From positions 992,001 to 1,056,000 of the forward strand of contig CAVOGR010000001.1 of the NCBI GenBank assembly GCA_963695555.1: a stretch of DNA of 64,000 nucleotides, given 5' to 3'. A program made the position numbers and the translations under genes. A model generated the notes under the pieces. That model had not been told where the DNA came from, searched no databases, and saw only the letters and a list, made by a program, of their open reading frames with translations. This document shows positions 1-64,000 of the stretch, one piece after another; positions within the stretch are counted from its first letter, which is position 1; every line of letters begins with the position of its first letter. The stretch is from an uncultured Gemmatimonadales bacterium. Its GTDB lineage: Bacteria; Gemmatimonadota; Gemmatimonadetes; Gemmatimonadales; GWC2-71-9.

Positions 1-36
1 GAGCGGCTCGGTCCCGGGCGCGGTGGGAGGCCGGCC

Positions 37-1974
37 GTGAGTATTCGGTTGACCCTTCCGGACGGCAGCGTTCGCGAGGTGCCGCAGGGGACGACACCGG
101 CCGAGGTAGCCCGGCAGATTGGCGCGGGGCTCGCCAAGGCCGCGATCGCGGCGCGAGTCAATGGGACGGTGTGGGACCTCCATCGGCCACTCGAGGGAGA
201 TGCGGAGTTTGCCATCCTCACGGATCGTGATCCCGCTGCCCTCGAGGTGCTGCGTCACTCCTCGGCCCACATTCTGGCCACCGCGGTTCGCGAGATCTTT
301 CCGGAGGCCGGCATCGGGTTCGGACCGCCGATCGAGGACGGCTTCTACTACGACTTCGACGTTCCGCGTCCCTTCACGCCGGAGGATCTCGCCGAAATCG
401 AATCACGCATGCGTGGGGTGGTCGCGCGCGACGACACCTTCCTGCGGGAAGTCGTCGATCGGGAGACGGCCAACGCCCGATTCGCAGACGACGCCCTGAA
501 ACTGGAGCGGATCGAAGAACTCGGGGACGACGAGGTGATCTCGATCTATACCGATGGCCCGTTCACGGATCTGTGCCGCGGCCCGCACATCCCGAGTACC
601 GGCCGAGTCAAGCATTTCAAGCTGCTGCACGCCGCCGCCGCATACTGGCGCGGTGATGAGCGCCGCCAGTCGCTCCAGCGCATCTACGGGACGGCGTGGT
701 TCACCAAGGAGGATCTGGAGGGCTATCTCCACCGCTTGGAGGAGGCCAAGAAACGGGACCACCGGGTGCTCGGGCGTCAGCTCGACCTGTATTCGATCCA
801 GGAAGAGGTTGGCCCGGGGCTCGTGTTCTGGCACCCCAAGGGAGCAATGGTGAAGTGGTTGCTGTCGCGCGCGGTTGAGGATGACAACCTCGCGGCGGGC
901 TATGAGCTCGTATACACGCCCAACATCACACGCGAGGATCTGTTCCGGATCTCCGGCCATCTGCCGCTCTACGAGGCCCAGCAGTATCCGGCCATGGGGG
1001 CCGGGCACGAAGAAGCCGAGCATGTGCACTATCGGGTCAAGCCCATGAACTGCCCCATGCACACGCTCATTTACGCGTCGAAGCAGCGGAGCTACCGCGA
1101 TCTGCCCGTGCGGCTGTCGGAAGTGGCCAACGTGTATCGCAACGAGCGGTCGGGAACGTTGCACGGGCTCTTGCGCGTGCGGGGCCTGTGCATGGACGAT
1201 GCCCACATTTTCTGCACGCCGGAGCAGGCGGAAGATGAAATCTTCCTCTGTCTCGACCAGGTCGACCGCATGATCCGGCGCACGTTCGGGTTCACCCTCG
1301 ATTTCGAGGTGTCGACTCGGCCGGAAGAAAAGTTGGGTGAGGACGCCGCATGGGACCAGGCGGAAGCCATCCTGAAGCGCGCGCTCGAGCGCAAGGAGAT
1401 CCCCTATACGATCGACGAAGGCGGCGGTGCGTTCTACGGCCCCAAAATCGATATCAAGTTCCTGGACGCCATCGGCCGTGCCTGGCAGGGGCCGACCATC
1501 CAGCTGGACTTCCAGCTCCCCGAACGGTTCGAGCTGGAGTACATCGGATCCGATAATCAGCCCCACCGGCCCATCATGATCCACCGCGCGATCTACGGCA
1601 CGCTCGAGCGGTTCATTGGAACCCTGATCGAGCACTTCGCCGGGGCATTTCCGGTCTGGCTCGCGCCGGAACAAGTGCGGGTGATCCCCATTTCGGATGG
1701 TCAGGCAGACGGCGCTCGGCGCGTGTCGGAGGCGCTGCGTGCCGCCGGCCTCCGGGTGTATCTGGACGACCGGCCGGAGACGTTGAATTACCGCATTCGC
1801 GAGGGTGAAGTCGCCAAGGTCCCCTACATGGCGGTCATCGGCCAGCGGGAGATGGATGCCGGCAGCGTGGCCGTGCGGGTCCGGGGTGCCGGGAAGAAGC
1901 AGGAAATCATCGCGCTCGACGCCTTCGTCGCCCGGGTGACGGACCAGGTCCGCTCCCGCGCCTTGGAGCCCTAG
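37..1974 (+). CDS. thrS: Threonine--tRNA ligase
   Basis: N-terminal TGS domain, editing motifs RHSSAH and DLCRGPH, KPMNCP, DDAH, AFYGPKID, HRAIYG; GTG start after GGGAGG. Confidence 0.98.
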   Translation: MSIRLTLPDGSVREVPQGTTPAEVARQIGAGLAKAAIAARVNGTVWDLHRPLEGDAEFAILTDRDPAALEVLRHSSAHILATAVREIFPEAGIGFGPPIEDGFYYDFDVPRPFTPEDLAEIESRMRGVVARDDTFLREVVDRETANARFADDALKLERIEELGDDEVISIYTDGPFTDLCRGPHIPSTGRVKHFKLLHAAAAYWRGDERRQSLQRIYGTAWFTKEDLEGYLHRLEEAKKRDHRVLGRQLDLYSIQEEVGPGLVFWHPKGAMVKWLLSRAVEDDNLAAGYELVYTPNITREDLFRISGHLPLYEAQQYPAMGAGHEEAEHVHYRVKPMNCPMHTLIYASKQRSYRDLPVRLSEVANVYRNERSGTLHGLLRVRGLCMDDAHIFCTPEQAEDEIFLCLDQVDRMIRRTFGFTLDFEVSTRPEEKLGEDAAWDQAEAILKRALERKEIPYTIDEGGGAFYGPKIDIKFLDAIGRAWQGPTIQLDFQLPERFELEYIGSDNQPHRPIMIHRAIYGTLERFIGTLIEHFAGAFPVWLAPEQVRVIPISDGQADGARRVSEALRAAGLRVYLDDRPETLNYRIREGEVAKVPYMAVIGQREMDAGSVAVRVRGAGKKQEIIALDAFVARVTDQVRSRALEP

Positions 1975-1993
1975 CGAGCGCCTCGGGCCTTGC

Positions 1994-2022
1994 TTGAACC
2001 GAGCCCCGGAGCGGGCTACCAT
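1994..2022 (+). promoter_or_regulatory. Putative sigma70 promoter for the thiolase operon
   Basis: TTGAAC-17 nt-TACCAT in the thrS-thiolase gap. Confidence 0.5.
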
Positions 2023-2097
2023 TCAGGGCCTGCCGTCCCCCCGGGCGGGCTGTTCCCAGACCCAGCACATAGTGAACCCGGTGGAAGGCAGGTCCCC

Positions 2098-3285
2098 GTG
2101 AGCGACGCGACAACAGCGGTTCTCCTGGCTGCCGTTCGGACCCCAGTGGGACGATACCTGGGCGGCCTCTCCTCATTCAGCGCACCCCAACTCGGCAGCA
2201 TGGTCATTCGGGAGGCAGTGGCCCGGGCCGGCCTCGACGGCTCGGTCATCGACGAGGTCATCATGGGCCACGTGCTGCAAGGCGGCAGCGGTCAGGCCCC
2301 CGCACGGCAGGCCATGATTCACGCCGGCCTGCCGGGCACCATCCCGGCACTCACGATCAACAAGGTCTGCGGGTCCGGACTCAAGGCCGTGATGCTGGCC
2401 GCGCAGGCCATCCGCGCGGGCGACGCGCAATGCATCGTCGCGGGAGGGCAAGAGGCCATGTCGGCCTCGCCCCACTACCTCTACGGCATGCGTGGCGGCA
2501 TCAAGGCCGGCAATCAGACCCTCGTGGATGGGATGATCCATGATGGGCTGTGGGATTCCTTTGGCGACAACCACATGGGGTCCTACGCCGAGTACACCGC
2601 CCGCAAGGCCTCGATCAGCCGCGCCGACCAGGATGAGTTCGCCTACCACAGCCATCGCAAAGCCATTGCCGCGATGGAAGCGGGGAAGTTCGAGGCGGAA
2701 ATCCTTCCAGTGGAAATTGCAGGCAAGAAGGGCACCACGGTGGTGTCCGCGGATGAAAGCCCGCGCAAAGAGACGTCGATCGAGGCGCTGGCCAAGCTCA
2801 AGCCGGCCTTTGAGAAGGACGGCACGGTCACGCCGGGTAACGCGCCGGGTCTGAACGACGGAGCCAGCGCCCTGGTCGTGACCTCGCTTGCATTTGCGAA
2901 GGCGCACGGTCTGACTCCGCTGGCTACAGTGACCGGATACGCGACCGGCGGCGGGGAACCAAAGGAGCTCTTCTTCGCGCCGATCGAGGCCGTGAAGAAC
3001 CTGATGGCGAAGTCGAAGACCACGATTTCGGATTACGACCTGATCGAAGCCAACGAGGCGTTCGCCGTGCAGGCGCTGGCCGACGGCCGCGCGCTGGGAT
3101 GGGATTGGGACCGGGTGAATGTGCACGGCGGCGCGGTTGCCCTGGGCCATCCCATCGGGGCGAGCGGCGCGCGCGTGCTTACCACTCTGTTGTACGCCAT
3201 GCAGGACCGGGGCGCCGCGACGGGCCTGGCCACCTTGTGTCTCGGTGGCGGCAACGCAGTTGCCTTGAGCGTTCAGCGATCTTAA
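2098..3285 (+). CDS. Acetyl-CoA C-acetyltransferase (thiolase)
   Basis: [26 protein letters not shown] motifs; GTG 2098 preferred over the track start at 1990. Confidence 0.95.
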
Positions 3286-3300
3286 CCGACCGAGGAGTCG

Positions 3301-3876
3301 ATGGCATACCTGGAAAGCGCTAGTCACACGGCCGGTCGGACACCGGCTCTCACGCTACGGTGGGGCCTCGCCCTGGTCGTGGCGGCAGTGGTGGTGGCCC
3401 TGGCCGCTCGCATCGCGGTGCCGGTGCCCGGAACGCCGGTCCCGATGGCGCTGTCGCCGCTCGCGGTCCTAGTCGTCGGTGGTATCCTCGGCGCGCGCGG
3501 CGGGGCCGGCGCGCTGGCCGGCTACGTTGGGGCGGGCGCGACCGGTCTGCCCGTGTTCGCGGCCGGCGGCGGAGCGGCCTATCTCCTCGGACCTACCGGA
3601 GGGTATGTGCTTGCGTTCCCGATTGCCGCGGCAATCGTTGGGGCCCTCGCCGCGCCAGGCCGATTGGGGCGCTCGACCCTTGCGGCGGCTGCCGGGATGG
3701 CCGTGATCCACCTGGGCGGCATCGCCCAACTGACGATCCTCGGCGGCGATGTGGCCCAGGCGTGGCGCTGGGGTTCACTACCGTTTCTTCTCGGAGATGT
3801 GCTCAAGATCGCGATCGCGGGCGTCCTCATCGCTCGGGTGATGCCTTCGGTCCGCTCGTATCTCGCCGCTCGGTGA
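3301..3876 (+). CDS. bioY: Biotin transporter BioY
   Basis: PVP-x-L, GLPVFA, GPTGGY, PFLLGD-x-K; hydrophobic; GAGGAG RBS. Confidence 0.9.
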   Translation: MAYLESASHTAGRTPALTLRWGLALVVAAVVVALAARIAVPVPGTPVPMALSPLAVLVVGGILGARGGAGALAGYVGAGATGLPVFAAGGGAAYLLGPTGGYVLAFPIAAAIVGALAAPGRLGRSTLAAAAGMAVIHLGGIAQLTILGGDVAQAWRWGSLPFLLGDVLKIAIAGVLIARVMPSVRSYLAAR

Positions 3877-3886
3877 GGAGCTGTCC

Positions 3887-4759
3887 GTGGCGACCAACCA
3901 GGCGCACCCCGTGAAGGCGCTTGCGTGGGCGGTGGGGTTTCTGGTGGTCGCCTTCGTGCTTGCGATGGCCCTGGCGGGGCTCAGCGCCGCCGCGATGATT
4001 GGCGGACTCCAGTCCGGGTCTGAATGGCTTCGGGTCTCGGGCCCCGCGCAGATCCTGCTGCAGGGCATTTCGTTGACCGCGGGCGCGCTCCTGGCCACGT
4101 ACGTGATCGGGGTCAGGGTCCTCGGCATGGATCTCGAGACGCTGCGGTGGCGGGGCGCCGATTGGAGTGCGCGGCCCGTGCGGTGGGGGCTCGCGTTAGG
4201 GGTAGCCGCCGCGGCCCTGACGGTGCTGCTTTCGGTCGCGGTGGGACGCGCACGGTGGGTCGATGACGGCGGGACGCTCATGCAGTTCATGACGCGCGCG
4301 ATCGAGACGCTCGTGGTGCTCGCTCCCGCCGCGTTGAGCGAGGAGCTCATCTTCCGCGGCGTGCCGCTCGTCCTGGCGTCGAAGCTCTTCGGACGCGCGC
4401 CGGCCGTGATCCTGATGGCGATTATCTTCGGCTTGGCCCACGCCCTCAACCCAAACGTCACTCCCCAAGGGGTGGCCAACGTGGTGCTGGCCGGTCTGTT
4501 TCTGGGCACGGCCTTTTATTGTCCCGGCGGGCTCTGGACTGCGTTCGCAGCCCACCTCGGGTGGAATGTTACCTTAGCCGTGTCTGGGGCGGCGGTGAGC
4601 GGAGTGCCGTTCGACATTCCTGCGGTAGACTTCCACCCGGGAGGGCCGGGCTGGCTCACCGGCGGCAGCTTCGGACCGGAAGGCGGGTTGCTGGCGACCC
4701 TCGCCCTCGGGGCGGGGACGCTGATTGCGGTCCGCTGGGCACGAAAGGACACGGTATGA
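3887..4759 (+). CDS. CPBP (CAAX/Abi) family intramembrane metalloprotease
   Basis: EELIFRG, FGLAH, HLGWN, GGSFGPEGG; multiple TM helices. Confidence 0.9.
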   Translation: MATNQAHPVKALAWAVGFLVVAFVLAMALAGLSAAAMIGGLQSGSEWLRVSGPAQILLQGISLTAGALLATYVIGVRVLGMDLETLRWRGADWSARPVRWGLALGVAAAALTVLLSVAVGRARWVDDGGTLMQFMTRAIETLVVLAPAALSEELIFRGVPLVLASKLFGRAPAVILMAIIFGLAHALNPNVTPQGVANVVLAGLFLGTAFYCPGGLWTAFAAHLGWNVTLAVSGAAVSGVPFDIPAVDFHPGGPGWLTGGSFGPEGGLLATLALGAGTLIAVRWARKDTV

Positions 4760-5610
4760 CACGGGCAGCGGTGGTAGGGGCCGGCACAATGGGGAATGGC
4801 ATCGCTCATGTCTTCGCGCTGAGCGGATGGGACGTGCAGCTGGTGGACGTTGACCAAGGCGCGCTCGACGCTGCAATCGCCACGATACGGAAGAACCTGG
4901 ACCGGCAAGTGCAGAAGGGGAAGGTGGCCGCGGAGGATGCAAAAGCGGCCCTCGGCCGGATCAGTCCTTCGCTCGAGATCGGCGCGGTCGCGGGAAGCGC
5001 CATCGTGATCGAGGCGGCGAGCGAGAATCCGGACGTCAAATTCTCGCTCTTTTCGTCCATGGATGCCCACGCAGGACCGGACGCGGTGCTGGCGACGAAT
5101 ACCAGCTCCATTTCGATCACCGAGATCGCGGCGCATACGCATCGCCCCGACAAAGTGATCGGCATGCATTTCATGAACCCCGTGCCGGTCATGCAGTTGG
5201 TGGAGGTGATTCGAGGTCACGCAACCAGCGATGCCACCGCCGCGCGGGTGATGGACTTGGCGCGCGACCTGGGCAAGACGCCGGTCGAGGTCAACGACTA
5301 TCCAGGCTTCGTGTCGAACCGTGTGTTGATGCCTATGATCAACGAAGCGGTGTACTGTGTAATGGAAGGCGTTGCAGCACCGGAAGCGGTAGACACGGTG
5401 ATGAAGCTTGGCATGGCCCATCCCATGGGGCCACTTGCATTGGCAGACCTGATCGGTCTCGATGTGTGCCTCGCGATTCTCGAGGTCTTACACCGTGGGC
5501 TGGGAGACGACAAGTATCGACCGTGCCCGTTGCTTCGGCGGATGGTGGCGGCCGGTGCGATCGGGCGAAAGAGTGGCCGCGGCTTTTACGAATACACGGC
5601 AACCGGCTGA
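4756..5610 (+). CDS. hbd: 3-hydroxybutyryl-CoA dehydrogenase
   Basis: GAGTMGNG, NTSS, GMHFMNP, HPMGP, GRKSGRGFY; ATG overlaps upstream TGA (ATGA). Confidence 0.93.
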   Translation: MTRAAVVGAGTMGNGIAHVFALSGWDVQLVDVDQGALDAAIATIRKNLDRQVQKGKVAAEDAKAALGRISPSLEIGAVAGSAIVIEAASENPDVKFSLFSSMDAHAGPDAVLATNTSSISITEIAAHTHRPDKVIGMHFMNPVPVMQLVEVIRGHATSDATAARVMDLARDLGKTPVEVNDYPGFVSNRVLMPMINEAVYCVMEGVAAPEAVDTVMKLGMAHPMGPLALADLIGLDVCLAILEVLHRGLGDDKYRPCPLLRRMVAAGAIGRKSGRGFYEYTATG

Positions 5611-5630
5611 CACAGGGAGCATACACCGTT

Positions 5631-6700
5631 ATGGACATGTTCGAATCCATCCAGGCCCGGAACCATGAACAGGTTGTGTTCTGCTACGAACCGTCCTGCG
5701 ACTACAAGGGCATCATAGCCATCCATGACACGACGCTCGGGCCCGCGCTCGGCGGCACCCGGTTCTGGAACTACAAGAGCACCGATGAAGCGCTGGTCGA
5801 CGTCCTTCGGTTGTCGCGAGGGATGACCTATAAGGCCGCCGTCGCCGGGCTGTCGTTGGGCGGGGGCAAAGCCGTGATCATCGGCGACAACAAGCGCAAC
5901 GACCGAGAGGCGCTGTTCCGGACCCACGGCCGCTTCGTCGAATCGCTGGGCGGCCGCTATATCACGGCGGAGGATGTCGGTACGAGCCCGGCCGATATGG
6001 ACTTCGTGCATTTCGAGACGAATCACGTGACCGGTCTTCAAGGCCTCTCGGGCGATCCTTCCCCGGTCACGGCCTACGGCGTCTATGTCGGAATCAAGGC
6101 CGCTGCCAAGAAACACTGGGGATCGGACAGCCTCGCCAAGCGCGTGGTCGCCATCCAAGGGTGCGGCAACGTCGGACGGTGGCTGGCGTCCTACCTTCAC
6201 GAAGAGGGAACGAAGCTCATCGTGAGCGATGTCGATGACAGCAAGGTCAAACGGCTGGTCGATGCGACCGGGGCAACCGCGGTTGCCCCCGAGGCAATTT
6301 ACGATCAGCAAGCCGATGTCTTTGCTCCCTGCGCACTTGGCGCCATCGTCAACGACAACACGATTCCCCGGTTCAAAGTCGAGATCATCGCGGGCGGTGC
6401 CAACAACCAGCTGGCCGAGGCGCGGCACGGCGCCGAGCTGGAGGCGCGGAACATCTCCTATGCCCCGGACTATGTGATCAACGGTGGCGGGTTGATCAAT
6501 GTATGGGGAGAGATCAATAAGTGGTCCTCGGAGCGATCGAAAAAGAAGGCTGCCGAGATCTACGACGCGATCCTGAAGATCTTTGCGATCGCGGAGCGGG
6601 AAGGTATCCCGTCTAATGAGGCGGCCGATCGCTGGCGGAGGAGCGCGTCCTCGCGGTCCGGGCCATGTCGAAGATGTGGCTGCCCCGCGCGCGACGATAA
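5631..6700 (+). CDS. Leucine/valine (Glu/Leu/Phe/Val) dehydrogenase, apparent 1-nt deletion near 6632
   Basis: GPALGGTR, GGGKAV, TAEDVG, GDPSPVTA, GGANNQL; adding one base at about 6632 restores DRLAEERV...RR and a TAA at 6698-6700, removing the overlap with rpiB. Confidence 0.9.
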
Positions 6701-6727
6701 CAGCACCGTAGTCGTATATTGCCATCC

Positions 6728-7165
6728 ATGGGCGAGACGATTCCAATTGGTGCGGATCATGCCGGGTACGCGCTCAAGACGAGGCTCCTGGCCGAGCTCC
6801 GGACTTTGGGGTTCGAGCCGCTCGATCTCGGCGTCTACAACGCCGACGCGGCCGATTACCCGGAGTTCGCTCATGCGGTCGCAAGCCGAGTAGAACGGGG
6901 AGAGGCCAAGCGGGGGGTCCTCCTCTGCGGGACCGGGCTCGGGATGTCCTACGCGGCCAACCGCCACCACGGGGTTCGCGCTGCGGTCACATGGAATGCG
7001 GACATTGCCAGGCTGGCCCGCCAGCACAATGATGCCAACGTCCTGATCCTGCCGGCCCGGTTCGTCAGCGAGGAGGAAGGGGTGGAGATCTTGCACGCAT
7101 GGCTAACAACGCCGTTTGAAGGCGGCAGACACGAGCGCCGCGTGCGCGAGATTGATCAGGAGTGA
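6728..7165 (+). CDS. rpiB: Ribose-5-phosphate isomerase B
   Basis: GADHAG, DYP, CGTGLGMS, HNDANVL, FEGGRH. Confidence 0.95.
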   Translation: MGETIPIGADHAGYALKTRLLAELRTLGFEPLDLGVYNADAADYPEFAHAVASRVERGEAKRGVLLCGTGLGMSYAANRHHGVRAAVTWNADIARLARQHNDANVLILPARFVSEEEGVEILHAWLTTPFEGGRHERRVREIDQE

Positions 7166-7173
7166 GCTGAGCC

Positions 7174-8442
7174 ATGACCCTTGACCACAGCGCTCCCTTG
7201 AGGGATGTCGATCCCGACATCGCCGATTTGATCGAGCGCGAGCTTCGGCGGGAGCAAGAAGGCCTGGAGCTGATCGCCAGCGAGAACTTCGCCAGCCGGG
7301 CCGTGCTCGAAGCCTCGGGCACTCTCCTCACCAACAAGTACGCCGAGGGATACCCCTCGAAGCGCTACTATGGCGGCTGCGAGATCGTCGATCAGATCGA
7401 GCAGCTGGCCATCGATCGGGTGAAGCGACTCTTCGGCGCCGAGCATGCGAATGTGCAACCCCACTCGGGCGCGCAGGCCAACTTCGCCGCCTTCATGGCC
7501 CTCATCGAGCCCGGCGAGTTGCTCCTGGCCATGTCGCTGCCGCATGGGGGGCACTTGTCTCACGGGCATCCCGTCAACCACAGCGGCAAAATCTGGCGCG
7601 CGGTCCATTATGGGGTGAACACGGCTACCGGTCGGATCGACTACGACCAGGTGCGAGATCTGGCCCGGCGCGAGCGGCCGCGGTTGATCGTCGCCGGGGG
7701 CAGCGCCTATTCGCGCATCATCGATTTCGAGGTGTTCCGGGAAATCGCGGATGAAATAGAGGCGGTCCTGCTAGTCGACATGGCCCACTTCTCCGGACTC
7801 GTGGCCGGCGGTGCTCACCCGTCTCCCATTCCCCATGCCGAAGTGGTCACCAGCACGACGCACAAGACACTGCGCGGCCCTCGGTCCGGCATCATTCTCT
7901 GCCGGAAGGAATTTGCCAAGGCCATCGACCGATCGGTGTTTCCGGGCACACAGGGCGGCCCGATGCAGCACGTCATTGCCGCCAAGGCGGTGGCGTTTGC
8001 CGAGGCACTGACCTCCGACTTCCAGGCGTATGCCCGGGCGGTCGTGGACAACGCCCAGAAACTCGCGGCCGAGCTGGCCGGCCGCGGCTACGTGATCGTG
8101 TCGGGCGGGACCGACACCCACCTCATGTTGGTCGACCTGCGCCCGAAGGGGCTGACCGGAAAAGACGCGGAGGCCATCCTCGGTCGAGCAGCGATCACCG
8201 TCAACAAGAACACCATTCCCGACGATCCTCAGTCCCCGTTTGTTACCAGCGGAATCAGGCTCGGCACCCCGGCGCTGACCACGCGCGGAATGGGGACCGA
8301 TGAAATGGTTCGCGTTGCGGACCTGATCGATCGGGCGTTGACCACTCCAGATGACGCCCAGATCGCCCAGGTGCTGGACGAAGTGCATGCGCTCACCGCG
8401 GCATTCCCGCTCTACCGCAATCGCGTCGAGGCCATCGCTTGA
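7174..8442 (+). CDS. glyA: Serine hydroxymethyltransferase
   Basis: [32 protein letters not shown]. Confidence 0.98.
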
Positions 8443-8468
8443 CCTCAGTGGCCACAGCGCCCTAGCTT
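8439..8468 (+). promoter_or_regulatory. Putative sigma70 promoter overlapping the glyA stop
   Basis: TTGACC-18 nt-TAGCTT; same hexamers as the eno promoter. Confidence 0.5.
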
Positions 8469-8501
8469 CGCTGCAAGTACGTCGCTTCCCATGGAGGTCC
8501 T

Positions 8502-8888
8502 GTGATAGGTTTGCAATTGGCCGACGACATCCTGACCCAGATACGTGAGCGGGGTGGTCGCTTCCATGAGCAGGCCTATCTCTTCATGCTCGAGGCGATC
8601 GAATATCTCCAGCACCAGCTGCCCGCTCGGCGCCACGTGAGCGGGACCGAGCTGTCCTGGGCCTGCCGGGACTACGCCTTGGAACAATTCGGGTTGCTGG
8701 CCCCCCACGTGTTGGAATACTGGGGCGTCGACAAGACGGTAGATTTTGGTGAAATCGTGTTTACCCTCGTCGAGGTCGGTCTCCTAGTCACACAGCCGGG
8801 AGATCAAATCGATGACTTCGCTGATGTGTACCAGTTCGACGAGGCGTTCCGCTCGGCTCACGTCTGGCAGCAAGTGCCGCGGGGTTGA
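8502..8888 (+). CDS. Conserved hypothetical protein (Minf_1886-like)
   Basis: AY-F-x-EA, RHVSG-x-EL, FG-x-LA-x-x-VL-x-x-WG, DFGEIVF pattern; GGAGG RBS. Confidence 0.75.
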   Translation: MIGLQLADDILTQIRERGGRFHEQAYLFMLEAIEYLQHQLPARRHVSGTELSWACRDYALEQFGLLAPHVLEYWGVDKTVDFGEIVFTLVEVGLLVTQPGDQIDDFADVYQFDEAFRSAHVWQQVPRG

Positions 8889-8920
8889 GCGCCAGCATCG
8901 GTTTGGATCCGGGAGGAGGC

Positions 8921-9115
8921 ATGGAGGGACGAGACTGGCCGGCGTGCCAGAAATGCTCGAACGGTAGGTTGATTCCCCTGTCGGATTATGGTCGCGATGG
9001 GGCACCGATCACCTACAAGGCGTGGGTCTGTACCAATCCGGACTGCGGGTTCAACCTCCGAATCGATAACGGCGAGATTTCCCTCGGCCGAGTCATCGGA
9101 CAGAGTTACAAGTAG
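8921..9115 (+). CDS. Small zinc-ribbon protein (64 aa)
   Basis: GGAGGAGG RBS before ATG 8921; CQKC and CTNPDC cysteine pairs. Confidence 0.75.
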   Translation: MEGRDWPACQKCSNGRLIPLSDYGRDGAPITYKAWVCTNPDCGFNLRIDNGEISLGRVIGQSYK

Positions 9116-9183
9116 CTCGATGGTGACCCGCCGGCGTATGGCCGGCCGGACCACCATGAGCCCGATCACCCAGGCGCCAATCG

Positions 9184-10731
9184 ATGCTCGCCATTCCCGT
9201 TCTGTCACCCGCGGAGTCCGCTGCCTGGGACAGTGACGCCGAACGCGCCGGCATCGAACCCGTCACCCTCATGGAATGCGCAGGTCGAGCCGCCGCCGCC
9301 GTTCTCGGCGCACGGTTCGGCCCGATCATGGCCGGCGGGGTCATCGTGGCTGCCGGCACCGGAAACAACGGCGGTGACGGCTGGGTCGTCGCCCGGGCGC
9401 TCCATCGCGTTGGGATCCCGGTGTGGGTGGCGCCGCTGGCAGGGCAGGGATCCGAACTCCAGACTCGAATGGCAGGCTTGGCCCGCGCCGAGGGAGTAAG
9501 GGTCGTCGATCCCCTCGGTCCCTGGCCCGGGGTCGGGCTCGCCATCGATGCCATCCTCGGAACCGGAGCCAAGGGAAGCCCACGTCCACCCGCGGCCGAC
9601 CTGGCTGCGCGACTCCACGACCTGAACGTGCCGATCGTGGCCCTCGATGGCCCAACCGGTGTCGATCTTGCCAACGGCACGACCCACGGGCGCGCCGGCG
9701 CTGACCTGTCGATCACCTTCGGCGGACTCAGGCGCGGGCATGCACTTGCCAGGGATCAGGTGGGCGCGGTCGTCGTGGTGGACATCGGTCACCCACCGTC
9801 ACGTGCAGAATGGCCCACGGTGATGACCGACCGCGTCGCGGCCCGCCTGCTGCCGCGTCTCGAAGCCAAGGCACACAAGGGAACCCGCGGTCGAATCGTG
9901 GTGATCGGTGGCGCGGAGGGTATGTCCGGCGCGCTTCGCATGGCCGGACGGGCAGCCTTCGCGGGCGGAGCAGGATTGGTTCACGTCGTCGCTCCGGATG
10001 CCACCATTCAAATCGTGCGGGCGGCGGACCCGGATCTGCAGACGTTGGTTCACGACTTCGACGGTCAGCCCGGCGAAGCGCTCCTCTCCGTGGTCCAGGA
10101 CGCGAACGCCGTTGTGGTCGGCCCCGGGCTCGGTCGAGCGCCGGGCCGCCGCGAATTCCTCCTGCCAATCCTCGATGCCGCGTCCGCCGCCGTGATCGAT
10201 GCGGACGCCTTGATGGCCTTCGCAGGAGCGCTGCCCGAGCTCCGTCGTGCGAGCAACGGGAAGCACTTCGTGCTCACTCCCCACCCGGGAGAGTTCCGGA
10301 CGGTCTTTCCCGAATTGGCGCCCGAAATGGAGGTAGATCCCTGGGCGGCGGCCACCAAGGCCGCCCGAAGCGTCAATGCCACTGTGCTCCTCAAGGGCGT
10401 GCCCACAGTGGTGGCCCGGGAAGGCACCTCGGTCGAGACGATCGTGGCCGGGAATCCAGGCCTGGCCACTGGCGGGAGCGGTGACGTGCTGGCCGGCCTC
10501 ATCGCGACCTTCCTCGCTCAGGGACTGGAGCCCCACCACGCCGGGGCACTCGGAGCCCAAGTACTCGGGCGGAGCGCTGATCTTGCGGCCAGGAGCCAAA
10601 CCGCTCGAGCGCTTCGGCCGCTCGACGTGATCGCCGCCGTGCCGGGAGTCTGGCGTGCCTGGCGCCAGGCCCAAGAATCCGTGTCGATGGCTCCCGTGCT
10701 GTTCGAGCTCGAGCGGCCGGAGCAGACTTAG
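9184..10731 (+). CDS. nnr: Bifunctional NAD(P)H-hydrate epimerase/dehydratase
   Basis: LMECAG, GNNGGDG, HKGTRG, TPHPGE, ATGGSGDVL. Confidence 0.95.
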   Translation: MLAIPVLSPAESAAWDSDAERAGIEPVTLMECAGRAAAAVLGARFGPIMAGGVIVAAGTGNNGGDGWVVARALHRVGIPVWVAPLAGQGSELQTRMAGLARAEGVRVVDPLGPWPGVGLAIDAILGTGAKGSPRPPAADLAARLHDLNVPIVALDGPTGVDLANGTTHGRAGADLSITFGGLRRGHALARDQVGAVVVVDIGHPPSRAEWPTVMTDRVAARLLPRLEAKAHKGTRGRIVVIGGAEGMSGALRMAGRAAFAGGAGLVHVVAPDATIQIVRAADPDLQTLVHDFDGQPGEALLSVVQDANAVVVGPGLGRAPGRREFLLPILDAASAAVIDADALMAFAGALPELRRASNGKHFVLTPHPGEFRTVFPELAPEMEVDPWAAATKAARSVNATVLLKGVPTVVAREGTSVETIVAGNPGLATGGSGDVLAGLIATFLAQGLEPHHAGALGAQVLGRSADLAARSQTARALRPLDVIAAVPGVWRAWRQAQESVSMAPVLFELERPEQT

Positions 10732-10732
10732 C

Positions 10733-12313
10733 GTGGCCCGAGCCGTTCTCATCTTCGGATTGTTCCTCGCTCCCTTCGTGCGTGGCACGGCGCAGCAGGG
10801 GCTGCCGCGGCTCTGGTCGGTGGACGACCGCGTGATCCTGAGCGACTTCAGCACCATCACGTCGGTCGCGGCCGGTCCCGATCGTGTCGTCGTCACCTCG
10901 CCCACGTCGCTGGTCATTTGGGAACCGCTCATGCGACGGTGGAAAGGGCCATTCGACCCGCCGGACCCGTCCTACCTCAGCGGGGTTTTCGCGTCCCTCC
11001 TCGACCCCATCGATTACTCGGTCTGGCTGGCAAGCCAAAACGGATGGACCCGCTACGACACCAACATCGACGCATGGGATCGCGGTCTCATCCCCGCCCG
11101 GGTGCTGACCATCGCATTCGATCGCGCCAATCCCGGACGCGGGCTTTTCTTCAGAACGTCTGGCGGATGGTTCGAGGTGATGCGTGGAAGCATGATCGCC
11201 TCACCGAATTCTGGGCCACTCGACCCCGAGGTTCCCAAGACCGTGCAGGATGTCCTGCGGGAGAACCCGTGGTTCGAGGCCAATCAGGCCGCCGTCTTGC
11301 GAACGGCACGGTTGGGAACGGCACGATTCACGGTGGCCGCGCGATCCTTCGACCGGCAAGGCTGGTACCTCGGCACCTCGGGGGCCGGGTTGCTCTACGC
11401 AGAGGAAGGGACGGCAATCCCGACGCCGCTTTCGTTCGGCTTGCCCAGCGAACGAGTCGGTGCTGTGTTTGACGGGCCGGGCGGAGTGTGGGTCGCCACC
11501 GATCGTACGGTCTCGTCCGAGGCGACCATCACCTTTGTCGATCGACGCCTCACCGAGTTCAAACCGCTCGACGAATCGGCGGTGTTTGGCGTGCGCTTCA
11601 ACCAAGCAACTCACATGGTGGGACGCGACGCCTTTCTCTGGGTTGCGAGCGATCTCGGCGTTGTCCGGGTTGGCACCGATGGTCGTACGGCTGATGTGTT
11701 CGACGAAAGCCGCGGCATTCCCGATCGGCGCATCTTGTCCCTCGCGGCCCGGCGCGGGACGATCGCAGTCGGCACCGCACGAGGTCTCGCGGTCATTACC
11801 GACTCGCTCGAGGTCCGGCGGGTAGCGCCTGACTTCGCGGGCAGAGCCTTCGCCGTTGCCATTGGGGGCGACACGCTATGGGTTGGGACCGGTCTCGGGA
11901 TGTTCCTGGCACTGCCGGAGTCTCCGGATCTGGAGCGGCCTGTGGGGCTCGGGCCCGAGCCGAGCCTGCGCCAGCCTGTCGTGGACCTCGATTGGCTCGC
12001 CGACACGCTCGTTGCGCTGACCCCGGATCACCTCATGTGGCGCGACCCCATCACGGGCATCTGGACTCTGGGTCCGCTGCTTTCGCCTCAGTTGGGAAGG
12101 CTCAGAACCCTGCTTCCAGATCGTGGTGGCATGTGGGTCGCCGGCGACCGCGGCGTGGGCGCTGCCACGCTCGCGACGCCGTCTCCACGGACACTCCTGG
12201 TGGGTCGCGACCTTCCCGGCGAGGTGACCGATCTTGCGGTTGACGATGAGTTTCTGTGGGTGGCTACGGTGCGGGGCCTGGTGCGGTGGCGACTGGAGGC
12301 GGTGCGGCCGTGA
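10733..12313 (+). CDS. Exported beta-propeller-like hypothetical protein
   Basis: Signal-peptide-like N-terminus; repeated (L/V)W(V/L)(A/G)(T/S)xxG blades; coupled to nnr and thiL. Confidence 0.7.
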   Translation: MARAVLIFGLFLAPFVRGTAQQGLPRLWSVDDRVILSDFSTITSVAAGPDRVVVTSPTSLVIWEPLMRRWKGPFDPPDPSYLSGVFASLLDPIDYSVWLASQNGWTRYDTNIDAWDRGLIPARVLTIAFDRANPGRGLFFRTSGGWFEVMRGSMIASPNSGPLDPEVPKTVQDVLRENPWFEANQAAVLRTARLGTARFTVAARSFDRQGWYLGTSGAGLLYAEEGTAIPTPLSFGLPSERVGAVFDGPGGVWVATDRTVSSEATITFVDRRLTEFKPLDESAVFGVRFNQATHMVGRDAFLWVASDLGVVRVGTDGRTADVFDESRGIPDRRILSLAARRGTIAVGTARGLAVITDSLEVRRVAPDFAGRAFAVAIGGDTLWVGTGLGMFLALPESPDLERPVGLGPEPSLRQPVVDLDWLADTLVALTPDHLMWRDPITGIWTLGPLLSPQLGRLRTLLPDRGGMWVAGDRGVGAATLATPSPRTLLVGRDLPGEVTDLAVDDEFLWVATVRGLVRWRLEAVRP

Positions 12314-13272
12314 GGCACTTTGCCCTCGGACCCGGCTCTGAATTCGATCACATTCGCGCCATCGTCGGTCTCCTGGGTGATCGAGCGGGTCAATCGGGTG
12401 ACGACTGCGCCGTCGTACGCCGACCCGATGGTTTCCTGGTGCTCAGCACCGACCTTTCGATCGAGCGGTATCATTTCCAGCGTGAGTGGCTCAGTTTCGA
12501 GGAGATCGGGTGGCGCGCCGCCGCGAGTGGTCTGTCAGACCTGGCCGCGGAAGGCGCCGAGCCTCTTGGATTGTTGGCAAGCGTAGCCGTGCCGAAGGGC
12601 GAGGCGGGGGCGACGGAGCGGATCATGGCAGGCGTAGGCGCGCTCGCGGCTGATGCCGGCACCATGGTGCTGGGAGGCGACCTGAGCGCCGGCCCCGCTA
12701 TCATCGTCGACGTCGTGGCGGTCGGGCACACCACACGCCCCATCACGCGAGCGGGTGCCAAGCCTGGTGACGGGCTGTGGGTGACCGGCACGCTCGGCGG
12801 GGCCCGTGCGGCCCTCGATGCGTGGCGTGACGGGAGGGAGCCTGTGCCGGTTGCGCGGGAGCGATTTGCCCGGCCCGTGCCCCGCCTGGCTTCCGGCCGG
12901 TGGCTCGCGGCGCACGGCGCCCGAGCGATGATCGATCTGAGCGATGGGCTGGTGGGAGACGCGAGGCACGTGGCGGCAGCGTCCGAGGTGGGGCTCCGCA
13001 TCCACCTCGAGCAGATCCCGGTCGATTCGTCGGTGGTCGCCGAGGTGGTCGAGCGGGGCGCACAGGCCCAATGCTATGCGGCCGAGGGCGGTGAGGACTA
13101 CGAGCTGTTGGTGGCCTTGCCGCCGGAGTTCGGCGCGGCGGAAGCGCACGAGTGTCAGCGTGAATGCGGGGCCGTGCTCACTCGAATCGGAGACGTCGTC
13201 ACGGGCGGAGCAGTGCGGTGCACGCTCGCGGGCGTGCCGCAGAAGCTCGATGGCTTCGATCACTTTGGCTGA
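12310..13272 (+). CDS. thiL: Thiamine-monophosphate kinase
   Basis: GDDCA, SDLAA, GGD, DLSDGL, GGEDYELL, GFDHF; GTGA overlap. Confidence 0.95.
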   Translation: MRHFALGPGSEFDHIRAIVGLLGDRAGQSGDDCAVVRRPDGFLVLSTDLSIERYHFQREWLSFEEIGWRAAASGLSDLAAEGAEPLGLLASVAVPKGEAGATERIMAGVGALAADAGTMVLGGDLSAGPAIIVDVVAVGHTTRPITRAGAKPGDGLWVTGTLGGARAALDAWRDGREPVPVARERFARPVPRLASGRWLAAHGARAMIDLSDGLVGDARHVAAASEVGLRIHLEQIPVDSSVVAEVVERGAQAQCYAAEGGEDYELLVALPPEFGAAEAHECQRECGAVLTRIGDVVTGGAVRCTLAGVPQKLDGFDHFG

Positions 13273-13302
13273 CCGAGACCTCTCGGCGTGGACTCGCGTC
13301 CG

Positions 13303-14948
<1,646 letters not shown>

Positions 14949-14952
<4 letters not shown>

Positions 14953-14978
14953 CGCCGGCGCCGCGCCTGGGGTAGGAT
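14949..14978 (+). promoter_or_regulatory. Putative sigma70 promoter of tRNA-Met
   Basis: TTGACG-18 nt-TAGGAT, ending 9 nt before the tRNA. Confidence 0.6.
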
Positions 14979-14987
14979 GTGGCGCTC

Positions 14988-15061
<74 letters not shown>

Positions 15062-15275
15062 CTCCTGAGTTCCGATTCACCCCGCCTGACCGAATCCCTT
15101 CCTCGCAGAATTCCGTGGCGCGCTATATTAGCTACCCGCGCGGGCCGGAGGGCTGTCCCGAGCCCGCCGCCAGTCGCATAGGAACCGTGAGCCCGTGAAT
15201 CTCCGAGCGACGTGAAGAAATGGTAGGCGCACCGGCGAGCGGAGCAGACCTCACATCACTAGGGTGGTGCAGAAT

Positions 15276-15881
15276 ATGACTGCGAGCAAACACAAAGCAG
15301 GCCGGGCCTCGTCCCAGGCCCCGAGTCGTCGCTCCGAGTCTGATGAGGACGGGGCAGGCGGGAACATCGATAAGATCCGGGACATCATTTTCGGCAGCCA
15401 GATGCAGGAGTACGACCGGCGTTTCCGTGCGCTGGAGGACCGGCTCCTTAAGGCCTCAGCCGATCTCAGGACAGACCTCGACAAACGGGTGTCCACGCTC
15501 GAGTCCTACTTCCGGAAGGAACTCGAATCGCTCGGGGCGAGCCTCAAGACCGAACAGCAGAGCCGGGCGTCGTCCCTGGAAGAAGCTGTGGCCAAACTCG
15601 CCGAGCTGCGAAAACACGCCATGCAGCAGCTCACGACCGTCGCCAACGAGGCCGCTGAGCGCGATCGAGACTTGCGCGGCCAGCTCGAGGAGCGCGCACA
15701 ATCGTTGAGCCGAGAGATTCAGGACAAAGTGTCGGCCCTCACCCTGGAGCTCAAACGTGAGGCGGATGAGCTGAGGCAGGGCAAGACCGATCGGACCGGG
15801 TTGGCAGCGCTCCTGAGTGAGATGGCGCTCCGGCTCGCGGAGGAGGCTCCACCCAAGGATCATGGGCGAAAGAAAGGCTGA
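15276..15881 (+). CDS. Coiled-coil protein, first gene of the Rab-like GTPase operon
   Basis: IDKIRDIIFG followed by long heptad-rich helix ending K-x-DR-x-x-LA-x-LL-x-EMA-x-RL; start may be 15264 or 15276. Confidence 0.8.
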   Translation: MTASKHKAGRASSQAPSRRSESDEDGAGGNIDKIRDIIFGSQMQEYDRRFRALEDRLLKASADLRTDLDKRVSTLESYFRKELESLGASLKTEQQSRASSLEEAVAKLAELRKHAMQQLTTVANEAAERDRDLRGQLEERAQSLSREIQDKVSALTLELKREADELRQGKTDRTGLAALLSEMALRLAEEAPPKDHGRKKG

Positions 15882-17631
15882 CACCTTGACCGACGGGCGT
15901 GAGATTCCCGATCCAGAGGGGGACGGCGACAACGGAGCGTTCGGAGAGGCGCGACGGCTGGAGGAGCTGAGAACACTCCTCCGCGGCCCCGACTGGGACA
16001 AGGTGGTCGAGCTCCGCGAGCGGCTCAGCGATCCGGAGAAGTACGCGGAGGATGTCGGGCGCGCCTTGCCGTCCGCCGTGACCCTGAGTCGAGGCCAGGA
16101 TCAGCGCCTCGAGCAATCCCTGAGTCCGATCGTGGCGGAGTCGTTCAAGGACACGGTCCGTCGCGATCCGCGTACCTTCGCCGACGCCATCTTTCCCGTC
16201 ATCGGGCCCGCGATCCGGAAATACATCGCGAACGCGCTCGCCGGAATCGTCCAGTCGATCAACCAGGGCCTGAACAACACCTTCACCCCCCGAGGCCTCC
16301 GGTGGCGCTGGGAAGCCTTCCGCACCGGCACGTCGTTCGGAGAGATCGCCCTCCGACACAGCCTGGTCTACCGGGTGGAGCAGGTGTACCTGATTCACAA
16401 GGAGACCAGTCTCCTGCTCGAGCATGTGGTCGCGGAGAACATCGAAGCCCAATCGCCGGACATGGTGGCCGCGATGCTCACGGTCATCCAGGACTATTTC
16501 AAGGATTCGTTCCACGCGGCTCCGGGTGAAACATTCGATGCGCTGAGCGTGGGCGATGTCAGCGTGTGGGTCGAAGTAGGCCCAGAGGCGATCTTGGCGG
16601 CTGTCATCCGTGGCCAGGCCCCGGTAGGGTTGCGCGAGGAATTCGAGGCGGCGCTGGAAGACATCCACGCCACTCACCGCGTGCCCCTGGAGTCCTTCGA
16701 CGGCGATGCGGGCGCCTTTGCAACCGCTCGCCCGCGCCTCGAGGAGTGCCTTCATTCCAAGCTCGCCGAGCCGGTCGCACGGCCGCCCTGGTTTGCGCTT
16801 GCCCTCATCTCGGTGGTGGTGCTCCTCGTTGCCTGGTGGGCCATTCCCCGGATCATCGAGAGCCGTCGGTGGCATGCCTATCAGGTTCGGCTCCAAGACG
16901 AGCCGGGAGTCGTTGTCACTCAGGTCGGGCAGCGCGACGGGAAGCGGTATGTCGCCGGGTTGCGTGATGCCTTGGCACCCGATCCTCAGATGTTCCTCGA
17001 CACGGTTGGGCTCGACCCCGAGCGGGTAGAGAGCCGGTGGGATCCCTACATTTCGCTCCTGCCCGACCTCATCCTGCGCCGCGCGCGGGCCAGCCTCGAT
17101 CCGCCCGCCGGGTTGGATCTTTCCTTGCGCGATGGGGTCCTCATCGCGACCGGGTCGGCTCCGACGGACTGGATCGACCGGGCGCGCCACGTTGCGCCGA
17201 CCATTCCGGGGGTGGTCGGATTCGAGGTTTCGGATCAGGTGCTGAGCGGCCTCGCGGCCGAAATCCAACGTCGGTCGGTACTCTTTGCGGTTGGCAGTGA
17301 CACCCCGAATATTCCGGAAGCCGTCGAGGAGATCGCCGGTCAGGTGAGAGCGCTGGACGTGGCGGCGCGGGCCCGGGGCCGGAGCGTGACCGTCGAAGTG
17401 CGTGGCTCGACGGACGACCTGGGAGACTCGCTCTCCAACGCCCGCTTGGCCTTGGCGCGGGCGCAACGGGTCCGTGCCATGTTGCTGGCGGCCGGCGTCG
17501 GCCGGGCAGAGGTGCGTGCCATGCGCGAGCCGCTCGCCCCGCCAACCGATCCGGGTGACGCGGTCCGGGCCAGATACCGCCGGGCCTCATTCTCGATCAT
17601 TCTCAATACCGGTTCCGAGGGATCGCCGTGA
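15862..17631 (+). CDS. Membrane protein: helical repeats + roadblock/longin-like domain + TM + BON-like + OmpA-like domain
   Basis: VEQVYLIHKET...DMVAAMLTVIQDYFKDSF; TM WFALALISVVVLLVAWW; C-terminal GSTD, NARLALARA, RRASF. Confidence 0.8.
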   Translation: MGERKADTLTDGREIPDPEGDGDNGAFGEARRLEELRTLLRGPDWDKVVELRERLSDPEKYAEDVGRALPSAVTLSRGQDQRLEQSLSPIVAESFKDTVRRDPRTFADAIFPVIGPAIRKYIANALAGIVQSINQGLNNTFTPRGLRWRWEAFRTGTSFGEIALRHSLVYRVEQVYLIHKETSLLLEHVVAENIEAQSPDMVAAMLTVIQDYFKDSFHAAPGETFDALSVGDVSVWVEVGPEAILAAVIRGQAPVGLREEFEAALEDIHATHRVPLESFDGDAGAFATARPRLEECLHSKLAEPVARPPWFALALISVVVLLVAWWAIPRIIESRRWHAYQVRLQDEPGVVVTQVGQRDGKRYVAGLRDALAPDPQMFLDTVGLDPERVESRWDPYISLLPDLILRRARASLDPPAGLDLSLRDGVLIATGSAPTDWIDRARHVAPTIPGVVGFEVSDQVLSGLAAEIQRRSVLFAVGSDTPNIPEAVEEIAGQVRALDVAARARGRSVTVEVRGSTDDLGDSLSNARLALARAQRVRAMLLAAGVGRAEVRAMREPLAPPTDPGDAVRARYRRASFSIILNTGSEGSP

Positions 17632-18128
17632 CGCTCATTCAGAAGAAGGTCTGTATGCTGGGTGCGAGCCGCGTGGGGAAGACCAGCCTGGTGCGGCGGT
17701 TCGTCGAGAGCCTGTTCTCCGAGAAGTACCATCAAACGGTCGGTGTGAAAATCGATCGCAAGGTCGTGGCCGTCGCGAACGACACCGTCGGGCTCATGCT
17801 CTGGGACCTGCAGGGCGAAGCCGAGGATCAGGCGTTCCGTCCCCAATACCTGCGCGGCGCGGCCGGGCTCCTGGCAGTCGCCGATGGGACCAATGCGGCC
17901 ACGCTCGAACCCGCCCTCCGGCTCGTTGAGACCGCCCGCACTGCCCTCGGCGTCGTGCCCCACGTGCTGCTGCTCAACAAGAGGGATCTCGAGGCGGAAT
18001 GGGCGGTTTCCGACGCGGAGCTGGCCCGGCTCCAGAAGGAGGGTCACGCGGTGCTCATGACGAGTGCCAAGACGGGCGAAGGGGTCGAGGAGGCCTTCAG
18101 GCTCCTCACCGAGAAGATGCTCGCATAA
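17628..18128 (+). CDS. Rab/Ras-like small GTPase (Rup-type)
   Basis: G1 GASRVGKTS, G2 YHQTVG, G3 WDLQG, G4 NKRD, G5 TSAKT; 166 aa; GTGA overlap. Confidence 0.92.
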   Translation: MTLIQKKVCMLGASRVGKTSLVRRFVESLFSEKYHQTVGVKIDRKVVAVANDTVGLMLWDLQGEAEDQAFRPQYLRGAAGLLAVADGTNAATLEPALRLVETARTALGVVPHVLLLNKRDLEAEWAVSDAELARLQKEGHAVLMTSAKTGEGVEEAFRLLTEKMLA

Positions 18129-18281
18129 CACGCCTCGCGCCTGTCAGGCTCCCCCCGCGGTCTCATTTCCAGAAAGCCCGTCCGGCATTCGGATCATCGT
18201 ACTTCGTCCATCACATCACATGATGCAGGTAACATCCTCTCCTGTATTCTCTTACATGAGTTGACGGCGATCCCATTTTGG

Positions 18282-18297
18282 TGGCCCCGCGCTTGCC
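18282..18297 (+). promoter_or_regulatory. Putative sigma54 (-24/-12) promoter
   Basis: TGGCCCCGCGCTTGCC has GG-N10-GC spacing; preceded by an AT-richer stretch. Confidence 0.4.
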
Positions 18298-18338
18298 CTT
18301 TAGCTATGGCAACTGGGCAAACGAATCGGGGGCATGGC

Positions 18339-18746
18339 GTGAAGAACCTGTTCAATCAAGTTGCTGGGCGGATGGGAGTGCCATCGGGAGACACAGGTGA
18401 CCCCACGAGTCTCGGGCAGCTCCTGCTCGGGATGATCGGTTCGGAGCAGGGCGCGCTTGCCGGCCTCACCAAGCTATTTCATGACCAGGGGCTTGGCGAC
18501 GTCGTCGATTCCTGGGTCGGCAGCGGAGTGAAGCGGCCGATTTCGGCCGAGCAGGTCCGACAGGTTCTCGGGGAGGAACGGTTGGCGGCATTGGGCAAGG
18601 GAGCCGGTCTAGCCCCGGAGAATGTGGCGACCGGGCTGGCTGCCCTCCTGCCGAGAGCGGTGAGTTCGCTCGTGTCCGGAGGTCACAGTAGCGAGGCCGG
18701 GTCAGTCCCTCGGATGCAGACCCCCCTAGCGAAAAAGCCGCGATGA
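18339..18746 (+). CDS. YidB/DUF937 family protein
   Basis: GLGDVVDSWVGSG, PISAEQV, LAALLP. Confidence 0.8.
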   Translation: MKNLFNQVAGRMGVPSGDTGDPTSLGQLLLGMIGSEQGALAGLTKLFHDQGLGDVVDSWVGSGVKRPISAEQVRQVLGEERLAALGKGAGLAPENVATGLAALLPRAVSSLVSGGHSSEAGSVPRMQTPLAKKPR

Positions 18747-18932
18747 TATGAACTTAAGGGGCAAACCGCCCGGGGCCGCGGGCGGGAGGCGGGTTGCCGG
18801 AACAGTGTCGGGCGCCTGTCAGTGAACGCCCCTTCATGCTGCATTCAGGAACGAGTCAGTACGGAAGGGCACAGTGTGGTGATTCGTGCCACGGTTCCTT
18901 CGCGGCCAGTCTAACCCGTTCAGGAGAACGCA

Positions 18933-20308
18933 ATGATAGCTCGTTTGGTTGGTCTGTGTGGGGCAGCCGTGCTGTTCTTGGCTGCGCCGCTCGCAGCCCA
19001 GAAAGCAGGAACGATCGAGCTGGGATTCTTCGGTCGCTACACCAACTTCGACCAGTCCCTGCAGGTGGCGGATGGTGGTGGCGCCGGTGGTCGGCTCGGC
19101 ATCTTCGTCGCGCGGAATCTGGAACTCGAAGGGGATGCCTCGTACTCGTCCCTGCCGCGTGAAGGTGGGATCGGCGGACATCTGTCCGCAGTGCCGATTC
19201 ACGCCCGCTTGCTCTACAACTTCCCGGTCGGCCGAGCACTCCGCCTTTCTGCTCGGCGGGGGCTGGACCCACAATGAATACGGCAAGTCGTACAAGGCGA
19301 AGGATGACGGGTTTGGCGGTCTCGCAGGCGTGCGGCTGGGAATGGGTGGCACTGGTGTCCATTCGGTTGGACATCACCGCCGACTACATGAGCTCGCCGG
19401 CCGTCGACACCATCTTCGCCGACGTCGACAACTGGAACTACGGCGTGCAGGCCGGCTTGAGCCTGCTCACCGGCCAGGGGCCACGGGATTCGGATCGTGA
19501 CGGTATCACCGACGAGTTCGACCGGTGTCCCAACACCCCGCGTGGCGCTGTGGTGGACTCCAACGGCTGTCCCGACAGCGACGGAGACGGTGTCTTCGAT
19601 CTGACGGATCAGTGTGCCAATACGCCGGCCGGTGACCGCGTCGATGCCCGCGGCTGCTCGTTGCCCAAGGATGCAGACGGCGACGGCGTGGTGGATTCGG
19701 CCGATCGCTGCCCGAACACACCGGCTGGTGACGCGGTTGATGCGAACGGCTGCTCGTTGCCCAAGGATGCCGATGGCGACGGTGTGGTGGATTCGGCCGA
19801 TCGCTGCCCGAACACCCCACGTGGTACGGCGGTGGACGCCAGTGGCTGCCCGATTCCGCAGGACTCCGATAACGACGGCGTGAACGACGACCGCGACCGC
19901 TGCCCGGGCACGCCCGCCGGGGTCCAAGTCGACGCCGTAGGCTGCCGGATCCTGTTCCAGGAGCGGCAGACCACCTTGATTCTCGAGGGCGTGAACTTCG
20001 AGACTGGCAAGTCCGCTCTGACGGATGCCGCCCGAGCGATCCTGCTCACCGTGGCGCAGTCGTTGGTTGCCAACCCGGATATTCGGGTGGAGGTCGGTGG
20101 CCACACGGACATCACCGGTTCCCGGGCCTTGAACATGCGGTTGTCGCAAGCCCGTGCTGAATCGGTGCAGCAGTTCCTGACTCAGAACGGCGTGAGTGCC
20201 AATCGGCTCTCGGCTCGAGGGTATGGGCCGGACAAGCCGGTCGCCACGAACAACACGCGCGCGGGTCGGGCGCAGAACCGTCGGGTGGAGCTTACCCGTC
20301 AGAACTAG
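18933..20308 (+). CDS. OmpA family protein (beta-barrel + TSP3-like repeats + OmpA C-domain), two apparent frameshifts
   Basis: Signal peptide and barrel strands span three frames with extra bases near 19230 and 19351; DxDxDG...C repeats; VNFETGK, GHTD, LSQARA, NRRVE. Confidence 0.88.
19487..19944 (+). repeat. Five thrombospondin type-3-like Ca-binding repeats
   Basis: D-x-D-x-DG-x-x-D-x-x-D-x-C-x-x-TP five times; units at 19652 and 19748 are near-identical in DNA, period 96 nt. Confidence 0.9.
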
Positions 20309-20323
20309 GAAGTAGTGGGGCCG

Positions 20324-20359
20324 GGTTGCATCGGATCTCATCTGAGGTCCGATGCAACC
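20324..20359 (+). terminator. Long stem-loop after ompA
   Basis: GGTTGCATCGGATCTCA / TGAGGTCCGATGCAACC inverted repeat (one G-U); no U tract. Confidence 0.6.
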
Positions 20360-20549
20360 GCGGCACCGCCCCCAATCCCACATTCGCTGGCAGCTGGAAC
20401 ACGTTGCTCACCGTAACGCGCGGGGCAACATGCAAGGTGGAGTGTGCGTAGGGCAGGGACAACGCGGGGCTCTGAGCCGGGCAACCGGCAATGCCGTGAG
20501 TCCGTACAGCGATTGAGGATCGACAACGAACGTTCGACAAGGAGATTGA

Positions 20550-21296
20550 ATGATGAGGCAGTTTGTGCGTGGATGTGCGTTGGGGGTCGCCCTCTTGGTG
20601 GGTGCGCTCCCGTCGGTGGCTCGCGGGCAGGACGAGCCCCCGCCGCCGGTCCAATTCACCGGTGACCTGGGTTTTGTCAACACGGCTGGCAACAGCGAAG
20701 TCACCACCTTGAACGTCGGCGAGCGCCTGACCTACCGGACGGACGGGTGGGTGTTGAGCGAGTTCTTCAACATTATTTACGGCAAGACGGATGGAACGGA
20801 GAGCACTAGCCTCTGGAAGGCCGGAGTGCGGGTGGACCGGGACATTACCCCGCGCCTGGCCGCGTACGCATTTGCCGGCTGGGAGCGCAACAAATTCGCC
20901 GGGATCTCACGCCGTTTCGACGAAGGCGTGGGGCTGGCGTACAAGGTGCTCATGGGTCCGAAGAGCGTGCTCGACTTCGAGGCCGGCGTCGCATTGAACC
21001 AACAACGCTCGACCCTCGTCGGTGCGGCAGACAACAACTTCACGTCCGGCCGGGCCGCAGGCCTCTATCGCTACAACTTCTCGGAATCGGCCTTTATCAG
21101 CCAGCTAGTGGAGTTCTTGCCGAATTTCGAGCTGTCGGACGATTACCGGGTCAATAGCGAGACTGCGCTCGTCGCGTCATTATCGAAGTCGATCGCACTC
21201 AAATTGGGATATGTCATTCGCTTTGATAACCTGCCGGAGCCGGGGTTCAAGGATACCGATCGCATCTTCACGAGCGGCATCCAGGTGAACTTCTAG
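20550..21296 (+). CDS. DUF481 (YdiY-like) outer-membrane beta-barrel
   Basis: Signal peptide, GNSE, amphipathic strands, terminal Phe; AAGGAG RBS. Confidence 0.85.
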   Translation: MMRQFVRGCALGVALLVGALPSVARGQDEPPPPVQFTGDLGFVNTAGNSEVTTLNVGERLTYRTDGWVLSEFFNIIYGKTDGTESTSLWKAGVRVDRDITPRLAAYAFAGWERNKFAGISRRFDEGVGLAYKVLMGPKSVLDFEAGVALNQQRSTLVGAADNNFTSGRAAGLYRYNFSESAFISQLVEFLPNFELSDDYRVNSETALVASLSKSIALKLGYVIRFDNLPEPGFKDTDRIFTSGIQVNF

Positions 21297-21354
21297 GGTG
21301 GCAGGACTTGGTTCCTGGAGCAGCGTGTGGTTCGCGCAGAAGGAGGTTCGTGCG

Positions 21355-21759
21355 GTGGCTAGTTTGGGAACGATTGACGGTGTTGGACCGCAGGGTGCGC
21401 GGAAGCTACGGGCAGCAGGCATTCGCACCACCCATTCGCTTCTCGGGAAGGGTGCGACGCGACAGGGCCGGAGGGAGATTTCCGCACAGTGTGGACTCAC
21501 GGAAATGCAGGTCCTCCAGCTGGTCAATCACGCCGATCTCTTTCGCATTCGAGGGGTGGGCCGAGAATACGTCGAGCTGCTCGAAGCTGCCGGCGTCTCG
21601 ACCGTGGTCGATCTTTCGTTGCGAACTGCCGACACTTTGCACCAGAGGCTGATGAAGGTGAACACCAAGCGGCAGCTGGTGCGCAAGGTCCCGACCTTGG
21701 CCCAGGTCCGTGTCTGGGTCTCATCCGCCAAGCAATTGCCACGGGCGGTGAAGTACTAG
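21355..21759 (+). CDS. DUF4332 domain protein
   Basis: IDGVG, ADLFRIRGVG-x-x-Y-x-ELL-x-x-AGV; AGGAGG RBS 8 nt before GTG. Confidence 0.85.
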   Translation: MASLGTIDGVGPQGARKLRAAGIRTTHSLLGKGATRQGRREISAQCGLTEMQVLQLVNHADLFRIRGVGREYVELLEAAGVSTVVDLSLRTADTLHQRLMKVNTKRQLVRKVPTLAQVRVWVSSAKQLPRAVKY

Positions 21760-21864
21760 CACGTCAATGTTGTCTCGAAGCATCCACGGCCTCAAGGAGT
21801 GGCGCATGCGCTTCTTGGGGCCGTGCCGCATACCTTTCTGTGGTATCTCCAAGGGGGCCGGGAC

Positions 21865-22527
21865 GTGGCAGCCGCCGTGGTCAAGATCAAGATCTGCTGC
21901 ATCACGAGTCAGGCCGAGGCGGACCTAGCCATACGCCATGGCGCGCATGCCCTGGGACTCGTCTCCGCCATGCCGAGTGGTCCCGGGGTCATTCCCGAAC
22001 CGCGAATCGCTGAGATCGTGGCGCAGGTGCCAACGTCGATCGACACGTTTCTGCTGACGTCGGCCGTCGATCTGGAAACGCTCGCGGCCCAACAGGCCCG
22101 GACCGGCGCAAACACGCTGCAGCTCTGCGACCGCGTGCCGTCTGAGACACTGGGCGTGCTTCGGCATCGGCTTCCTCGGCTGCGGCTGGTCCAGGTCATC
22201 CATGTCACCGGACCCGAGGCTGTGGAGCAAGCACTCGAGGTCGCCTCTCTGGTCGATGCCGTCCTGCTCGACTCCGGCCAACCGGATGCGCCGATCAAGG
22301 AGCTGGGTGGAACCGGTCGCATCCATGACTGGGCCCTGAGCAGGGAGGTCGTGTCCCGAGTTCCGGTGCCCGTCTACTTGGCCGGGGGGTTGAGCGCGGA
22401 GAACGTCGCTGATGCGATTCGGGCCGTGCAGCCCTTTGGGATCGACGTGTGCTCCGGCGTCCGGAGGGCCGGACGACTGGATGCGGGGAGACTCCAGGCG
22501 TTCTTCGACGCCGTCCTTTGCGCGTGA
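21865..22527 (+). CDS. trpF: Phosphoribosylanthranilate isomerase family protein
   Basis: KIKICCI, LLDS, GGTGRIHDW, LAGGL, GIDVCSGV; start may be 21865 or 21877. Confidence 0.8.
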   Translation: MAAAVVKIKICCITSQAEADLAIRHGAHALGLVSAMPSGPGVIPEPRIAEIVAQVPTSIDTFLLTSAVDLETLAAQQARTGANTLQLCDRVPSETLGVLRHRLPRLRLVQVIHVTGPEAVEQALEVASLVDAVLLDSGQPDAPIKELGGTGRIHDWALSREVVSRVPVPVYLAGGLSAENVADAIRAVQPFGIDVCSGVRRAGRLDAGRLQAFFDAVLCA

Positions 22528-22737
22528 CAATGATGAACCGGAGCCCTGCCGGCCATCGCGGTCCCTGTTGGCCGATCGGATGGGATTGTTATCTTCCTTC
22601 ACCCTTCGCCGTGGGCACCGTGCCGCCCGAGCTTCGGACGGCGATCGGGGCAAGGCCCGAAGGTGCATTAGCGGGCCTCATGCCCGGCGAGATTCGTCCC
22701 AACTGAAGATCCGTACCCTCATTCACGGAGTTGTGCC

Positions 22738-23214
22738 ATGCAGCTGTCGTCGCAAAAGACATTCCTAATCGGCGCGATTCTCGCGCTTGCCGTTGGCGTT
22801 AGCGCCGCGGTGGCGAGCGCAAACCTCCCGGTCTCGTCGGCCGGCTCCATGACGGTATACAAGACGGCGACCTGCGGTTGCTGCTCGAAATGGATCGACC
22901 ACCTCCGCGCAAACGGATTCACCGTCGACGCGAAGGATGTAACCGAAGCGGCCCTGGTCTCGATGAAGCGCGACGTTGGAGTTCCCTCCGCGCTCGAGTC
23001 CTGCCATACCGCCATCGTCGATGGATATGTGGTTGAGGGCCACGTGCCGGCCGATGTCATCCAAGAATTCCTGGACGAACACCCCAAGGCCGTCGGGCTG
23101 GCCGTCCCAGGGATGCCGTTGGGATCGCCCGGCATGGAAAGCGACGTCAAGCAGCCCTACAACGTGCTGGTGTTCGACGCGAGCGGCGCGAGCAAGGTCT
23201 ATCGAAGCCGCTGA
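22738..23214 (+). CDS. DUF411 periplasmic metal-binding protein
   Basis: Signal peptide, CGCC, SCHT, EGHVP, PGMPLGSPGM. Confidence 0.9.
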   Translation: MQLSSQKTFLIGAILALAVGVSAAVASANLPVSSAGSMTVYKTATCGCCSKWIDHLRANGFTVDAKDVTEAALVSMKRDVGVPSALESCHTAIVDGYVVEGHVPADVIQEFLDEHPKAVGLAVPGMPLGSPGMESDVKQPYNVLVFDASGASKVYRSR

Positions 23215-23244
23215 GCCACGGGAGCCGTTCTGGCAGGAGTAGCG

Positions 23245-24867
23245 ATGCTCACTCGCCGGGTGTTCGTTGGTCGAACCGCCGCAGCGGCCGCGGCATTGGC
23301 GTGGCGCATGCCGGCTCCCACCGCGTCGGTTGTCATACGCGGCGGGACCGTGTACGACGGAACCGGCGCTCCGCCCATCCGCGCCGACGTCGCGATCGAC
23401 GGCGACCGGATTCGCGCTGTCGGGACCAACCTTCAGACAACAGGCAGCACAATCATCGACGCGCGCGGCCTCGCCGTCGCCCCCGGTTTCATCGACATCC
23501 ACTCGCACTCCGATCTCGAACTCCTGGTCGAGCCCCGGGCCCACAGCAAGATTCGCCAAGGGGTCACGACGGAGATCATCGGGCAGGACGGGGGGTCACT
23601 CGGGCCGTGGCGCAACGGCCCGCCGCGTGAAGACGATCGCCCCCCTGACGTGACCGAGTTCTTCCAGCGTTTGTCTCGCTCCGGCTCCGCGGTCAACGTA
23701 GCGAGCATGATCGGCGCGGGAACGGTGCGGCATGTGGTCATCGGCGACGTGGACCGGCCGTCAACCGCTGACGAGCTCGATCGAATGGTGGTGCTCGTCA
23801 GGGACGCGGTGGCCAACGGCGCCTGCGGACTCTCGAGCGGCCTCGAGTATGTGCCCGGTGGCTTTGCCGATCTGGCCGAACTCGTGGCCCTCGCCCAACC
23901 CCTCGCGAAGTCCGGGCTCCCATACGCCAGCCACATCAGAAACGAGGACGATCGGCTCCTGGCCGCCGTTGAGGAAGCCCTGGCCGTGGGCCAGGGGGCC
24001 GGGGTGCCGGTACAGATCTCCCATCTCAAGGCCCAGGGGCAGCCGAATTGGTGGAAGGCCGAGCCGGCGCTTCGGGCCATCGAGGCGGCCCGGGCTGCCG
24101 GAGTGGACGCGACCTTCGATCGTTATCCCTACGTGGCGTACAGCACCGGCCTCGGTTCGCTGTTTCCGCTGTGGTCCCGCGATGGTGGAACGGAAGCATT
24201 CCTTGCCAGGCTCGCCGACCCGGCCCTGCGGCCGCAAATCGAGGAAGCCGTCCGAAACAAAGTCGCTCGGCTCGGGTCGTGGGACGCCGTTCAGATCACC
24301 TCGACCCGATCGGACACCTTGGCGTGGACCAGGGGCAGGCGGCTCGGAGCGCTGGCCGCTGAGCGCGGGGTCGATCCGTACCAATTGCTGCTCGAGATTT
24401 CGCGATTGGACCGGAACGGTTCCGGAATGGTGGGATTCGGGATGAGCGAAGAGAACACGGCGCGGATCCTCGCCCACCCGCTGTGTATGATCTGTTCCGA
24501 CGGCTCGGCGCTGGCGGTGGACGGGCCGCTCGCCGAAGGATCACCTCATCCCCGGTCGTTCGGCACGTTCCCGCGGGTGTTGGGATGGTACACGCGGGAT
24601 CAAAGCGTGATGCCGCTCGAGACCGCGGTGCACAAGATGACCGGCTTGCCGGCGGCCAGAGTGCGGCTCCAAGATCGGGGGGGCATCCGAGCCGGTGCCT
24701 ATGCGGACATCGTCGTGTTCGATCCGGTAACCGTGGCCGACCGCGCAACATTCGAGAATCCCTTCCAATACCCGGTCGGCATCCGCCATGTGATGGTGAA
24801 TGGGATGCTGGTGATCCGTGACGAGGAGCACACCGGCGCCCTGCCTGGAAGACCGCTCAGACCCTAA
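23245..24867 (+). CDS. N-acyl-D-amino-acid deacylase, Tat-exported
   Basis: TRRVF twin-arginine signal, PGFIDIHSH, HPRSFGTFPR, ADIVVFDP. Confidence 0.9.
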   Translation: MLTRRVFVGRTAAAAAALAWRMPAPTASVVIRGGTVYDGTGAPPIRADVAIDGDRIRAVGTNLQTTGSTIIDARGLAVAPGFIDIHSHSDLELLVEPRAHSKIRQGVTTEIIGQDGGSLGPWRNGPPREDDRPPDVTEFFQRLSRSGSAVNVASMIGAGTVRHVVIGDVDRPSTADELDRMVVLVRDAVANGACGLSSGLEYVPGGFADLAELVALAQPLAKSGLPYASHIRNEDDRLLAAVEEALAVGQGAGVPVQISHLKAQGQPNWWKAEPALRAIEAARAAGVDATFDRYPYVAYSTGLGSLFPLWSRDGGTEAFLARLADPALRPQIEEAVRNKVARLGSWDAVQITSTRSDTLAWTRGRRLGALAAERGVDPYQLLLEISRLDRNGSGMVGFGMSEENTARILAHPLCMICSDGSALAVDGPLAEGSPHPRSFGTFPRVLGWYTRDQSVMPLETAVHKMTGLPAARVRLQDRGGIRAGAYADIVVFDPVTVADRATFENPFQYPVGIRHVMVNGMLVIRDEEHTGALPGRPLRP

Positions 24868-24910
24868 CGGCCATGACGGCCCCCACATCACGATCAGCGG
24901 CACAACTCCG

Positions 24911-25903
24911 TCAAGGAACCACGGCGCGGCCAATCGTGTTGGCATCGGTACCAAACCAAATGGTGCGTGTTGGCTGGTGAAACACCATGTGGCGCACCGA
25001 GCCGCCGCCGCTGGGGATGGCCGTCACGCTAAAGAATTGCTCCGTCTTCGGATCGAATCCAACCAGGCGGTTGGGCCGGGGGCCGGTTTCGACGAACCAC
25101 AGCCTGTCGAGATGGTCCACGGCCATGGCATACGGCAGCGAGGCGGCGCCACCCGGCGAGGCCCACTCCCGGACGGCTCCCGAGGCGGGATCCAACTGGC
25201 CAAGAAACCCGCGCGAATAATCCACATACCACACCATACCGTCGGAGGTCACGGCGATGCGACGCGGCCGGGCCCGTTCGTTCGGGAGCGGGAAGAGACG
25301 GAGCTTCATCGTCTCCGGGTCGATGGTGGCAATGGCGTTGGTACCGAAGGTAGCGATCCACGGCCGGTTCCTCCTGTCGACCACGATGCCGTACGGGCGG
25401 GCGCTCGGTACCGGGACCGGCACGATGGTGACATCGTTGGTCTTCGGATCGAATCGGGCGATGACGTTGCCCTGCTGGGCGGTGAACCAGCCGATGCCCA
25501 TGCCGTCGAAGATGAGGGTGTGCGGATCGCGGGGCTCGCCGTCGGGCATGGGAACGGTGGTGACCGTTCCGGTAGCAGGGTCGAGCCTGCCCAGATTGGC
25601 CTGGCGGTTTCCGGTGTACCACATGGCGCCATCCGGCCCCTGCACCACGTTGTGCGGTCCCGCTCCGTCCGGAAGCGGGAAGCGCCGGAACTGGCCGGTG
25701 GCCTCGTTCAAGAGGCCCACGTAATCTCCCTGTTGCCCGACGAACCAGATCCGGCCGTCCCGATCGACGAAGGGATCGCGCGGCCGGGTCCCGGGCCACG
25801 GAACGAGCCATTCCTGGATCGTGACGGTGTCCGGCGCTGCCGGCTCAGGTGACTGAACGGGCGCGAACGGGAGCGTGCAGAAAGGCAGGAGGGCGGCGAG
25901 CAT
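24911..25903 (-). CDS. Vgb (virginiamycin B lyase)-like beta-propeller, exported
   Basis: Repeated P-x-x-(I/V)-x-x-x-x-DG-x-x-W(F/Y) blades; GAGG RBS on the minus strand. Confidence 0.85.
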   Translation of the reverse strand: MLAALLPFCTLPFAPVQSPEPAAPDTVTIQEWLVPWPGTRPRDPFVDRDGRIWFVGQQGDYVGLLNEATGQFRRFPLPDGAGPHNVVQGPDGAMWYTGNRQANLGRLDPATGTVTTVPMPDGEPRDPHTLIFDGMGIGWFTAQQGNVIARFDPKTNDVTIVPVPVPSARPYGIVVDRRNRPWIATFGTNAIATIDPETMKLRLFPLPNERARPRRIAVTSDGMVWYVDYSRGFLGQLDPASGAVREWASPGGAASLPYAMAVDHLDRLWFVETGPRPNRLVGFDPKTEQFFSVTAIPSGGGSVRHMVFHQPTRTIWFGTDANTIGRAVVP

Positions 25904-26032
25904 GTGTGTTTCACCTCAGGGATAGATCGGCTAATGTTAGGGAGTCCGTTGCGCAACCTGCAAGGTGGTTCGCCAATCTTCCAGCGGCGGGCTGAACCCA
26001 TTCCGGGCACGCGACCACCACGCGAGGATGAC

Positions 26033-26689
26033 ATGAAGTCACCAGTTCCAATGCACCTGGCCCTCATATCGCTCATCTCGCTGGCCGGCTGTGCGGCCCG
26101 CCAGTCGGGCCAGGGCCGGGAGTGCGCCAAGGTGGCAAGCGGCACCGAGCTGCCCTCGAGTGTTCACGCCCGGGATTTGGCCGGGTCGTTTCGGATCGCC
26201 ATGGTTGGAGAGTCGGCGGACTTCGATGGCAGGCGCATCGAAGGCACGCTCGATCTCCTGCCGCAGGATAGCGCTCTCCAGTCGCTCGAGCTGTTTGCCG
26301 GAAGTCCGGTGAGCGGGGCCACGATGCCGCTCCATGGGGCTCTGGACGCCGCAATCGAACAGGTCGGTGGGGTGCGCGTCGGCGACGCGACGAGGCGGGA
26401 CCCGATGCAGCCCGGCGTGGCGGTGCTCGAGCAGACCATGGCCGGCGCAAACAAATCGGCCCCCAGCATCACGCTACGGGTTGGCGCCGACGCCAATCGG
26501 CGGGACATGGTCCGGTTCGACGGCGGTTTCATGGCGCTGTACGTCAAGGAGATCACCGCGGACGGATTCCGCGGGGACTGGTCGAGCGGCAGTCGGGGCC
26601 CCACACATGTCGGGCACTTCTGTGCCAATCGCGTGCGGCACGACGGCACTTCCGGTGAGGGTCTCGACACGCCCCCATCTGACCCGTAA
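26033..26689 (+). CDS. Hypothetical lipoprotein
   Basis: Lipobox LAGC at residue 20; GAGG RBS. Confidence 0.7.
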   Translation: MKSPVPMHLALISLISLAGCAARQSGQGRECAKVASGTELPSSVHARDLAGSFRIAMVGESADFDGRRIEGTLDLLPQDSALQSLELFAGSPVSGATMPLHGALDAAIEQVGGVRVGDATRRDPMQPGVAVLEQTMAGANKSAPSITLRVGADANRRDMVRFDGGFMALYVKEITADGFRGDWSSGSRGPTHVGHFCANRVRHDGTSGEGLDTPPSDP

Positions 26690-26701
26690 CTAGGAGACAC
26701 A

Positions 26702-27001
26702 ATGGCACGGCAACGGTTGTCGGATGCTGACGTTCAGGCGCAACTCAACGAGGTGGCGCGGTGGGAGGTTGTCGAGGGGAAGCTGCACCGCGAATTCCGG
26801 TTCACGAATTTCGTCGAGGCCTTCGGGTTCATGGCGCAGGTGGCGTTGCTCGCGGAACGGCGGGACCATCACCCGGAATGGTCGAATGTGTACAATCGGG
26901 TGACCATCGATCTCACGACTCACGACGCGGGCGGCCTCACGGCGCTCGACTTCGACTTGGCTCGGTCGGTTGACCAGGCCTTCGAAACCCGGCACGGCTA
27001 G
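26702..27001 (+). CDS. Pterin-4-alpha-carbinolamine dehydratase
   Basis: [22 protein letters not shown]. Confidence 0.93.
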
Positions 27002-27053
27002 TCCGGGTGTTGCCGGATGTCTGATTGGCTCCTTCACTCGGGGGAAGAGACCC

Positions 27054-27563
27054 ATGGCGCAGATCATCGATCGCATGATGGGCGCAGCGTTTTTGAACGT
27101 TGCCACGTATGAGGAGGTCGAAGCCGATACCACCGCGACAAGCCAGGCGGCCATAGTCGTCCTGCTGGGCGCCATCGCGCAAGCCATCGGCGGCATCGGG
27201 CACGGCGGCACCGGCATCATCGTGGGCGCGATAGCAGCATTGCTGGGATGGCTCGTGTGGTCCGGCATTACCTACCTCATTGGTGACAAACTCCTCGGCG
27301 GCACCGCCACGTGGGGAGAGCTGTTGCGGACGCTCGGGTTCGCCCAGGCCCCCCAGGTGCTGGTCGTGCTCGCGGTCATTCCACTGGTTGGCGGTCTCGT
27401 CCGGGCGGCCGTGGTTATTTGGGTGTTGGTCGCGGGCGTCATCGCCATTCGGCAGGCGTTGGATTTCAGTACCGGCAAGGCACTCGCCACGGCACTCTTG
27501 GGCTGGCTGGCAATCGCAATTCCCGCAGCCATCCTCGGCGGCGCGATGGGCTGGGGCCGCTGA
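27054..27563 (+). CDS. YIP1-family membrane protein
   Basis: YEEVEAD, RTLGFAQAP, AIRQALD; about five TM helices. Confidence 0.75.
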   Translation: MAQIIDRMMGAAFLNVATYEEVEADTTATSQAAIVVLLGAIAQAIGGIGHGGTGIIVGAIAALLGWLVWSGITYLIGDKLLGGTATWGELLRTLGFAQAPQVLVVLAVIPLVGGLVRAAVVIWVLVAGVIAIRQALDFSTGKALATALLGWLAIAIPAAILGGAMGWGR

Positions 27564-27779
27564 CACATCGCTGAGGGCTCGGATCCGCGGCGCCGGGCCC
27601 GCCGCCGGTGGTCTCCAGCCGCGGCCTCTGCCGCTGGGCCGATTGCCCTGGTCCAGGATTCGGATTCCCGCGTCTCCAATCAGGATTGCGGGAGCGCCCT
27701 TCATCCAGGCCTAGACGTCAGAGGCCACCTCCTGGTCGGAGCGGGCAGCCTGGCCGCTCAACAGGAAGCGGCCGGGAAA

Positions 27780-27932
27780 TTGTTGCCGCCCAATGACCCC
27801 GGGAGCGTGGATGGCGTGATTGGGACCGGCACGATGCGCGCGGTGACTGCCTACCAGCGTGCCAAGGGCCTGCCCGTCGATCCCTATCTCAATGTGGCCA
27901 CGGTGAAGTCGCTTGGAATCGCGCTTCGCTAG
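27780..27932 (+). pseudogene. Remnant of a peptidoglycan-binding (PG_binding_1-like) domain
   Basis: Own translation DPGSVDGVIGTGTMRAVTAYQRAKGLPVDPYLNVATVKSLG; no convincing start, RBS or signal peptide; absent from ORF track. Confidence 0.65.
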
Positions 27933-27957
27933 GAGCCGGAGTAGTCGTACTAGTGCC

Positions 27958-27995
27958 AACCAGGGGCACAGTGCTCACGCGCTGTGTCCCTGGTT
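27958..27995 (+). terminator. Stem-loop after the PG-binding remnant
   Basis: AACCAGGGGCACAG / CTGTGTCCCTGGTT inverted repeat followed by AGCTTT. Confidence 0.55.
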
Positions 27996-28129
27996 AGCTT
28001 TGGGGCTGAGACGTGGGGTGCTACTGGCGCCCGCGTCGGTTGCCCTTAGCTTTGTCGAAGCCCCCTGGAGCGGCGGTCAGTCTCGAGGGGATCATGGTGC
28101 CTGATCGGATCCTGCGAGGCATTGAAACA

Positions 28130-28543
28130 ATGAAGAACGACGTTGTAGCACATTTCCTCGACGGTCGACTGGTGAAGGGCACGAGTTTGGACGTCGCGCC
28201 GAACCGGCCAAAGTGCCATGTCAAAACGAATGAATCGATGGTCGAGGTCGAGCTGGCGAAGCTCAAGGCGCTGTTCTTCGTGCGCGATATCGACGGAGAC
28301 CGCGAATACTCGGAATCATTGACTGTGGATCCCGCAGACATGCGGCTTCGTGGTGCCAAGGGAATCGAAGTCACCTTCCACGATGGCGAGCGCTTCGTGG
28401 GGCTCACCAACCGCTTCCCACCGAATCGGCCGTTTTTTTTCGTCCTGCCGATCGATGCCAAGAGCAACAACATCCGCGTGCTGGTGAATCGGTTTGCGGT
28501 CGAGACCATCAAGGAGCATGTGCCGGCGGGTTTGGAAGGCTGA
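28130..28543 (+). CDS. Hypothetical protein with internal duplication (DUF6982-like)
   Basis: Two similar halves: VAHFLDGRLVKG...PNRP and EVTFHDGERFVG...PNRP. Confidence 0.7.
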   Translation: MKNDVVAHFLDGRLVKGTSLDVAPNRPKCHVKTNESMVEVELAKLKALFFVRDIDGDREYSESLTVDPADMRLRGAKGIEVTFHDGERFVGLTNRFPPNRPFFFVLPIDAKSNNIRVLVNRFAVETIKEHVPAGLEG

Positions 28544-28614
28544 ACATGAGAGGGCGGGTTTAGCCAGGGCGCGCCTGACATCCACTGTCGGGAGCAACCG
28601 GGGAGCAGACGGGA

Positions 28615-28989
28615 ATGGTTGAACTCTCGTTCGGACCTGGAGTGCTGATCCTCGATGTCCAAGGCTGGAGTAAGCTTTGGTCCCTCAAGAGTCGCCTCGA
28701 AATCCCCTTCGAGAACATCCGAGGTGCCCGAGCCGACCCGAGCGTCGCCGGTGGGTGGTGGAAGGGCATCCGCGCCCCCGGCACCCACATTCCGGGCGTG
28801 GTCGTCGCGGGAACCTTCTATCAGGACGGCAAACGCATCTTCTGGGACGTCCGTGATGCCGAGCGGACTATCGTCATCGATTTGGTAGATGACCGCTACG
28901 ATCAGCTGATTGTCGAAGTGGCAAATCCCGCAGCAGCGATTGCCAAGATCGAGTCGGTCGTGCCGACGGGAGGCGACGCGCGCTCCTGA
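28615..28989 (+). CDS. Conserved hypothetical protein (possibly PH-like)
   Basis: GIRAPGTHIPG-x-x-x-AGTF, FWDV, YDQLIVEV-x-NP. Confidence 0.7.
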   Translation: MVELSFGPGVLILDVQGWSKLWSLKSRLEIPFENIRGARADPSVAGGWWKGIRAPGTHIPGVVVAGTFYQDGKRIFWDVRDAERTIVIDLVDDRYDQLIVEVANPAAAIAKIESVVPTGGDARS

Positions 28990-29030
28990 CGCGCGGCATT
29001 CGCTCCACACCTGACCTCTGAGGACCTCCA

Positions 29031-30011
29031 GTGTATCACGATATCATGGTGCCGCTCGACGGGTCGACGTTCGCGGAACAGGCATTGCCGCATGCGCTGT
29101 TCTTTGCGCGGGCGGCCAAGGCGCGGCTCCACCTGGTGTTGGTACACGAGCCCATGCCGTCGTGGGTGCCCAGCTCCGCGGGCGGCGGCCCTGCGACGAG
29201 CGAGGCCAGGCCGGTCGAGCAGGCCTACCTCGACGGCATGGCGGAGAAGGTAGGGCGGCAGCTGCCGCAGGGCGTGGAATCGGCCCTCTTGGAGGCGCCG
29301 ACCGCCGGTGCGCTGGCGGAATATGCGGTCCGGCAAGGATTCTCTGCGGAGATCTTGGACCGACCCGTCGCGGTCGCGTTGGCTACCTTCGCCGCCAAGC
29401 AGTCCATCGATCTGATCGTGCTCGCGACCCATGGGCGAGGGCCACTCACCCGGAGCTGGTTCGGCGGGGTGGCCGACCAGCTGGTGCGTCAGGTACACAT
29501 GCCGGTGCTCTTCATCCGCCCGGAAGAGCAGGCAGCGCCACGCGACCCATCCTATCGGCACATCCTGATTCCGCTTGATGCGTCACCCTTTTCCGAGGCG
29601 GTCCTGGAGCACGCTCGCAACCTTGGCCGGCTCACCGACGCGCGCTTCACGCTGCTGCATGTGGTGGAGGACACCCTCCCGGCACCGGCGCTGACCGAAT
29701 TCATGCCTGCGGAGGAGTTCGCCGGCGTGGCGCGCGCCCCTTGGCGGGAGCAGGCCGAGGGCTACTTGCAACAGTGCGCCACCCGGTTTCAGGCAGAAGG
29801 CGTTCAGGTGGAAACGGCAACGGTCTACGGCGTGAGCCCCGCGGCGTTCATCATCGACGAAGCACGTCGCCGCGAGGCCGACCTCATCGCCCTGACGACC
29901 CACGGGGCGCGAGGGTTGCGCCGCATGCTCCTGGGAAGCGTCACCGATCGCGTGATTCGCGGGTCGGACATGCCAGTTCTGGTCTTCCGCCCACCGGCTG
30001 CAGCCACGTAA
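29031..30011 (+). CDS. Tandem-domain universal stress protein
   Basis: Two USP domains: VPLDGS...THGRG...GGVAD and IPLDAS...THGARG...GSVTD. Confidence 0.92.
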   Translation: MYHDIMVPLDGSTFAEQALPHALFFARAAKARLHLVLVHEPMPSWVPSSAGGGPATSEARPVEQAYLDGMAEKVGRQLPQGVESALLEAPTAGALAEYAVRQGFSAEILDRPVAVALATFAAKQSIDLIVLATHGRGPLTRSWFGGVADQLVRQVHMPVLFIRPEEQAAPRDPSYRHILIPLDASPFSEAVLEHARNLGRLTDARFTLLHVVEDTLPAPALTEFMPAEEFAGVARAPWREQAEGYLQQCATRFQAEGVQVETATVYGVSPAAFIIDEARRREADLIALTTHGARGLRRMLLGSVTDRVIRGSDMPVLVFRPPAAAT

Positions 30012-30043
30012 CTCAGCGCCCGACCCGTCAGCAAAGAAAGCGC

Positions 30044-30072
30044 GGAACCGGATAGGGTCTCCACCGGTTTCC
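30044..30072 (+). terminator. Stem-loop after the USP gene
   Basis: GGAACCGG...CCGGTTTCC inverted repeat. Confidence 0.4.
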
Positions 30073-30189
30073 TCTAACGATCCGGACCCTGGCCCTGCTG
30101 CCACCTGAGCGCTACGATGGGCGAGTGGGGCACCACGCCCAGACATGTGAACCATGTTGCCAACCCATCCGAGCAACTGGGGGGAATCC

Positions 30190-30606
30190 ATGCCGGTGAC
30201 TCAGATCAATATGTTCGCCGTGATAGTGGCTGGAATCAGCGCCTTCGTACTCGGGGCGCTCTGGTATTCTCCGGTTGCCTTTGGCAAGGCCTGGGCGGCG
30301 GCGCACGGGTACTCCAAAGAGAAACTGGTGGAGCTGCAGCAGACCGCCGGCCGCGCCTATGCGGTGTCCTTCCTCACCTACCTGTTTATGGCATTGGTCA
30401 TCGCGATCCTCGTCGCCCTCACCGGCATCGCGACCTTCATTCAAGGCATGTGGTTGGGGACGCTGCTCTGGGCCGGATTCGCCTTCACCATCGGGCTGAC
30501 CGGCAACATGTTCTCCGAGAAACCGCTCGCAACATTCCTCATTGATGCCGGGTACCAATTGGTATACCTCAACATCATGGGTGGCATCCTCGCCGCGTGG
30601 CGCTGA
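30190..30606 (+). CDS. DUF1761 membrane protein
   Basis: GALWYSP-x-x-FGKAW, IDAGY; four TM helices. Confidence 0.85.
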   Translation: MPVTQINMFAVIVAGISAFVLGALWYSPVAFGKAWAAAHGYSKEKLVELQQTAGRAYAVSFLTYLFMALVIAILVALTGIATFIQGMWLGTLLWAGFAFTIGLTGNMFSEKPLATFLIDAGYQLVYLNIMGGILAAWR

Positions 30607-30659
30607 TTCCCGCGCGCGAGGGACAGTCCCCCATCGCCCAGAGCTACAGGAGCCGATAG

Positions 30660-32636
30660 ATGGCGTTACCCGCACCATCCCCCGACCTCGTATGGCATCG
30701 GGTTCTGGACCACGATGAGCTCGCCGAGGGCAGGGTCAAACCCGTGACCTGCGCGCGGCAAACCGTGTGCATGACGCGCCATGAGGGGCAGTACGCCGCG
30801 CTGGACAATCGATGTCCGCATCAAGGCGGTCCACTCGGCGAAGGATCGATCGAAAATGGCTGGCTCAGATGTCCGTGGCACGGGTGGGATTACGATCCGC
30901 TGACGGGCAAGCCACCGGGCGGATACTCCGACGGTGTCGCGACGTACCCGGTCGAGGTTCGAGAGGACGGCATCTACGTCGGGTTCTACGAGGAGCGCCC
31001 CCACGCGCGAACGGTCTCCGATGTCATGGCCGAAACGATGGTTGCGTGGGGCATCACGACCGTCTGGGGAATGGTGGGGCATTCCAATTTGGGCCTGGCG
31101 GACGCATTGCGACGCCTCGAGCAGGCCGGACAGCTACGCTACATCGGAATTCGTCATGAAGGTGCGGCATCATTTGCGGCCTCGGCCTATGGGAAGCTCA
31201 CGGGAAAGCTCGCAGCCTGCCTGTCGATCGCAGGCCCCGGGGCCACCAACCTGCTCACCGGGCTCTGGGATGCGAACGTCGATCGCGCTCCCGTGCTGGC
31301 ACTGACGGGGCAAGTCGACACGCAAGTCCTCGGGCCCGGGGCATTCCAGGAAGTCGACCTGGCGGCAGCGTTCGGGAAGGTGGCGCAGTGGAGCCAGCCT
31401 GCGCTGCCATACCAGCAAGCACGCTGAGCTGGTGAACCTGGCCTGCAAGAGCGCGCTGCTCAATCGCGGCGTGTCGCACCTCATCTTTCCCGACGAAGTG
31501 CAGAACGCCGCGGCGCCGGCCGCCGCCGGCTCGCCTCGGGGTCGCCTGACCGCTCGCACGATCGCGCCGCCCGCGGAGGCGACCGATCAGGCGGTCACCC
31601 TGCTCGGAATCGTCCAAGCGACCGGTGATCATCGTGGGCCACGGGGCACGCTTCCACATGCCCGAGGTCATCGCACTGGCCGAGCAGATCCACGCACCGG
31701 TGATTACGACCTTCAAAGCGAAGGGACTCATTCCCGATCGCCACCCGCTGGCCTGCGGTGTGCTCGGCCGGAGCGGCACGCCGATCGCGAGTTGGTTCAT
31801 GAATGAGAGTGACTGCCTGCTCGTGTTCGGCGCGAGCTTCAGCAACCACACCGGGATCACGCCCAAGAAGCCGACCATCCAAGTGGATTTCGATCCCATG
31901 GCGCTGGGCAAGTTCCACGCAGTGGACGTTCCCGTGTGGGGCGAAATCGGCATTACGGCCGCGATACTCCAGAATCGTCTGACGCGCGGCGCCGATCGGG
32001 TCGATCAACGGCCCGAAGTTGCAGCGCGATGGGCGCTCTGGCGTGCGGAGAAGGCCAAACGCGAAGCGGGAGCATCGCGGGAAGGGGATTGGATCCGCCG
32101 CGGTTTTTGCCGCCCTGAACCGCAAGATCCCGGAGGATGCCATCATCGCCGTGGATGTCGGGAACAACACCTATTCCTTCGGGCGGTACTTCGAGTGCAC
32201 CCGTCAGGCAGTTCTCATGTCCGGCTACCTCGGCTCGATCGGATTTGCCTTTCCGGCCGCGATGGGCGCCTGGGCCGCAACCCAGGACGACGATCCGCGG
32301 TTCCACGGGCGGCCGGTCGTCGCCATTTCCGGTGACGGGGGCTTTGGGCAATACATGGCCGAGCTGACGACGGCCGTGAAATACGGCATGAACATCAAGC
32401 ACGTCTTGATCAACAACCACGAGCTCGGGAAGATCAGCAAGGAGCAACGGGCTGGACGATGGGACGTCTGGCAGACCACGCTCCACAATCCGAACTTCTC
32501 GGAATACGCGCGATTGTGTGGGGCAATGGGAGTGCGGGTTACCCATGTGGAGGAGCTCGACGATGCCCTGGCAGGCGCGATCGAGCATGACGGACCGAGC
32601 CTGGTCGAGATCATCGCCGATCCGGAGCTGATCTAA
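30660..32636 (+). CDS. Rieske [2Fe-2S]-fused ThDP-dependent pyruvate oxidase-like enzyme, three apparent frameshifts
   Basis: CPHQG...CPWHG Rieske; IRHEG, GPGATN, GYLGSIGF, GDGG...NN; frames change near 31410, 31610 and 32070. Confidence 0.85.
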
Positions 32637-33506
32637 GTGAGCGCCCTGGCTTGGGAGCAAGTTGGCCGTCCTCGGCCCCGGTCGTTGACCGAGGCCAGGC
32701 TCCAGCTGCACTGGGCGGCACAGGTGCCGGCCGCGGTCGGCCACACCTTTGGAACCCCACAGCCGGATGACAGTCAGAGTTCGTTCCAGTGGGACGCCGT
32801 CGGCCGGGTGTTGGCGGGTCAACCGGTTGGCGCGCCAGGCCCGGTGCGCGCCGCCCTTCGCCCGGCGGATCTCACCCTGCTGCTCATGAGCGACGCTGGG
32901 GAAACGCTCGCCGAATATGCGTTGGACGGGAGGACCCTCGACCACGCCTACGCCTGGATGGAGCATGCTGTGGCAAGCTTCGCAGGTGAGCCGGCCGCGC
33001 GCTCGCTCGAGCGGCGAGACTACGACATGCCCACCCATGCCGTGTCCTCGGGTGAGCCGTTTCGGGCGAACCCTGTCCCGGCCCTCATGGAGCTCGTTCG
33101 GTGGTACGGTAATGCGCACGGAATGCTTATGCGGCTTCAGGCCGACGAACCAACCGTGTCCCCGGTGCGTTGCTGGCCCCACCACTTCGATATCGGGATG
33201 CTGATCCAGCTCGATCCGGGCTCGGATCCCGAGCATGCCCGCTCCATCGGCATCGGTCTGAGTCCGGGCGATGGAAGCTATGACGAGCCCTACTGGTACG
33301 TGAATCCATGGCCCCGACCCACCAACGATGCCGATCGGCCGACGCTGCCTCACGGGCATTGGCACACCGAAGGTTGGCTGGGAGCCGTGTTGCCCGGTAC
33401 CGATCTGGTCTCCCAGACGGCGGAAGGGCAGGCCACCGCGGTGCACGACTTCCTTCGCGCCGCTGTCCGTGCGGCCCGGACCATCCTGGGCGCGGACGCA
33501 CCATGA
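32637..33506 (+). CDS. Hypothetical protein (DUF5996-like)
   Basis: R-x-QLH, WPHHFD, GLSPGD-x-x-x-x-EPYWYV-x-PWP; starts directly after upstream stop. Confidence 0.7.
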   Translation: MSALAWEQVGRPRPRSLTEARLQLHWAAQVPAAVGHTFGTPQPDDSQSSFQWDAVGRVLAGQPVGAPGPVRAALRPADLTLLLMSDAGETLAEYALDGRTLDHAYAWMEHAVASFAGEPAARSLERRDYDMPTHAVSSGEPFRANPVPALMELVRWYGNAHGMLMRLQADEPTVSPVRCWPHHFDIGMLIQLDPGSDPEHARSIGIGLSPGDGSYDEPYWYVNPWPRPTNDADRPTLPHGHWHTEGWLGAVLPGTDLVSQTAEGQATAVHDFLRAAVRAARTILGADAP

Positions 33507-33612
33507 GCCTCTCTCCGGCCCGGTCTACGATCGGGCCATTGGGATAGCTCCGCGCCGGCGCCGTTCGGAGCCACCTGCCACACCCGGTGATGGAAGGAGT
33601 GGTTGACCATCG

Positions 33613-35223
33613 ATGAAGATGTTTTCCCTCATGCCGTTCGATGCCCTCGGCCATCGGCAGCCGACCCACGCGCTGGTGGCCAACGTGGATCTCGTGGTGA
33701 TACGCGACGGCTCGGATGTCTCCGTCCTGTACGGGCGTTGTCTGCACCGCGGAGCGCTCTTGTCCGATGGCCGGATCGAGGGCAAGAACCTGATTTGCGG
33801 TCTGCACAATTGGGACTATCGGTTCGACAGCGGGGTGAGCGAATACAATACCGCCGAGCGTCTTCAGAAATTCACAGCGTGGATCGATGACGGAATGGTA
33901 GTGGTGGACGAGGAAGAGATCGCGGCGTGGGCGCGGGCCAATCCACAGCCGTACGTCCGAGACGACTACCAAGGCCAATACCAGGACCCTCACGGAACAG
34001 AGGATGAGCCGTTCGTTGGCTACATCAGGCAGTTGGCCGACAAGGGATTGCCCGAGGGCTCGCACGGCCCGGCGGCGGCGATGGGAGTTCCCCGGTCCGA
34101 GCTACCGTCGTGGGACGACCTTCAATTCCTGACCGCACAGCTCTGGAAGCTTCCGAAGCTGGACGGCGAGCGGGTGGGGACCGAGCTGATCATCGGGCCG
34201 CGAGCTAAGAAGCCGCTCACACTCGATCTGCCGATCTTCGTCTCGGACATGAGCTTCGGTGCGCTGTCGGCAGAGGCCAAGACGGCGCTGGCGCGTGGGG
34301 CCGAGTTGGCGGGCACCGGCATTTGCTCGGGCGAAGGCGGCATGCTCCCGGAGGAGCAAGCGGAAAACAGCCGGTACTTTTACGAGTTGGCCTCGGGTCG
34401 GTTCGGGTTCTCTTTTGAGAAGCTCGCCCGGGTCCAGGCGTTTCATTTCAAGGGTGGTCAGGGGGCCAAGACCGGCACCGGCGGCCATCTTCCCGGGGAG
34501 AAGGTCACCCCTGAGATCGCCAGGGTCCGAGGCCTCACACCGGGCCAGCCGGCCGTTTCTCCCGCGCGGTTTCCTGATTGGGATTCGATCGCCCACTACC
34601 GTGATTTTGCCGGAGAAGTCCGCGAGCGCACGGGCGGGATCCCCATCGGATTCAAACTCTCCGCCCAGCACGTCGAGCGTGACATCGATGCCGCGCTCGA
34701 GGTGGGGGTCGACTACATCATTCTCGATGGCCGCGGCGGCGGGACCGGCGCCGCTCCGCTGATCTTCCGCGATCACATCTCGGTTCCCACGCTGCCCGCC
34801 CTGGCGCGTGCCCGAAACCATCTCGATCGATGCGGTCACCCGGATGTCACCCTGATCGCAACCGGCGGGCTCCGGACGCCGGCCGATTTCGCCAAAGCCC
34901 TGGCCCTGGGAGCGAATGGGGTGGCGATTGCCAACGCCGCGATCCAGGCTATCGGCTGCCTTGGCATGCGGGCGTGCCACACCAACAACTGTCCGGTGGG
35001 TATCGCGACCCAGAAGGAGCACCTACGGGCCCGCCTGGCGGTCGATGAGGCGGCTGGGCGGTTGGATCGATTCCTCAAGGCGTCGGTGCACCTGATGCAG
35101 ACGCTCGCCCGCGCCTGCGGCCACGCCCACCTCAGTGAGTTTACCCGCGACGACCTCACGACCTGGAAACGAGAGGTCGCCTATCTGACGGGCGTCTCCT
35201 ATGGCGGCGCCGTGCCGCTCTAG
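33613..35223 (+). CDS. Rieske-fused FMN-binding glutamate synthase-family protein
   Basis: CLHRG...CGLHNW Rieske; MSFGALS, SGEGG, QGAKTG-x-GGHLPG-x-KV, DGRGGGTGAAP, CLGMRACHTNNCP. Confidence 0.9.
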   Translation: MKMFSLMPFDALGHRQPTHALVANVDLVVIRDGSDVSVLYGRCLHRGALLSDGRIEGKNLICGLHNWDYRFDSGVSEYNTAERLQKFTAWIDDGMVVVDEEEIAAWARANPQPYVRDDYQGQYQDPHGTEDEPFVGYIRQLADKGLPEGSHGPAAAMGVPRSELPSWDDLQFLTAQLWKLPKLDGERVGTELIIGPRAKKPLTLDLPIFVSDMSFGALSAEAKTALARGAELAGTGICSGEGGMLPEEQAENSRYFYELASGRFGFSFEKLARVQAFHFKGGQGAKTGTGGHLPGEKVTPEIARVRGLTPGQPAVSPARFPDWDSIAHYRDFAGEVRERTGGIPIGFKLSAQHVERDIDAALEVGVDYIILDGRGGGTGAAPLIFRDHISVPTLPALARARNHLDRCGHPDVTLIATGGLRTPADFAKALALGANGVAIANAAIQAIGCLGMRACHTNNCPVGIATQKEHLRARLAVDEAAGRLDRFLKASVHLMQTLARACGHAHLSEFTRDDLTTWKREVAYLTGVSYGGAVPL

Positions 35224-35322
35224 CCAGGTCGGGCCCCGCTGAGTCGGAACCCTTGTCTTTGGGCACCTGGGGCGGCGAGGTTCCATCGCATGCGAACGTC
35301 CATTCTCCAGTGGAGGACCGGC

Positions 35323-36078
35323 ATGAACCGAGCGATCCGCGGCGCCGTGGTCGCGGCGTGGGCGCTGTCGTTCGGCCCCGCCGCGCATCCGGCGGCGGCG
35401 CAATCCCCGGCCGCCCTGCACGGTCTGCACGTGAAGTACGTCCGCGACAGCGAGGAGTACGCGACGCTCACGCGACAGATCTATCGCACCGCCCTCGCCG
35501 CCGTGCTCGAAGCCAATCGAAGCAGTTCCGATCAGACGCCTTGGGTCGTCGTGCTGGATGTCGACGAGACGGCGCTGGATAATTCCGCCTACGAACTCGA
35601 GCGCGAGACCTATTGGGTCCCGTTCGATGACGAGACCTGGAACGCGTATGTCGCTCGGCGGGCATCGGGTGCGGTGCCCGGCGCGCGCGAGTTCGTTCGG
35701 AGCGTTCGAGCCGCGGGAGGACGCATCGCCTGGATCACCAACCGCGATGAGACCGTGCGCGAGGACACGCGCGAGAACCTCCGGCGGGTCGGCTTGTGGG
35801 AGGATTCCGATCGGCTCTGTCCGCGGTCGAGTCGCGAGGACACCAAGGCGGTTCGTCGCCGTGAAGTTGTGACCGGCACGGGCCGCTGCAGTTGGGACGG
35901 CCGGCCGGTTCGCATCCTCGCCTTCATCGGTGACGCGCTCGGCGACTTCCCCGCGGCCGGAGAGGACATGGCCGAGGCCGGCAATGACGCGGCATTCGGG
36001 AGCCGATTTTTTCTCATGCCAAATCCCATGTATGGAACCTGGACCCGCCGGGTCACCCGCCGGTGGGACTGGCAGTAA
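35323..36078 (+). CDS. Class C acid phosphatase / 5'-nucleotidase e(P4)-like HAD hydrolase
   Basis: DVDETALDNS, ITNR, IGD-x-x-x-DF, PNPMYG-x-W; signal peptide without lipobox. Confidence 0.88.
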   Translation: MNRAIRGAVVAAWALSFGPAAHPAAAQSPAALHGLHVKYVRDSEEYATLTRQIYRTALAAVLEANRSSSDQTPWVVVLDVDETALDNSAYELERETYWVPFDDETWNAYVARRASGAVPGAREFVRSVRAAGGRIAWITNRDETVREDTRENLRRVGLWEDSDRLCPRSSREDTKAVRRREVVTGTGRCSWDGRPVRILAFIGDALGDFPAAGEDMAEAGNDAAFGSRFFLMPNPMYGTWTRRVTRRWDWQ

Positions 36079-36088
36079 TCGCGACACC

Positions 36089-36493
36089 GTGTCCGCTCCC
36101 TTCTTCTACAAGATGACGGACGCGATCCGGATATCGGTGCGTCCGGCGTATCTGGCCGATCGATCCAACCCGGATCAAGGACAGTTTGTGTTCGCGTATT
36201 TCGTCCGAATCGAGAATACCGGGGCCGCCGCCGCCAAACTGCTCTGGCGGCGGTGGGTGATTCGCGACTCGGTGGGAGAAGATCTCGAGGTGCAGGGCGA
36301 AGGCGTGGTCGGGCAGCAGCCAGACATCCAGCCCGGCGGTGTCCACGAATATCAGAGTTTCGTGGTCCTGAAGTCTCCCGAGGGAGCCATGGAGGGCTCC
36401 TATGACTTCGTTCGCCCCGACGGGTCGCGATTTCAGGCCGAGATCCCCAAGTTCGTCCTCGACGCTCGAACCCCGCCAGGACAGCTGCACTGA
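36089..36493 (+). CDS. apaG: ApaG protein
   Basis: FAY-x-VRIEN, GEGVVG-x-QP, G-x-MEGSY. Confidence 0.92.
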   Translation: MSAPFFYKMTDAIRISVRPAYLADRSNPDQGQFVFAYFVRIENTGAAAAKLLWRRWVIRDSVGEDLEVQGEGVVGQQPDIQPGGVHEYQSFVVLKSPEGAMEGSYDFVRPDGSRFQAEIPKFVLDARTPPGQLH

Positions 36494-36530
36494 GGCGATC
36501 GCCCGCGCCATTTGGTTATCTTCCAGCACA

Positions 36531-37853
36531 ATGAGATTGGTTGATGCATTCCGGGATGCGCTCGCCTCACTGGAGCTCGAGCCTGGGCCGGCGCTCGTTG
36601 CCGTTTCCGGCGGCCGGGACTCCGTCGTCCTCCTGGATCTCCTGATGGCCACGCGGGAAAGTCACGACCTCGGCCTGACCGTCGCGCATGTCGATCACGG
36701 CATCCACCCGGACAGTTCCAGCGTCGCCGACGGTGTCGAGCGATTGGCCGGAGAGTATGGCGTCCCGTTCGCGCGGGCGCGGCTCACGCTCGGTCAAAGC
36801 GCCACGGAGACCCTGGCCCGGACGCGACGGTACCAGTGGCTCGAGCAGCAACGCGTGGCCCTCGGAGCGGACATCGTCGTCCTGGCGCATCATGCGGACG
36901 ATCAGGCGGAGACCGTGCTGATGCGGGCGTTGTGCGGATCAGGCCCCGCGGGACTTGCCGCGATGACGCTCAGGCAAGGCCCGTTCGTGAGGCCGTTGCT
37001 CGGATTTGACGGCGAGGAACTGGAGCGCTACGCCGTGGATCGGGGATTGTCCTGGTGGAACGATCCAGCCAACGGCGATACGCGCCACCTCAGGTCCTGG
37101 GTCCGTGCGTCGCTCATGCCCGTGCTCCGGGCGCGCATGCCCGATATCGACTCGCGTCTGCTCGAGCTCGGAGCACAGGCGGCGGCGGATCGCGCCGCAT
37201 GGGACTCGTTGCTGGATGCATTGCCGGAATTGGACATCCGGACCGAGCCCGATGGCTGCTCCGTTGCTGGCCCAATCCTGGCGCGGTATGATAGGGGCTT
37301 GGCTCTGACCTTGCTCCAAGCCGCCGCCCGACGCGTTGGGTGCGTCCTGGGGCGGACACGGGCGGCACGGGTCCTGGAGCTGGTCTGCCGCGGGACGTCG
37401 GGGAAGCTGATCGAGCTAGGCGGTGCGTGGCGGGCGGAACTCGCCTTCGACCGGTTACGGGTCGTCGCTGTCAGCAGGGTCCCGGGGCCGCGGGCCGTCC
37501 TCCCGCTGCCCAGGCAGGGCGATCTTCGATGGGGTGACTGGACGCTCCGGTGCCGCCCGGACACCGCGCCGGTCGAACAGCGGCGTGCCGCCCGGTCCGC
37601 CTGGTTCCGGCCGACGGAGCTCATGGTGGGCCCCGCTCGATCGGGCGAGCGCGTTCGTCCGCTGGGGGGAGTGGGCCGTCGGCAGGTGGTGCGGTGCTTT
37701 CAGGAGGCCCGCGTGCCGCGGAGCCGCCGTTGGGACTGGCCGGTCGTGTCGGCTGCGGGTGAGGTAGTCTGGATTCCTGAGGTGTGTCGCTCCGGCGCTC
37801 TCATGCCGGCAGCGGGAACGGAGGCTGTGCGTGTCGACGCCGACCACGACTGA
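36531..37853 (+). CDS. tilS: tRNA(Ile)-lysidine synthetase
   Basis: AVSGGRDS, HVDHG, AHHADDQAET, RPLL; tilS-hpt-ftsH context. Confidence 0.93.
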   Translation: MRLVDAFRDALASLELEPGPALVAVSGGRDSVVLLDLLMATRESHDLGLTVAHVDHGIHPDSSSVADGVERLAGEYGVPFARARLTLGQSATETLARTRRYQWLEQQRVALGADIVVLAHHADDQAETVLMRALCGSGPAGLAAMTLRQGPFVRPLLGFDGEELERYAVDRGLSWWNDPANGDTRHLRSWVRASLMPVLRARMPDIDSRLLELGAQAAADRAAWDSLLDALPELDIRTEPDGCSVAGPILARYDRGLALTLLQAAARRVGCVLGRTRAARVLELVCRGTSGKLIELGGAWRAELAFDRLRVVAVSRVPGPRAVLPLPRQGDLRWGDWTLRCRPDTAPVEQRRAARSAWFRPTELMVGPARSGERVRPLGGVGRRQVVRCFQEARVPRSRRWDWPVVSAAGEVVWIPEVCRSGALMPAAGTEAVRVDADHD

Positions 37854-38391
37854 CGTGCTGCGCCGGACCGGTGGCAAAGCCATCAAGGCGATCGCCTACG
37901 ACGCGGGGGTGATCGCCCGTCGAGTGGAAGAATTGGGCACCGAGATCACGGCCGCCTACCCCGACGGCGATCTCCTGGTGCTCGGGCTGCTCAAGGGCAG
38001 TTTCATCTTCTTGAGCGATCTGGTGCGGCACATCCAGCGTCCGCTCCAGGTGGACTTCCTCGTGGCGAGCTCCTATGGCGCGGAGATGGTGTCGAGCGGG
38101 ATGGTGCGCCTCCTGTACGATCCCGAAACCGATCTCGCGGGGAAACACATCGTGCTGGTCGAGGATATTATTGACACGGGGAAGACGGTGCAGCGCCTGA
38201 TGAAGGTGCTGACGGAGCGCGAGCCCAAGAGCATCGCCATCTGCGCCCTGCTCGACAAGAAGCTGGCCCCGGACAGCCCGCCCGAGGTCCGATTCGTGGG
38301 CTTCACGGCGCCGCCGGCGTTTCTGGTTGGGTACGGATTGGATCACGCAGAGAACTATCGGCATTTGCCGTTCATTGCAGCACTGGAATAG
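37831..38391 (+). CDS. hpt: Hypoxanthine phosphoribosyltransferase
   Basis: [23 protein letters not shown]. Confidence 0.95.
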
Positions 38392-38396
38392 ATCGC

Positions 38397-40391
38397 ATGG
38401 CAGATCGTAAGAGCCCGAAGACCCCGGGAGCTCCCGGTACCAATTGGACGAGCGTGTTCAAGAACCTGGCGTTGTGGCTCCTCGTCATTTTCGCGGGGCT
38501 GACCCTGTTCCAGGTGATGAACAACCAGCGAAATCCGACCCAGGAATTCTCGTACACCGAGTTCACGAAGCAGCTCGAATCCGGCAACGTGGCCAATGTG
38601 ACGGTGCTGGACGGGAAACGCCTGGAAGGAGACTTCCGGACCCCCGTCATGCAGAAGGAGCGCCAGGCGAAGCGGTACACGGTGCTGCTCCCCATCGCGG
38701 ATAGCGAGGAATTCCTCAAGCGGCTCGAGGACAGCGGGATTCCCATCAACGCGCGCGAGCCGCGGAGCGGCATCACGACACTGCTGATCACCGCCCTGCC
38801 GTGGGTGGTCATCTTCGGCCTCTGGGTGTTCCTGCTCCGGCAGTTGCAGGCCGGCGGCAGCCGGGCATTCTCCTTCGGAAAGTCGAAGGCCAAACTCCTC
38901 ACCGGCGACACGCCGAAAGTGACGTTCGCCGACGTGGCTGGTGCCGATGAGGCCAAAGTCGAGCTTGAGGAGATCATCGAATTCCTGAAGGACCCCCACA
39001 AGTTCACCCGCCTCGGCGGGCGTCTCCCCAAGGGCGCGTTGCTGGTGGGGCCGCCGGGCACGGGCAAGACCCTCCTCGCCAGGGCCGTCGCCGGCGAAGC
39101 CGGGCGCCCGTTCTTCTCGATGTCGGGGTCGGACTTCGTCGAGATGTTCGTCGGCGTCGGGGCAAGCCGAGTGCGCGATCTGTTCGACCAGGGCAAGACC
39201 CACGCGCCCTGTATCATCTTCATTGACGAAATCGATGCCGTGGGCCGCCATCGCGGCGCGGGGCTGGGCGGCGGTCATGATGAGCGCGAACAGACGCTGA
39301 ATCAACTTCTCGTCGAAATGGACGGGTTCGAATCGACCGAGGGCGTCATCCTCCTTGCGGCCACGAACCGGCCCGACGTGCTCGATCCGGCCTTGCTCCG
39401 GCCCGGACGATTCGACCGGCAAATCGTGGTCGATGCGCCCGACGTGCGGGGCCGGGAAGGGATCCTCCGCGTCCACACGCGAAAGATCCCGCTGGCCACC
39501 GATGTACGGCTCGAAGTGATCGCCAAGGGCACTCCGGGAATGGCCGGAGCGGATCTGGCCAACTTGGTGAACGAAGCCGCGGTCCTCGCGGCGCGGCGGA
39601 ACAAGTCCCAGGTAGAGATGGAAGATTTCGAGGACGCGAAGGACAAGGTGATGCTGGGCGTCGAGCGCCGAAGCCTGGTGCTGACCGAGGGCGAACGGGA
39701 GAACACGGCGTACCATGAAGGCGGACACGCGGTCGTGTCGCTGTTGATTCCCGGTGCCGATCCCGTGCACAAGCTCACCATCGTCCCGCGCGGCCGCGCC
39801 CTCGGGATGATGGCATCACTGCCCGAAGAAGACCGTCACGGCTACACCAAGCGGTGGCTCCAGGCCCGGCTCGCCATTACCTACGGCGGCCGTGTGGCCG
39901 AAGAGATCGTGTTCGGCCAGGACAAGATCACGACCGGCGCCGGCGACGACATCCAGCAGGCGACCGATCTGGCGCGCCGCATGGTGACCCAGTTCGGGAT
40001 GAGTGAACGAGTGGGTGTCATGGCCGTGGGCGACAAAGAGCAGGAGATCTTCTTGGGCCGCGAGTTCGCCCAGCGGCGCGAGGTTTCGGAGCGCACGGCG
40101 CAATTGGTCGACGACGAGGTCAAGTCGCTCCTGGATGAGGCGTATCGCCGTGCACATACGCTGATCAGCCAGAATCGCGCGCTGCTCGAGCGCGTGGCGA
40201 ATGCTCTACTCGAACGGGAAACGCTGGATCGAGAGGATCTCGAGCTGCTGCGTGAAGGCAAACCCCTGCCACCACTGCCGTCGCCGGCTGCGCCCCCGTC
40301 CCCGCCTCCGTCTAACCATGATGCCAAGGAGTCGGCGCCCAAGACGCCGCCGATTCTCGGCACACCACCCCCCGAGCCCGCCGGCGCGTGA
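38397..40391 (+). CDS. ftsH: ATP-dependent zinc metalloprotease FtsH
   Basis: Two TMs, [27 protein letters not shown]. Confidence 0.98.
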
Positions 40392-41587
40392 GGGCCACGC
40401 CACTCGGCGTCCACAATCCGCGAACGGTGCGTGACCTGCTCCTGACCCATGGGTGGGAGATGGGTCAAGCCGAAGCGGCGGCGTCCGGGATCACCGGCGC
40501 CGCCGTTCACCTCACCGGGCTGACCCCCGCCACGCTCGAGCACCTTGTTTCCAGGAGCGGTCCGGCATACGGGCTCGATGTGGTGACCGGCGGTGATTGG
40601 GCCATTGTGGCAGGCAGCGTGGCCCGCCTCAGCGCCTTCGCCCGGCCGTGGTCCGCCCCGCCGGAGCTGGCGGAGCTCGCCTCAGTGACCGGTCGTGCCC
40701 TGGGGAGCGCCCTACCCACGTTGTGGCAGACGGCACGGGGCCCGGTGGACCTCGAGCGGCCCGTCATCCTCGGTGTGCTCAATGTGACGCCGGACAGCTT
40801 CAGCGATGGCGGTCGCTACTCCACCGAGGCGGCGGCGCTCGAGCAGGCGGAGCGACTCCTGGAAAACGGGGCTGACATCATCGATGTCGGTGGGGAGTCC
40901 ACCAGGCCCGGCCGGCCCGATGCCGTACCCGTCGACGAAGAGCGCCGCCGCGTCGTCCCTATCGTCGAAGAGTTGACCCGACGCCACGCCGATCTCCTGA
41001 TCTCGGTCGACACCGTCAAGGCGGACGTCGCCAAAGCCGCGCTCGAGGCCGGGGCCGCCATCGTGAACGATGTCTCCGCCCTGCGGTTGGATGCGGGCAT
41101 GGCGAAGGTTGTGGCGGACACGAAGGCGGGGGTCGTCCTCATGCATTCGCGGGGCACCATCTCGGACATGGCCAGCCTCGATCATGCGGACTACGGGGAT
41201 ACGCTTCTCGGGGATATCGTCGCGGAACTCGGCTCGGCTCTCGACCGCGCGGCTCGATCCGGCATTGCGCTCGAGCGCGTGGTAGTCGATCCGGGCCTCG
41301 GGTTCGCCAAGGCCACGGCAGACAACCTCCGCGTCCTCGACCAGCTCATCGCCCTCACCGTGCTGGGCCGGCCCATTCTGGTCGGGCCGTCACGGAAGCG
41401 ATTTCTGGGTGCCGCGACCGGACGCGACGTCGACCAGCGCGATGTGGCCACGGCCGCGGCCTGTGCGCTCGCATACGAGCGCGGCGCACGGCTGTTCCGT
41501 GTCCACGAACCGGGCACCGTGCGCGACGCGCTCTTGCTGGCCCATGCCATGGCTGCCGGCGCACCGCAACGAGAACCGGCGGTGTGA
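40388..41587 (+). CDS. folP: Dihydropteroate synthase with N-terminal extension
   Basis: NVTPDSFSDGG, GGESTRPG, DPGLGFAK, SRKRF, RVHE; about 110 extra N-terminal residues. Confidence 0.93.
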   Translation: MRATPLGVHNPRTVRDLLLTHGWEMGQAEAAASGITGAAVHLTGLTPATLEHLVSRSGPAYGLDVVTGGDWAIVAGSVARLSAFARPWSAPPELAELASVTGRALGSALPTLWQTARGPVDLERPVILGVLNVTPDSFSDGGRYSTEAAALEQAERLLENGADIIDVGGESTRPGRPDAVPVDEERRRVVPIVEELTRRHADLLISVDTVKADVAKAALEAGAAIVNDVSALRLDAGMAKVVADTKAGVVLMHSRGTISDMASLDHADYGDTLLGDIVAELGSALDRAARSGIALERVVVDPGLGFAKATADNLRVLDQLIALTVLGRPILVGPSRKRFLGAATGRDVDQRDVATAAACALAYERGARLFRVHEPGTVRDALLLAHAMAAGAPQREPAV

Positions 41588-41642
41588 TCCCGCACGCTGG
41601 TCAACCGTCTATTCTTTGCCCCTGGACCGAGAACCGCACCTC

Positions 41643-44036
41643 ATGAACGACGTGACCGCTCCGCGACCTCCATACCTTGCTGCGCTTGCCGCCTTTCTCT
41701 TGGTATTCGTCGGCTACATCCTCACCCTTGCGCCGTCGGTCACGTTCTGGGACGCGGGTGAGTTGATTGCGGCGGCGCACATCCTCGGCATCCCACACCC
41801 GCCGGGCACGCCGCTCTTCGTCATGCTGGGCCATGTGTGGCGCATGCTGGTGCCGGTGGGCGAGGTGGCGTACCGGCTGAATCTGATGAGTGCCTTCTTC
41901 AGCGCACTCGGCGCGGGGCTCTTCTTTCTGGTTGCCCATCACACGCTCGCGCAGCGAATGGCGGATCTCGAGCAAGGCGCCGGACGGGTCCTCGCGCTGG
42001 GCGGCGCGGCCGCGGCCGTGGTCATCGGCGCGTTCACGTTTACCGTGTGGCAAAACTCCAACGAGACCGAAGTCTACGCAGTGGCCACGTTCATCATCGC
42101 AGGCCTGTGTTGGGCCGCGCACATGTGGAGGATGGAGCGGCCCTCGCCGCGCGCGGCGCGGTGGCTTCTCCTGATCATCTACCTCGGCGGCGTGTCGATG
42201 GGCAACCACTTGCTTGCCCTCTTGGCGGGTCCCGCGGTGATCGTATTTGCCGGTTACACGGTGTGGCAGCACCCGGTGCGCGATCCGCTCCACCGCAAGA
42301 CCGAGTGGGCCCAGGTCGCGGTGCTCGCTGGAGTCTGGGCGCTCCTCATCGGCACCGGACTCGGGAGCACCAGCCTCATCATTGTCGGCGGGCTTTGCTT
42401 CGTTGCCGCTGCGGCATTCGCGGCCGGCGCCCACGCGCTGCCCTTCGCGTTGCTGAGCCTCGCCATCGCCTCGATCGGGGTGACGACGTATCTCTTCCTC
42501 TACATCCGGGCGGGGCAGGGTCCGGTCCTGAACGAAGCGGACCCTTCCACGTGGGAATCCCTGCTGGCCGTGATTCGACGCGCGCAGTACCCGGTCCGTA
42601 CGCCATTCGACGACCCCACCGTTCCCCACGGCCCCGGAAACCCCGGTCGCAGCCTCACGATCATGTGGCTGCAGCTGCTCAACTACCTGCAGTACTTCGA
42701 TTGGCAGTGGGCGCAGTCGGTGGGTGGGCGGCTGTTCGACGTCTTTCCCATCCGGACGTTCGCCACCCTCCTGTTCACCGGGCTGGGGCTCAAGGGCTTG
42801 CGAGACCAGTGGCGCACCGACCGGGCTGCATGGTGGTTGTTCTTCGTCCTCTGGCTCACGACCGGGTTGGGGCTCATGGCATACATGAACTTCAAGCCGG
42901 GCTTCAGCTTGCGGTATGACCTCTTTCCCGGCCTCGACCAGCACGAAGTGCGTGAACGTGACTACTTCTTCCTGGTCAGTTTCTCCGTATGGGGACTCTG
43001 GGCGGGCATGGGCCTCGCGTCCCTGGCCCGTTCGGTTGTGAGACGCTGGCGCGGCCGAGGCGGGCGGGCACTGGCGGTGGCGGTTCTGGCGTTGGCCCTG
43101 GTGCCGGTGTTGGGCAATGCCCGCGCGGCGTCCCGGCGCCACGGGCCCGATGCCCGATTGGCGGCGGATTTTTCCTATGACCTGCTCAACTCAGTGCCGC
43201 CGTACGGCATTCTCTTCACCTACGGAGACAACGATACGTTCCCGCTGTGGTGGGCGCAGGAAGTCGAAGGCATTCGACAGGACGTGACCGTCGTCTGCAT
43301 CGCCTTGTCCCACACCACCTGGTACGCCCGCCAGGTGCGGGACAATCCAGTCCGGCCCTTCGACCCGGCTCGTGCCCCGGCTATTTGGCAAGAAGGAAAC
43401 TGGACCATGCCCACCTGGCCGGTTCACACCATGACCGATGCCGAGATTGCGGCGGCGGCGCCGGGGACGTTGCTCGATCGCGAAGTCGAGATCCCGCTTG
43501 GTCCCATCCGCACCGTGGTGCCCGCGGGAACACCGCTCTATCTGGCAGATGTCACGGTGCTCAGGGTGCTGCAACAGAACCTCGGACGTCGGCCCCTGGC
43601 ATGGTCGATCACGGCGGGGACGAATTTCTACGGCCTCAACCGAAATCTGGTCCAGCAGGGACTGGTCCGCCGGGTCCGGCCCGTGCCGGTCGACTCGGCC
43701 GCGATGACCCTGCCGGTGGGCCTGCAGGGCATTGCCCTCGATCGAGACACCACCGAGCGGCTGGCGTGGGAGACCTACCGCTACGCCAGCCTGCTCGCGC
43801 GTGGACCCGCCGGCCTCGACCCGACGGGTCAGAGCTTTGCGGCGAGTCTGGCCGAGCCGTTCGTTCAGCTCGCGGTCGCGTACCAGGACGCCGGCAACAT
43901 TCCCGAAACGTTCCGGAATCTCGATCGCGCGGCGCAGCTCTCCCCAAACCCGGCGCTCCGGACGGCGCTGGAGCAGATGCGGCTCGAGGTGCTGCAGGGG
44001 GTGGATTCGCCACCAGTGGAGGAGAGCAGGAACTAG
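41643..44036 (+). CDS. DUF2723 (TMEM260-like, GT-C type) membrane glycosyltransferase
   Basis: FWDAGE, HPPGTP, TEVY, RERDYF, GDNDTFPLW. Confidence 0.88.
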   Translation: MNDVTAPRPPYLAALAAFLLVFVGYILTLAPSVTFWDAGELIAAAHILGIPHPPGTPLFVMLGHVWRMLVPVGEVAYRLNLMSAFFSALGAGLFFLVAHHTLAQRMADLEQGAGRVLALGGAAAAVVIGAFTFTVWQNSNETEVYAVATFIIAGLCWAAHMWRMERPSPRAARWLLLIIYLGGVSMGNHLLALLAGPAVIVFAGYTVWQHPVRDPLHRKTEWAQVAVLAGVWALLIGTGLGSTSLIIVGGLCFVAAAAFAAGAHALPFALLSLAIASIGVTTYLFLYIRAGQGPVLNEADPSTWESLLAVIRRAQYPVRTPFDDPTVPHGPGNPGRSLTIMWLQLLNYLQYFDWQWAQSVGGRLFDVFPIRTFATLLFTGLGLKGLRDQWRTDRAAWWLFFVLWLTTGLGLMAYMNFKPGFSLRYDLFPGLDQHEVRERDYFFLVSFSVWGLWAGMGLASLARSVVRRWRGRGGRALAVAVLALALVPVLGNARAASRRHGPDARLAADFSYDLLNSVPPYGILFTYGDNDTFPLWWAQEVEGIRQDVTVVCIALSHTTWYARQVRDNPVRPFDPARAPAIWQEGNWTMPTWPVHTMTDAEIAAAAPGTLLDREVEIPLGPIRTVVPAGTPLYLADVTVLRVLQQNLGRRPLAWSITAGTNFYGLNRNLVQQGLVRRVRPVPVDSAAMTLPVGLQGIALDRDTTERLAWETYRYASLLARGPAGLDPTGQSFAASLAEPFVQLAVAYQDAGNIPETFRNLDRAAQLSPNPALRTALEQMRLEVLQGVDSPPVEESRN

Positions 44037-44083
44037 GGCGTGTCCCTTCATTTAGGCCGAACCGAGTCCTAGATTTATAGGTT

Positions 44084-44773
44084 ATGGCGTTTCCGGAACT
44101 CCCAATCCGACTGGCCGAGGTCCGGGGGGCCGTGGAGGTCCACCAGCGTCGGGGCGGATGGTCGCACCCGGTCCGTGTCGTAGCCGTCACCAAGACGCAT
44201 GGCCCGGAAGCCGTCCGGGCCGCCGTGGCCGCAGGGATCGATGCCATCGGCGAGAATCGGATCCAGGAAGCGCTGGCCAAGCAGGATGCGCTTGCCGAGG
44301 TGCAGATCGAATGGCACTTCATCGGGCGTTTGCAGCGCAACAAGGTCCGGCGGGCGGTCGGTCGGTTCGCCTGGATTCACTCGGTGGACCGGAATGACTT
44401 GGCCCGAGAACTCGAGCGGCGAGTCCCGCCGGAGGCACCACGGCAGCGCGTATTGGTCGAAGTGAATTGTTCGCGGGAGCCTCAAAAGGGAGGCGTGGAG
44501 CCGGAGGAGTTGCCTGGGCTGTTGGACACGCTGGCCGGGTACGACAGGTTGGATGTCCGAGGTCTCATGACGATGGCCGAGTACACGACCGACCAGCAGG
44601 TGCAGCGGCAGACGTTTCAGCGTCTCCGCTCCCTTCGGGATGAGGCACAGTCCCGCGGGCACGCACTGCCGGAGCTGTCGATGGGCATGTCGGGGGACTA
44701 CACCGTTGCGGTAGAAGAAGGGGCGACAATGATCCGCCTGGGGACCCTGCTCTTTGGAGGACGCAGCGCATGA
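44084..44773 (+). CDS. yggS: PLP homeostasis protein YggS
   Basis: VAVTK, GENRIQE, WHFIG-x-LQRNK, LSMGMSGDY. Confidence 0.95.
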   Translation: MAFPELPIRLAEVRGAVEVHQRRGGWSHPVRVVAVTKTHGPEAVRAAVAAGIDAIGENRIQEALAKQDALAEVQIEWHFIGRLQRNKVRRAVGRFAWIHSVDRNDLARELERRVPPEAPRQRVLVEVNCSREPQKGGVEPEELPGLLDTLAGYDRLDVRGLMTMAEYTTDQQVQRQTFQRLRSLRDEAQSRGHALPELSMGMSGDYTVAVEEGATMIRLGTLLFGGRSA

Positions 44774-45282
44774 AGGACGACGCGTTTTATCTCACACCGC
44801 ACGACGTGCGGGGGCAGGAGTTCCGCACCGCCTTCCGGGGTTTCAACCCGAGAGAGGTGGAGGACTTTCAGCTGCGGGTCTCGGAGGAGTTGGAGCGCCT
44901 GTTGCGTGAGCGGGCGCAGCTCGAGGAGCGGCTGCGCAACTTCCAAGAACAGTTGCGCGCCTTCCGCGATCGCGAGCGCGCCATGAACGAGGCCCTGCTG
45001 GCGGCGCAGCAGCTGCGGGTGGATGCCGCGAAAGAAGCGGACAGCGAATCGGAAGAGATCATTCGGCGGGCCAAGACCGAGGCGCTGAGAATCCTGGCCG
45101 AGGCCAAACAGAACGAGCGGCTGGTCCGGGAGCGCACCGAGGCGGGACGGCGCCAGTTTGCTGCCTTCCTGGCGAACTTCCGCGGCTTGCTCGAGCGGCA
45201 CCTCGGCGAGGTGGAGGGTCTCGAAGAGAATATCCGGAGCGCAACCGAGGCCCAGACGGAAGCCGTGCAGCGAAGGGCATGA
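44770..45282 (+). CDS. divIVA: DivIVA domain protein
   Basis: LTPHDV-x-x-x-EF-x-x-x-FRGF-x-x-x-EV-x-x-F followed by coiled coil. Confidence 0.88.
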   Translation: MKDDAFYLTPHDVRGQEFRTAFRGFNPREVEDFQLRVSEELERLLRERAQLEERLRNFQEQLRAFRDRERAMNEALLAAQQLRVDAAKEADSESEEIIRRAKTEALRILAEAKQNERLVRERTEAGRRQFAAFLANFRGLLERHLGEVEGLEENIRSATEAQTEAVQRRA

Positions 45283-46112
45283 CCGTCGTCGTCGATACCA
45301 TCGCGGTCCAAGCCGCCGAGGACGCCGTTCGCCGCGTCACACCCTTCGAGCCGGCCATCGGCATCATTCTGGGCACGGGGTTGGGGCAGCTCGCCCGTGA
45401 GATCGAGGTTGCGGCCACCGTCCCATACGACCGAATTCCCGGGTTTCCCGTGCCGACGGTCGAGTCGCATGCCGGCCGCCTCCTGTTCGGCACTCTCGGA
45501 GGGAAGCCCGTTGCGGCGCTCCAGGGTCGATTCCACCGCTACGAAGGCTATGACCTGGCCCAAGTGACGTTTCCGGTCCGGGTCCTCCGGACCTTGGGGT
45601 GCCAGGTCCTCATCGTGTCCAACGCGTGCGGTGGGATGCACCCGCTGTGGCCGGCCGGGGACCTGGTCCTGCTCACGGATCACATCAACCTGCTGGGCGA
45701 CAGCCCGCTCGTCGGCCGCAATGACGACGCAACGGGCCCGCGGTTTCCCGACATGTCGGAGGCGTACGATCCGGAACTCCGCCGCCTCGCCCGCGAGGCG
45801 GCCGTGACGCTCGGCATCCCGCTCCGTGAGGGGGTGTATGCCGCGGTGCCGGGTCCCAGTCTCGAAACACCGGCCGAGTACCGCATGCTCCGCGCGGTCG
45901 GCGCCGATGTGGTCGGCATGTCCACCGTGCCCGAGGTGATCGTCGCCGTCCATGCGGGGCTGCGCGTGCTCGGGGTGTCCCTGATCACGGATCGCTGCCT
46001 GCCCGACGCGCTCGAACCCGTCTCCCTGGAGCAGATTCTCGCCGTCGCCGCCAAGGCGGAGCCGAACTTGACGCGGTTGATTCAACGCGTGGTCGAGCGG
46101 TGGGCGGCATGA
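45279..46112 (+). CDS. Purine-nucleoside phosphorylase (trimeric type)
   Basis: ILGTGLG, GRFHRYEG, GPSLETPAE, VGMSTVPE. Confidence 0.95.
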   Translation: MTVVVDTIAVQAAEDAVRRVTPFEPAIGIILGTGLGQLAREIEVAATVPYDRIPGFPVPTVESHAGRLLFGTLGGKPVAALQGRFHRYEGYDLAQVTFPVRVLRTLGCQVLIVSNACGGMHPLWPAGDLVLLTDHINLLGDSPLVGRNDDATGPRFPDMSEAYDPELRRLAREAAVTLGIPLREGVYAAVPGPSLETPAEYRMLRAVGADVVGMSTVPEVIVAVHAGLRVLGVSLITDRCLPDALEPVSLEQILAVAAKAEPNLTRLIQRVVERWAA

Positions 46113-49100
46113 CCTTCCGGAAATGGCCGGCGCTGACCCAGGCGCAGTTGGAGGAAGAGCTCTTGGCGCTCTGGAGCGCCGAGGACCTGTTTCACCGGAT
46201 CCAGCGTCGCGCCGACGGCGCCGAGTCGTTCGTGTTCTACGAGGGGCCGCCGACGGCCAACGGCCGTCCGGGGATCCATCACGTCTTCGCCCGGACCATC
46301 AAGGATCTGATCTGCCGGTTCCACGCCATGCTGGGAAGCGGGTGACGCGGATCGCCGGATGGGACACGCACGGATTGCCCGTCGAAATCGAGGTGGAGAA
46401 GGCGCTCGGCCTGAACGGGAAGCAGGACATCGAACGGTTCGGGGTCGCGAAGTTCAACGGCCGCTGCCGCGAGAGCGTGTTCGCGTACAAGTCGGAATGG
46501 GAGCGGTTGTCGGATCGGATCGGGTTACTGGCTGGATTACGACCATCCGTACGTCACGTACAGCGAACGACTACGTCGAGACCGTCTGGTGGTTGCTCGC
46601 GCCGGCTGTACGACCGTGGGCTGCTACGCGCGGGCACAAGGTGCTGCCGTACTGCCCCCGCTGCGGGACGGTGCTCTCGAGCCACGAGCTGGCTCTGGGC
46701 TACGGGACGTCACCACCCGCTCCGTCTACGTCCAGCTTCCGCTCCTGGACGATCCCACCCGCAAACTGCTGGTCTGGACGACGACGCCGTGGACGCTCCT
46801 GTCCAACGTCGCGGTCGCCGTCAATCCGGACCTCGGTACGTGGAGTACATGGACGGCTCGCGGCTCATCCTCGTCGAGCGGGCGGCGCCATTCAGCTCGA
46901 GGCGGCCCGGGTGGCGACGTGGGTCCCACCGCGACGTTGGCCGACCGGCCGTGCGGGCGGTGTCGACCATGCGCGGCCGCGCCTGGTCGGCGCGCGGTAC
47001 GCCGCCCGTTCGATGTGGTGACCGTACCGAGGGTGACGCCGCATCGGTGTGGTGCCCGGCGATTTTGTCTCGGCCGAGGATGGCTCGGGCTTGGTGCACC
47101 TGGCGCCGGCGTTCGGTGCCGACGACTACGCCGCCGGAACGCGAGCACGGTCTCGCGTTCGTCAATCCCGTTCAGGCGGATGGGACCATTCCGAGGCACC
47201 GCCTGGCCGACCTCGAGGGGCGGCAGGTCACGGCAAGGAAACCAACGCGCTGATCATCGAGCGACTGGAAGACGACGGCACGTGGCACCGACCGAGGCGT
47301 ACGAGCATGCGTATCCGCACTGCTGGCGCTGCCGCAGCCATTGATCTACTATGCGCGCGACTCGTGGTTCGTTCGCACCTCGGCGGTCACGGACCGGATG
47401 CTCAGGCCAACGCGTCGGTCGGGTGGCATCCGCCGGAGGTCGGCTTCGGGCGGTTTGGGGCCTGGCTCGAAAACAACATGGATTGGGCCCTGTCGCGGGA
47501 CCGGTATTGGGGCACGCCGCTGCCGGTGTGGGTGTGCGATGCCGACCCCGAGCACACCGAGGTCATCGGGAGCTACGATCAGTTGTCGGAGCGGTGGGGC
47601 AGGCCCCTGCCGGCGGGCTTCGATCCGCACAAGCCGTTCATCGACTCGGTCACCTGGATGTGCGCATGTGGGGGTACCATGCGCCGCACACCGGAGGTCA
47701 TCGACACGTGGTTCGATTCGGGCGCCATGCCGTACGCGCAGTGGCACTATCCGTTCGAGCACGAGTCGGAATTCGAGTCACACTTTCCCGCCGACTTCAT
47801 CTGTGAAGGGATCGACCAGACGCGGGGATGGTTCTACTCGCTCCTGGCGATCGCCGTGACGGCGTTCGAGCAGGCGCCGTATCGCAATGTCGTCGTCAAC
47901 GAGCTGGTGCTCGACTCGGACGGCCAGAAGATGTCGAAGAGTCGCGGCAACGTGGTGGAGCCGTGGGACGTTATCCAGACATTTGGCGCCGACACGGTGC
48001 GGCTCTACCTCATCGCCTCGAGCCAGGTGTGGTTGCCCAAACGATTCGACGCGCGGACCATTGCCGAAGTCGCGGGTGGGTTCTTCGAGACGCTCAAGCA
48101 CACGTACACGTTCTTTGCGCTGTACGCGGGCGACTGGAGCCCGGCACCGGCGCCGTCCGATCGCCCGCTGGTGGACCGGTGGCTCGCGAGCCGCCTTGCC
48201 GCAACGGTTGAGGCGGTAACCGCGAGCTGGGCGGCGTATGACGTCACCACGGGCCTCCGGGCCCTGATGGATTTCGTGGTCGATGATCTCTCCAACTGGT
48301 ACGTCCGGATCAACCGCGACCGCTTCTGGGCCCCCGACACCACGCCCGATCCGGCGGCGCTTGCCACCCTCTACGAGGCCCTGCTCACCACGGCCCGGCT
48401 GTTGGCGCCCGCCGCACCGTTCGTGAGCGATTGGCTGCACCGCGCGCTCGGGGACGGCTCGGTGCACCTCGCACGATTCCCCGATGCGGGAGCGGCACGT
48501 GATCCGGGGCTCGAACAGGCCATGGCCGCCATCCGGCAGCTGGTCTCGCTCGGCCGGGCCGGCAGGGAGTCCGCCGGCCTCCGAGTCACGGCAACCGCTC
48601 GCGCGTATGCAGGTTGCCGTGCCGGCCGGCGTGTTGGGACAGTACGAGAACGAGTTGCTGGAACTGCTCCGAACCGAGGTCAACGTCAAATCGGTGGGGG
48701 TGGTGGCGTCGGACGCCGATCTCGTTCGCCTGAAGGGCAAGCCCAATTTTCGGGCCCTCGGCAAGCGGTTCGGGAACGAGACGCCGGAAGTCGCCAAGGC
48801 GGTGTCACGACTCACCCCGGAGCAGCTGCGTCAGCTGGAAGAGGGTGAGGAAGTGAGCGTGGAGGTGAACGGGGCCCGATACTGTTATCTTCCTGGGGAC
48901 CTCGTGGTCGAGCGTGAGGTCGTGAGTGACTGGCTGGTCCAGAGCAGCGGGCAATGCGTGGCGGCGCTCGATCCGACCCTGTCGCCCGAATTACGCCGGG
49001 AAGGCGTGGCACGGGAGTTGATCCATCGGATCCAGCGGCTCCGAAAAGAGGCCGGCTACGAGTACACGACGCGGATCGCTCTGAGCATCGCGGGCCCCGA

Positions 49101-49272
49101 AGAGGTGCTGGAAGCCGTGCGGACGCATGAGGCCTTCATTCGCGGGGAGACATTGGCCCGCGAGCTCCATGTCGGCGGCTCCCTCCACGCGCCCGACGTC
49201 GAGCGGGAAATCGACATCGATCAAACACGTGCGATCGTTGGCCTCAAGGCCCACGCGACGCCCACTGAGTAA
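46109..49272 (+). CDS. ileS: Isoleucine--tRNA ligase type 2, many apparent frameshifts
   Basis: EGPPTANG-x-PGIHH, GWDTHGLP, WTTTPWT, GSGLVHLAP, DWALSR-x-RYWGTP, DQTRGWFY, KMSKS in successive frames; indels cluster at 46335-47410, one more near 48590. Confidence 0.93.
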
Positions 49273-49300
49273 GAGGCATCGACTAAGGACATCTGAGCGC

Positions 49301-49684
49301 ATGAAGAAGAAGCAACTGGCCCATATCGAGCAGCGCCTGCTCGAGGAGCGGGCGCGAGTGATGAAGGAGTTGGGATTCTACGACGAATCGTTCGCCTCGA
49401 GCCTTCAGTCCTCGGATGGCGACCTTTCGTCCTATTCGTTCCATATGGCAGACCAAGGCACGGATGCGATGGAACGGGAAAAGCAATTCCTGATGGCCTC
49501 GAAGGAAGGCCGGTATTTGTGGCACGTGAACCAAGCGCTCCGGCGCTTGTACGGCGAGCCCAAATCATTCGGCACGTGCCACAGTTGCGGTACGGAGATC
49601 GATTTCGAACGGCTCGACGCACTGCCGCACGCCCGTCTGTGCATCACCTGCAAGGAAAAGGAAGAGGATGGCGAGCGGCGCTGA
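49301..49684 (+). CDS. TraR/DksA family C4 zinc-finger protein
   Basis: HMADQGTD coiled-coil tip; CHSC...RLDALP-x-x-RLCITC. Confidence 0.9.
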   Translation: MKKKQLAHIEQRLLEERARVMKELGFYDESFASSLQSSDGDLSSYSFHMADQGTDAMEREKQFLMASKEGRYLWHVNQALRRLYGEPKSFGTCHSCGTEIDFERLDALPHARLCITCKEKEEDGERR

Positions 49685-50177
49685 GCGACGCCTCTTCTGG
49701 GTTGTGCTGCTGCTGGTCGTGGTGCTCGATGCATCGACCAAACTGATCGCCGAGACATTCCTCCTCAGGACAGCGGCAACCCCAGTCGTAGGAGACTGGT
49801 TTCAGCTCCGCCTGGTGTATAACCAGGGGGCTGCCTTCGGGTTGCACGTGGGTCCATACTCTCGCTGGATCTTCTTCGCGGTCGCCGTTATAGCCGTCAT
49901 CGTGTTGCTGCGGATGTCCCGCCAGGGCGCCAGCGGTGACTGGTTCCGCCAGGGTGCCTTGGGCCTGGTGGCCGGCGGGGCAGCCGGCAATCTCATCGAT
50001 CGTATCCGAAGCGCCCGCGGTGTCGTGGATTTCCTCGATGTCGGCATCGGCACCCTGCGGTGGCCCACATTCAACGTCGCCGACATCGCCGTGAGTCTCG
50101 GTGCCATCGCCTTGGCCATCTCCCTCTGGCGGGAAGACGCTCGCCGGGCCCAGCCGGAGTCCGCCAGCGTCTCGTAA
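49668..50177 (+). CDS. lspA: Lipoprotein signal peptidase II
   Basis: NQGAAFG, GNLIDR, VVDF, FNVAD. Confidence 0.95.
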   Translation: MASGAERRLFWVVLLLVVVLDASTKLIAETFLLRTAATPVVGDWFQLRLVYNQGAAFGLHVGPYSRWIFFAVAVIAVIVLLRMSRQGASGDWFRQGALGLVAGGAAGNLIDRIRSARGVVDFLDVGIGTLRWPTFNVADIAVSLGAIALAISLWREDARRAQPESASVS

Positions 50178-50217
50178 CCCGCCTGCCCCCGCCGGCTCGT
50201 CCGGCGTCCACCTGTCG

Positions 50218-51204
50218 GTGCTCGTCGCGACGACGGAACGGCTCGACCGGTTCCTTGCTGATCAACTTGGCCTCTCCCGGACCCGTGCGGCTCGGCTCGT
50301 CGCCGGAGGCCATGTGTCCGTGGACGGGGTTCGCGCACGCGCGTCGCGCCGGTTGATCCGCGGGGAGCAGGTCACGGTGGAGGTTGCCGAGTCCGAGCCC
50401 CTGACAACGCTCAAGCCGGCGTCGATTCCCCTCACGGTGGTGTACGAAGACGAGGCGCTGGCGGTCATCGATAAGCCCGCCGGACTCGTCGTCCACCCTG
50501 CGCCTGGACATTGGGACGATACGTTGCTCAACGCATTGGTGGCGCGCGGGACGCCGTTGGCCGGTGGGGCGGAGGGCCGCCCCGGCATCGTGCATCGCCT
50601 GGATCGGGACACGTCGGGCCTCATGCTCGTGGCCAAGACGGAACAGGCACACCGGCGCTTGTCGAAGGCGTTGGCCTCCCGCCGGGTCTCCCGTTGCTAC
50701 GCGGCGATGACCTGGGGGCACCTGACCCAAAGCCCTACCACCATCGATGGCCCCATCGCTCGACATCCGGAGGATCGGAAGCGCATGACGGTGCTTGCCG
50801 GGGGCCGGTCGGCGCAGACCACCGCATGGGTCGTCGCACGCTACGGCCCCGTCGAACTGCTCCGCGTTGAACTCGGGACGGGCCGAACCCACCAGATCCG
50901 GGTCCACCTCAGCTACATCGGGCATCCGATCGTGGGTGACCCGGTCTACGGTGGTGGCGGAAGCCGGCGCATCTCGGGCCCCGATCGGAAGACCGCGGAG
51001 GCTATCGAGCGAGCGGCGCCACGCCAGGCACTCCACGCGGCGCTGCTCGGCTTCCGGCATCCGCTGACCGATGAGGAACTCGTGTTCACGTCCGAGTGGC
51101 CGGTCGATCTGAGGCCCGCGCTCGATGTGGCGGCAGATGACGCAAGTCTGGTTGCTGAAAGAGAACCGCTTCGGTATCTTCGTTTCTTCAATAGAGATGG
51201 CTAG
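50218..51204 (+). CDS. rluD: RluA-family pseudouridine synthase (RluD-like)
   Basis: S4 domain RLDRFL, HRLDRDTSG, GRTHQIRVH, LHA; start uncertain. Confidence 0.9.
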   Translation: MLVATTERLDRFLADQLGLSRTRAARLVAGGHVSVDGVRARASRRLIRGEQVTVEVAESEPLTTLKPASIPLTVVYEDEALAVIDKPAGLVVHPAPGHWDDTLLNALVARGTPLAGGAEGRPGIVHRLDRDTSGLMLVAKTEQAHRRLSKALASRRVSRCYAAMTWGHLTQSPTTIDGPIARHPEDRKRMTVLAGGRSAQTTAWVVARYGPVELLRVELGTGRTHQIRVHLSYIGHPIVGDPVYGGGGSRRISGPDRKTAEAIERAAPRQALHAALLGFRHPLTDEELVFTSEWPVDLRPALDVAADDASLVAEREPLRYLRFFNRDG

Positions 51205-51625
51205 TTCCGACCCGATGCGTGTGCTCGTCTTTCAGGTTGGAGACCTGGCATGCGGGATACCCGCCGAGTGGGTTCGCGAGGTCCTCCCGGCAGCCACGGC
51301 GACGCGAATCCCCGGTGCACACCCGGTCGTGGACGGCCTGGTCAACGTCCGCGGCAGGATTCTCACTGTGATCGACGGGCACCGCCTACTCAACCGAGCA
51401 CCGCTGCCCGAGCAAGAGGGGGTCACCATCATGGTGGACCTCGCCGGACACTCGTACGGTCTGCGGGTCAGCCAAGTGGACGATCTGTACGAAGTACGCG
51501 AGCAGGACCTCGAAGCGGCCACCGATGCGGCCGCAGGGCACGGTCATGTCGTGCAGGTCGAGGATGGCCCGCAGTTCGTTCTTCTCGGCATCGAATCCCT
51601 CCTGGCGCCGGTTGCCGGGACGTGA
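51197..51625 (+). CDS. cheW: Chemotaxis coupling protein CheW
   Basis: TRIPGA, GLVNVRG-x-I-x-x-VID, GLRV. Confidence 0.88.
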   Translation: MASSDPMRVLVFQVGDLACGIPAEWVREVLPAATATRIPGAHPVVDGLVNVRGRILTVIDGHRLLNRAPLPEQEGVTIMVDLAGHSYGLRVSQVDDLYEVREQDLEAATDAAAGHGHVVQVEDGPQFVLLGIESLLAPVAGT

Positions 51626-51686
51626 CCAACGACCGGGTTCCAGCGTTGTTTCCGTTGCAGTGTCCCGTTCTCCGTGGAGGCAGTCT

Positions 51687-52049
51687 GTGAGCCACACCAT
51701 CCTCGTGTGCGATGACGCGATCTTCATGCGGACGATGATCGGCGATATCCTCACCGGAGCCGGGTATGAGGTCGTCGGCGAGGCGGAGACCGGCGTCCAA
51801 GCGGTGGAGCAGTACTCTCGGCTGAAGCCCGATCTCGTCACGATGGACATCGTCATGCCCGAAATGGGGGGGATCGACGCCGTTCGCGAGATCCGGCGCC
51901 TGGACCCCGACGCCAAGATCCTGATGTGCAGCGCTATGGGACAACAGGCACTCGTGGTCGAGGCGATCCAAGCCGGAGCCAAGGACTTTGTCGTCAAGCC
52001 ATTCCAGCCGTCCCGTGTGCTCGAGGCCGTTCAGCGCGTGTTGGGGTGA
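51687..52049 (+). CDS. cheY: Single-domain response regulator CheY
   Basis: DD, MDIVMP, MCSAMGQQ, KPF; GGAGG RBS. Confidence 0.93.
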   Translation: MSHTILVCDDAIFMRTMIGDILTGAGYEVVGEAETGVQAVEQYSRLKPDLVTMDIVMPEMGGIDAVREIRRLDPDAKILMCSAMGQQALVVEAIQAGAKDFVVKPFQPSRVLEAVQRVLG

Positions 52050-52052
52050 GTC

Positions 52053-53918
52053 ATGGACCGTGCCCGGTATACGGACTTGTTCCTGACGGAGGGTCGCGAG
52101 CATCTCGTGACATGCGCCCACCTTCTGCTCGAATTGGAGCAGGCACCCCGTGAGCTGGAACCGGTCCATGGCCTCTTCCGTGCCATGCATACGCTCAAGG
52201 GAATGGCAGCCACGATGGGGTATTCGCAAGTCACCGATCTGTCCCACCAGATGGAAACCGTGCTCGACGCGGTGCGTCAGGGAGAGCGCCGGGTAAACCG
52301 CCCGCTCATCGATGTTCTTCTCGAGACGGTGGATGCGCTGACGGCGGGTATCGAAACCGCTGTTGCAGGCCAGGACGCCGAGTTGGATTTTCGGGACCTC
52401 CTGGCCCGGCTGAACAAGAGGCCGCGCACGCGCAAACGGGTATCGGGCGATGCCGTGATACCCGAGACGAAGCCATCGCCTGCCGGTATGTGGGTCGAGG
52501 TCGTGATCGATCCGGCCGCTCCGATGCGCGGAGGCCGAGCGGCGGTGCTTCTCCGCGAGGCCGAAGCACTTGGCGCCGTCAGCACAGTCACGCCCTCAGC
52601 CAGCGAACTCGAGCGCGAGTCCTTCACGGGCCAATTTGGGTTCCATTTGGCGTCGGACGCCGCGCCGGCAGCTATTGCGACGCGGCTGCGAACCGTTGGT
52701 GACGTGCTCGAAGTCACGTGTGTTCCCCGTTCACCGGGGAGCCGGACGCCAGGCCCCGCCGAACGGGACGCAGCCAAGCGGTCGACACCGACTGTTCGCG
52801 TCGATCGCCGCCGGCTGGATGCCCTGATGAATCAGATCGGTGAACTCGTCGTGACCAAGAACCGGCTGGCATCGCTGGCGGCCGCCGGCGGTGGGGAGTT
52901 CTCGGCGGCCATTGATAGGATGGCCCGTTTGGTGTCGGAGATGCAGGCAGAGGTCATGTTGGCCCGATTGACTCCGGTTGCGGAGGTTGTCGATCGGTTC
53001 CCTCGGATGGTGCGGGACTTGTCGCGCGTAGTGGGCAAAGAAGTGTCGCTCAACGTGGAGGGGCGCCACATCGAGGTCGATCGCTCGATCCTGGAACAAA
53101 TCGGCGAGCCGCTGCTTCACCTCCTCCGCAACGCTATGGATCACGGCATCGAGTCAGTGGAGGCTCGAGTGAAGGCGGGGAAGCCGCGCGCGGGACAGTT
53201 ATCGCTCATTGCGGCGCGCGAACGCAATAGCGTGACGTTCGAAGTGCGCGATGACGGTGCAGGAATCGACCGCGCGGCGATCCTGGAGAAGGCCAGGCGA
53301 GAGGGATCCGTGGCTGAGCCCGTGACCTCGTTGACGGACGAACAACTGCTCGAGGTGCTTGCACGCCCCGGCTTCAGTACGGCCGAGCGGGTGACGAGCG
53401 TGTCGGGGCGCGGTGTCGGTGTGGATGTGGTCCTCACGCGCATTCGGGCGTTAGGGGGGTCGGTCGAGATTCGATCGGAGGTCGGCCACGGAACGTCGGT
53501 AACCTTGCGGCTTCCACTCACGGTCGTCCTGTTGCGTGCCCTCCTGGCCCGGGTCGGGCAGGAACGGTATGTGATTCCGGTGACCCATGTCGCGGAAACG
53601 GTGTTCCTCGACTCGCGGAGCGCCACGACCCTCGACGGGCGGCAGGCGCTCACTCTGCGCGATCAAGTTATTCCCACGGTGCGGCTGCGCGATCTGGCAG
53701 GATTTCCCAACGAGCCCACCCCGGCACGGCAACCGTGCGTGGTGTTCGAGGTCGGTTCGCGGCGCACCGCCTTGGTGGTCGATGCCCTCCTCGGCCAGGA
53801 GGAGATCGTGGTCGAGCCCTTCGAGCCACCGAGTGGCACGCCGGCAGTGTTTAGCGGAGCAACCATCCTATCGGACGGAGTACCGTCCCTGATTCTCGAC
53901 GCCGCAGCCGTGGTATAA
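52053..53918 (+). CDS. cheA: Chemotaxis histidine kinase CheA
   Basis: HPt FRAMHTLKG, P2 domain, HLLRNAMDHG, DDGAG, SGRGVG, C-terminal CheW-like domain. Confidence 0.96.
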   Translation: MDRARYTDLFLTEGREHLVTCAHLLLELEQAPRELEPVHGLFRAMHTLKGMAATMGYSQVTDLSHQMETVLDAVRQGERRVNRPLIDVLLETVDALTAGIETAVAGQDAELDFRDLLARLNKRPRTRKRVSGDAVIPETKPSPAGMWVEVVIDPAAPMRGGRAAVLLREAEALGAVSTVTPSASELERESFTGQFGFHLASDAAPAAIATRLRTVGDVLEVTCVPRSPGSRTPGPAERDAAKRSTPTVRVDRRRLDALMNQIGELVVTKNRLASLAAAGGGEFSAAIDRMARLVSEMQAEVMLARLTPVAEVVDRFPRMVRDLSRVVGKEVSLNVEGRHIEVDRSILEQIGEPLLHLLRNAMDHGIESVEARVKAGKPRAGQLSLIAARERNSVTFEVRDDGAGIDRAAILEKARREGSVAEPVTSLTDEQLLEVLARPGFSTAERVTSVSGRGVGVDVVLTRIRALGGSVEIRSEVGHGTSVTLRLPLTVVLLRALLARVGQERYVIPVTHVAETVFLDSRSATTLDGRQALTLRDQVIPTVRLRDLAGFPNEPTPARQPCVVFEVGSRRTALVVDALLGQEEIVVEPFEPPSGTPAVFSGATILSDGVPSLILDAAAVV

Positions 53919-53927
53919 GGAGGCCTG

Positions 53928-54548
53928 ATGGCGGATCTGCGACAGCTCACGGATCTGGAAATCGACGCGCTACGTGAGGTTGCCAGCATCGGAGCCGGCC
54001 ACGCCGCGACGGCACTGTCGCAAATGATTGAGCGCACCGTCATGATCAGTGTGCCGACGGTGCGCGTTGTCCCGCTCGAGGAGGTCGGGCAGCTCGTAGG
54101 ACGCCCGGACGACATCGTAGCCGCCGTGTTGATGCACATGATGGGCGATCTCACGGGGCGCACCCTCCTGGTCTTTCCCGAGAGCGCCGCCAAGCAGCTC
54201 TGCGACATCTTGTTGCGACGAACCGGCGGGTCCACCCTGACATTCGCCGTCATGGAACAATCGGGTCTCAAGGAGGTCGGGAACATCCTCAGCAGCGCCT
54301 ATTTCAACGCGCTGAGCGATTTTATGGGCATGATGCTCATGCCATCGATTCCCAGCTTGGTGATTGACTATTCCGCGGCAGTGTTGACCAGCACCACCTT
54401 GAATTTTGGGCACGCGCGTGATTCCGTCCTGTGTGTGGAGACCGACCTCAGGGTGCGAGATTCCGGGGAAAAGGTGACGGGCCACTTCATGCTCATGCCG
54501 GATCTCCCGTCCTTGCAGGCCATCTTCGACGCCGTCCGCCTTGCGTAG
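53928..54548 (+). CDS. cheC: CheY-P phosphatase CheC
   Basis: DALREVASIGAGHAATALS and SGLKEVGNI repeats; AAGGAGG RBS. Confidence 0.92.
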   Translation: MADLRQLTDLEIDALREVASIGAGHAATALSQMIERTVMISVPTVRVVPLEEVGQLVGRPDDIVAAVLMHMMGDLTGRTLLVFPESAAKQLCDILLRRTGGSTLTFAVMEQSGLKEVGNILSSAYFNALSDFMGMMLMPSIPSLVIDYSAAVLTSTTLNFGHARDSVLCVETDLRVRDSGEKVTGHFMLMPDLPSLQAIFDAVRLA

Positions 54549-54551
54549 CGC

Positions 54552-57269
54552 ATGGATGTTTCTGCGCTGTCCGACCGCGACCTCTCCATCCTCCGCGCCT
54601 TCGCGTCGCGGGTCGATCCATCCGATGCGGGCGGCCACAACAATCTGGGCGTGCTGTATTTTCGCAAAGGCCTGATTCCGGAAGCCATCGCCCAGTTCAC
54701 TCACGCGCTCGAACTCGATCCTCGAATGCAGGTGGCGCAGGACAATCTGCGCCTGGCGTACCACGGCACCGGATACTACGATCGCCGAGTCACCGAACTC
54801 CGGGAACATCTGCGCCGCGAACCGGAGGACCGGGACGCCCGGTGGGAGTTGGGCAAGGTGTACGCCTCGTTGAGACAGTACGATGCGGCCGCGGCCGAAT
54901 TCGAAGCCTTGCTCGCTCGGCATCCGTACGACGTGCGCGCGGTCGTGCAGCTTGGCCTGTGTGAAAAGGCGCGCGGCAACATTCCCCGGGCCGAGGAGTG
55001 GTTCAGCCGGGCGTGTCGGCTCGATCCCGAGAGTCCGGTGGCACGGTTCTACCTCGGTGAGGCTCTCTACAACCGGGGGCTGAACGAGCAAGCCTTGGTC
55101 GAACTGTCGCAGTCGGTTAGCCTGAATTCCGATAACGCCGAGGCCCAATACATTCTCGGCTTCGTCTATGGCGATCTCGGCCGGCATGAGGAGGCGCGGC
55201 GTGCGACCCGCCGGGCCATCGAGCTGAACCCGACCCTTGGCCGCGCGCATGCCAACTTGTCGCTCCGCCCTGACGAGGGCAGCGAGGCGGGCCGGTCCGC
55301 TGCCGCACCGGGTGACGCGAACGACCTTGCGGTTGCCGAGAACACGGCGCTTGCCCACTACAATTTGGGACTGGCCTTCCGCCAAAAAGGATACCATGCG
55401 GAGGCCCTCCGCGAGTATCGGCTCGCCCTCGAACACGGGGAAGAGCGCCAGCTCGTCCTCCAAGCCATGGCCGAGGTCCACCTGCTCAAGCGCGACCTGA
55501 GCGCCGCGCTCGAATTGTACGACCGGTTGGTGGTGGATTATCCGGACTCTCCAAAGCTCTGGAATGAACGAGGCGTCTGCCTCCAACAGGCCGGCCGCCG
55601 AGAGGCCGCCCTCGAGTCCTATCAGAGCGCCGTCGGTACGGACGAGACCTACGCCCTCGCCTGGAACAACCTCGGCGTGGCCCAGGCCCAGGTGCCCGAC
55701 TTCGATGCCGCGTCCGACGCCTTCCGGGCGGCGATCCGCCATAAGTCGGATCTTCTCGCCGCGCGGCTCAACCTCGCACTGCTGCTCTTTCAGCGTCGCC
55801 GTTTCCAGCTCGCGCTGGAGGCCTACCGGCATGCGCTGGCGGACGATCCGGACAATGCGGTCGCCTGGAACGGTGTGGGCCTGATTCTCATGGAATTGAA
55901 GCGATACGCCGACGCCAAGAATGCTTTCGCCAGAGCCGTCGAGACAGACCCCGAGCACGCCCCGGCCCACTATAACCTGAGCTTCGTCTTGAGCCAGCTC
56001 GGCGATTTCGACGGTGCGCTGCGCGAAACCAAACATGCGCTCGAATTGGAATCGTACTATGTACCTCAGCGGTACGATTTGACGATCGACCTCCAGTACG
56101 AGCATACAACCATTTCTGTGGCCCCGGTGCTCTCGGGCGACGAAGTCGCGGGTGAATTGCCGGACGACTTCGTCTTCGACGAGCGATTACTCGACGATCT
56201 CTTTGCGACGTTGGCGCCGGATGCGGATCAGTCGGATGACACGGCTCCCCAGCCGGGGCGTGAGCTGTCGCTCGCCCTGGCGCGCGACTACATCAGCAAA
56301 GGCCTCTTGGAGCTGGCCACGGCCGAACTGAATCGAGCGCGCCGGCGGGGCGCTTCCGCTGGCCAAGTGGCCGCGCTGTTAGGCGACATTTTTGCCAGAC
56401 GAGGGCTGCACGGCGAGGCACTGGAACGCTACCGCGAGGCGATCGACCTGGATCACCGCGATCTGGACGCCCGGGTTGGCGAGGTGCAGAGCCTCCTCGC
56501 CCTCGATCGTCTTGGTGAAGCGGCGCAGTCAGCGTCCGATCTCGAACCCATGGCAGCCGGAAGCGTCGACGCCTTGATGGTCTGCGCCAAGGTGCGCGTG
56601 CGCGTGGGGGAGCTGGTCCCGGCCCTCGATCTGCTCAAGGCGGCGCAGGCCTCCGCCCCGGAACGGGGTGAACTCTACCAACTGCAAGCCCAAGCAGCTG
56701 TGAAACTCGGCGACCTGGAAGCGGCCAGCGACGCATACCGGCACGCGCTCGCGCTGGACCCCAACCTGGTCATGGTGTGGCATGAGGTCGGCCAGTTGGA
56801 AGAGGCCCGACGCGACTGGACCGCGGCACGGGCGGCTTATGCGCAGGCGCTGGATCTGCTCCCCACCTTCATGGACGCGACGCTGGCACTCGCGGACGGC
56901 ATGCGTCGGCACGAATCGCCGCGTCAAGCGGTGAGCTATTTGGTCGAAGTCCTGGCCAGCGACCCCTATGAGTTCGAGGCCCTGGTGCTGCTCGGCCGCA
57001 GCCTGCTCGACGACGGCCGCCCGGATCGTGCCATCGAGGCATTCGATCGCGTCCTCAGGTTTGTGCCAGATCATGCCGACGCGTTGTATTTTCGAGGGCT
57101 CGCGTTGGAGCGGCAGCGGCGATTGGCAGAGGCCGTGGAATCCTGGCACCAGGCCATCCAATCCAATCCCGCCGGCCAGTACGCCCAGGCTGCCCGCCTC
57201 AGGATGCGGTCGGCCCGGGACCTCTCCGAAATCTTCAAGGTGCCGAGTGGAGTGAACGGTGGCGATTGA
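54552..57269 (+). CDS. Large cytoplasmic TPR protein (905 aa)
   Basis: Many TPR units (HNNLG, YNLG, WNNLG) with an acidic linker; no signal peptide. Confidence 0.9.
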   Translation: MDVSALSDRDLSILRAFASRVDPSDAGGHNNLGVLYFRKGLIPEAIAQFTHALELDPRMQVAQDNLRLAYHGTGYYDRRVTELREHLRREPEDRDARWELGKVYASLRQYDAAAAEFEALLARHPYDVRAVVQLGLCEKARGNIPRAEEWFSRACRLDPESPVARFYLGEALYNRGLNEQALVELSQSVSLNSDNAEAQYILGFVYGDLGRHEEARRATRRAIELNPTLGRAHANLSLRPDEGSEAGRSAAAPGDANDLAVAENTALAHYNLGLAFRQKGYHAEALREYRLALEHGEERQLVLQAMAEVHLLKRDLSAALELYDRLVVDYPDSPKLWNERGVCLQQAGRREAALESYQSAVGTDETYALAWNNLGVAQAQVPDFDAASDAFRAAIRHKSDLLAARLNLALLLFQRRRFQLALEAYRHALADDPDNAVAWNGVGLILMELKRYADAKNAFARAVETDPEHAPAHYNLSFVLSQLGDFDGALRETKHALELESYYVPQRYDLTIDLQYEHTTISVAPVLSGDEVAGELPDDFVFDERLLDDLFATLAPDADQSDDTAPQPGRELSLALARDYISKGLLELATAELNRARRRGASAGQVAALLGDIFARRGLHGEALERYREAIDLDHRDLDARVGEVQSLLALDRLGEAAQSASDLEPMAAGSVDALMVCAKVRVRVGELVPALDLLKAAQASAPERGELYQLQAQAAVKLGDLEAASDAYRHALALDPNLVMVWHEVGQLEEARRDWTAARAAYAQALDLLPTFMDATLALADGMRRHESPRQAVSYLVEVLASDPYEFEALVLLGRSLLDDGRPDRAIEAFDRVLRFVPDHADALYFRGLALERQRRLAEAVESWHQAIQSNPAGQYAQAARLRMRSARDLSEIFKVPSGVNGGD

Positions 57270-58407
57270 AGGGCCGCTAAAAGAACTCCACATCGACGAC
57301 GTCTTCCAGCTCATGGACTTGGGCCGAAAGACCGGCGTCCTGCACGTCACGTCCGAGCTGCGGGAAAACGCAGGCACCGTGTTCTTCGAGAACGGGTGGG
57401 TGGTGGGTGCCATGATCGCGACCAATCCGCATCCACTCGGGGAGCTGTTGATCCGGACGGGGAAAGTGGCCGAAGAAGACGTCGTCCGTGCACGGACCCT
57501 TCAGACAAGCCGCCCAGGCCGGCGCTTGGGGGAGCTGTTAGTGGAGATCGGAGCGATTTCCCGTCGGGAACTCGACCGACACATCCGTGCGCAGGTCGAG
57601 GAAGTCGTCTTCGAGTTGATGAGTTGGTCCGAGGGATACTTCCGCTTCGAGGAGGGAGAGCCGGGGCAGACTCCGGCCGAAGCCTCGTTTCGAATCGCAC
57701 CGGAGGCGCTGCTCATGGAGGCGGCGCGACGAATCGATGAATGGAGTCGGATCGTCGCCAAGATTCCGCATCAGGGGGTAGTGCCGGGGCTCAATCCGGA
57801 ACAGGCCACCGCCACCGCCGCGCTGGAACTGGTCCCGTTCGAGTGGGAAGTGCTTGCGGCCGTCGATGGAACGGCCACGGTTCGCGACGTGGCCCGGCGG
57901 GTTCGACAGCCCGAGTTCGACGTCGCCAAGACGCTCTTTGGACTCGCGTCGGCCGGCATCATCATCATCCGCGATGCGACGACCGACGGCGGCAACGGTG
58001 CCGGCCGGGGAGTGGAGGTGCTGTCGGCCCAGGCCGATGACCACCTCCAGGCTGGGGACCTGGCCGGAGCCCACCTCGTGGCCCAGGACGCCGTCCTCGC
58101 CTATCCCGACGACGGGGAGGCCTTTCTCGTCCTCGCCCGGGTGTCCCTTGCCAACGGGCGATTCGGCGAAGCCCTGGATGCCGCTCATCGGGCGCTTGCC
58201 CTCCAAGGTCAAACGGGGCCTGGACTTCGGCTGCTCGGTCTGGCTCTTGCAGGGGCAGGTCGTTTTGGGGACGCCTTGGGAGCGTGGGACCGCTGGAAGG
58301 GCTTGGAGACCATGGATCCAGCCGAACGAAGACATTGGGACACGATCGATCGCCTGGAGGATGCGGCGAAGCTCTTGAATAATGCGGTCCGTGGGCGCCA
58401 TGAGTGA
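57259..58407 (+). CDS. DUF4388 (PATAN-like) + MshEN-like + wHTH-like + TPR protein
   Basis: EGPLKEL-x-x-x-DVFQL...KTG, RLGELL, WSEG-x-F-x-F, LLMEAARRIDEW, VDGTATV. Confidence 0.88.
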   Translation: MAIEGPLKELHIDDVFQLMDLGRKTGVLHVTSELRENAGTVFFENGWVVGAMIATNPHPLGELLIRTGKVAEEDVVRARTLQTSRPGRRLGELLVEIGAISRRELDRHIRAQVEEVVFELMSWSEGYFRFEEGEPGQTPAEASFRIAPEALLMEAARRIDEWSRIVAKIPHQGVVPGLNPEQATATAALELVPFEWEVLAAVDGTATVRDVARRVRQPEFDVAKTLFGLASAGIIIIRDATTDGGNGAGRGVEVLSAQADDHLQAGDLAGAHLVAQDAVLAYPDDGEAFLVLARVSLANGRFGEALDAAHRALALQGQTGPGLRLLGLALAGAGRFGDALGAWDRWKGLETMDPAERRHWDTIDRLEDAAKLLNNAVRGRHE

Positions 58408-59248
58408 CAGTATCCGGGCCATGACGGCCCAGCTGGTCAGCGATCCCGCCAGCATGATCTTCCTGCCGCTGGGAGAGGCCCTGCGCCAGCGCGGACAGCT
58501 CGACGCCGCCGAGAAAGTGGCGCTGGCTGGCCTTGGGCGCTACTCCGAATCGGCCGATGCGCACGACCTGTACGCCAGGATTCTCGGGGATCGCGGTCAA
58601 CTCGAATTGGCATTCGATGAGTGGGACATCGCCCTCCGGCTGGAGCCGGACCACGTCGGGGCGCACAAAGGCATCGGGTTCCTGTATTTCGTGGCTGGCG
58701 AGCTCGACCGGGCATTGGCCCACCTCGAGACGGCCGCCCGGAAGCTGCCGGACGATGATGGGGCCCAAACAGCCCTGGCTCGGGTCAAGGAGGCTCTCGC
58801 TCGCCGAGCGGCGGCAGGGAATGGGGCCGGACGGGAGACAGATACGGCGGTGCTGACTGAGGAGCAGGCGGTGGTACCCGGTGCCGACCCATCCCGGCTG
58901 TTCCTGGGCTTGGAAGGAGCCGAGGACGGCCTCCTGCTTCTCGATACGAGGGGACTTCGCCTCGGTGGTGGATTGACCAGTCCCGAGGGCGACGACGTAG
59001 CCGATGCCGTCTCGGCCCACCTCGCGGGCGTGTCGCAGGAAGCTTCCCGCACTGCCCGGCTACTCGGGCTGGGGGCGTGGATCAGCCTGGCTGCAGAGTC
59101 GCCGGATGGTCATCTGTTCGTGGTGGCTCCAACGCCGGAGACTCTGTTGCTTCTCGTTCGGGAGCAGAGCGTTCCCTTGGGACGCCTGGGCGTGGTTGCC
59201 GACCATGCGGCCGGGGTCGCGCGGGCTTGGCTCGAGGGATTGCAGTGA
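58400..59248 (+). CDS. TPR + C-terminal roadblock/LC7 protein
   Basis: DPAS-x-x-F-x-x-LGEALR TPRs; LLLLDTRGL...ETLLLL...PLGRL. Confidence 0.82.
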   Translation: MSDSIRAMTAQLVSDPASMIFLPLGEALRQRGQLDAAEKVALAGLGRYSESADAHDLYARILGDRGQLELAFDEWDIALRLEPDHVGAHKGIGFLYFVAGELDRALAHLETAARKLPDDDGAQTALARVKEALARRAAAGNGAGRETDTAVLTEEQAVVPGADPSRLFLGLEGAEDGLLLLDTRGLRLGGGLTSPEGDDVADAVSAHLAGVSQEASRTARLLGLGAWISLAAESPDGHLFVVAPTPETLLLLVREQSVPLGRLGVVADHAAGVARAWLEGLQ

Positions 59249-59595
59249 TGCCGGAGTTCGCAACTGCACTCGACTTGATCACCCGGGTCCACGGCGTCCG
59301 CGGCGCCATGCTGGTGTCAGTCTCAGACGGACTCGTTGTCGCCGAATCGTCCATGGACGGTGTGGACGGCGCGCCGGTCGCGGCGCTCACCGCAAGCCTT
59401 GCCGGCCGGCTGCGGCGCACCACTGAAGCGGCGGGACGACGACTGCCGACCTTCATCCACCTCCGGGCGGCAACAGGGACCGTGCTCGCGGTGCCGTCCA
59501 ACGACGACCTGCTCGTCGTGACGATTGGCGCTCCGGACATCAATGTCGGCCTGGCTCGGTTGGAAATGCTCCACGTCGCGGAGCGAGGGATTTGA
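59248..59595 (+). CDS. Roadblock/LC7 protein (MglC-like)
   Basis: VHGVRGAMLV-x-x-x-DGLVV, NVGLARLEM; TGATG coupling. Confidence 0.85.
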   Translation: MPEFATALDLITRVHGVRGAMLVSVSDGLVVAESSMDGVDGAPVAALTASLAGRLRRTTEAAGRRLPTFIHLRAATGTVLAVPSNDDLLVVTIGAPDINVGLARLEMLHVAERGI

Positions 59596-60056
59596 TGCGA
59601 GCCGTTGAGCCATGGGTGGAAGGTCCGCTCGCGGCGTTCCTGGATGAGTCGGCTGCGCGGCTCACGCTGTTGATGACCTCGGCTGGCCAGGTACTGGCCC
59701 AGCATGGGTTCACGCGCGCCTTCGACGTCATGTCTGCCGCGGCGTTGGGCGCTGGGATCATGGCGTCGACCGACGAGCTTGCGCGTCTGATGGACGCGCC
59801 GCCCTTTCGCGCCTTGGCGCACCAGGGAGTCCATCACGGCTTGTTCCTTTCCGGCTTCGACACGCCCCAAGGACGGTGGATCGGACTCGTGGTCTTCGGG
59901 CCTGAGAGTTCACTCGGGCTGGTTCAGCTGTTCTTCCAGCGCCTCGTGGCGGACTTGGCCAAGCAGGCCCCGACCGAAGCTCCAAGCAACCGGGTGTTGG
60001 GATCAGATTTCGAGGACGAGCTCAACGCCAGCCTGCGAACCCTTTTCGGTCAGTAG
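59595..60056 (+). CDS. mglB: MglB-like roadblock protein (putative GAP of MglA)
   Basis: AAALGAG-x-x-A-x-x-x-x-LARL, HQG, VVF-x-x-x-SSLGLV, C-terminal amphipathic helix; adjacent to mglA. Confidence 0.8.
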   Translation: MRAVEPWVEGPLAAFLDESAARLTLLMTSAGQVLAQHGFTRAFDVMSAAALGAGIMASTDELARLMDAPPFRALAHQGVHHGLFLSGFDTPQGRWIGLVVFGPESSLGLVQLFFQRLVADLAKQAPTEAPSNRVLGSDFEDELNASLRTLFGQ

Positions 60057-60059
60057 CAT

Positions 60060-60662
60060 ATGTCGCTTGTCAACTTCACGTCCCGCGAGATCACCTGTAA
60101 GATCGTCTATTACGGACCAGGCCGATCCGGCAAGACGAGCAATCTTCAGTACATCTATGGTCGGGTTCCGGAAGCGCGCCGGGGCCGCATGGTGTCGCTC
60201 GCCACCAAAGGCGACCGCACGCTGTTTTTCGATTTTCTCCCGCTCGAGCTCGGGACAATCTCAGGATTCGTCACACGATTCCAGTTGTACACCGTGCCCG
60301 GGCAGGTGTACTACAATGCGACCCGGAAGCTGGTGTTGCAGGGTGCAGACGGTATCGTTTTTGTGGCCGACAGCCAAGCCCGGCGATTCGACGATAACCT
60401 CGAGAGCCTCCAGAACCTGCAAGAGAATTTGCTCGCGCACGGTGTCGATATTCGGGAATTGCCCCTCGTCTACCAATACAACAAGCAGGATCTCCCTGCG
60501 GATCTCATCCTCGGGCCGGACGAACTCGATGATGCCTTGAATTTTCGAGCGGTCCAGAGCTTCGGCGCCGATTGTCTGAGCGGGAACGGCGTGTTTGAGA
60601 CATTGCGGGGCATTTCAGAGCTCGTGTTGAAGCGCCTGGCCGCGGGGAGCCGGGTTGCGTGA
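60060..60662 (+). CDS. mglA: MglA-family small GTPase
   Basis: KIVYYGPG-x-SGKTSNL, DRTLFFDF, YTVPGQ, NKQD. Confidence 0.95.
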   Translation: MSLVNFTSREITCKIVYYGPGRSGKTSNLQYIYGRVPEARRGRMVSLATKGDRTLFFDFLPLELGTISGFVTRFQLYTVPGQVYYNATRKLVLQGADGIVFVADSQARRFDDNLESLQNLQENLLAHGVDIRELPLVYQYNKQDLPADLILGPDELDDALNFRAVQSFGADCLSGNGVFETLRGISELVLKRLAAGSRVA

Positions 60663-62611
60663 TCTCGCTGCTCAAGCCCTCGTGTCGCTTCACCACGTTG
60701 GTGGTGGCACCCACCAACCAACTTGCGGTGACCGCGGCCCGGGCCGTGGCGGACTCTCCGGGCCGCATCTATAACCCGCTCTACATTTACGGTGGGCCAG
60801 GACTGGGCAAGACCCACCTGCTGATGGCCATTGGGCACTCGGTGTTGGACATCGACCCCTCGTGCACCGTGGAATACCTGAGCATCGAGGACTTCGCCTC
60901 TGCCTGGCCCACTGCGAGGAATGCCGGCGAAGAGGAAGCCTACCGCCGGCACTATGTCGAGGCCGAGGTGCTGCTGCTGGATGACATTCACCTCCTCGCC
61001 TATCGTCGCGACCTGCAGCTGGAAATTCTCCGGGTTCTCGACAGTGTGCTCGAGCGGAATCACCAGGTCGTCATGGCATCTGATCGGGCGCCGAACCGGA
61101 TCGACGGATTGGACGAGCGTCTGGCACGGCGTTGTGCCGCTGGCTTGGTGACCGATGTAGCTACCCCGGCGCCCGAGACCCGGCTCGAGGTCGTGCGCCG
61201 CAGGGTGCAGGAGCGCGGCGCGGTGTTCCACCCGGACATCCTCGAACTGCTGGCCGGCGCCGGCCAATCGGATCTCCGACAGCTGCTCGCTCTCGTGGAC
61301 AAGTTTCAAGAGGTGCAGCGGCGCACGCATCTGCCGCTCACCGTCGAGGCGGCCCGGGGACTCCTCAACGACATGGGCCTGGCAGAGGCCACCGGTCCAG
61401 CCGGTGACGGTCAAAGTCTTCGGCCTCACGCCGACGAGTTCGGAACCTTTCTTAGCGATGTGACCACCACCGTGGCCGGACAGCTCGAAGCGTGGCGAAG
61501 TCGAGTGGCCGAGGCCATCCTCCGGTGGGAGGGGGAAGGATTCCGCACTCGCCGCCTCGAGGCGTTGCTCCAGGCCGATCTTCCAGCGGATCCCAACGCG
61601 ATTCTCGAATCTTTCACGGCCGATGTGGAACGGCTGCGCGGTCTCGAATCAGAAGCCCAGACCGTATCGCCCGACCTGGTCGGGTCGCCGTTGTTCCGGG
61701 ATCCGGACCAGGTGGCCGCCGCCGCCGCCTTGGTCGAGCATGCGAGGCAAGGCCGGCATCCGCTTCCGGCGCCTTCTCGCATGTGGCGCCTAGAGGACCT
61801 CGTCGAGGCGCCGGGCAATCTGGACGCGCTCAGCTCGGCGTGGCGTGTCATAGACCAACCGGGAACCCGTCACAACCCGCTCGCTGTCGTTGCGCCGAGC
61901 GGGTGTGGGAAGACCCATGTGCTCCATGGCATCGCCAACAAGCTCGCGGAGGCACCCAACGCGACGATCGCATGTCTCACCGCCAGCGACTTCATCGCGG
62001 ACCTCGAGGCGGCGCGCGAGGCCAACCGGCTCTCGGCCTGGCAATCACGGTATCGCGGGGTAACCGGGCTCCTGATCGACGACATCCACCGGTGGGCCGA
62101 CCACCCGCCGCTCGGCGCCGAGCTGGTGGAGCTGCTCGACGCACTGCTCGAGGCCCGCGCCCAACTGGTGGTCAGCTCGGTCGTTCCCCTGCCGCAGTTG
62201 GCGCTGGACCGGGGCATCATGGACCGCCTCCAGGGCGGCCTCGTTGTGGCCCTCGCTCCTCCAGACCGTGACATCCGGTCCCGCGTCGTCGAGCGACTCC
62301 TGGCCGCCAAGCTCAGTCTGGTGGATCCCGAGCTGACATCCTACCTGGCGAATCGACCGGCGGAGTCGGTGCGAAGTCTGCAAGGCCTGGTGCACCGGTT
62401 GCTCAACAACGCCGAGGTCCAAGGGAAAACGCCGACGGTGGCGTTTGCCCGCGAGCTCCTGGAGGGAATGCCGCAGGCGCCGCCCGCCCGCGAGCAGAGA
62501 ACCCGGCTGAGCGGTGTTGTGGTGCCTGTGGCCGGCGGCCTCCGGAGCCGCGAGAAAATGGTCTGGCATTGGCCCGATGCCGGTGACCGGGTAGTGGAGG
62601 AGTGGAGCTGA
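60659..62611 (+). CDS. Tandem DnaA/Hda-like AAA+ ATPase without DNA-binding domain
   Basis: YNPLYIYGGPGLGKTHLL + LLLDDIH and HNPL...APSGCGKTHVL + LLIDDIH; no DnaA domain I or IV. Confidence 0.88.
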   Translation: MISLLKPSCRFTTLVVAPTNQLAVTAARAVADSPGRIYNPLYIYGGPGLGKTHLLMAIGHSVLDIDPSCTVEYLSIEDFASAWPTARNAGEEEAYRRHYVEAEVLLLDDIHLLAYRRDLQLEILRVLDSVLERNHQVVMASDRAPNRIDGLDERLARRCAAGLVTDVATPAPETRLEVVRRRVQERGAVFHPDILELLAGAGQSDLRQLLALVDKFQEVQRRTHLPLTVEAARGLLNDMGLAEATGPAGDGQSLRPHADEFGTFLSDVTTTVAGQLEAWRSRVAEAILRWEGEGFRTRRLEALLQADLPADPNAILESFTADVERLRGLESEAQTVSPDLVGSPLFRDPDQVAAAAALVEHARQGRHPLPAPSRMWRLEDLVEAPGNLDALSSAWRVIDQPGTRHNPLAVVAPSGCGKTHVLHGIANKLAEAPNATIACLTASDFIADLEAAREANRLSAWQSRYRGVTGLLIDDIHRWADHPPLGAELVELLDALLEARAQLVVSSVVPLPQLALDRGIMDRLQGGLVVALAPPDRDIRSRVVERLLAAKLSLVDPELTSYLANRPAESVRSLQGLVHRLLNNAEVQGKTPTVAFARELLEGMPQAPPAREQRTRLSGVVVPVAGGLRSREKMVWHWPDAGDRVVEEWS

Positions 62612-64000
62612 TGGCCATCAAGGGCAGCCTCAAAGAGGCCAGTCTTCCCGATGTGATTCAGCTTCTGGCCATGGGCCAGAAGACGGGCTGCTTGGCCGTC
62701 GCCCACCGCCACAATTTCGGCTACGTCTACTTCCGAAACGGCCGCATCATCTACGCCTCCATTGTCAACCGGCGCGATCGGCTCGGCGATATCCTGGTGA
62801 ACAGCGGTCGAATCTCCCCCGAGCAATTGGCGCAAGCCATCGACCTGCAAGGCACATTCGATGACAAGAAGCTCGGCCAGATATTGGTCGATACCGGAGC
62901 GATTTCGCGCGAGGAATTGGTGCAGTACGTGGCCTTACAAATCGAGGAGGCCGTCTATTTCCTCTTCACGTGGAACTCGGGAACATTCAATTTCGAAGTC
63001 GATGTGCAGCCTGCAAGTCAGGATGTGCTCGTCTCCATCGCCCCGGAAACATTGCTGCTCGAGGGCGCCAGGCGGGTCGACGAGTGGAGTCTCATCCAAC
63101 ACAAGATCCCGAGCTTCGATCTCATCTTCGAAGTCCGCGAGAGCCGGATCGCCGCGTCGACAGCCACGCTCTCTCCAGAACAAGAGCGGTTGCTCCCCCT
63201 TCTCGACGGACAGCGCGACGTCAGCCAATTGATCGACGCGGCCGGCATGGGTGAATTCGAGGTGGGCAAGGCACTCTTCGGGCTGATCACGGCCGGCTTC
63301 GTTCACCGTGTCGGCACGTCGGCCACGAGTGAAGTCAGCCGGGCCAACGAGGGGCGGATCGAGGAGCACCGCAATCTCGGAATCGCCTTCTACCGGGCCA
63401 GCATGTTGGAGGAGGCCGAGAGGGAATTCCGGCGCGTGGCGGAACTGCGCCCCGCCGATGGGAACGCACCTTTTCATCTCGGACTCATTGCTGTCAAGCA
63501 CGGACGGTGGGAGGAAGCGATCGCGATGTTCCAACGTGCGGTGGAGAAGGGAGGACCGCGTGCGAGTGCGCTCCACAACTTGGCATTCGCCATGGAGCGA
63601 CTCGGGCGGCTGACCGAAGCCGAAGCCACCTATGCGGCGGCCGTCGACAGGGCGCGGGACAATCCGCGCATCATGCTGGGGTGGGGGATCTCGGCACTGC
63701 TGCGCGAAGACCACGCGCTGGCGTCCGCGCGCCTGATCCGGGCGCGGGAACTCATGGGCGAGGCGGATCCGCCCGCTACCTGGTACTGGGCGGCGACACT
63801 GGCGCATGCCGGGTCCGGCAACCAGGCCGCGGCATTGGAGGTGGCTCAGGCAGGAGTGGCGTCCTATCCGGCGAGCGCCGTGTTGAACAACAATCTCGCG
63901 GTGCTCTTGGAGTTGAACGGGGACATCGCCGGCGCCGAGACGCAGCTCGACCGCGCGTTTACCGAGGAGCCCACGCTGCCGCAGATCTCGAAGAACATGG
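62611..64000 (+). CDS. DUF4388 + MshEN-like + wHTH-like + TPR protein, runs off the window
   Basis: Not in ORF track; own translation MAIKGSLKEASLPDVIQLL...RLGDIL...LLLEGARRVDEW...HRNLGIAFY; frame stays open to 64000; TGATG coupling. Confidence 0.9.
   Translation, partial: MAIKGSLKEASLPDVIQLLAMGQKTGCLAVAHRHNFGYVYFRNGRIIYASIVNRRDRLGDILVNSGRISPEQLAQAIDLQGTFDDKKLGQILVDTGAISREELVQYVALQIEEAVYFLFTWNSGTFNFEVDVQPASQDVLVSIAPETLLLEGARRVDEWSLIQHKIPSFDLIFEVRESRIAASTATLSPEQERLLPLLDGQRDVSQLIDAAGMGEFEVGKALFGLITAGFVHRVGTSATSEVSRANEGRIEEHRNLGIAFYRASMLEEAEREFRRVAELRPADGNAPFHLGLIAVKHGRWEEAIAMFQRAVEKGGPRASALHNLAFAMERLGRLTEAEATYAAAVDRARDNPRIMLGWGISALLREDHALASARLIRARELMGEADPPATWYWAATLAHAGSGNQAAALEVAQAGVASYPASAVLNNNLAVLLELNGDIAGAETQLDRAFTEEPTLPQISKNM

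Follow-up and report, generated by a model that had tools for sequence, protein, structure and literature searches.

The polarity module of Myxococcus xanthus comprises MglA, MglB, MglC, RomR/RomX and RomY; it is under Frz control and has the TPR effector SgmX. To our knowledge, within the part of the literature covered, it is not settled by what route chemosensory signals reach MglA even for Myxococcus, with its scattered genes; in Gemmatimonadota, candidate connectors between chemosensory pathway and MglA are gathered in one array, which we describe here. The TPR protein SgmX is recruited by MglA and activates pili (PMC11580455, sections covered), and in Synechocystis both PilB1 and PilC are bound by PATAN (bioRxiv 10.1101/2021.06.11.447907, sections covered). 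For Gemmatimonas aurantiaca GAU_1409 the rows covered of Table S2 in PMC4316618 (2014) give a neighbourhood of the form 'PATAN>MglA>-PATAN>'. No description of the whole array was found in the literature, the supplements of PMC4316618 being covered in part.

Composition of the locus

The window, by which we mean the whole 64,000-nucleotide stretch analysed, ends inside this array. The first-pass annotation had read twelve consecutive forward-strand genes at 51197..64000 as one co-translated module, and all twelve are present with the identities it gave (ORF list, Pfam and NCBIfam). From cheW to PATAN2 the junction gaps are 61, 3, 9, 3, -11, -8, -1, -1, 3, -4 and -1 nt, in agreement with its account of overlaps or gaps of less than 10 nt everywhere except cheW-cheY, and the TGATG overlaps at 59248, 59595 and 62611 and the GTGA at 60659 can all be read in the sequence. 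Its bounds enclosed the right gene set and missed both ends: upstream, cheW overlaps the rluD stop by 8 nt, and downstream PATAN2 passes the window edge and is followed by cheD and then a coiled-coil TPR gene. The features are:

51197..51625, +, cheW, a divergent CheW (PF01584, E 4e-24)
51687..52049, +, cheY, Thermotoga/F1-type receiver (best PDB match 1tmy, T. maritima-type CheY, E 2e-51)
52053..53918, +, cheA, with Hpt, P2, dimerisation, HATPase and CheW domains (Pfam)
53928..54548, +, cheC phosphatase (PF04509 twice; CheC_Thtogales E 2e-52, below cut-off)
54552..57269, +, large TPR scaffold, 905 aa (TPR families)
57259..58407, +, PATAN1, DUF4388/PATAN with winged helix and TPRs (PF14332, E 3e-33)
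about 57433-57594, +, MshEN-like insert of PATAN1 (NF053729, 34 bits, cut-off 38)
58400..59248, +, TPR-Roadblock fusion (TPR and weak PF03259, E 0.004)
59248..59595, +, Roadblock protein 1 (PF03259, E 3e-10; PDB Robl_LC7 7f8m, E 1e-4)
59595..60056, +, Roadblock protein 2, MglB homologue (PDB MglB, E 1e-7)
60060..60662, +, mglA, Group 1 small GTPase (PDB MglA, E 1.5e-69 over 1-197)
60659..62611, +, tandem DnaA-type AAA+ protein, 650 aa (PF00308 twice)
61433..61489, +, acidic helix motif, residues 259-277 of the tandem protein (kept in 6/6 ATPase-less mini-ORFs)
62552..62605, +, C-terminal W-P tail motif, residues 632-649 (kept in 6/6 mini-ORFs)
62611..64000, on to 64230 in the window frame, +, PATAN2-TPR, 539 aa, PATAN with winged helix and TPRs (PF14332, E 5e-39)
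about 62779-62940, +, MshEN insert of PATAN2 (NF053729, 53.3 bits, cut-off 38)
64244-64735 (window frame), cheD, gap of 13 after PATAN2, all that the genus retains of the rear che block
64910-65782 (window frame), conserved coiled-coil TPR gene downstream of cheD, counted in the array

Tight packing alone is not special at this locus, as overlaps also occur among the housekeeping genes upstream; we take conserved gene order to be the real evidence for a unit. Against one genome of the same genus, dN/dS is 0.04-0.23 for the twelve genes, signifying purifying selection, and 0.42 for cheD, a value with few changes behind it. In one metatranscriptome run (X1) all 30 bins of 20 kb are covered at a depth of about 4-14 (24 in one bin), and of the 13 junctions between rluD and cheD at least 10 are bridged by its contigs among the pieces listed; DNA carry-over is possible in this run, since coverage is equally flat over intergenic DNA with no silent control. 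Three further runs cover the locus patchily, and a promoter and terminator scan of the locus stayed at chance level.

The window cheW is the only CheW gene found in the source genome, and the cluster cheA its only CheA match among the 8 candidates scored per genome. The nearest NCBIfam models are CheA_Halo, CheY_Halo, CheC_Thtogales and CheD_Thtga, each below its cut-off; the phospho-acceptor Asp motif is kept in 52/52 cluster CheYs and the phospho-His column of CheA in 50/51. As delineated by Wuichet and Zhulin in 2010, the F1 class reportedly combines a CheA with P2, CheC and CheD, 44H receptors, and CheR with CheB. The P2-bearing CheA, CheC, CheD and 44H-type receptors are present here, one of two MCPs (L004) aligning nearly ungapped to T. 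maritima 2ch7, which we take to be a 44H-class chemoreceptor. CheR and CheB were not found in the source genome (87% complete), nor did a CheR query find a match in a 98% complete genome of the same genus; elsewhere cheR follows PATAN2 in 78/78 further loci with downstream sequence. The proposed search downstream for further che and mcp genes returned cheD, with no MCP, cheR or cheB at the locus, the two MCPs lying elsewhere in the genome. These unlinked receptors are lost jointly with the che genes: MCPs were not found in four of the five genomes without che genes, and the fifth has another CheA. On these sequence features, we classify the che arm as F1/Dif-like.

The claim of an MglA and an MglB homologue proved genuine on PDB matches and motif inspection. 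Equivalents of MglA Gly21, Arg53, Thr54 and Gln82, as well as NKxD, are intact here and in 51/53 cluster MglAs, the two diverged loci belonging to genus g10; residue roles, including those of the catalytic Arg and Gln, follow PMC3199381. The MglB homologue is encoded directly before mglA and matches NF052242 with E 9e-9, far below the cut-off. In its MglA-binding helix the Ala64 equivalent is kept in 45/49 proteins, while the Gly68 position is Glu in 37/49; the canonical MglB of the source genome likewise departs from Gly there, with Gln. This MglB-like Roadblock is a candidate GAP for MglA. A second, canonical mglBA is usual in genomes of the order, away from the cluster. The large TPR scaffold, present in 53/57 loci, may have an SgmX-like role, with no orthology claimed.

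The tandem protein consists of two copies of DnaA domain III and a helical linker, with DnaA domains I and IV absent (Pfam, AF2 and alignment). Its AF2 model (mean pLDDT 88.7) superimposes on B. subtilis DnaA domain III with an rmsd of 1.5 A over 235 residues, and its two domains show mean identities of 39% and 34% to the genome's own DnaA, whose true gene is on contig C2. Walker A/B motifs and an intact arginine-finger position occur in both AAA+ domains, which are nearer DnaA than Hda. The TIGR00362 cut-off for DnaA is passed only if the two domain scores are summed, and the Hda model is matched at 144 bits (cut-off 194.8). A clamp-binding motif pattern gave one loose match among 52 proteins scanned and none in the source protein. 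We consider this a DnaA-derived ATPase with a probable non-replication role; dnaA counts in the phylum will be inflated, because public pipelines often label the tandem protein 'chromosomal replication initiator DnaA'. In the ESM Atlas the full-length protein matched Gemmatimonadota clusters only, and the winged helix matched unnamed clusters.

Both PATAN proteins had been put forward as possible c-di-GMP receptors, and the proposal is supported for PATAN2, whose insert scores above the cut-off, and is weaker for PATAN1, which falls short of it and has the first Arg of the MshEN-like motif replaced. The PATAN2 insert combines a tandem RLG motif with the MshEN fold (E 5e-8, Z 11.2 and rmsd 2.0 A against the MshE-c-di-GMP structure 5htl), and PATAN2 is present in every cluster locus read (57/57). 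We accordingly describe PATAN2 as a c-di-GMP-sensor-like scaffold. GGDEF genes are still present in genomes without the insert. Several candidate contacts of PATAN2 fared less well. Binding of the W-P tail to the MshEN insert was dropped, the tail being kept without the insert in five loci. CheF-like binding of CheY by the winged helix was likewise set aside: the CheF C-terminal domain has Z 5.3 and ranks 43 among generic winged helices, and no CheF profile matched. A CheY-P site in this winged helix is unhinted, because its conservation is equal in che-less and other genomes, with no relaxation. The complex prediction for PATAN2 (1-240) with tandem ATPase residues 225-650 scored 0.00 and is counted neither way.

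Conservation and natural deletions across Gemmatimonadota

Gemmatimonadota conserve a longer array, of which the twelve window genes form the front part and which in full runs cheW-Y-A-C, then TPR, PATAN1, three Roadblocks, mglA, tandem DnaA-type ATPase and PATAN2-TPR, then cheR-D-B-W-W; from the rear block the source genus retains cheD alone. PATAN2 occurs in 107/151 sampled genomes and is absent from 44, several of them single-contig. Among the 107 carriers, a cluster-type cheA is linked within 13 kb in 88, on another contig in 11 and absent in 8, and cluster-type CheA never occurs without PATAN2. The synteny check proposed earlier came out clearly: wherever both markers share a contig they are linked (88/88), the same gene order recurs in 80/80 further loci, and the order is retained across six families (f1-f5 and f8). 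The cluster also occurs on a short contig in a bin labelled Myxococcales, and the linker region was found in 0/100 genomes of that phylum; cluster contigs in this bin and in a Limnocylindria bin are probable mis-bins.

The synteny supports a conserved gene order, but the two halves are not obligatory partners, as either is cleanly lost in some lineages. The che arm is lost and the core kept at L047-L049, L059 and probably L045; the Mgl core is lost and the che arm kept at L053 and L054. Similarly, the AAA+ ATPase named as a module part is present, and it is not universally needed: in six loci the DnaA-like gene is reduced to a mini-ORF without ATPase domains, and in one further locus one of the two AAA+ domains is gone. 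The PATAN2 insert is deleted in 5/6 ATPase-less loci, L065 being the one that retains it, and present in each of the 52 loci that carry the ATPase; as the five loci without it come from two genera, this loss amounts to one or two events. PATAN2 and the acidic helix and W-P tail motifs of the DnaA-like gene stay constant across the deletions. The acidic helix motif scores in the mini-ORFs were reached by 0/500 shuffles in each, and the W-P tail motif precedes PATAN2 in 80/80 further loci. Loss of the Mgl core leaves PATAN2 and the mini-ORF beside the che genes, and loss of the che genes leaves both beside the core. The deletions point to a small shared hub linking the two halves; they reduce the array to a putative two-protein hub accessible via a peptide of roughly 65 residues. 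A second acidic-helix profile match in the source genome is in an unrelated-looking protein.

Output of the array and competing readings

Control of pili, gliding or polar growth was suggested at the outset, and we infer an output of this kind, most likely the steering of surface pili by analogy with the PATAN and MglA precedents. PilB and PilT score above their cut-offs in the source genome (NCBIfam), which also has a pilMNOPQ-type cluster. PilM is near-universal (146/151 genomes, including most without the cluster). Pili are thus not picked out by co-occurrence, and they can be present where the cluster is missing. Literature searches gave no account of pilus motility in Gemmatimonadota. The GYF_2 gliding marker gave no match, and its control was likewise without a match anywhere. 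A PilB-like ATPase that carries a receiver domain (G000:C7) does not track the che arm, being kept in 3/3 che-less genomes tested.

We propose, with about an even chance of being right, that an F1/Dif-type chemosensory pathway and an MglA switch feed one scaffold, most likely acting on the type IVa pilus motor. The starting points are direct observations: the component genes with intact catalytic motifs, their nested order, the lack of any tie to flagella, the loss of the unlinked MCPs along with the che genes, and the invariant pairing of PATAN2 with the motif protein. Unlinked 44H chemoreceptors would set CheA activity and the level of CheY-P, with CheC as phosphatase; CheR/CheB adaptation, present in most relatives, appears lost in the source genus, which would therefore have a switch more than a gradient sensor. 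MglA-GTP would mark a pole and bind the TPR proteins, and would be turned off by the MglB-like Roadblock and two accessory Roadblocks. The DnaA-derived protein may dock on the PATAN2 core via its two short motifs, its AAA+ domains being an optional nucleotide-dependent module that tends to vanish with the c-di-GMP insert of PATAN2. By analogy with cyanobacterial PATAN domains, PATAN2 would relay the combined signal to PilB/PilC. The outcome would be a hub at the pole through which type IVa pili receive chemosensory, MglA and c-di-GMP inputs, with output and contacts inferred. Two counterpoints are that the second, canonical mglBA could be the real pilus polarity switch, and that the loss of either arm alone sits poorly with a single scaffold. 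A bolder and doubtful extension is that a DnaA AAA+ unit, duplicated, without DNA binding and tethered by two motifs to a c-di-GMP-sensing PATAN-TPR scaffold, forms a split MshEN and AAA+ switch integrating CheY-P and MglA-GTP in one complex, possibly touching DnaA to link surface behaviour with the cell cycle, and so a new class of polarity/motility controller.

The only output that the data speak against is a flagellar one. FliM/N occurs in 28/107 genomes with the cluster and 13/44 without, so that the cluster does not track flagella; neither FliM/N nor flagellin was found in the source genome (87% complete), and in many flagellated carriers a second CheA lies close to fliM. It is highly improbable that the array is the main pathway of flagellar chemotaxis, its other genes being unrelated neighbours: CheY, CheC and CheD match Thermotoga-type flagellar proteins most closely, and a few flagellated carriers show only the cluster CheA among the 8 candidates scored per genome, but 79/107 carriers, the source genome among them, show no FliM/N, which largely refutes it for non-flagellated carriers. 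Dif-like control of exopolysaccharide, adhesion or biofilm, in which the kinase of the che arm signals to matrix production and the Mgl/PATAN core localises the output or reads pilus state and c-di-GMP, is unlikely. In the sections covered of PMC3945109, M. xanthus difC-difD-difE and DifA match the cheW-cheY-cheA order, the P2-bearing CheA and the 44H receptor, and in those covered of PMC2577667 Geobacter Dif-like clusters add CheC, CheD and CheR; the c-di-GMP motif of PATAN2 and 15 GGDEF matches in the source genome fit as well. However, the cluster lacks the MCP of dif, no exopolysaccharide gene was seen in the loci read (with cluster and flanking genes as the queries), and the PATAN and MglA precedents favour the pilus motor.

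The DnaA-derived ATPase could instead co-assemble with DnaA and so time replication, or the module could place division sites or polar spheres. Such a coupling to cell cycle or pole morphogenesis would suit a cluster that, in the loci that reach far enough, lies between divIVA-ileS-lspA-rluD and the rsmH-ftsL-ftsI division cluster, the DnaA-like rather than Hda-like AAA+ motifs, and the asymmetric division and unexplained polar spheres reported for the phylum in the sections covered of PMC11271474. We nonetheless hold it to be quite unlikely, given the absent domain I and DNA-binding domain IV, the clamp motif missing in 51/52 proteins scanned, the loci without one or both AAA+ domains and the genomes, several single-contig, without PATAN2. 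Improbable, too, is that an Mgl/PATAN module was inserted in a che operon and has since been inherited along with it, the two making no functional contact: the separate losses of che arm and core are what two independent systems would allow, but PATAN2 and the mini-ORF remain with whichever half survives, and there is no unlinked same-contig case across the six families. The hub acting on type IVa pili is the reading we prefer, and it would give the abundant, poorly understood Gemmatimonadota a concrete signalling system; for cultured Gemmatimonadaceae, a lack of genetic tools is reported.

Comparison with known systems

Like the M. xanthus module, the array has a Group 1 MglA that carries the intrinsic Arg and Gln, a homologue of MglB, additional Roadblocks and a large TPR protein; chemosensory input and the presence of type IVa pili in the genome are shared as well. 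It differs in that the genes form one array, with the canonical mglBA as a second copy elsewhere, and in the addition of two PATAN-MshEN-TPR proteins and a DnaA-derived ATPase. Furthermore, CheY and CheC are separate and CheA lacks a receiver, whereas FrzE, in the sources covered, is a CheA-CheY fusion. With Dif and Geobacter clusters it shares the cheW-cheY-cheA(-cheC) order, a P2-bearing CheA and 44H receptors, and with Geobacter, in the sections covered, also CheD and CheR, but it lacks an MCP and places eight non-che genes between cheC and cheR/cheD; exopolysaccharide control, a trait of the Dif pathway, is an unlikely candidate output here. Like DnaA and Hda, the tandem protein has the fold, Walker A/B, sensor II and arginine-finger positions; unlike them, it has two copies, no domain I/IV or clamp motif, new linker and tail motifs and a dispensable ATPase part. 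The PatA-type proteins of cyanobacterial Tax/Pix systems likewise place a PATAN with a helical MshEN-like insert inside a chemosensory operon, with a plausible pilus-motor output, but they are PATAN-REC proteins, whereas both Gemmatimonadota PATAN proteins lack a receiver and end in TPRs, with a kinase of another class and a PATAN linked to MglA. Finally, the GAU_1409 neighbourhood has the same arrangement as the Roadblock-less versions at L019, L029 and L030, although in the table rows covered its middle gene is unnamed and flanking che genes are unmentioned.

Organization and conservation of the array

Sequence reading and domain profile searches bore out the first-pass annotation, which had placed twelve + strand genes at 51197..64000 (here designated cheW, cheY, cheA, cheC, a large TPR gene, the DUF4388/PATAN gene PATAN1, TPR-Roadblock, Roadblock 1, the MglB-like Roadblock 2, mglA, a tandem DnaA-type ATPase and a second DUF4388/PATAN gene, PATAN2), both in their identities and in their junctions. 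The array extends beyond the window: PATAN2 ends at 64230 in the same numbering, after which come, in order, cheD, a coiled-coil TPR gene, a gene of the HExxH type, a second TPR gene (571 aa) and the division cluster rsmH-ftsL-ftsI. On the 5' side cheW overlaps rluD. Against the single same-genus genome sampled, dN/dS of the twelve genes is 0.04-0.23. In the interval that separates the cluster from rsmH, genes for tRNA-Val (locus L001:16113-16189) and tRNA-Asp (18028-18103) lie on either side of the 571-aa TPR gene. Compared with an intact homologue, ileS (window 46100-49272) is broken into three reading frames; as this gene is essential, the break suggests assembly errors in that interval.

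One fixed sample of 151 Gemmatimonadota genomes was queried with several markers. PATAN2 is present in 107 of them, nearly all belonging either to the window organism's taxonomic order or to one of four small families in the same class; cluster-type CheA accompanies it in 99, is absent from the other 8, and was never found without PATAN2 in this sample. In 88 of the 99 the two genes share contig and strand at a distance of at most 13 kb, in 11 CheA is on a different contig at positions compatible with contig breaks (one, L055/L066, confirmed by reading), and in none are they unlinked on one contig. We read 57 cluster loci (40 picked via an ATPase match, the window's own, and the others as exceptions or controls), two further loci and 80 public loci. 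The full order runs ileS-dksA-lspA-rluD, cheW-cheY-cheA-cheC, TPR-PATAN1-TPR/Roadblock-Roadblock-MglB-mglA-tandem ATPase-PATAN2, and then cheR-cheD-cheB-(ExeA-like ATPase)-cheW-cheW, TPR and dcw; with che blocks on both sides, the polarity core (TPR to PATAN2) is thus nested within a che operon. The window's genus has cleanly lost cheR, cheB and both cheW copies of the rear block. The ExeA-like ATPase (TIGR03015 family, scoring below cut-off) sits after cheB, within the rear che block, in some relatives (L016, L031, L039 and L040). A Gemmatimonadota label is borne by 78 of the 80 closest PATAN2 loci, and Atlas clusters of the tandem ATPase are likewise Gemmatimonadota, which places the window's organism in this phylum.

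Components of the che and Mgl arms

Judged by its sequence affinities, the che arm is of the F1/Dif type. CheA has a P2 domain and lacks a receiver domain, CheY is nearest to Thermotoga-type CheY, and Thermotogales models are nearest to CheC and CheD. The genome encodes two MCPs, neither linked to the cluster, one of which aligns almost gap-free to T. maritima 2ch7, a class 44H receptor. MCPs were not detected in four of five genomes that lost che genes, the fifth carrying another CheA, and a sixth genome without cheA keeps one sub-threshold MCP remnant; because MCPs largely vanish together with the che genes, the unlinked MCPs are probably inputs of the cluster pathway.

The cluster MglA retains the catalytic residues identified in PMC3199381, and the gene directly 5' of mglA encodes an MglB homologue. 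Since a second, canonical mglBA occurs elsewhere in nearly every genome of the order, the cluster MglA is a dedicated paralogue. The canonical pair at L069:6899-8023 (contig C1 of genome G000, 844898-846022) lies 3' of recR, with a ~30-residue insertion in its MglA. Genus g10 (L014, L063) has a cluster MglA that lost its catalytic motifs, a shortened large TPR protein and a degenerate PATAN1 insert; CheA and the tandem ATPase are still present. The PATAN2 insert scores above the cut-off of the MshE-type c-di-GMP motif and superposes on MshE-c-di-GMP, making it a predicted receptor; that of PATAN1 falls slightly below the cut-off. The top eukaryotic match of the PATAN2 winged helix (window 63091-63330) is that of NPRL2 (Z 9.0; profile E 0.07), and one family member also matches DUF742 of the actinobacterial conservon. 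NPRL2 is the subunit of GATOR1 that acts on Rag GTPases, which contain Roadblock domains, and the likeness hints, as a weak lead, at a recurrent winged helix-Roadblock-GTPase theme. A third PATAN2-like gene, fused to extra domains, adjoins chaperone-usher-like pilus genes in two relatives (L067:4870-8374, L068:7858-10773).

The tandem ATPase consists of two copies of DnaA domain III with a helical linker between them, domains I and IV being absent. Throughout the family Walker A/B are conserved in both domains and sensor I in the first only, with residue labels following DnaA. The protein is frequently named DnaA in databases and exceeds the TIGR00362 cut-off through the sum of two domains; the true dnaA lies on a different contig.

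Natural deletions

Both che flanks are gone and the core is kept in four loci of two genera (L047-L049, L059); L045 has lost the rear flank, runs into a contig edge on its upstream side and comes from a genome in which no CheA was found. L053 and L054, both from a single genus, have lost the Mgl core and kept the che genes and PATAN2. Roadblocks are absent from L019, L029, L030 and likewise L026, and the distant locus L033 is reduced to ATPase and PATAN2. The AAA+ domain is missing in six loci of three genera (L050-L054, L065), where the gene persists as a mini-ORF of ~60-75 codons, abutting PATAN2 in five, that retains precisely two elements, the acidic helix (residues 259-277) and the W-P tail at the C terminus; each motif scores above 500/500 shuffles in all six. 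The last two Glu codons also serve PATAN2 as its ribosome-binding site; this is true of neither the Trp-Pro part nor the helix. In L066 the linker and tail are kept together with the first AAA+ domain. Of the six ATPase-less loci, L065 is the only one that keeps the MshEN insert of PATAN2; the other five have deleted it, and 52/52 ATPase-bearing loci carry it. Based on this pattern of survival, the constant element is PATAN2 with the two motifs, which we posit to be a putative docking pair.

Proposed output and known systems

Our preferred reading, held at about even odds, is that the array is a polar hub, in which CheY-P, MglA-GTP and c-di-GMP would be relayed to the type IVa pilus motor. The available text of a Synechocystis preprint (bioRxiv 10.1101/2021.06.11.447907) has PATAN binding PilB1 and PilC, that of PMC11580455 has MglA recruiting the TPR protein SgmX, and the window's genome encodes PilB, PilT and a pilM cluster. 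Counting against the pilus reading, PilM occurs in 146/151 genomes, so its presence cannot discriminate. A second PilB/GspE-type ATPase with a C-terminal receiver domain (L073:9096-11357, contig C7 of G000) is conserved in 5/5 relatives tested, and a Tad/Flp pilus cluster (L074:4897-13584, contig C2) is a second candidate output.

The cluster che genes have the same order as M. xanthus difC-difD-difE in the accessible part of PMC3945109, and Dif-like control of matrix is an unlikely though serious alternative to the pilus hub. Somewhat more doubtful is a role in the cell cycle or pole morphogenesis via DnaA. That the array represents two independent systems seems improbable. Flagella are a very improbable output, FliM/N occurring in 28/107 cluster carriers versus 13/44 non-carriers (counts that, kin genomes not being independent, give a pattern and no test statistic), and neither FliM/N nor flagellin being found in the window's genome (87% complete); for these reasons we consider the che arm not to be flagellar.

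The array is undescribed in the literature searched, most subscription papers falling outside that search. The accessible portion of PMC4316618 places Group 1 MglA in Gemmatimonadetes, now and then with PATAN neighbours, and the corresponding portion of its supplement lists GAU_1409 as 'PATAN>MglA>-PATAN>'. The array is a variation on the known che-plus-MglA theme, with one component undescribed in the same literature.

Follow-up and report, generated by a model that had tools for sequence, protein, structure and literature searches.

The 64,000-nt window (the whole stretch of Gemmatimonadales DNA analysed here) encodes, immediately downstream of an mglA paralogue, a protein built of two DnaA domain-III ATPase modules. 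The chances slightly favour the view that an ATP switch of the initiator type has here been exapted to regulate a PATAN/TPR-MglA polarity module as one of its subunits. The ATPase would then serve a polarity/chemosensory module as its nucleotide-switching subunit, not replication as an initiator, and the module would be built around a PATAN/MshEN-like/TPR adaptor, joined in this lineage by a dedicated MglA-MglB GTPase pair.

The ATPase ORF uses GTG as its start codon, and homologues of about 645 aa align over the full length of the 650-aa protein. Because such full-length homologues occur in more than 100 independent assemblies, an assembly chimera was rejected. The Pfam profile PF00308 (Bac_DnaA) matches the ATPase in two stretches, with 226 bits in total; the best stretch comprises residues 6-166 and covers profile positions 2-162 of 162. 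In a six-frame search of the genome, module 1 scores 150 bits to the same profile (C1:1052674-1053156) and module 2 scores 83.5 bits (C1:1053784-1054248). The parts of the ATPase gene and the surrounding cluster are listed in Table 1.

Table 1. Genes of the cluster and parts of the double-module ATPase gene, in window positions
Feature	Position	Strand	Basis or remark
cheY	51525-52049	+	chemosensory head of cluster
cheA	52053-53918	+	chemosensory head of cluster
cheC	53928-54548	+	chemosensory head of cluster
TPR protein, 905 aa	54552-57269	+	colinear in related loci
PATAN+TPR protein, 382 aa	57259-58407	+	colinear in related loci
TPR protein, 288 aa	58382-59248	+	colinear in related loci
Second roadblock/LC7 protein, 172 aa	59077..59595	+	PF03259 38.9 bits; MglC-like by position only
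mglB-like roadblock protein, 154 aa	59592..60056	+	NF052242 MglB E 8.9e-9, below cut-off; PF03259 weak
mglA paralogue, 200 aa	60060..60662	+	E 1.5e-69 to M. xanthus MglA 6h17
Double DnaA-domain-III ATPase gene	60659..62611	+	ORF list and translation; 650 aa; stop codon counted in
Module 1, complete DnaA-type AAA+ with lid	60659..61378	+	residues 1-240; PF00308, PDB and fold matches
Helical linker, family-specific	61391..61798	+	residues 245-380; conservation, linker model
Module 2, more divergent DnaA-type AAA+ with lid	61799..62476	+	residues 381-606
C-terminal tail, predicted TPR-docking peptide	62546..62608	+	residues 630-650; SREKMVWHWPDAGDRVVEEWS
PATAN (DUF4388)/MshEN-like c-di-GMP motif/TPR protein	62611..64000, past window end	+	domain matches

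The AlphaFold2 model of the ATPase (mean pLDDT 86.2, pTM 0.44) shows two alpha/beta AAA+ modules, whose relative placement is of low confidence, separated by helices at residues 260-363, in agreement with the helical linker proposed in the first-pass annotation. In a Foldseek search, the modules match domain III of B. subtilis DnaA (8bv3_A) with a TM-score to target of 0.96 and an rmsd of 1.4 Å. Module 1 is the closer relative (E 1.1e-42 to B. subtilis DnaA domain III), and the best solved relatives of module 2 are the Hda-like structures 3sc3 and 3bos, a weak PDB match at E ~3e-5. In addition, PF01695 (IstB-type) matches both modules at 55.1 bits. The two PF00308 stretches, the fold match and the intact motifs described below bear out the earlier description of two complete DnaA domain-III modules.

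Specifically, module 1 carries the Walker A residue K51, the Walker B residues D108 and D109, the box VII residues R154 and R158, and the sensor II residue R207, while module 2 carries K418, D474 and D475, the Arg-finger equivalent R523, and the sensor II residue R572. The Walker A Lys, both Walker B Asp, the box VII Arg and the sensor II Arg are each conserved in 117-121 of 121 close homologues, the box VII Arg being scored at R154/R158 in module 1 and at R523 in module 2. The Walker A/B and sensor II-like motifs noticed in the initial reading are thus conserved in both modules. The box VII-like motifs also stand in both, except that the first box VII Arg of module 2 is replaced by Gly (G519), with the Arg-finger equivalent R523 retained. 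Among diverse members of the family, the Arg-finger equivalent of module 1 is retained in just 18 of 34, and Walker A and B of module 1 are present in every family form that has a module.

Both modules also contain, in the model, the initiator-specific two-helix insert between β2 and the Walker B strand that marks the AAA+ initiator clade. In module 1, helices 76-88 and 92-100 lie between strands 71-75 and 104-108; in module 2, helices 442-454 and 458-466 lie between strands 437-441 and 470-474. Together with the motif conservation and the DnaA domain III fold, these predicted inserts make ATPase activity likely. In DnaA the two-helix insert contacts single-stranded DNA (3r8f), and its retention in both modules, along with intact ATP motifs, would suit an ATP-dependent filament that is bound to the nucleoid or to ssDNA through this motif and sets where the polarity module sits with respect to the chromosome, ParA- or MinD-like with AAA+ chemistry. 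We regard such a filament as very unlikely. No dsDNA-binding domain was found in the ATPase, family forms with one or no module hold the same genomic role, and the equivalent of E. coli V211/B. subtilis I190, a hydrophobic residue that contacts ssDNA, is Pro here and His in the module 1 family consensus, as located by counting back from Walker B on the sequences.

The remaining domains of DnaA are missing from the ATPase. Residue 4 aligns with residue 110 of B. subtilis DnaA (8btg), the start of domain III, so that domains I and II are absent. The Pfam search found no match to PF08299, the DnaA-box-binding HTH, confirming the annotated lack of domain IV. A hidden HTH, which the first-pass annotation had named as evidence that would overturn its reading, was found neither by Pfam in the ATPase nor as an HTH-like fold match to the linker model. 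The linker begins with a conserved DEFGxFLS motif, followed by WR..ILRWEGEG.RT.RLE, FRDPD and PxPS, and when modelled alone forms a three-helix bundle (pLDDT 84.7). With this model, Foldseek returned nothing at E ≤ 0.001, and the best VIA-align Z of 6.4 (EzrA, rmsd 4.8 over 113 residues) is at the background level of helical bundles; a protein-atlas search with the linker likewise yielded no usable hit. As a query by itself, the linker retrieved 306 proteins, of which the named ones are all from Gemmatimonadota except one.

The genome has an ordinary initiator elsewhere. The canonical dnaA that the earlier reading proposed to look for is present and complete on contig 2 (465 aa, ~C2:397461-398858; locus L001, ORF 1150-2547), with 236.6 bits to PF00308 and 94.1 bits to PF08299, the latter being the sole PF08299 match in the genome. 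The only dnaN match of the genome lies beside it at C2:399081, consistent with the reported absence of dnaN near the ATPase, whose window is on contig 1. Since the ordinary dnaA-dnaN pair is on another contig, the ATPase is a paralogue and not the initiator; with this pair in place and no HTH in the ATPase, the proposal of a repurposed DnaA holds. Furthermore, the DnaA proteins of Gemmatimonadota form a clade of their own, apart from the ATPase modules (SH-aLRT 98), and module 2 forms a separate clade (SH-aLRT 94). An initiator of a second replicon was rejected, given the lack of domain IV and a chromosomal backbone conserved across families, as was an IS21-type helper, given the absence of a transposase and a synteny stable across an order.

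Hda is a single-module regulator acting through its AAA+ interface, and like Hda/HdaA the ATPase consists of DnaA domain III free of other DnaA domains, with module 2 nearest to Hda-like structures. A modulator of the Hda kind acting on the true DnaA would pair with DnaA-ATP across a hetero-AAA+ interface, the Arg finger reaching either way, and would link initiation frequency to polarity, division or the c-di-GMP state of the PATAN/TPR hub. This is unlikely in our view, even though module 1 is very near DnaA domain III by both E value and PF00308 score, box VII and sensor II are retained, some tandem relatives have a domain IV (P0194), and the locus lies on a division-associated backbone with divIVA and ftsI. 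Hda models match both halves of the ATPase, all below their cut-offs (TIGR03420, 144.2 versus 194.8; PRK09087, 47.4 versus 297, at residues 389-606; PRK08084, 39.2 versus 268). The clamp-binding motif of Hda is N-terminal; the ATPase has no N-terminal extension ahead of domain III and probably lacks such a motif. Unlike Hda, the ATPase also has two modules and a different operon context. The location of dnaA and dnaN on another contig, the separation of the ATPase modules from the DnaA clade of the phylum, and the variable Arg finger of module 1 likewise speak against a modulator of DnaA, as does the finding, presented below, that the invariant tail and the PATAN/TPR neighbour outlast the AAA+ modules in mini-proteins.

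The genomic context points to the polarity module. The cluster reads cheY-cheA-cheC-TPR-PATAN-TPR-roadblock-mglB-mglA-ATPase-PATAN/TPR and is colinear in 50 of 50 related loci. The mglB-like gene was detected by tblastn in 46 of these and CheA also in 46; of the four loci remaining for CheA, three end before its position. The GTG start of the ATPase overlaps the mglA TGA by 4 nt (GTGA, 60659-62), in line with the proposed coupling to mglA, and the ATG of the PATAN/TPR gene shares 1 nt with the ATPase stop (TGATG), a stop/start overlap seen in 41 of 57 loci. Read from a GTG at 62602, the full PATAN/TPR ORF has 542 aa, with the MshEN-like motif at residues 60-113, and orthologues have 537-573 aa, most of them 537-543. 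PATAN domains occur in this genome within this cluster only, while MglA has two matches. Contigs from an RNA library of an estuary metatranscriptome span both ATPase junctions (58590-60854 and 62139-64000), and RNA-library contigs cover the cluster; as assembled contigs free of information on strand, ends or a single transcript, they lend weak support to the reading as a polarity-module subunit.

The ATPase family is present in about 194 of 300 sampled genomes and seems confined to Gemmatimonadota; all organisms carrying it here are uncultured MAGs. In a pattern search for related loci, 70 of 80 hits were ordinary dnaA genes of other phyla (by Walker A) and 10 were family members, so family loci were taken by coordinates from the genome survey. 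Odd architectures among the relatives include giants with MshEN and DnaA domain III, tandem modules with REC, and tandem modules with domain IV.

Across the window's order and a sister family, mglA is directly upstream of the ATPase in 50 of 50 loci, and the PATAN/TPR gene is downstream in 49, the contig of the fiftieth ending first. The arrangement mglA-ATPase-PATAN/TPR is found in families f5 and f8 as well, and in a survey of the phylum the best MglA match, among the matches listed, is directly upstream of the ATPase. In family f7, however, all three loci read rluD, then ATPase, then PATAN/TPR; neither mglA nor mglB lies within 9 kb, and the one MglA that each of these genomes encodes stands alone. 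The linkage to mglA claimed in the first-pass annotation therefore holds for the order and its sister family, f5 and f8 but fails in f7, and homologues unlinked to mglA, which that annotation regarded as counter-evidence, exist in part. By contrast, in 58 of 59 loci the PATAN/TPR gene comes immediately after the ATPase or what remains of it, and in the fifty-ninth the contig ends first. The conserved partner of the ATPase is the downstream PATAN/TPR gene, not mglA, and the constant features of the family are this gene and the C-terminal tail. The locus is flanked by a division-associated backbone shared across families (yggS-divIVA-...-ileS-lspA-rluD upstream and mraW-ftsI downstream).

The family further presents a series of reduced forms. 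In f7, Walker A and B of module 2 are lost and its box VII (RLRSRFEGGL) is retained; f5, f8 and G283 have one module; and mini-ORFs in G228, G114 and G168 encode proteins of 70-90 aa that have no module and retain two motifs only, the DEFxxFL helix and the tail. A covalent pseudo-dimer, as proposed at first, fits f7, where module 2 keeps box VII but not Walker A and B; the one- and zero-module forms show, however, that the family can do without a second module. In addition, the ATPase has been lost several times in lineages retaining mglA and the PATAN/TPR gene, and is thus an accessory and not a core part.

These reductions raise an alternative in which the protein is mostly a structural scaffold: its sites would bind ATP without cycling, the DEFxxFL helix and the tail would be the functional parts, and the AAA+ modules would add bulk or dimerization. 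The mini-ORFs, the dead module 2 of f7 and the repeated losses agree with it. We nevertheless hold it to be improbable, because in the window's clade all catalytic residues are strongly constrained in module 1 and module 2 alike (117-121 of 121), which is not expected of a passive spacer, and the Walker motifs of module 1 persist wherever there is a module.

The element shared by the full-length and the reduced forms, the Trp-rich, acidic C-terminus, reads ...REKMVWHWPDAGDRVVEEWS. Within it, E632, K633, W638 and P639 are invariant in 121 of 121 close homologues, which substantiates the tail noticed in the initial reading. The tail is retained in f7 with its dead module 2, in the one-module proteins of f5, f8 and G283, and in the three mini-ORFs without modules. 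A regular expression for the tail matches 51 of 57 ORFs upstream of PATAN/TPR, and five of the six misses show a variant by eye.

Complex prediction was performed with the f5 orthologues, not with the window's own pair. The f5 ATPase and PATAN/TPR protein score 0.83, 0.74 and 0.83 (median 0.83), as against 0.00 for the best of three controls; of 157 solved complexes, 116 attain the mark set for this score, as do 2 of 215 mismatched pairs, and the mark is only roughly valid here, where our own alignments were used. Between runs, at least 40% of the contacts agree, and the pLDDT of the partner is at least 64. The sole confident interface of the pair is between the tail (ATPase residues 372-398) and the TPR region (residues 263-495), and we predict that the tail binds as a peptide within the groove formed by the TPR solenoid of its PATAN/TPR partner. 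The predicted TPR contacts include N325, N428, N429, Q459, K462 and N463; these residues show 79-97% conservation, and the PATAN/TPR protein of the window has the same ones. Conservation of the contact residues is not significantly higher than that of the rest of the TPR (0.63 versus 0.59; permutation p ~0.10). As TPR-peptide complexes are common among solved structures, a general resemblance to them may account for part of the complex score. The free carboxylate is probably not the anchor, since four residues come after the motif in the f5 protein.

The predicted docking resembles known TPR systems. Hsp70 and Hsp90 dock on Hop and CHIP through their EEVD peptides, held by an Asn ladder in the TPR groove. 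Like these peptides, and like ligands in the TPR lumen of O-GlcNAc transferase, the ATPase tail is an acidic-hydrophobic C-terminal peptide predicted to lie in a TPR groove with conserved Asn and Lys; the best natural sequence matches of the TPR region include O-GlcNAc transferase TPRs. Unlike EEVD, the tail has a different and longer motif (~20 residues) with an invariant Trp.

These features suggest how the proposed ATP switch might work. In initiator-clade AAA+ proteins (DnaA, DnaC, IstB and ORC), ATP binding closes an Arg-finger/ATP interface. In the present ATPase, ATP binding would close such an interface either between module 1 and module 2 of one chain or between chains, and closure would alter the conformation or oligomeric state of the protein. 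The tail would tether the ATPase to the TPR hub, and by this tether the ATP cycle would gate or cluster the hub and hence the output of the MglA polarity switch. That output may decide where type IV pili or some other motility machine is placed, with CheA/CheY and c-di-GMP as inputs. There is no pilus gene within the cluster, and seven PilB/PilT/GspE-type ATPases are encoded elsewhere in the genome. By analogy, a pilus or motility output is likely: the pilus motor of Synechocystis is a binding target of PATAN response regulators (10.1101/2021.06.11.447907), and MglA and the TPR protein SgmX drive pilus formation in M. xanthus (PMC7519303).

A more far-reaching version of the proposed switch builds on the ATP-dependent self-assembly of DnaA: the tail-tethered engine would polymerize or close upon ATP, would thereby cluster or release the c-di-GMP-sensing PATAN/TPR hub at the pole, and could in addition co-assemble with DnaA-ATP or origin ssDNA, such that the MglA front-rear switch would read the replication state. 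Such co-assembly is conceivable because the modules still resemble DnaA, and we rate this version as quite improbable.

Among known systems, the ATPase is closest to DnaA, with which it shares the AAA+ fold, two-helix insert, Walker A/B, box VII Arg finger, sensor II and lid, and its summed score passes the TIGR00362 cut-off (349.2 versus 343.9). Unlike DnaA, it lacks domains I, II and IV, has two modules per chain with its own linker and tail, and is encoded in a che/mgl/PATAN operon, not beside dnaN or an origin. DnaC and IstB are ATP switches acting on a partner protein. Like them, the ATPase belongs to the initiator clade, has no sequence-specific DNA-binding domain and matches PF01695 on both modules, but it is much closer to DnaA, has no helicase or transposase partner nearby, and is predicted to bind its partner through a C-terminal peptide rather than through a domain at the N-terminus. 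The cluster as a whole resembles the MglA-MglB(-MglC)-SgmX system of Myxococcus xanthus in having MglA, roadblock proteins, large TPR proteins and CheA/CheY, and resembles cyanobacterial PATAN response regulators in encoding PATAN domains. Linkage of PATAN genes with MglA/MglB genes is already published (PMC4316618). What sets the present cluster apart from described MglA/PATAN modules is its DnaA-type ATPase, for which our search of the literature on such modules found no report; the word DnaA is absent from the available text of PMC4316618, its gene-neighbourhood passages included.

JGI pipelines name homologues of the ATPase 'DnaA' or 'chromosomal replication initiator protein DnaA'. Because of this naming and because the TIGR00362 cut-off is passed, the family can confuse the search for origins and the counting of dnaA genes in MAGs of Gemmatimonadota. 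To our knowledge, DnaA-type AAA+ proteins beyond replication and its direct control are mainly helicase loaders and IS21 helpers, and the components known to date from bacterial polarity modules are GTPases, GAP/GEF roadblock proteins, response regulators, and adaptors of the TPR or PilZ type. The model makes a sharply testable prediction, namely that the tail of 20 residues occupies a particular groove of the TPR, and the reduction series, from two modules through a live and a dead module and one module to a tail-only mini-protein, offers a natural dissection of the functions of the parts. If our reading is true, the family would put the initiator engine to a new use, as a duplicated form that has shed DNA recognition and joined a polarity cluster of a Ras-like GTPase and PATAN/TPR proteins, and would add a new class of component to bacterial polarity modules.

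The tandem protein has 650 residues and a GTG start. By Pfam, two stretches match PF00308, the DnaA ATPase domain, and none matches the DnaA C-terminal helix-turn-helix. In NCBIfam it scores 349.2 bits against the DnaA equivalog TIGR00362 (cut-off 343.9), a threshold passed only through the sum of two partial matches at model positions 104-339, and all Hda models stay below their cut-offs. The AlphaFold2 model, computed from a 34-sequence alignment (mean pLDDT 86.2, pTM 0.44), contains two lidded alpha/beta AAA+ modules; both carry, between beta2 and the Walker B strand, the two-helix insert characteristic of the initiator clade. Residues 260-363 make up a helical linker, disorder is seen at 245-261 and 611-632, and pLDDT is ~60 over the final 20 residues. 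Foldseek aligns the modules with domain III of B. subtilis DnaA (TM to target 0.96, rmsd 1.4 Å) and of T. maritima DnaA (TM to target 0.94, rmsd 1.2 Å). In sequence, module 1 matches B. subtilis DnaA (E 1.1e-42), and the best matches of module 2 are Hda-like chains only (E ~3e-5).

Among 121 close homologues, the catalytic residues of both modules are each conserved in 117-121 sequences. Among 34 diverse members, the Walker A lysine is present in all 34 in both modules, the arginine finger of module 2 in 29, and that of module 1 in only 18. Folded alone, the linker forms a three-helix bundle (pLDDT 84.7) for which structure comparison finds no specific structural relative and no helix-turn-helix. 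The protein is shown to be a DnaA-type double AAA+ ATPase with conserved catalytic residues and without a DNA-recognition domain, in accordance with the first-pass annotation, which had described two DnaA domain-III modules joined by a helical linker, a C-terminal tail and no DNA-binding domain.

A six-frame search of the whole genome with PF00308 returned module 1 (150 bits), module 2 (83.5 bits) and a third match, the strongest (236.6 bits), on contig 2. This last is a normal 465-aa dnaA with domain IV (PF08299, 94.1 bits), and the sole dnaN match of the genome (assembly completeness 87.1%) lies directly downstream of it. Because a complete dnaA and dnaN are present on contig 2, the tandem protein is a paralogue, as expected of the repurposed initiator engine originally proposed. 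A rapid maximum-likelihood tree was computed from 76 domain III sequences. It sets 17 of the 34 aligned members beside canonical DnaAs (27 from other phyla, 6 from Gemmatimonadota) and E. coli Hda, whose branch is long; support is SH-aLRT without bootstrap. The module 2 rows form one clade (SH-aLRT 94), 21 of the 22 module 1 rows form another (99), and the two clades group weakly (80). The DnaAs of Gemmatimonadota stay apart as a clade of their own (98), placed among those of other phyla. From this topology, we infer that the paralogue is old and that its two modules probably arose by internal duplication.

The ATPase gene lies inside a tightly packed cluster with all genes on one strand, in the order cheY, cheA, cheC, a 905-aa TPR gene, PATAN+TPR, TPR, roadblock, MglB-like roadblock, MglA, the ATPase, a 542-aa PATAN/MshEN-like/TPR gene, cheD, TPR, MA-type peptidase and TPR. 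The mglA product is a genuine MglA, matching that of M. xanthus at E 1.5e-69; the mglA stop overlaps the ATPase start (GTGA), and the ATPase stop shares one base with the PATAN/TPR start (TGATG). The tandem roadblock/LC7 pair preceding mglA recalls MglC and MglB of Myxococcus; as annotated, the first of the pair shares ~170 nt with the preceding TPR gene, and a later start is therefore likely. The polarity cluster interrupts an ancient string of division-associated genes: yggS, divIVA, a purine nucleoside phosphorylase gene, ileS, a DksA/TraR zinc-finger gene, lspA and rluD precede it, and mraW (rsmH) and ftsI follow ~6 kb downstream. The three overlapping ileS frames match successive parts of the enzyme, with two apparent frameshifts that could reflect misassembly or a genuine break; in a relative (f7 locus L126), ileS is a single 1072-aa ORF.

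One estuary metatranscriptome library contains 88% of the words sampled from the region, and its contigs cover 30 of 30 bins of window positions 51000-64000. A 2265-nt contig with 3 differences spans mglB-mglA and the ATPase gene start, and a 2437-nt contig spans the ATPase-PATAN/TPR junction. Such RNA-library contigs may include DNA and are unable to show a single transcript; they give a weak hint of expression.

The family was searched with a word-indexed method (8000 candidates scored), giving 3270 proteins at E <= 0.001. The best 120 of these are 640-687 aa long, with at least 99% query coverage and 48-97% identity, and the organism-named entries among them are Gemmatimonadota. A linker-only search gave 306 proteins, the organism-named ones again Gemmatimonadota except one MAG labelled Bacillota. 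In a 301-genome phylum sample, with presence counted at a best E <= 1e-50 (a self-chosen threshold; canonical DnaA alone gives 1e-35 to 1e-49), the family occurs in ~194 of 300 genomes: 122/125 in the window's own family (f1), 52/69 in f2 (the unpublished genome G157 of f2 enters these counts only), 3/3 in f3, 5/6 in f4, 1/1 in f5, 3/4 in f8, 8/47 in f7 and 0/45 in f6, f9, f10, f11 and f12 together.

For synteny, eleven window proteins were compared by tblastn with 50 related loci (10 from a contig scan, 40 from 40 genomes of 31 genera). mglA is immediately upstream of the ATPase in all 50, and the PATAN/TPR gene immediately downstream in 49, the contig of the 50th ending first. CheA and MglB each have a match in 46 loci; of the four without CheA, three stop short of it. 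Most genomes of these families have two MglA genes, the cluster copy being the closer match to the window's MglA. The claimed coupling to mglA holds in these loci but fails in family f7: in 3/3 loci examined, no che or mgl block is present, and the ATPase directly follows rluD. The conserved partner, the PATAN/TPR gene, comes next, then a peptidase gene and one for an NtrC-type regulator. These f7 genomes have one stand-alone MglA each. Four of five f7 MglA matches carry one TGA inside the match, which may be the natural stop read through at the alignment end. cheD and an MA-type metallopeptidase lie downstream of the PATAN/TPR gene, the peptidase also in L126, and it may be part of the conserved core.

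The ATPase itself is reduced in several lineages. Families f1-f3, in the window's order, and f4 have two live modules (module 1, linker, module 2, tail). In f7 (3 loci) module 2 is dead, with Walker A, Walker B and lid gone and box VII kept. f5, f8 and G283 (an f2 genome) have one module, with linker and tail (~400 aa in f5 and f8). Three further f2 genomes (G228, G114 and G168) have no module, only a 70-90 aa ORF between mglA and PATAN/TPR whose sole remnants of the family are the opening linker motif (EFxxFLxxV) and the tail motif (...VxWP....hIEELR).

Features and their coordinates (L, related loci; G and C, sampled genomes and contigs).
Feature	Location	Remark
Upstream gene string	window 44084-51204	yggS to rluD
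ileS	window 46123-49272	frames 46123-47253, 47049-48848, 48484-49272
TPR gene before roadblock pair	window 58382-59248	
Roadblock/LC7 pair	window 59077-60056	
ATPase ORF	window 60659-62611 (+)	
cheD and MA-type peptidase	L130:2082-4648	
mraW (rsmH) and ftsI	L130:7180-10362	
No-module ORF	L140:10560-10830	
No-module ORF	L142:10560-10920	short tandem peptide repeat (RDASM-like) before PATAN/TPR start
No-module ORF	L143:9740-10030	
f7 MglA match with TGA	G288:C3:783946-784530	
f7 MglA match with TGA	G159:C193:4652-5233	
f7 MglA match with TGA	G249:C1:688718-689296	
f7 MglA match with TGA	G224:C1:1031110-1031691	

Of 57 ORFs whose end coincides with the PATAN/TPR start, 51 match a regular expression for the tail. 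Inspection by eye shows a variant in five of the other six; the last, L099, lacks one in the ORF picked, possibly due to a frameshift. The one-base stop/start overlap with PATAN/TPR occurs in 41 of the 57 loci. Given the reduction series and the constant tail and neighbour, the invariant core is a tail-bearing protein followed by the PATAN/TPR protein, with the AAA+ modules and the che-mgl block as lineage-specific elaborations of it.

Since the 401-aa one-module protein of f5 contains every constant element, complex prediction was run on the f5 pair, with alignments of both chains that include the window's proteins. The runs score 0.83, 0.74 and 0.83, agree in at least 40% of contacts and have partner pLDDT of at least 64; three controls (two unrelated partners, and an unrelated protein replacing the TPR chain) all score 0.00. 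Among calibration cases, the mark was attained for 116 of 157 solved complexes as against 2 of 215 mismatched pairs, a rough guide here because of custom alignments. The confident interface consists solely of the tail (f5 residues 372-398) in the TPR solenoid (263-495), and the tail is thus predicted to lie in the TPR groove. Groove residues N325, N428, N429, Q459, K462 and N463 are 79-97% conserved and unchanged in the protein of the window, but the contact residues taken together show no significant excess of conservation over other TPR positions (p ~0.10). Binding of the tail by the TPR is supported as a prediction; TPR-peptide complexes are common among solved structures, so the score may in part reflect general likeness.

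PATAN-MglA/MglB gene linkage has been published (PMC4316618); 'DnaA' does not occur in the text of that paper, whose supplementary table S2 may list such neighbours. In full-text literature searches, no paper linked a DnaA-type ATPase to MglA, PATAN/DUF4388 or Gemmatimonadota. Among the 150 best representative homologues, P0175 and P0178 (1876 and 1990 aa) combine an N-terminal MshEN domain with two DnaA-III modules far apart, P0232 carries a C-terminal receiver domain after the tandem, and P0194 is a tandem that retains DnaA domain IV; duplicated DnaA engines with signalling domains may therefore be a wider theme.

By likeness to DnaA, DnaC, IstB and ORC, ATP would close the Arg-finger/ATP interface. 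Module 2 would act on the module 1 site, as the f7 proteins suggest, where of module 2 just the Arg-finger side survives. Through its tether to the PATAN/TPR hub, the ATPase would gate or cluster the hub according to its own ATP state. Within the window the hub gene occupies 62611-64000. The helical insertion of the hub's PATAN domain (residues 56-113) matches the MshEN-related c-di-GMP-binding motif model NF053729 (53.6 bits, cut-off 38) and is similar to PilF, a pilus ATPase of T. thermophilus (6f8l), over PilF residues 300-352, making the hub a candidate c-di-GMP receptor. A link to DnaA or the cell cycle, also raised in the first-pass annotation, is a minority reading.

The first-pass observation is confirmed; its reading as a repurposed initiator engine holds, and the coupling to mglA is right for the window's lineage; the conserved partner is the PATAN/TPR adaptor, which the structural model predicts to be reached through the tail. 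Elsewhere the genome has seven genes for PilB/PilT/GspE-type ATPases, and its PATAN domains all lie in this cluster. PATAN regulators of Synechocystis are reported to bind the pilus motor (10.1101/2021.06.11.447907), and in Myxococcus MglA and the TPR protein SgmX are reported to drive pilus formation (PMC7519303). By analogy, the output of the cluster is probably the placement of a motility machine.
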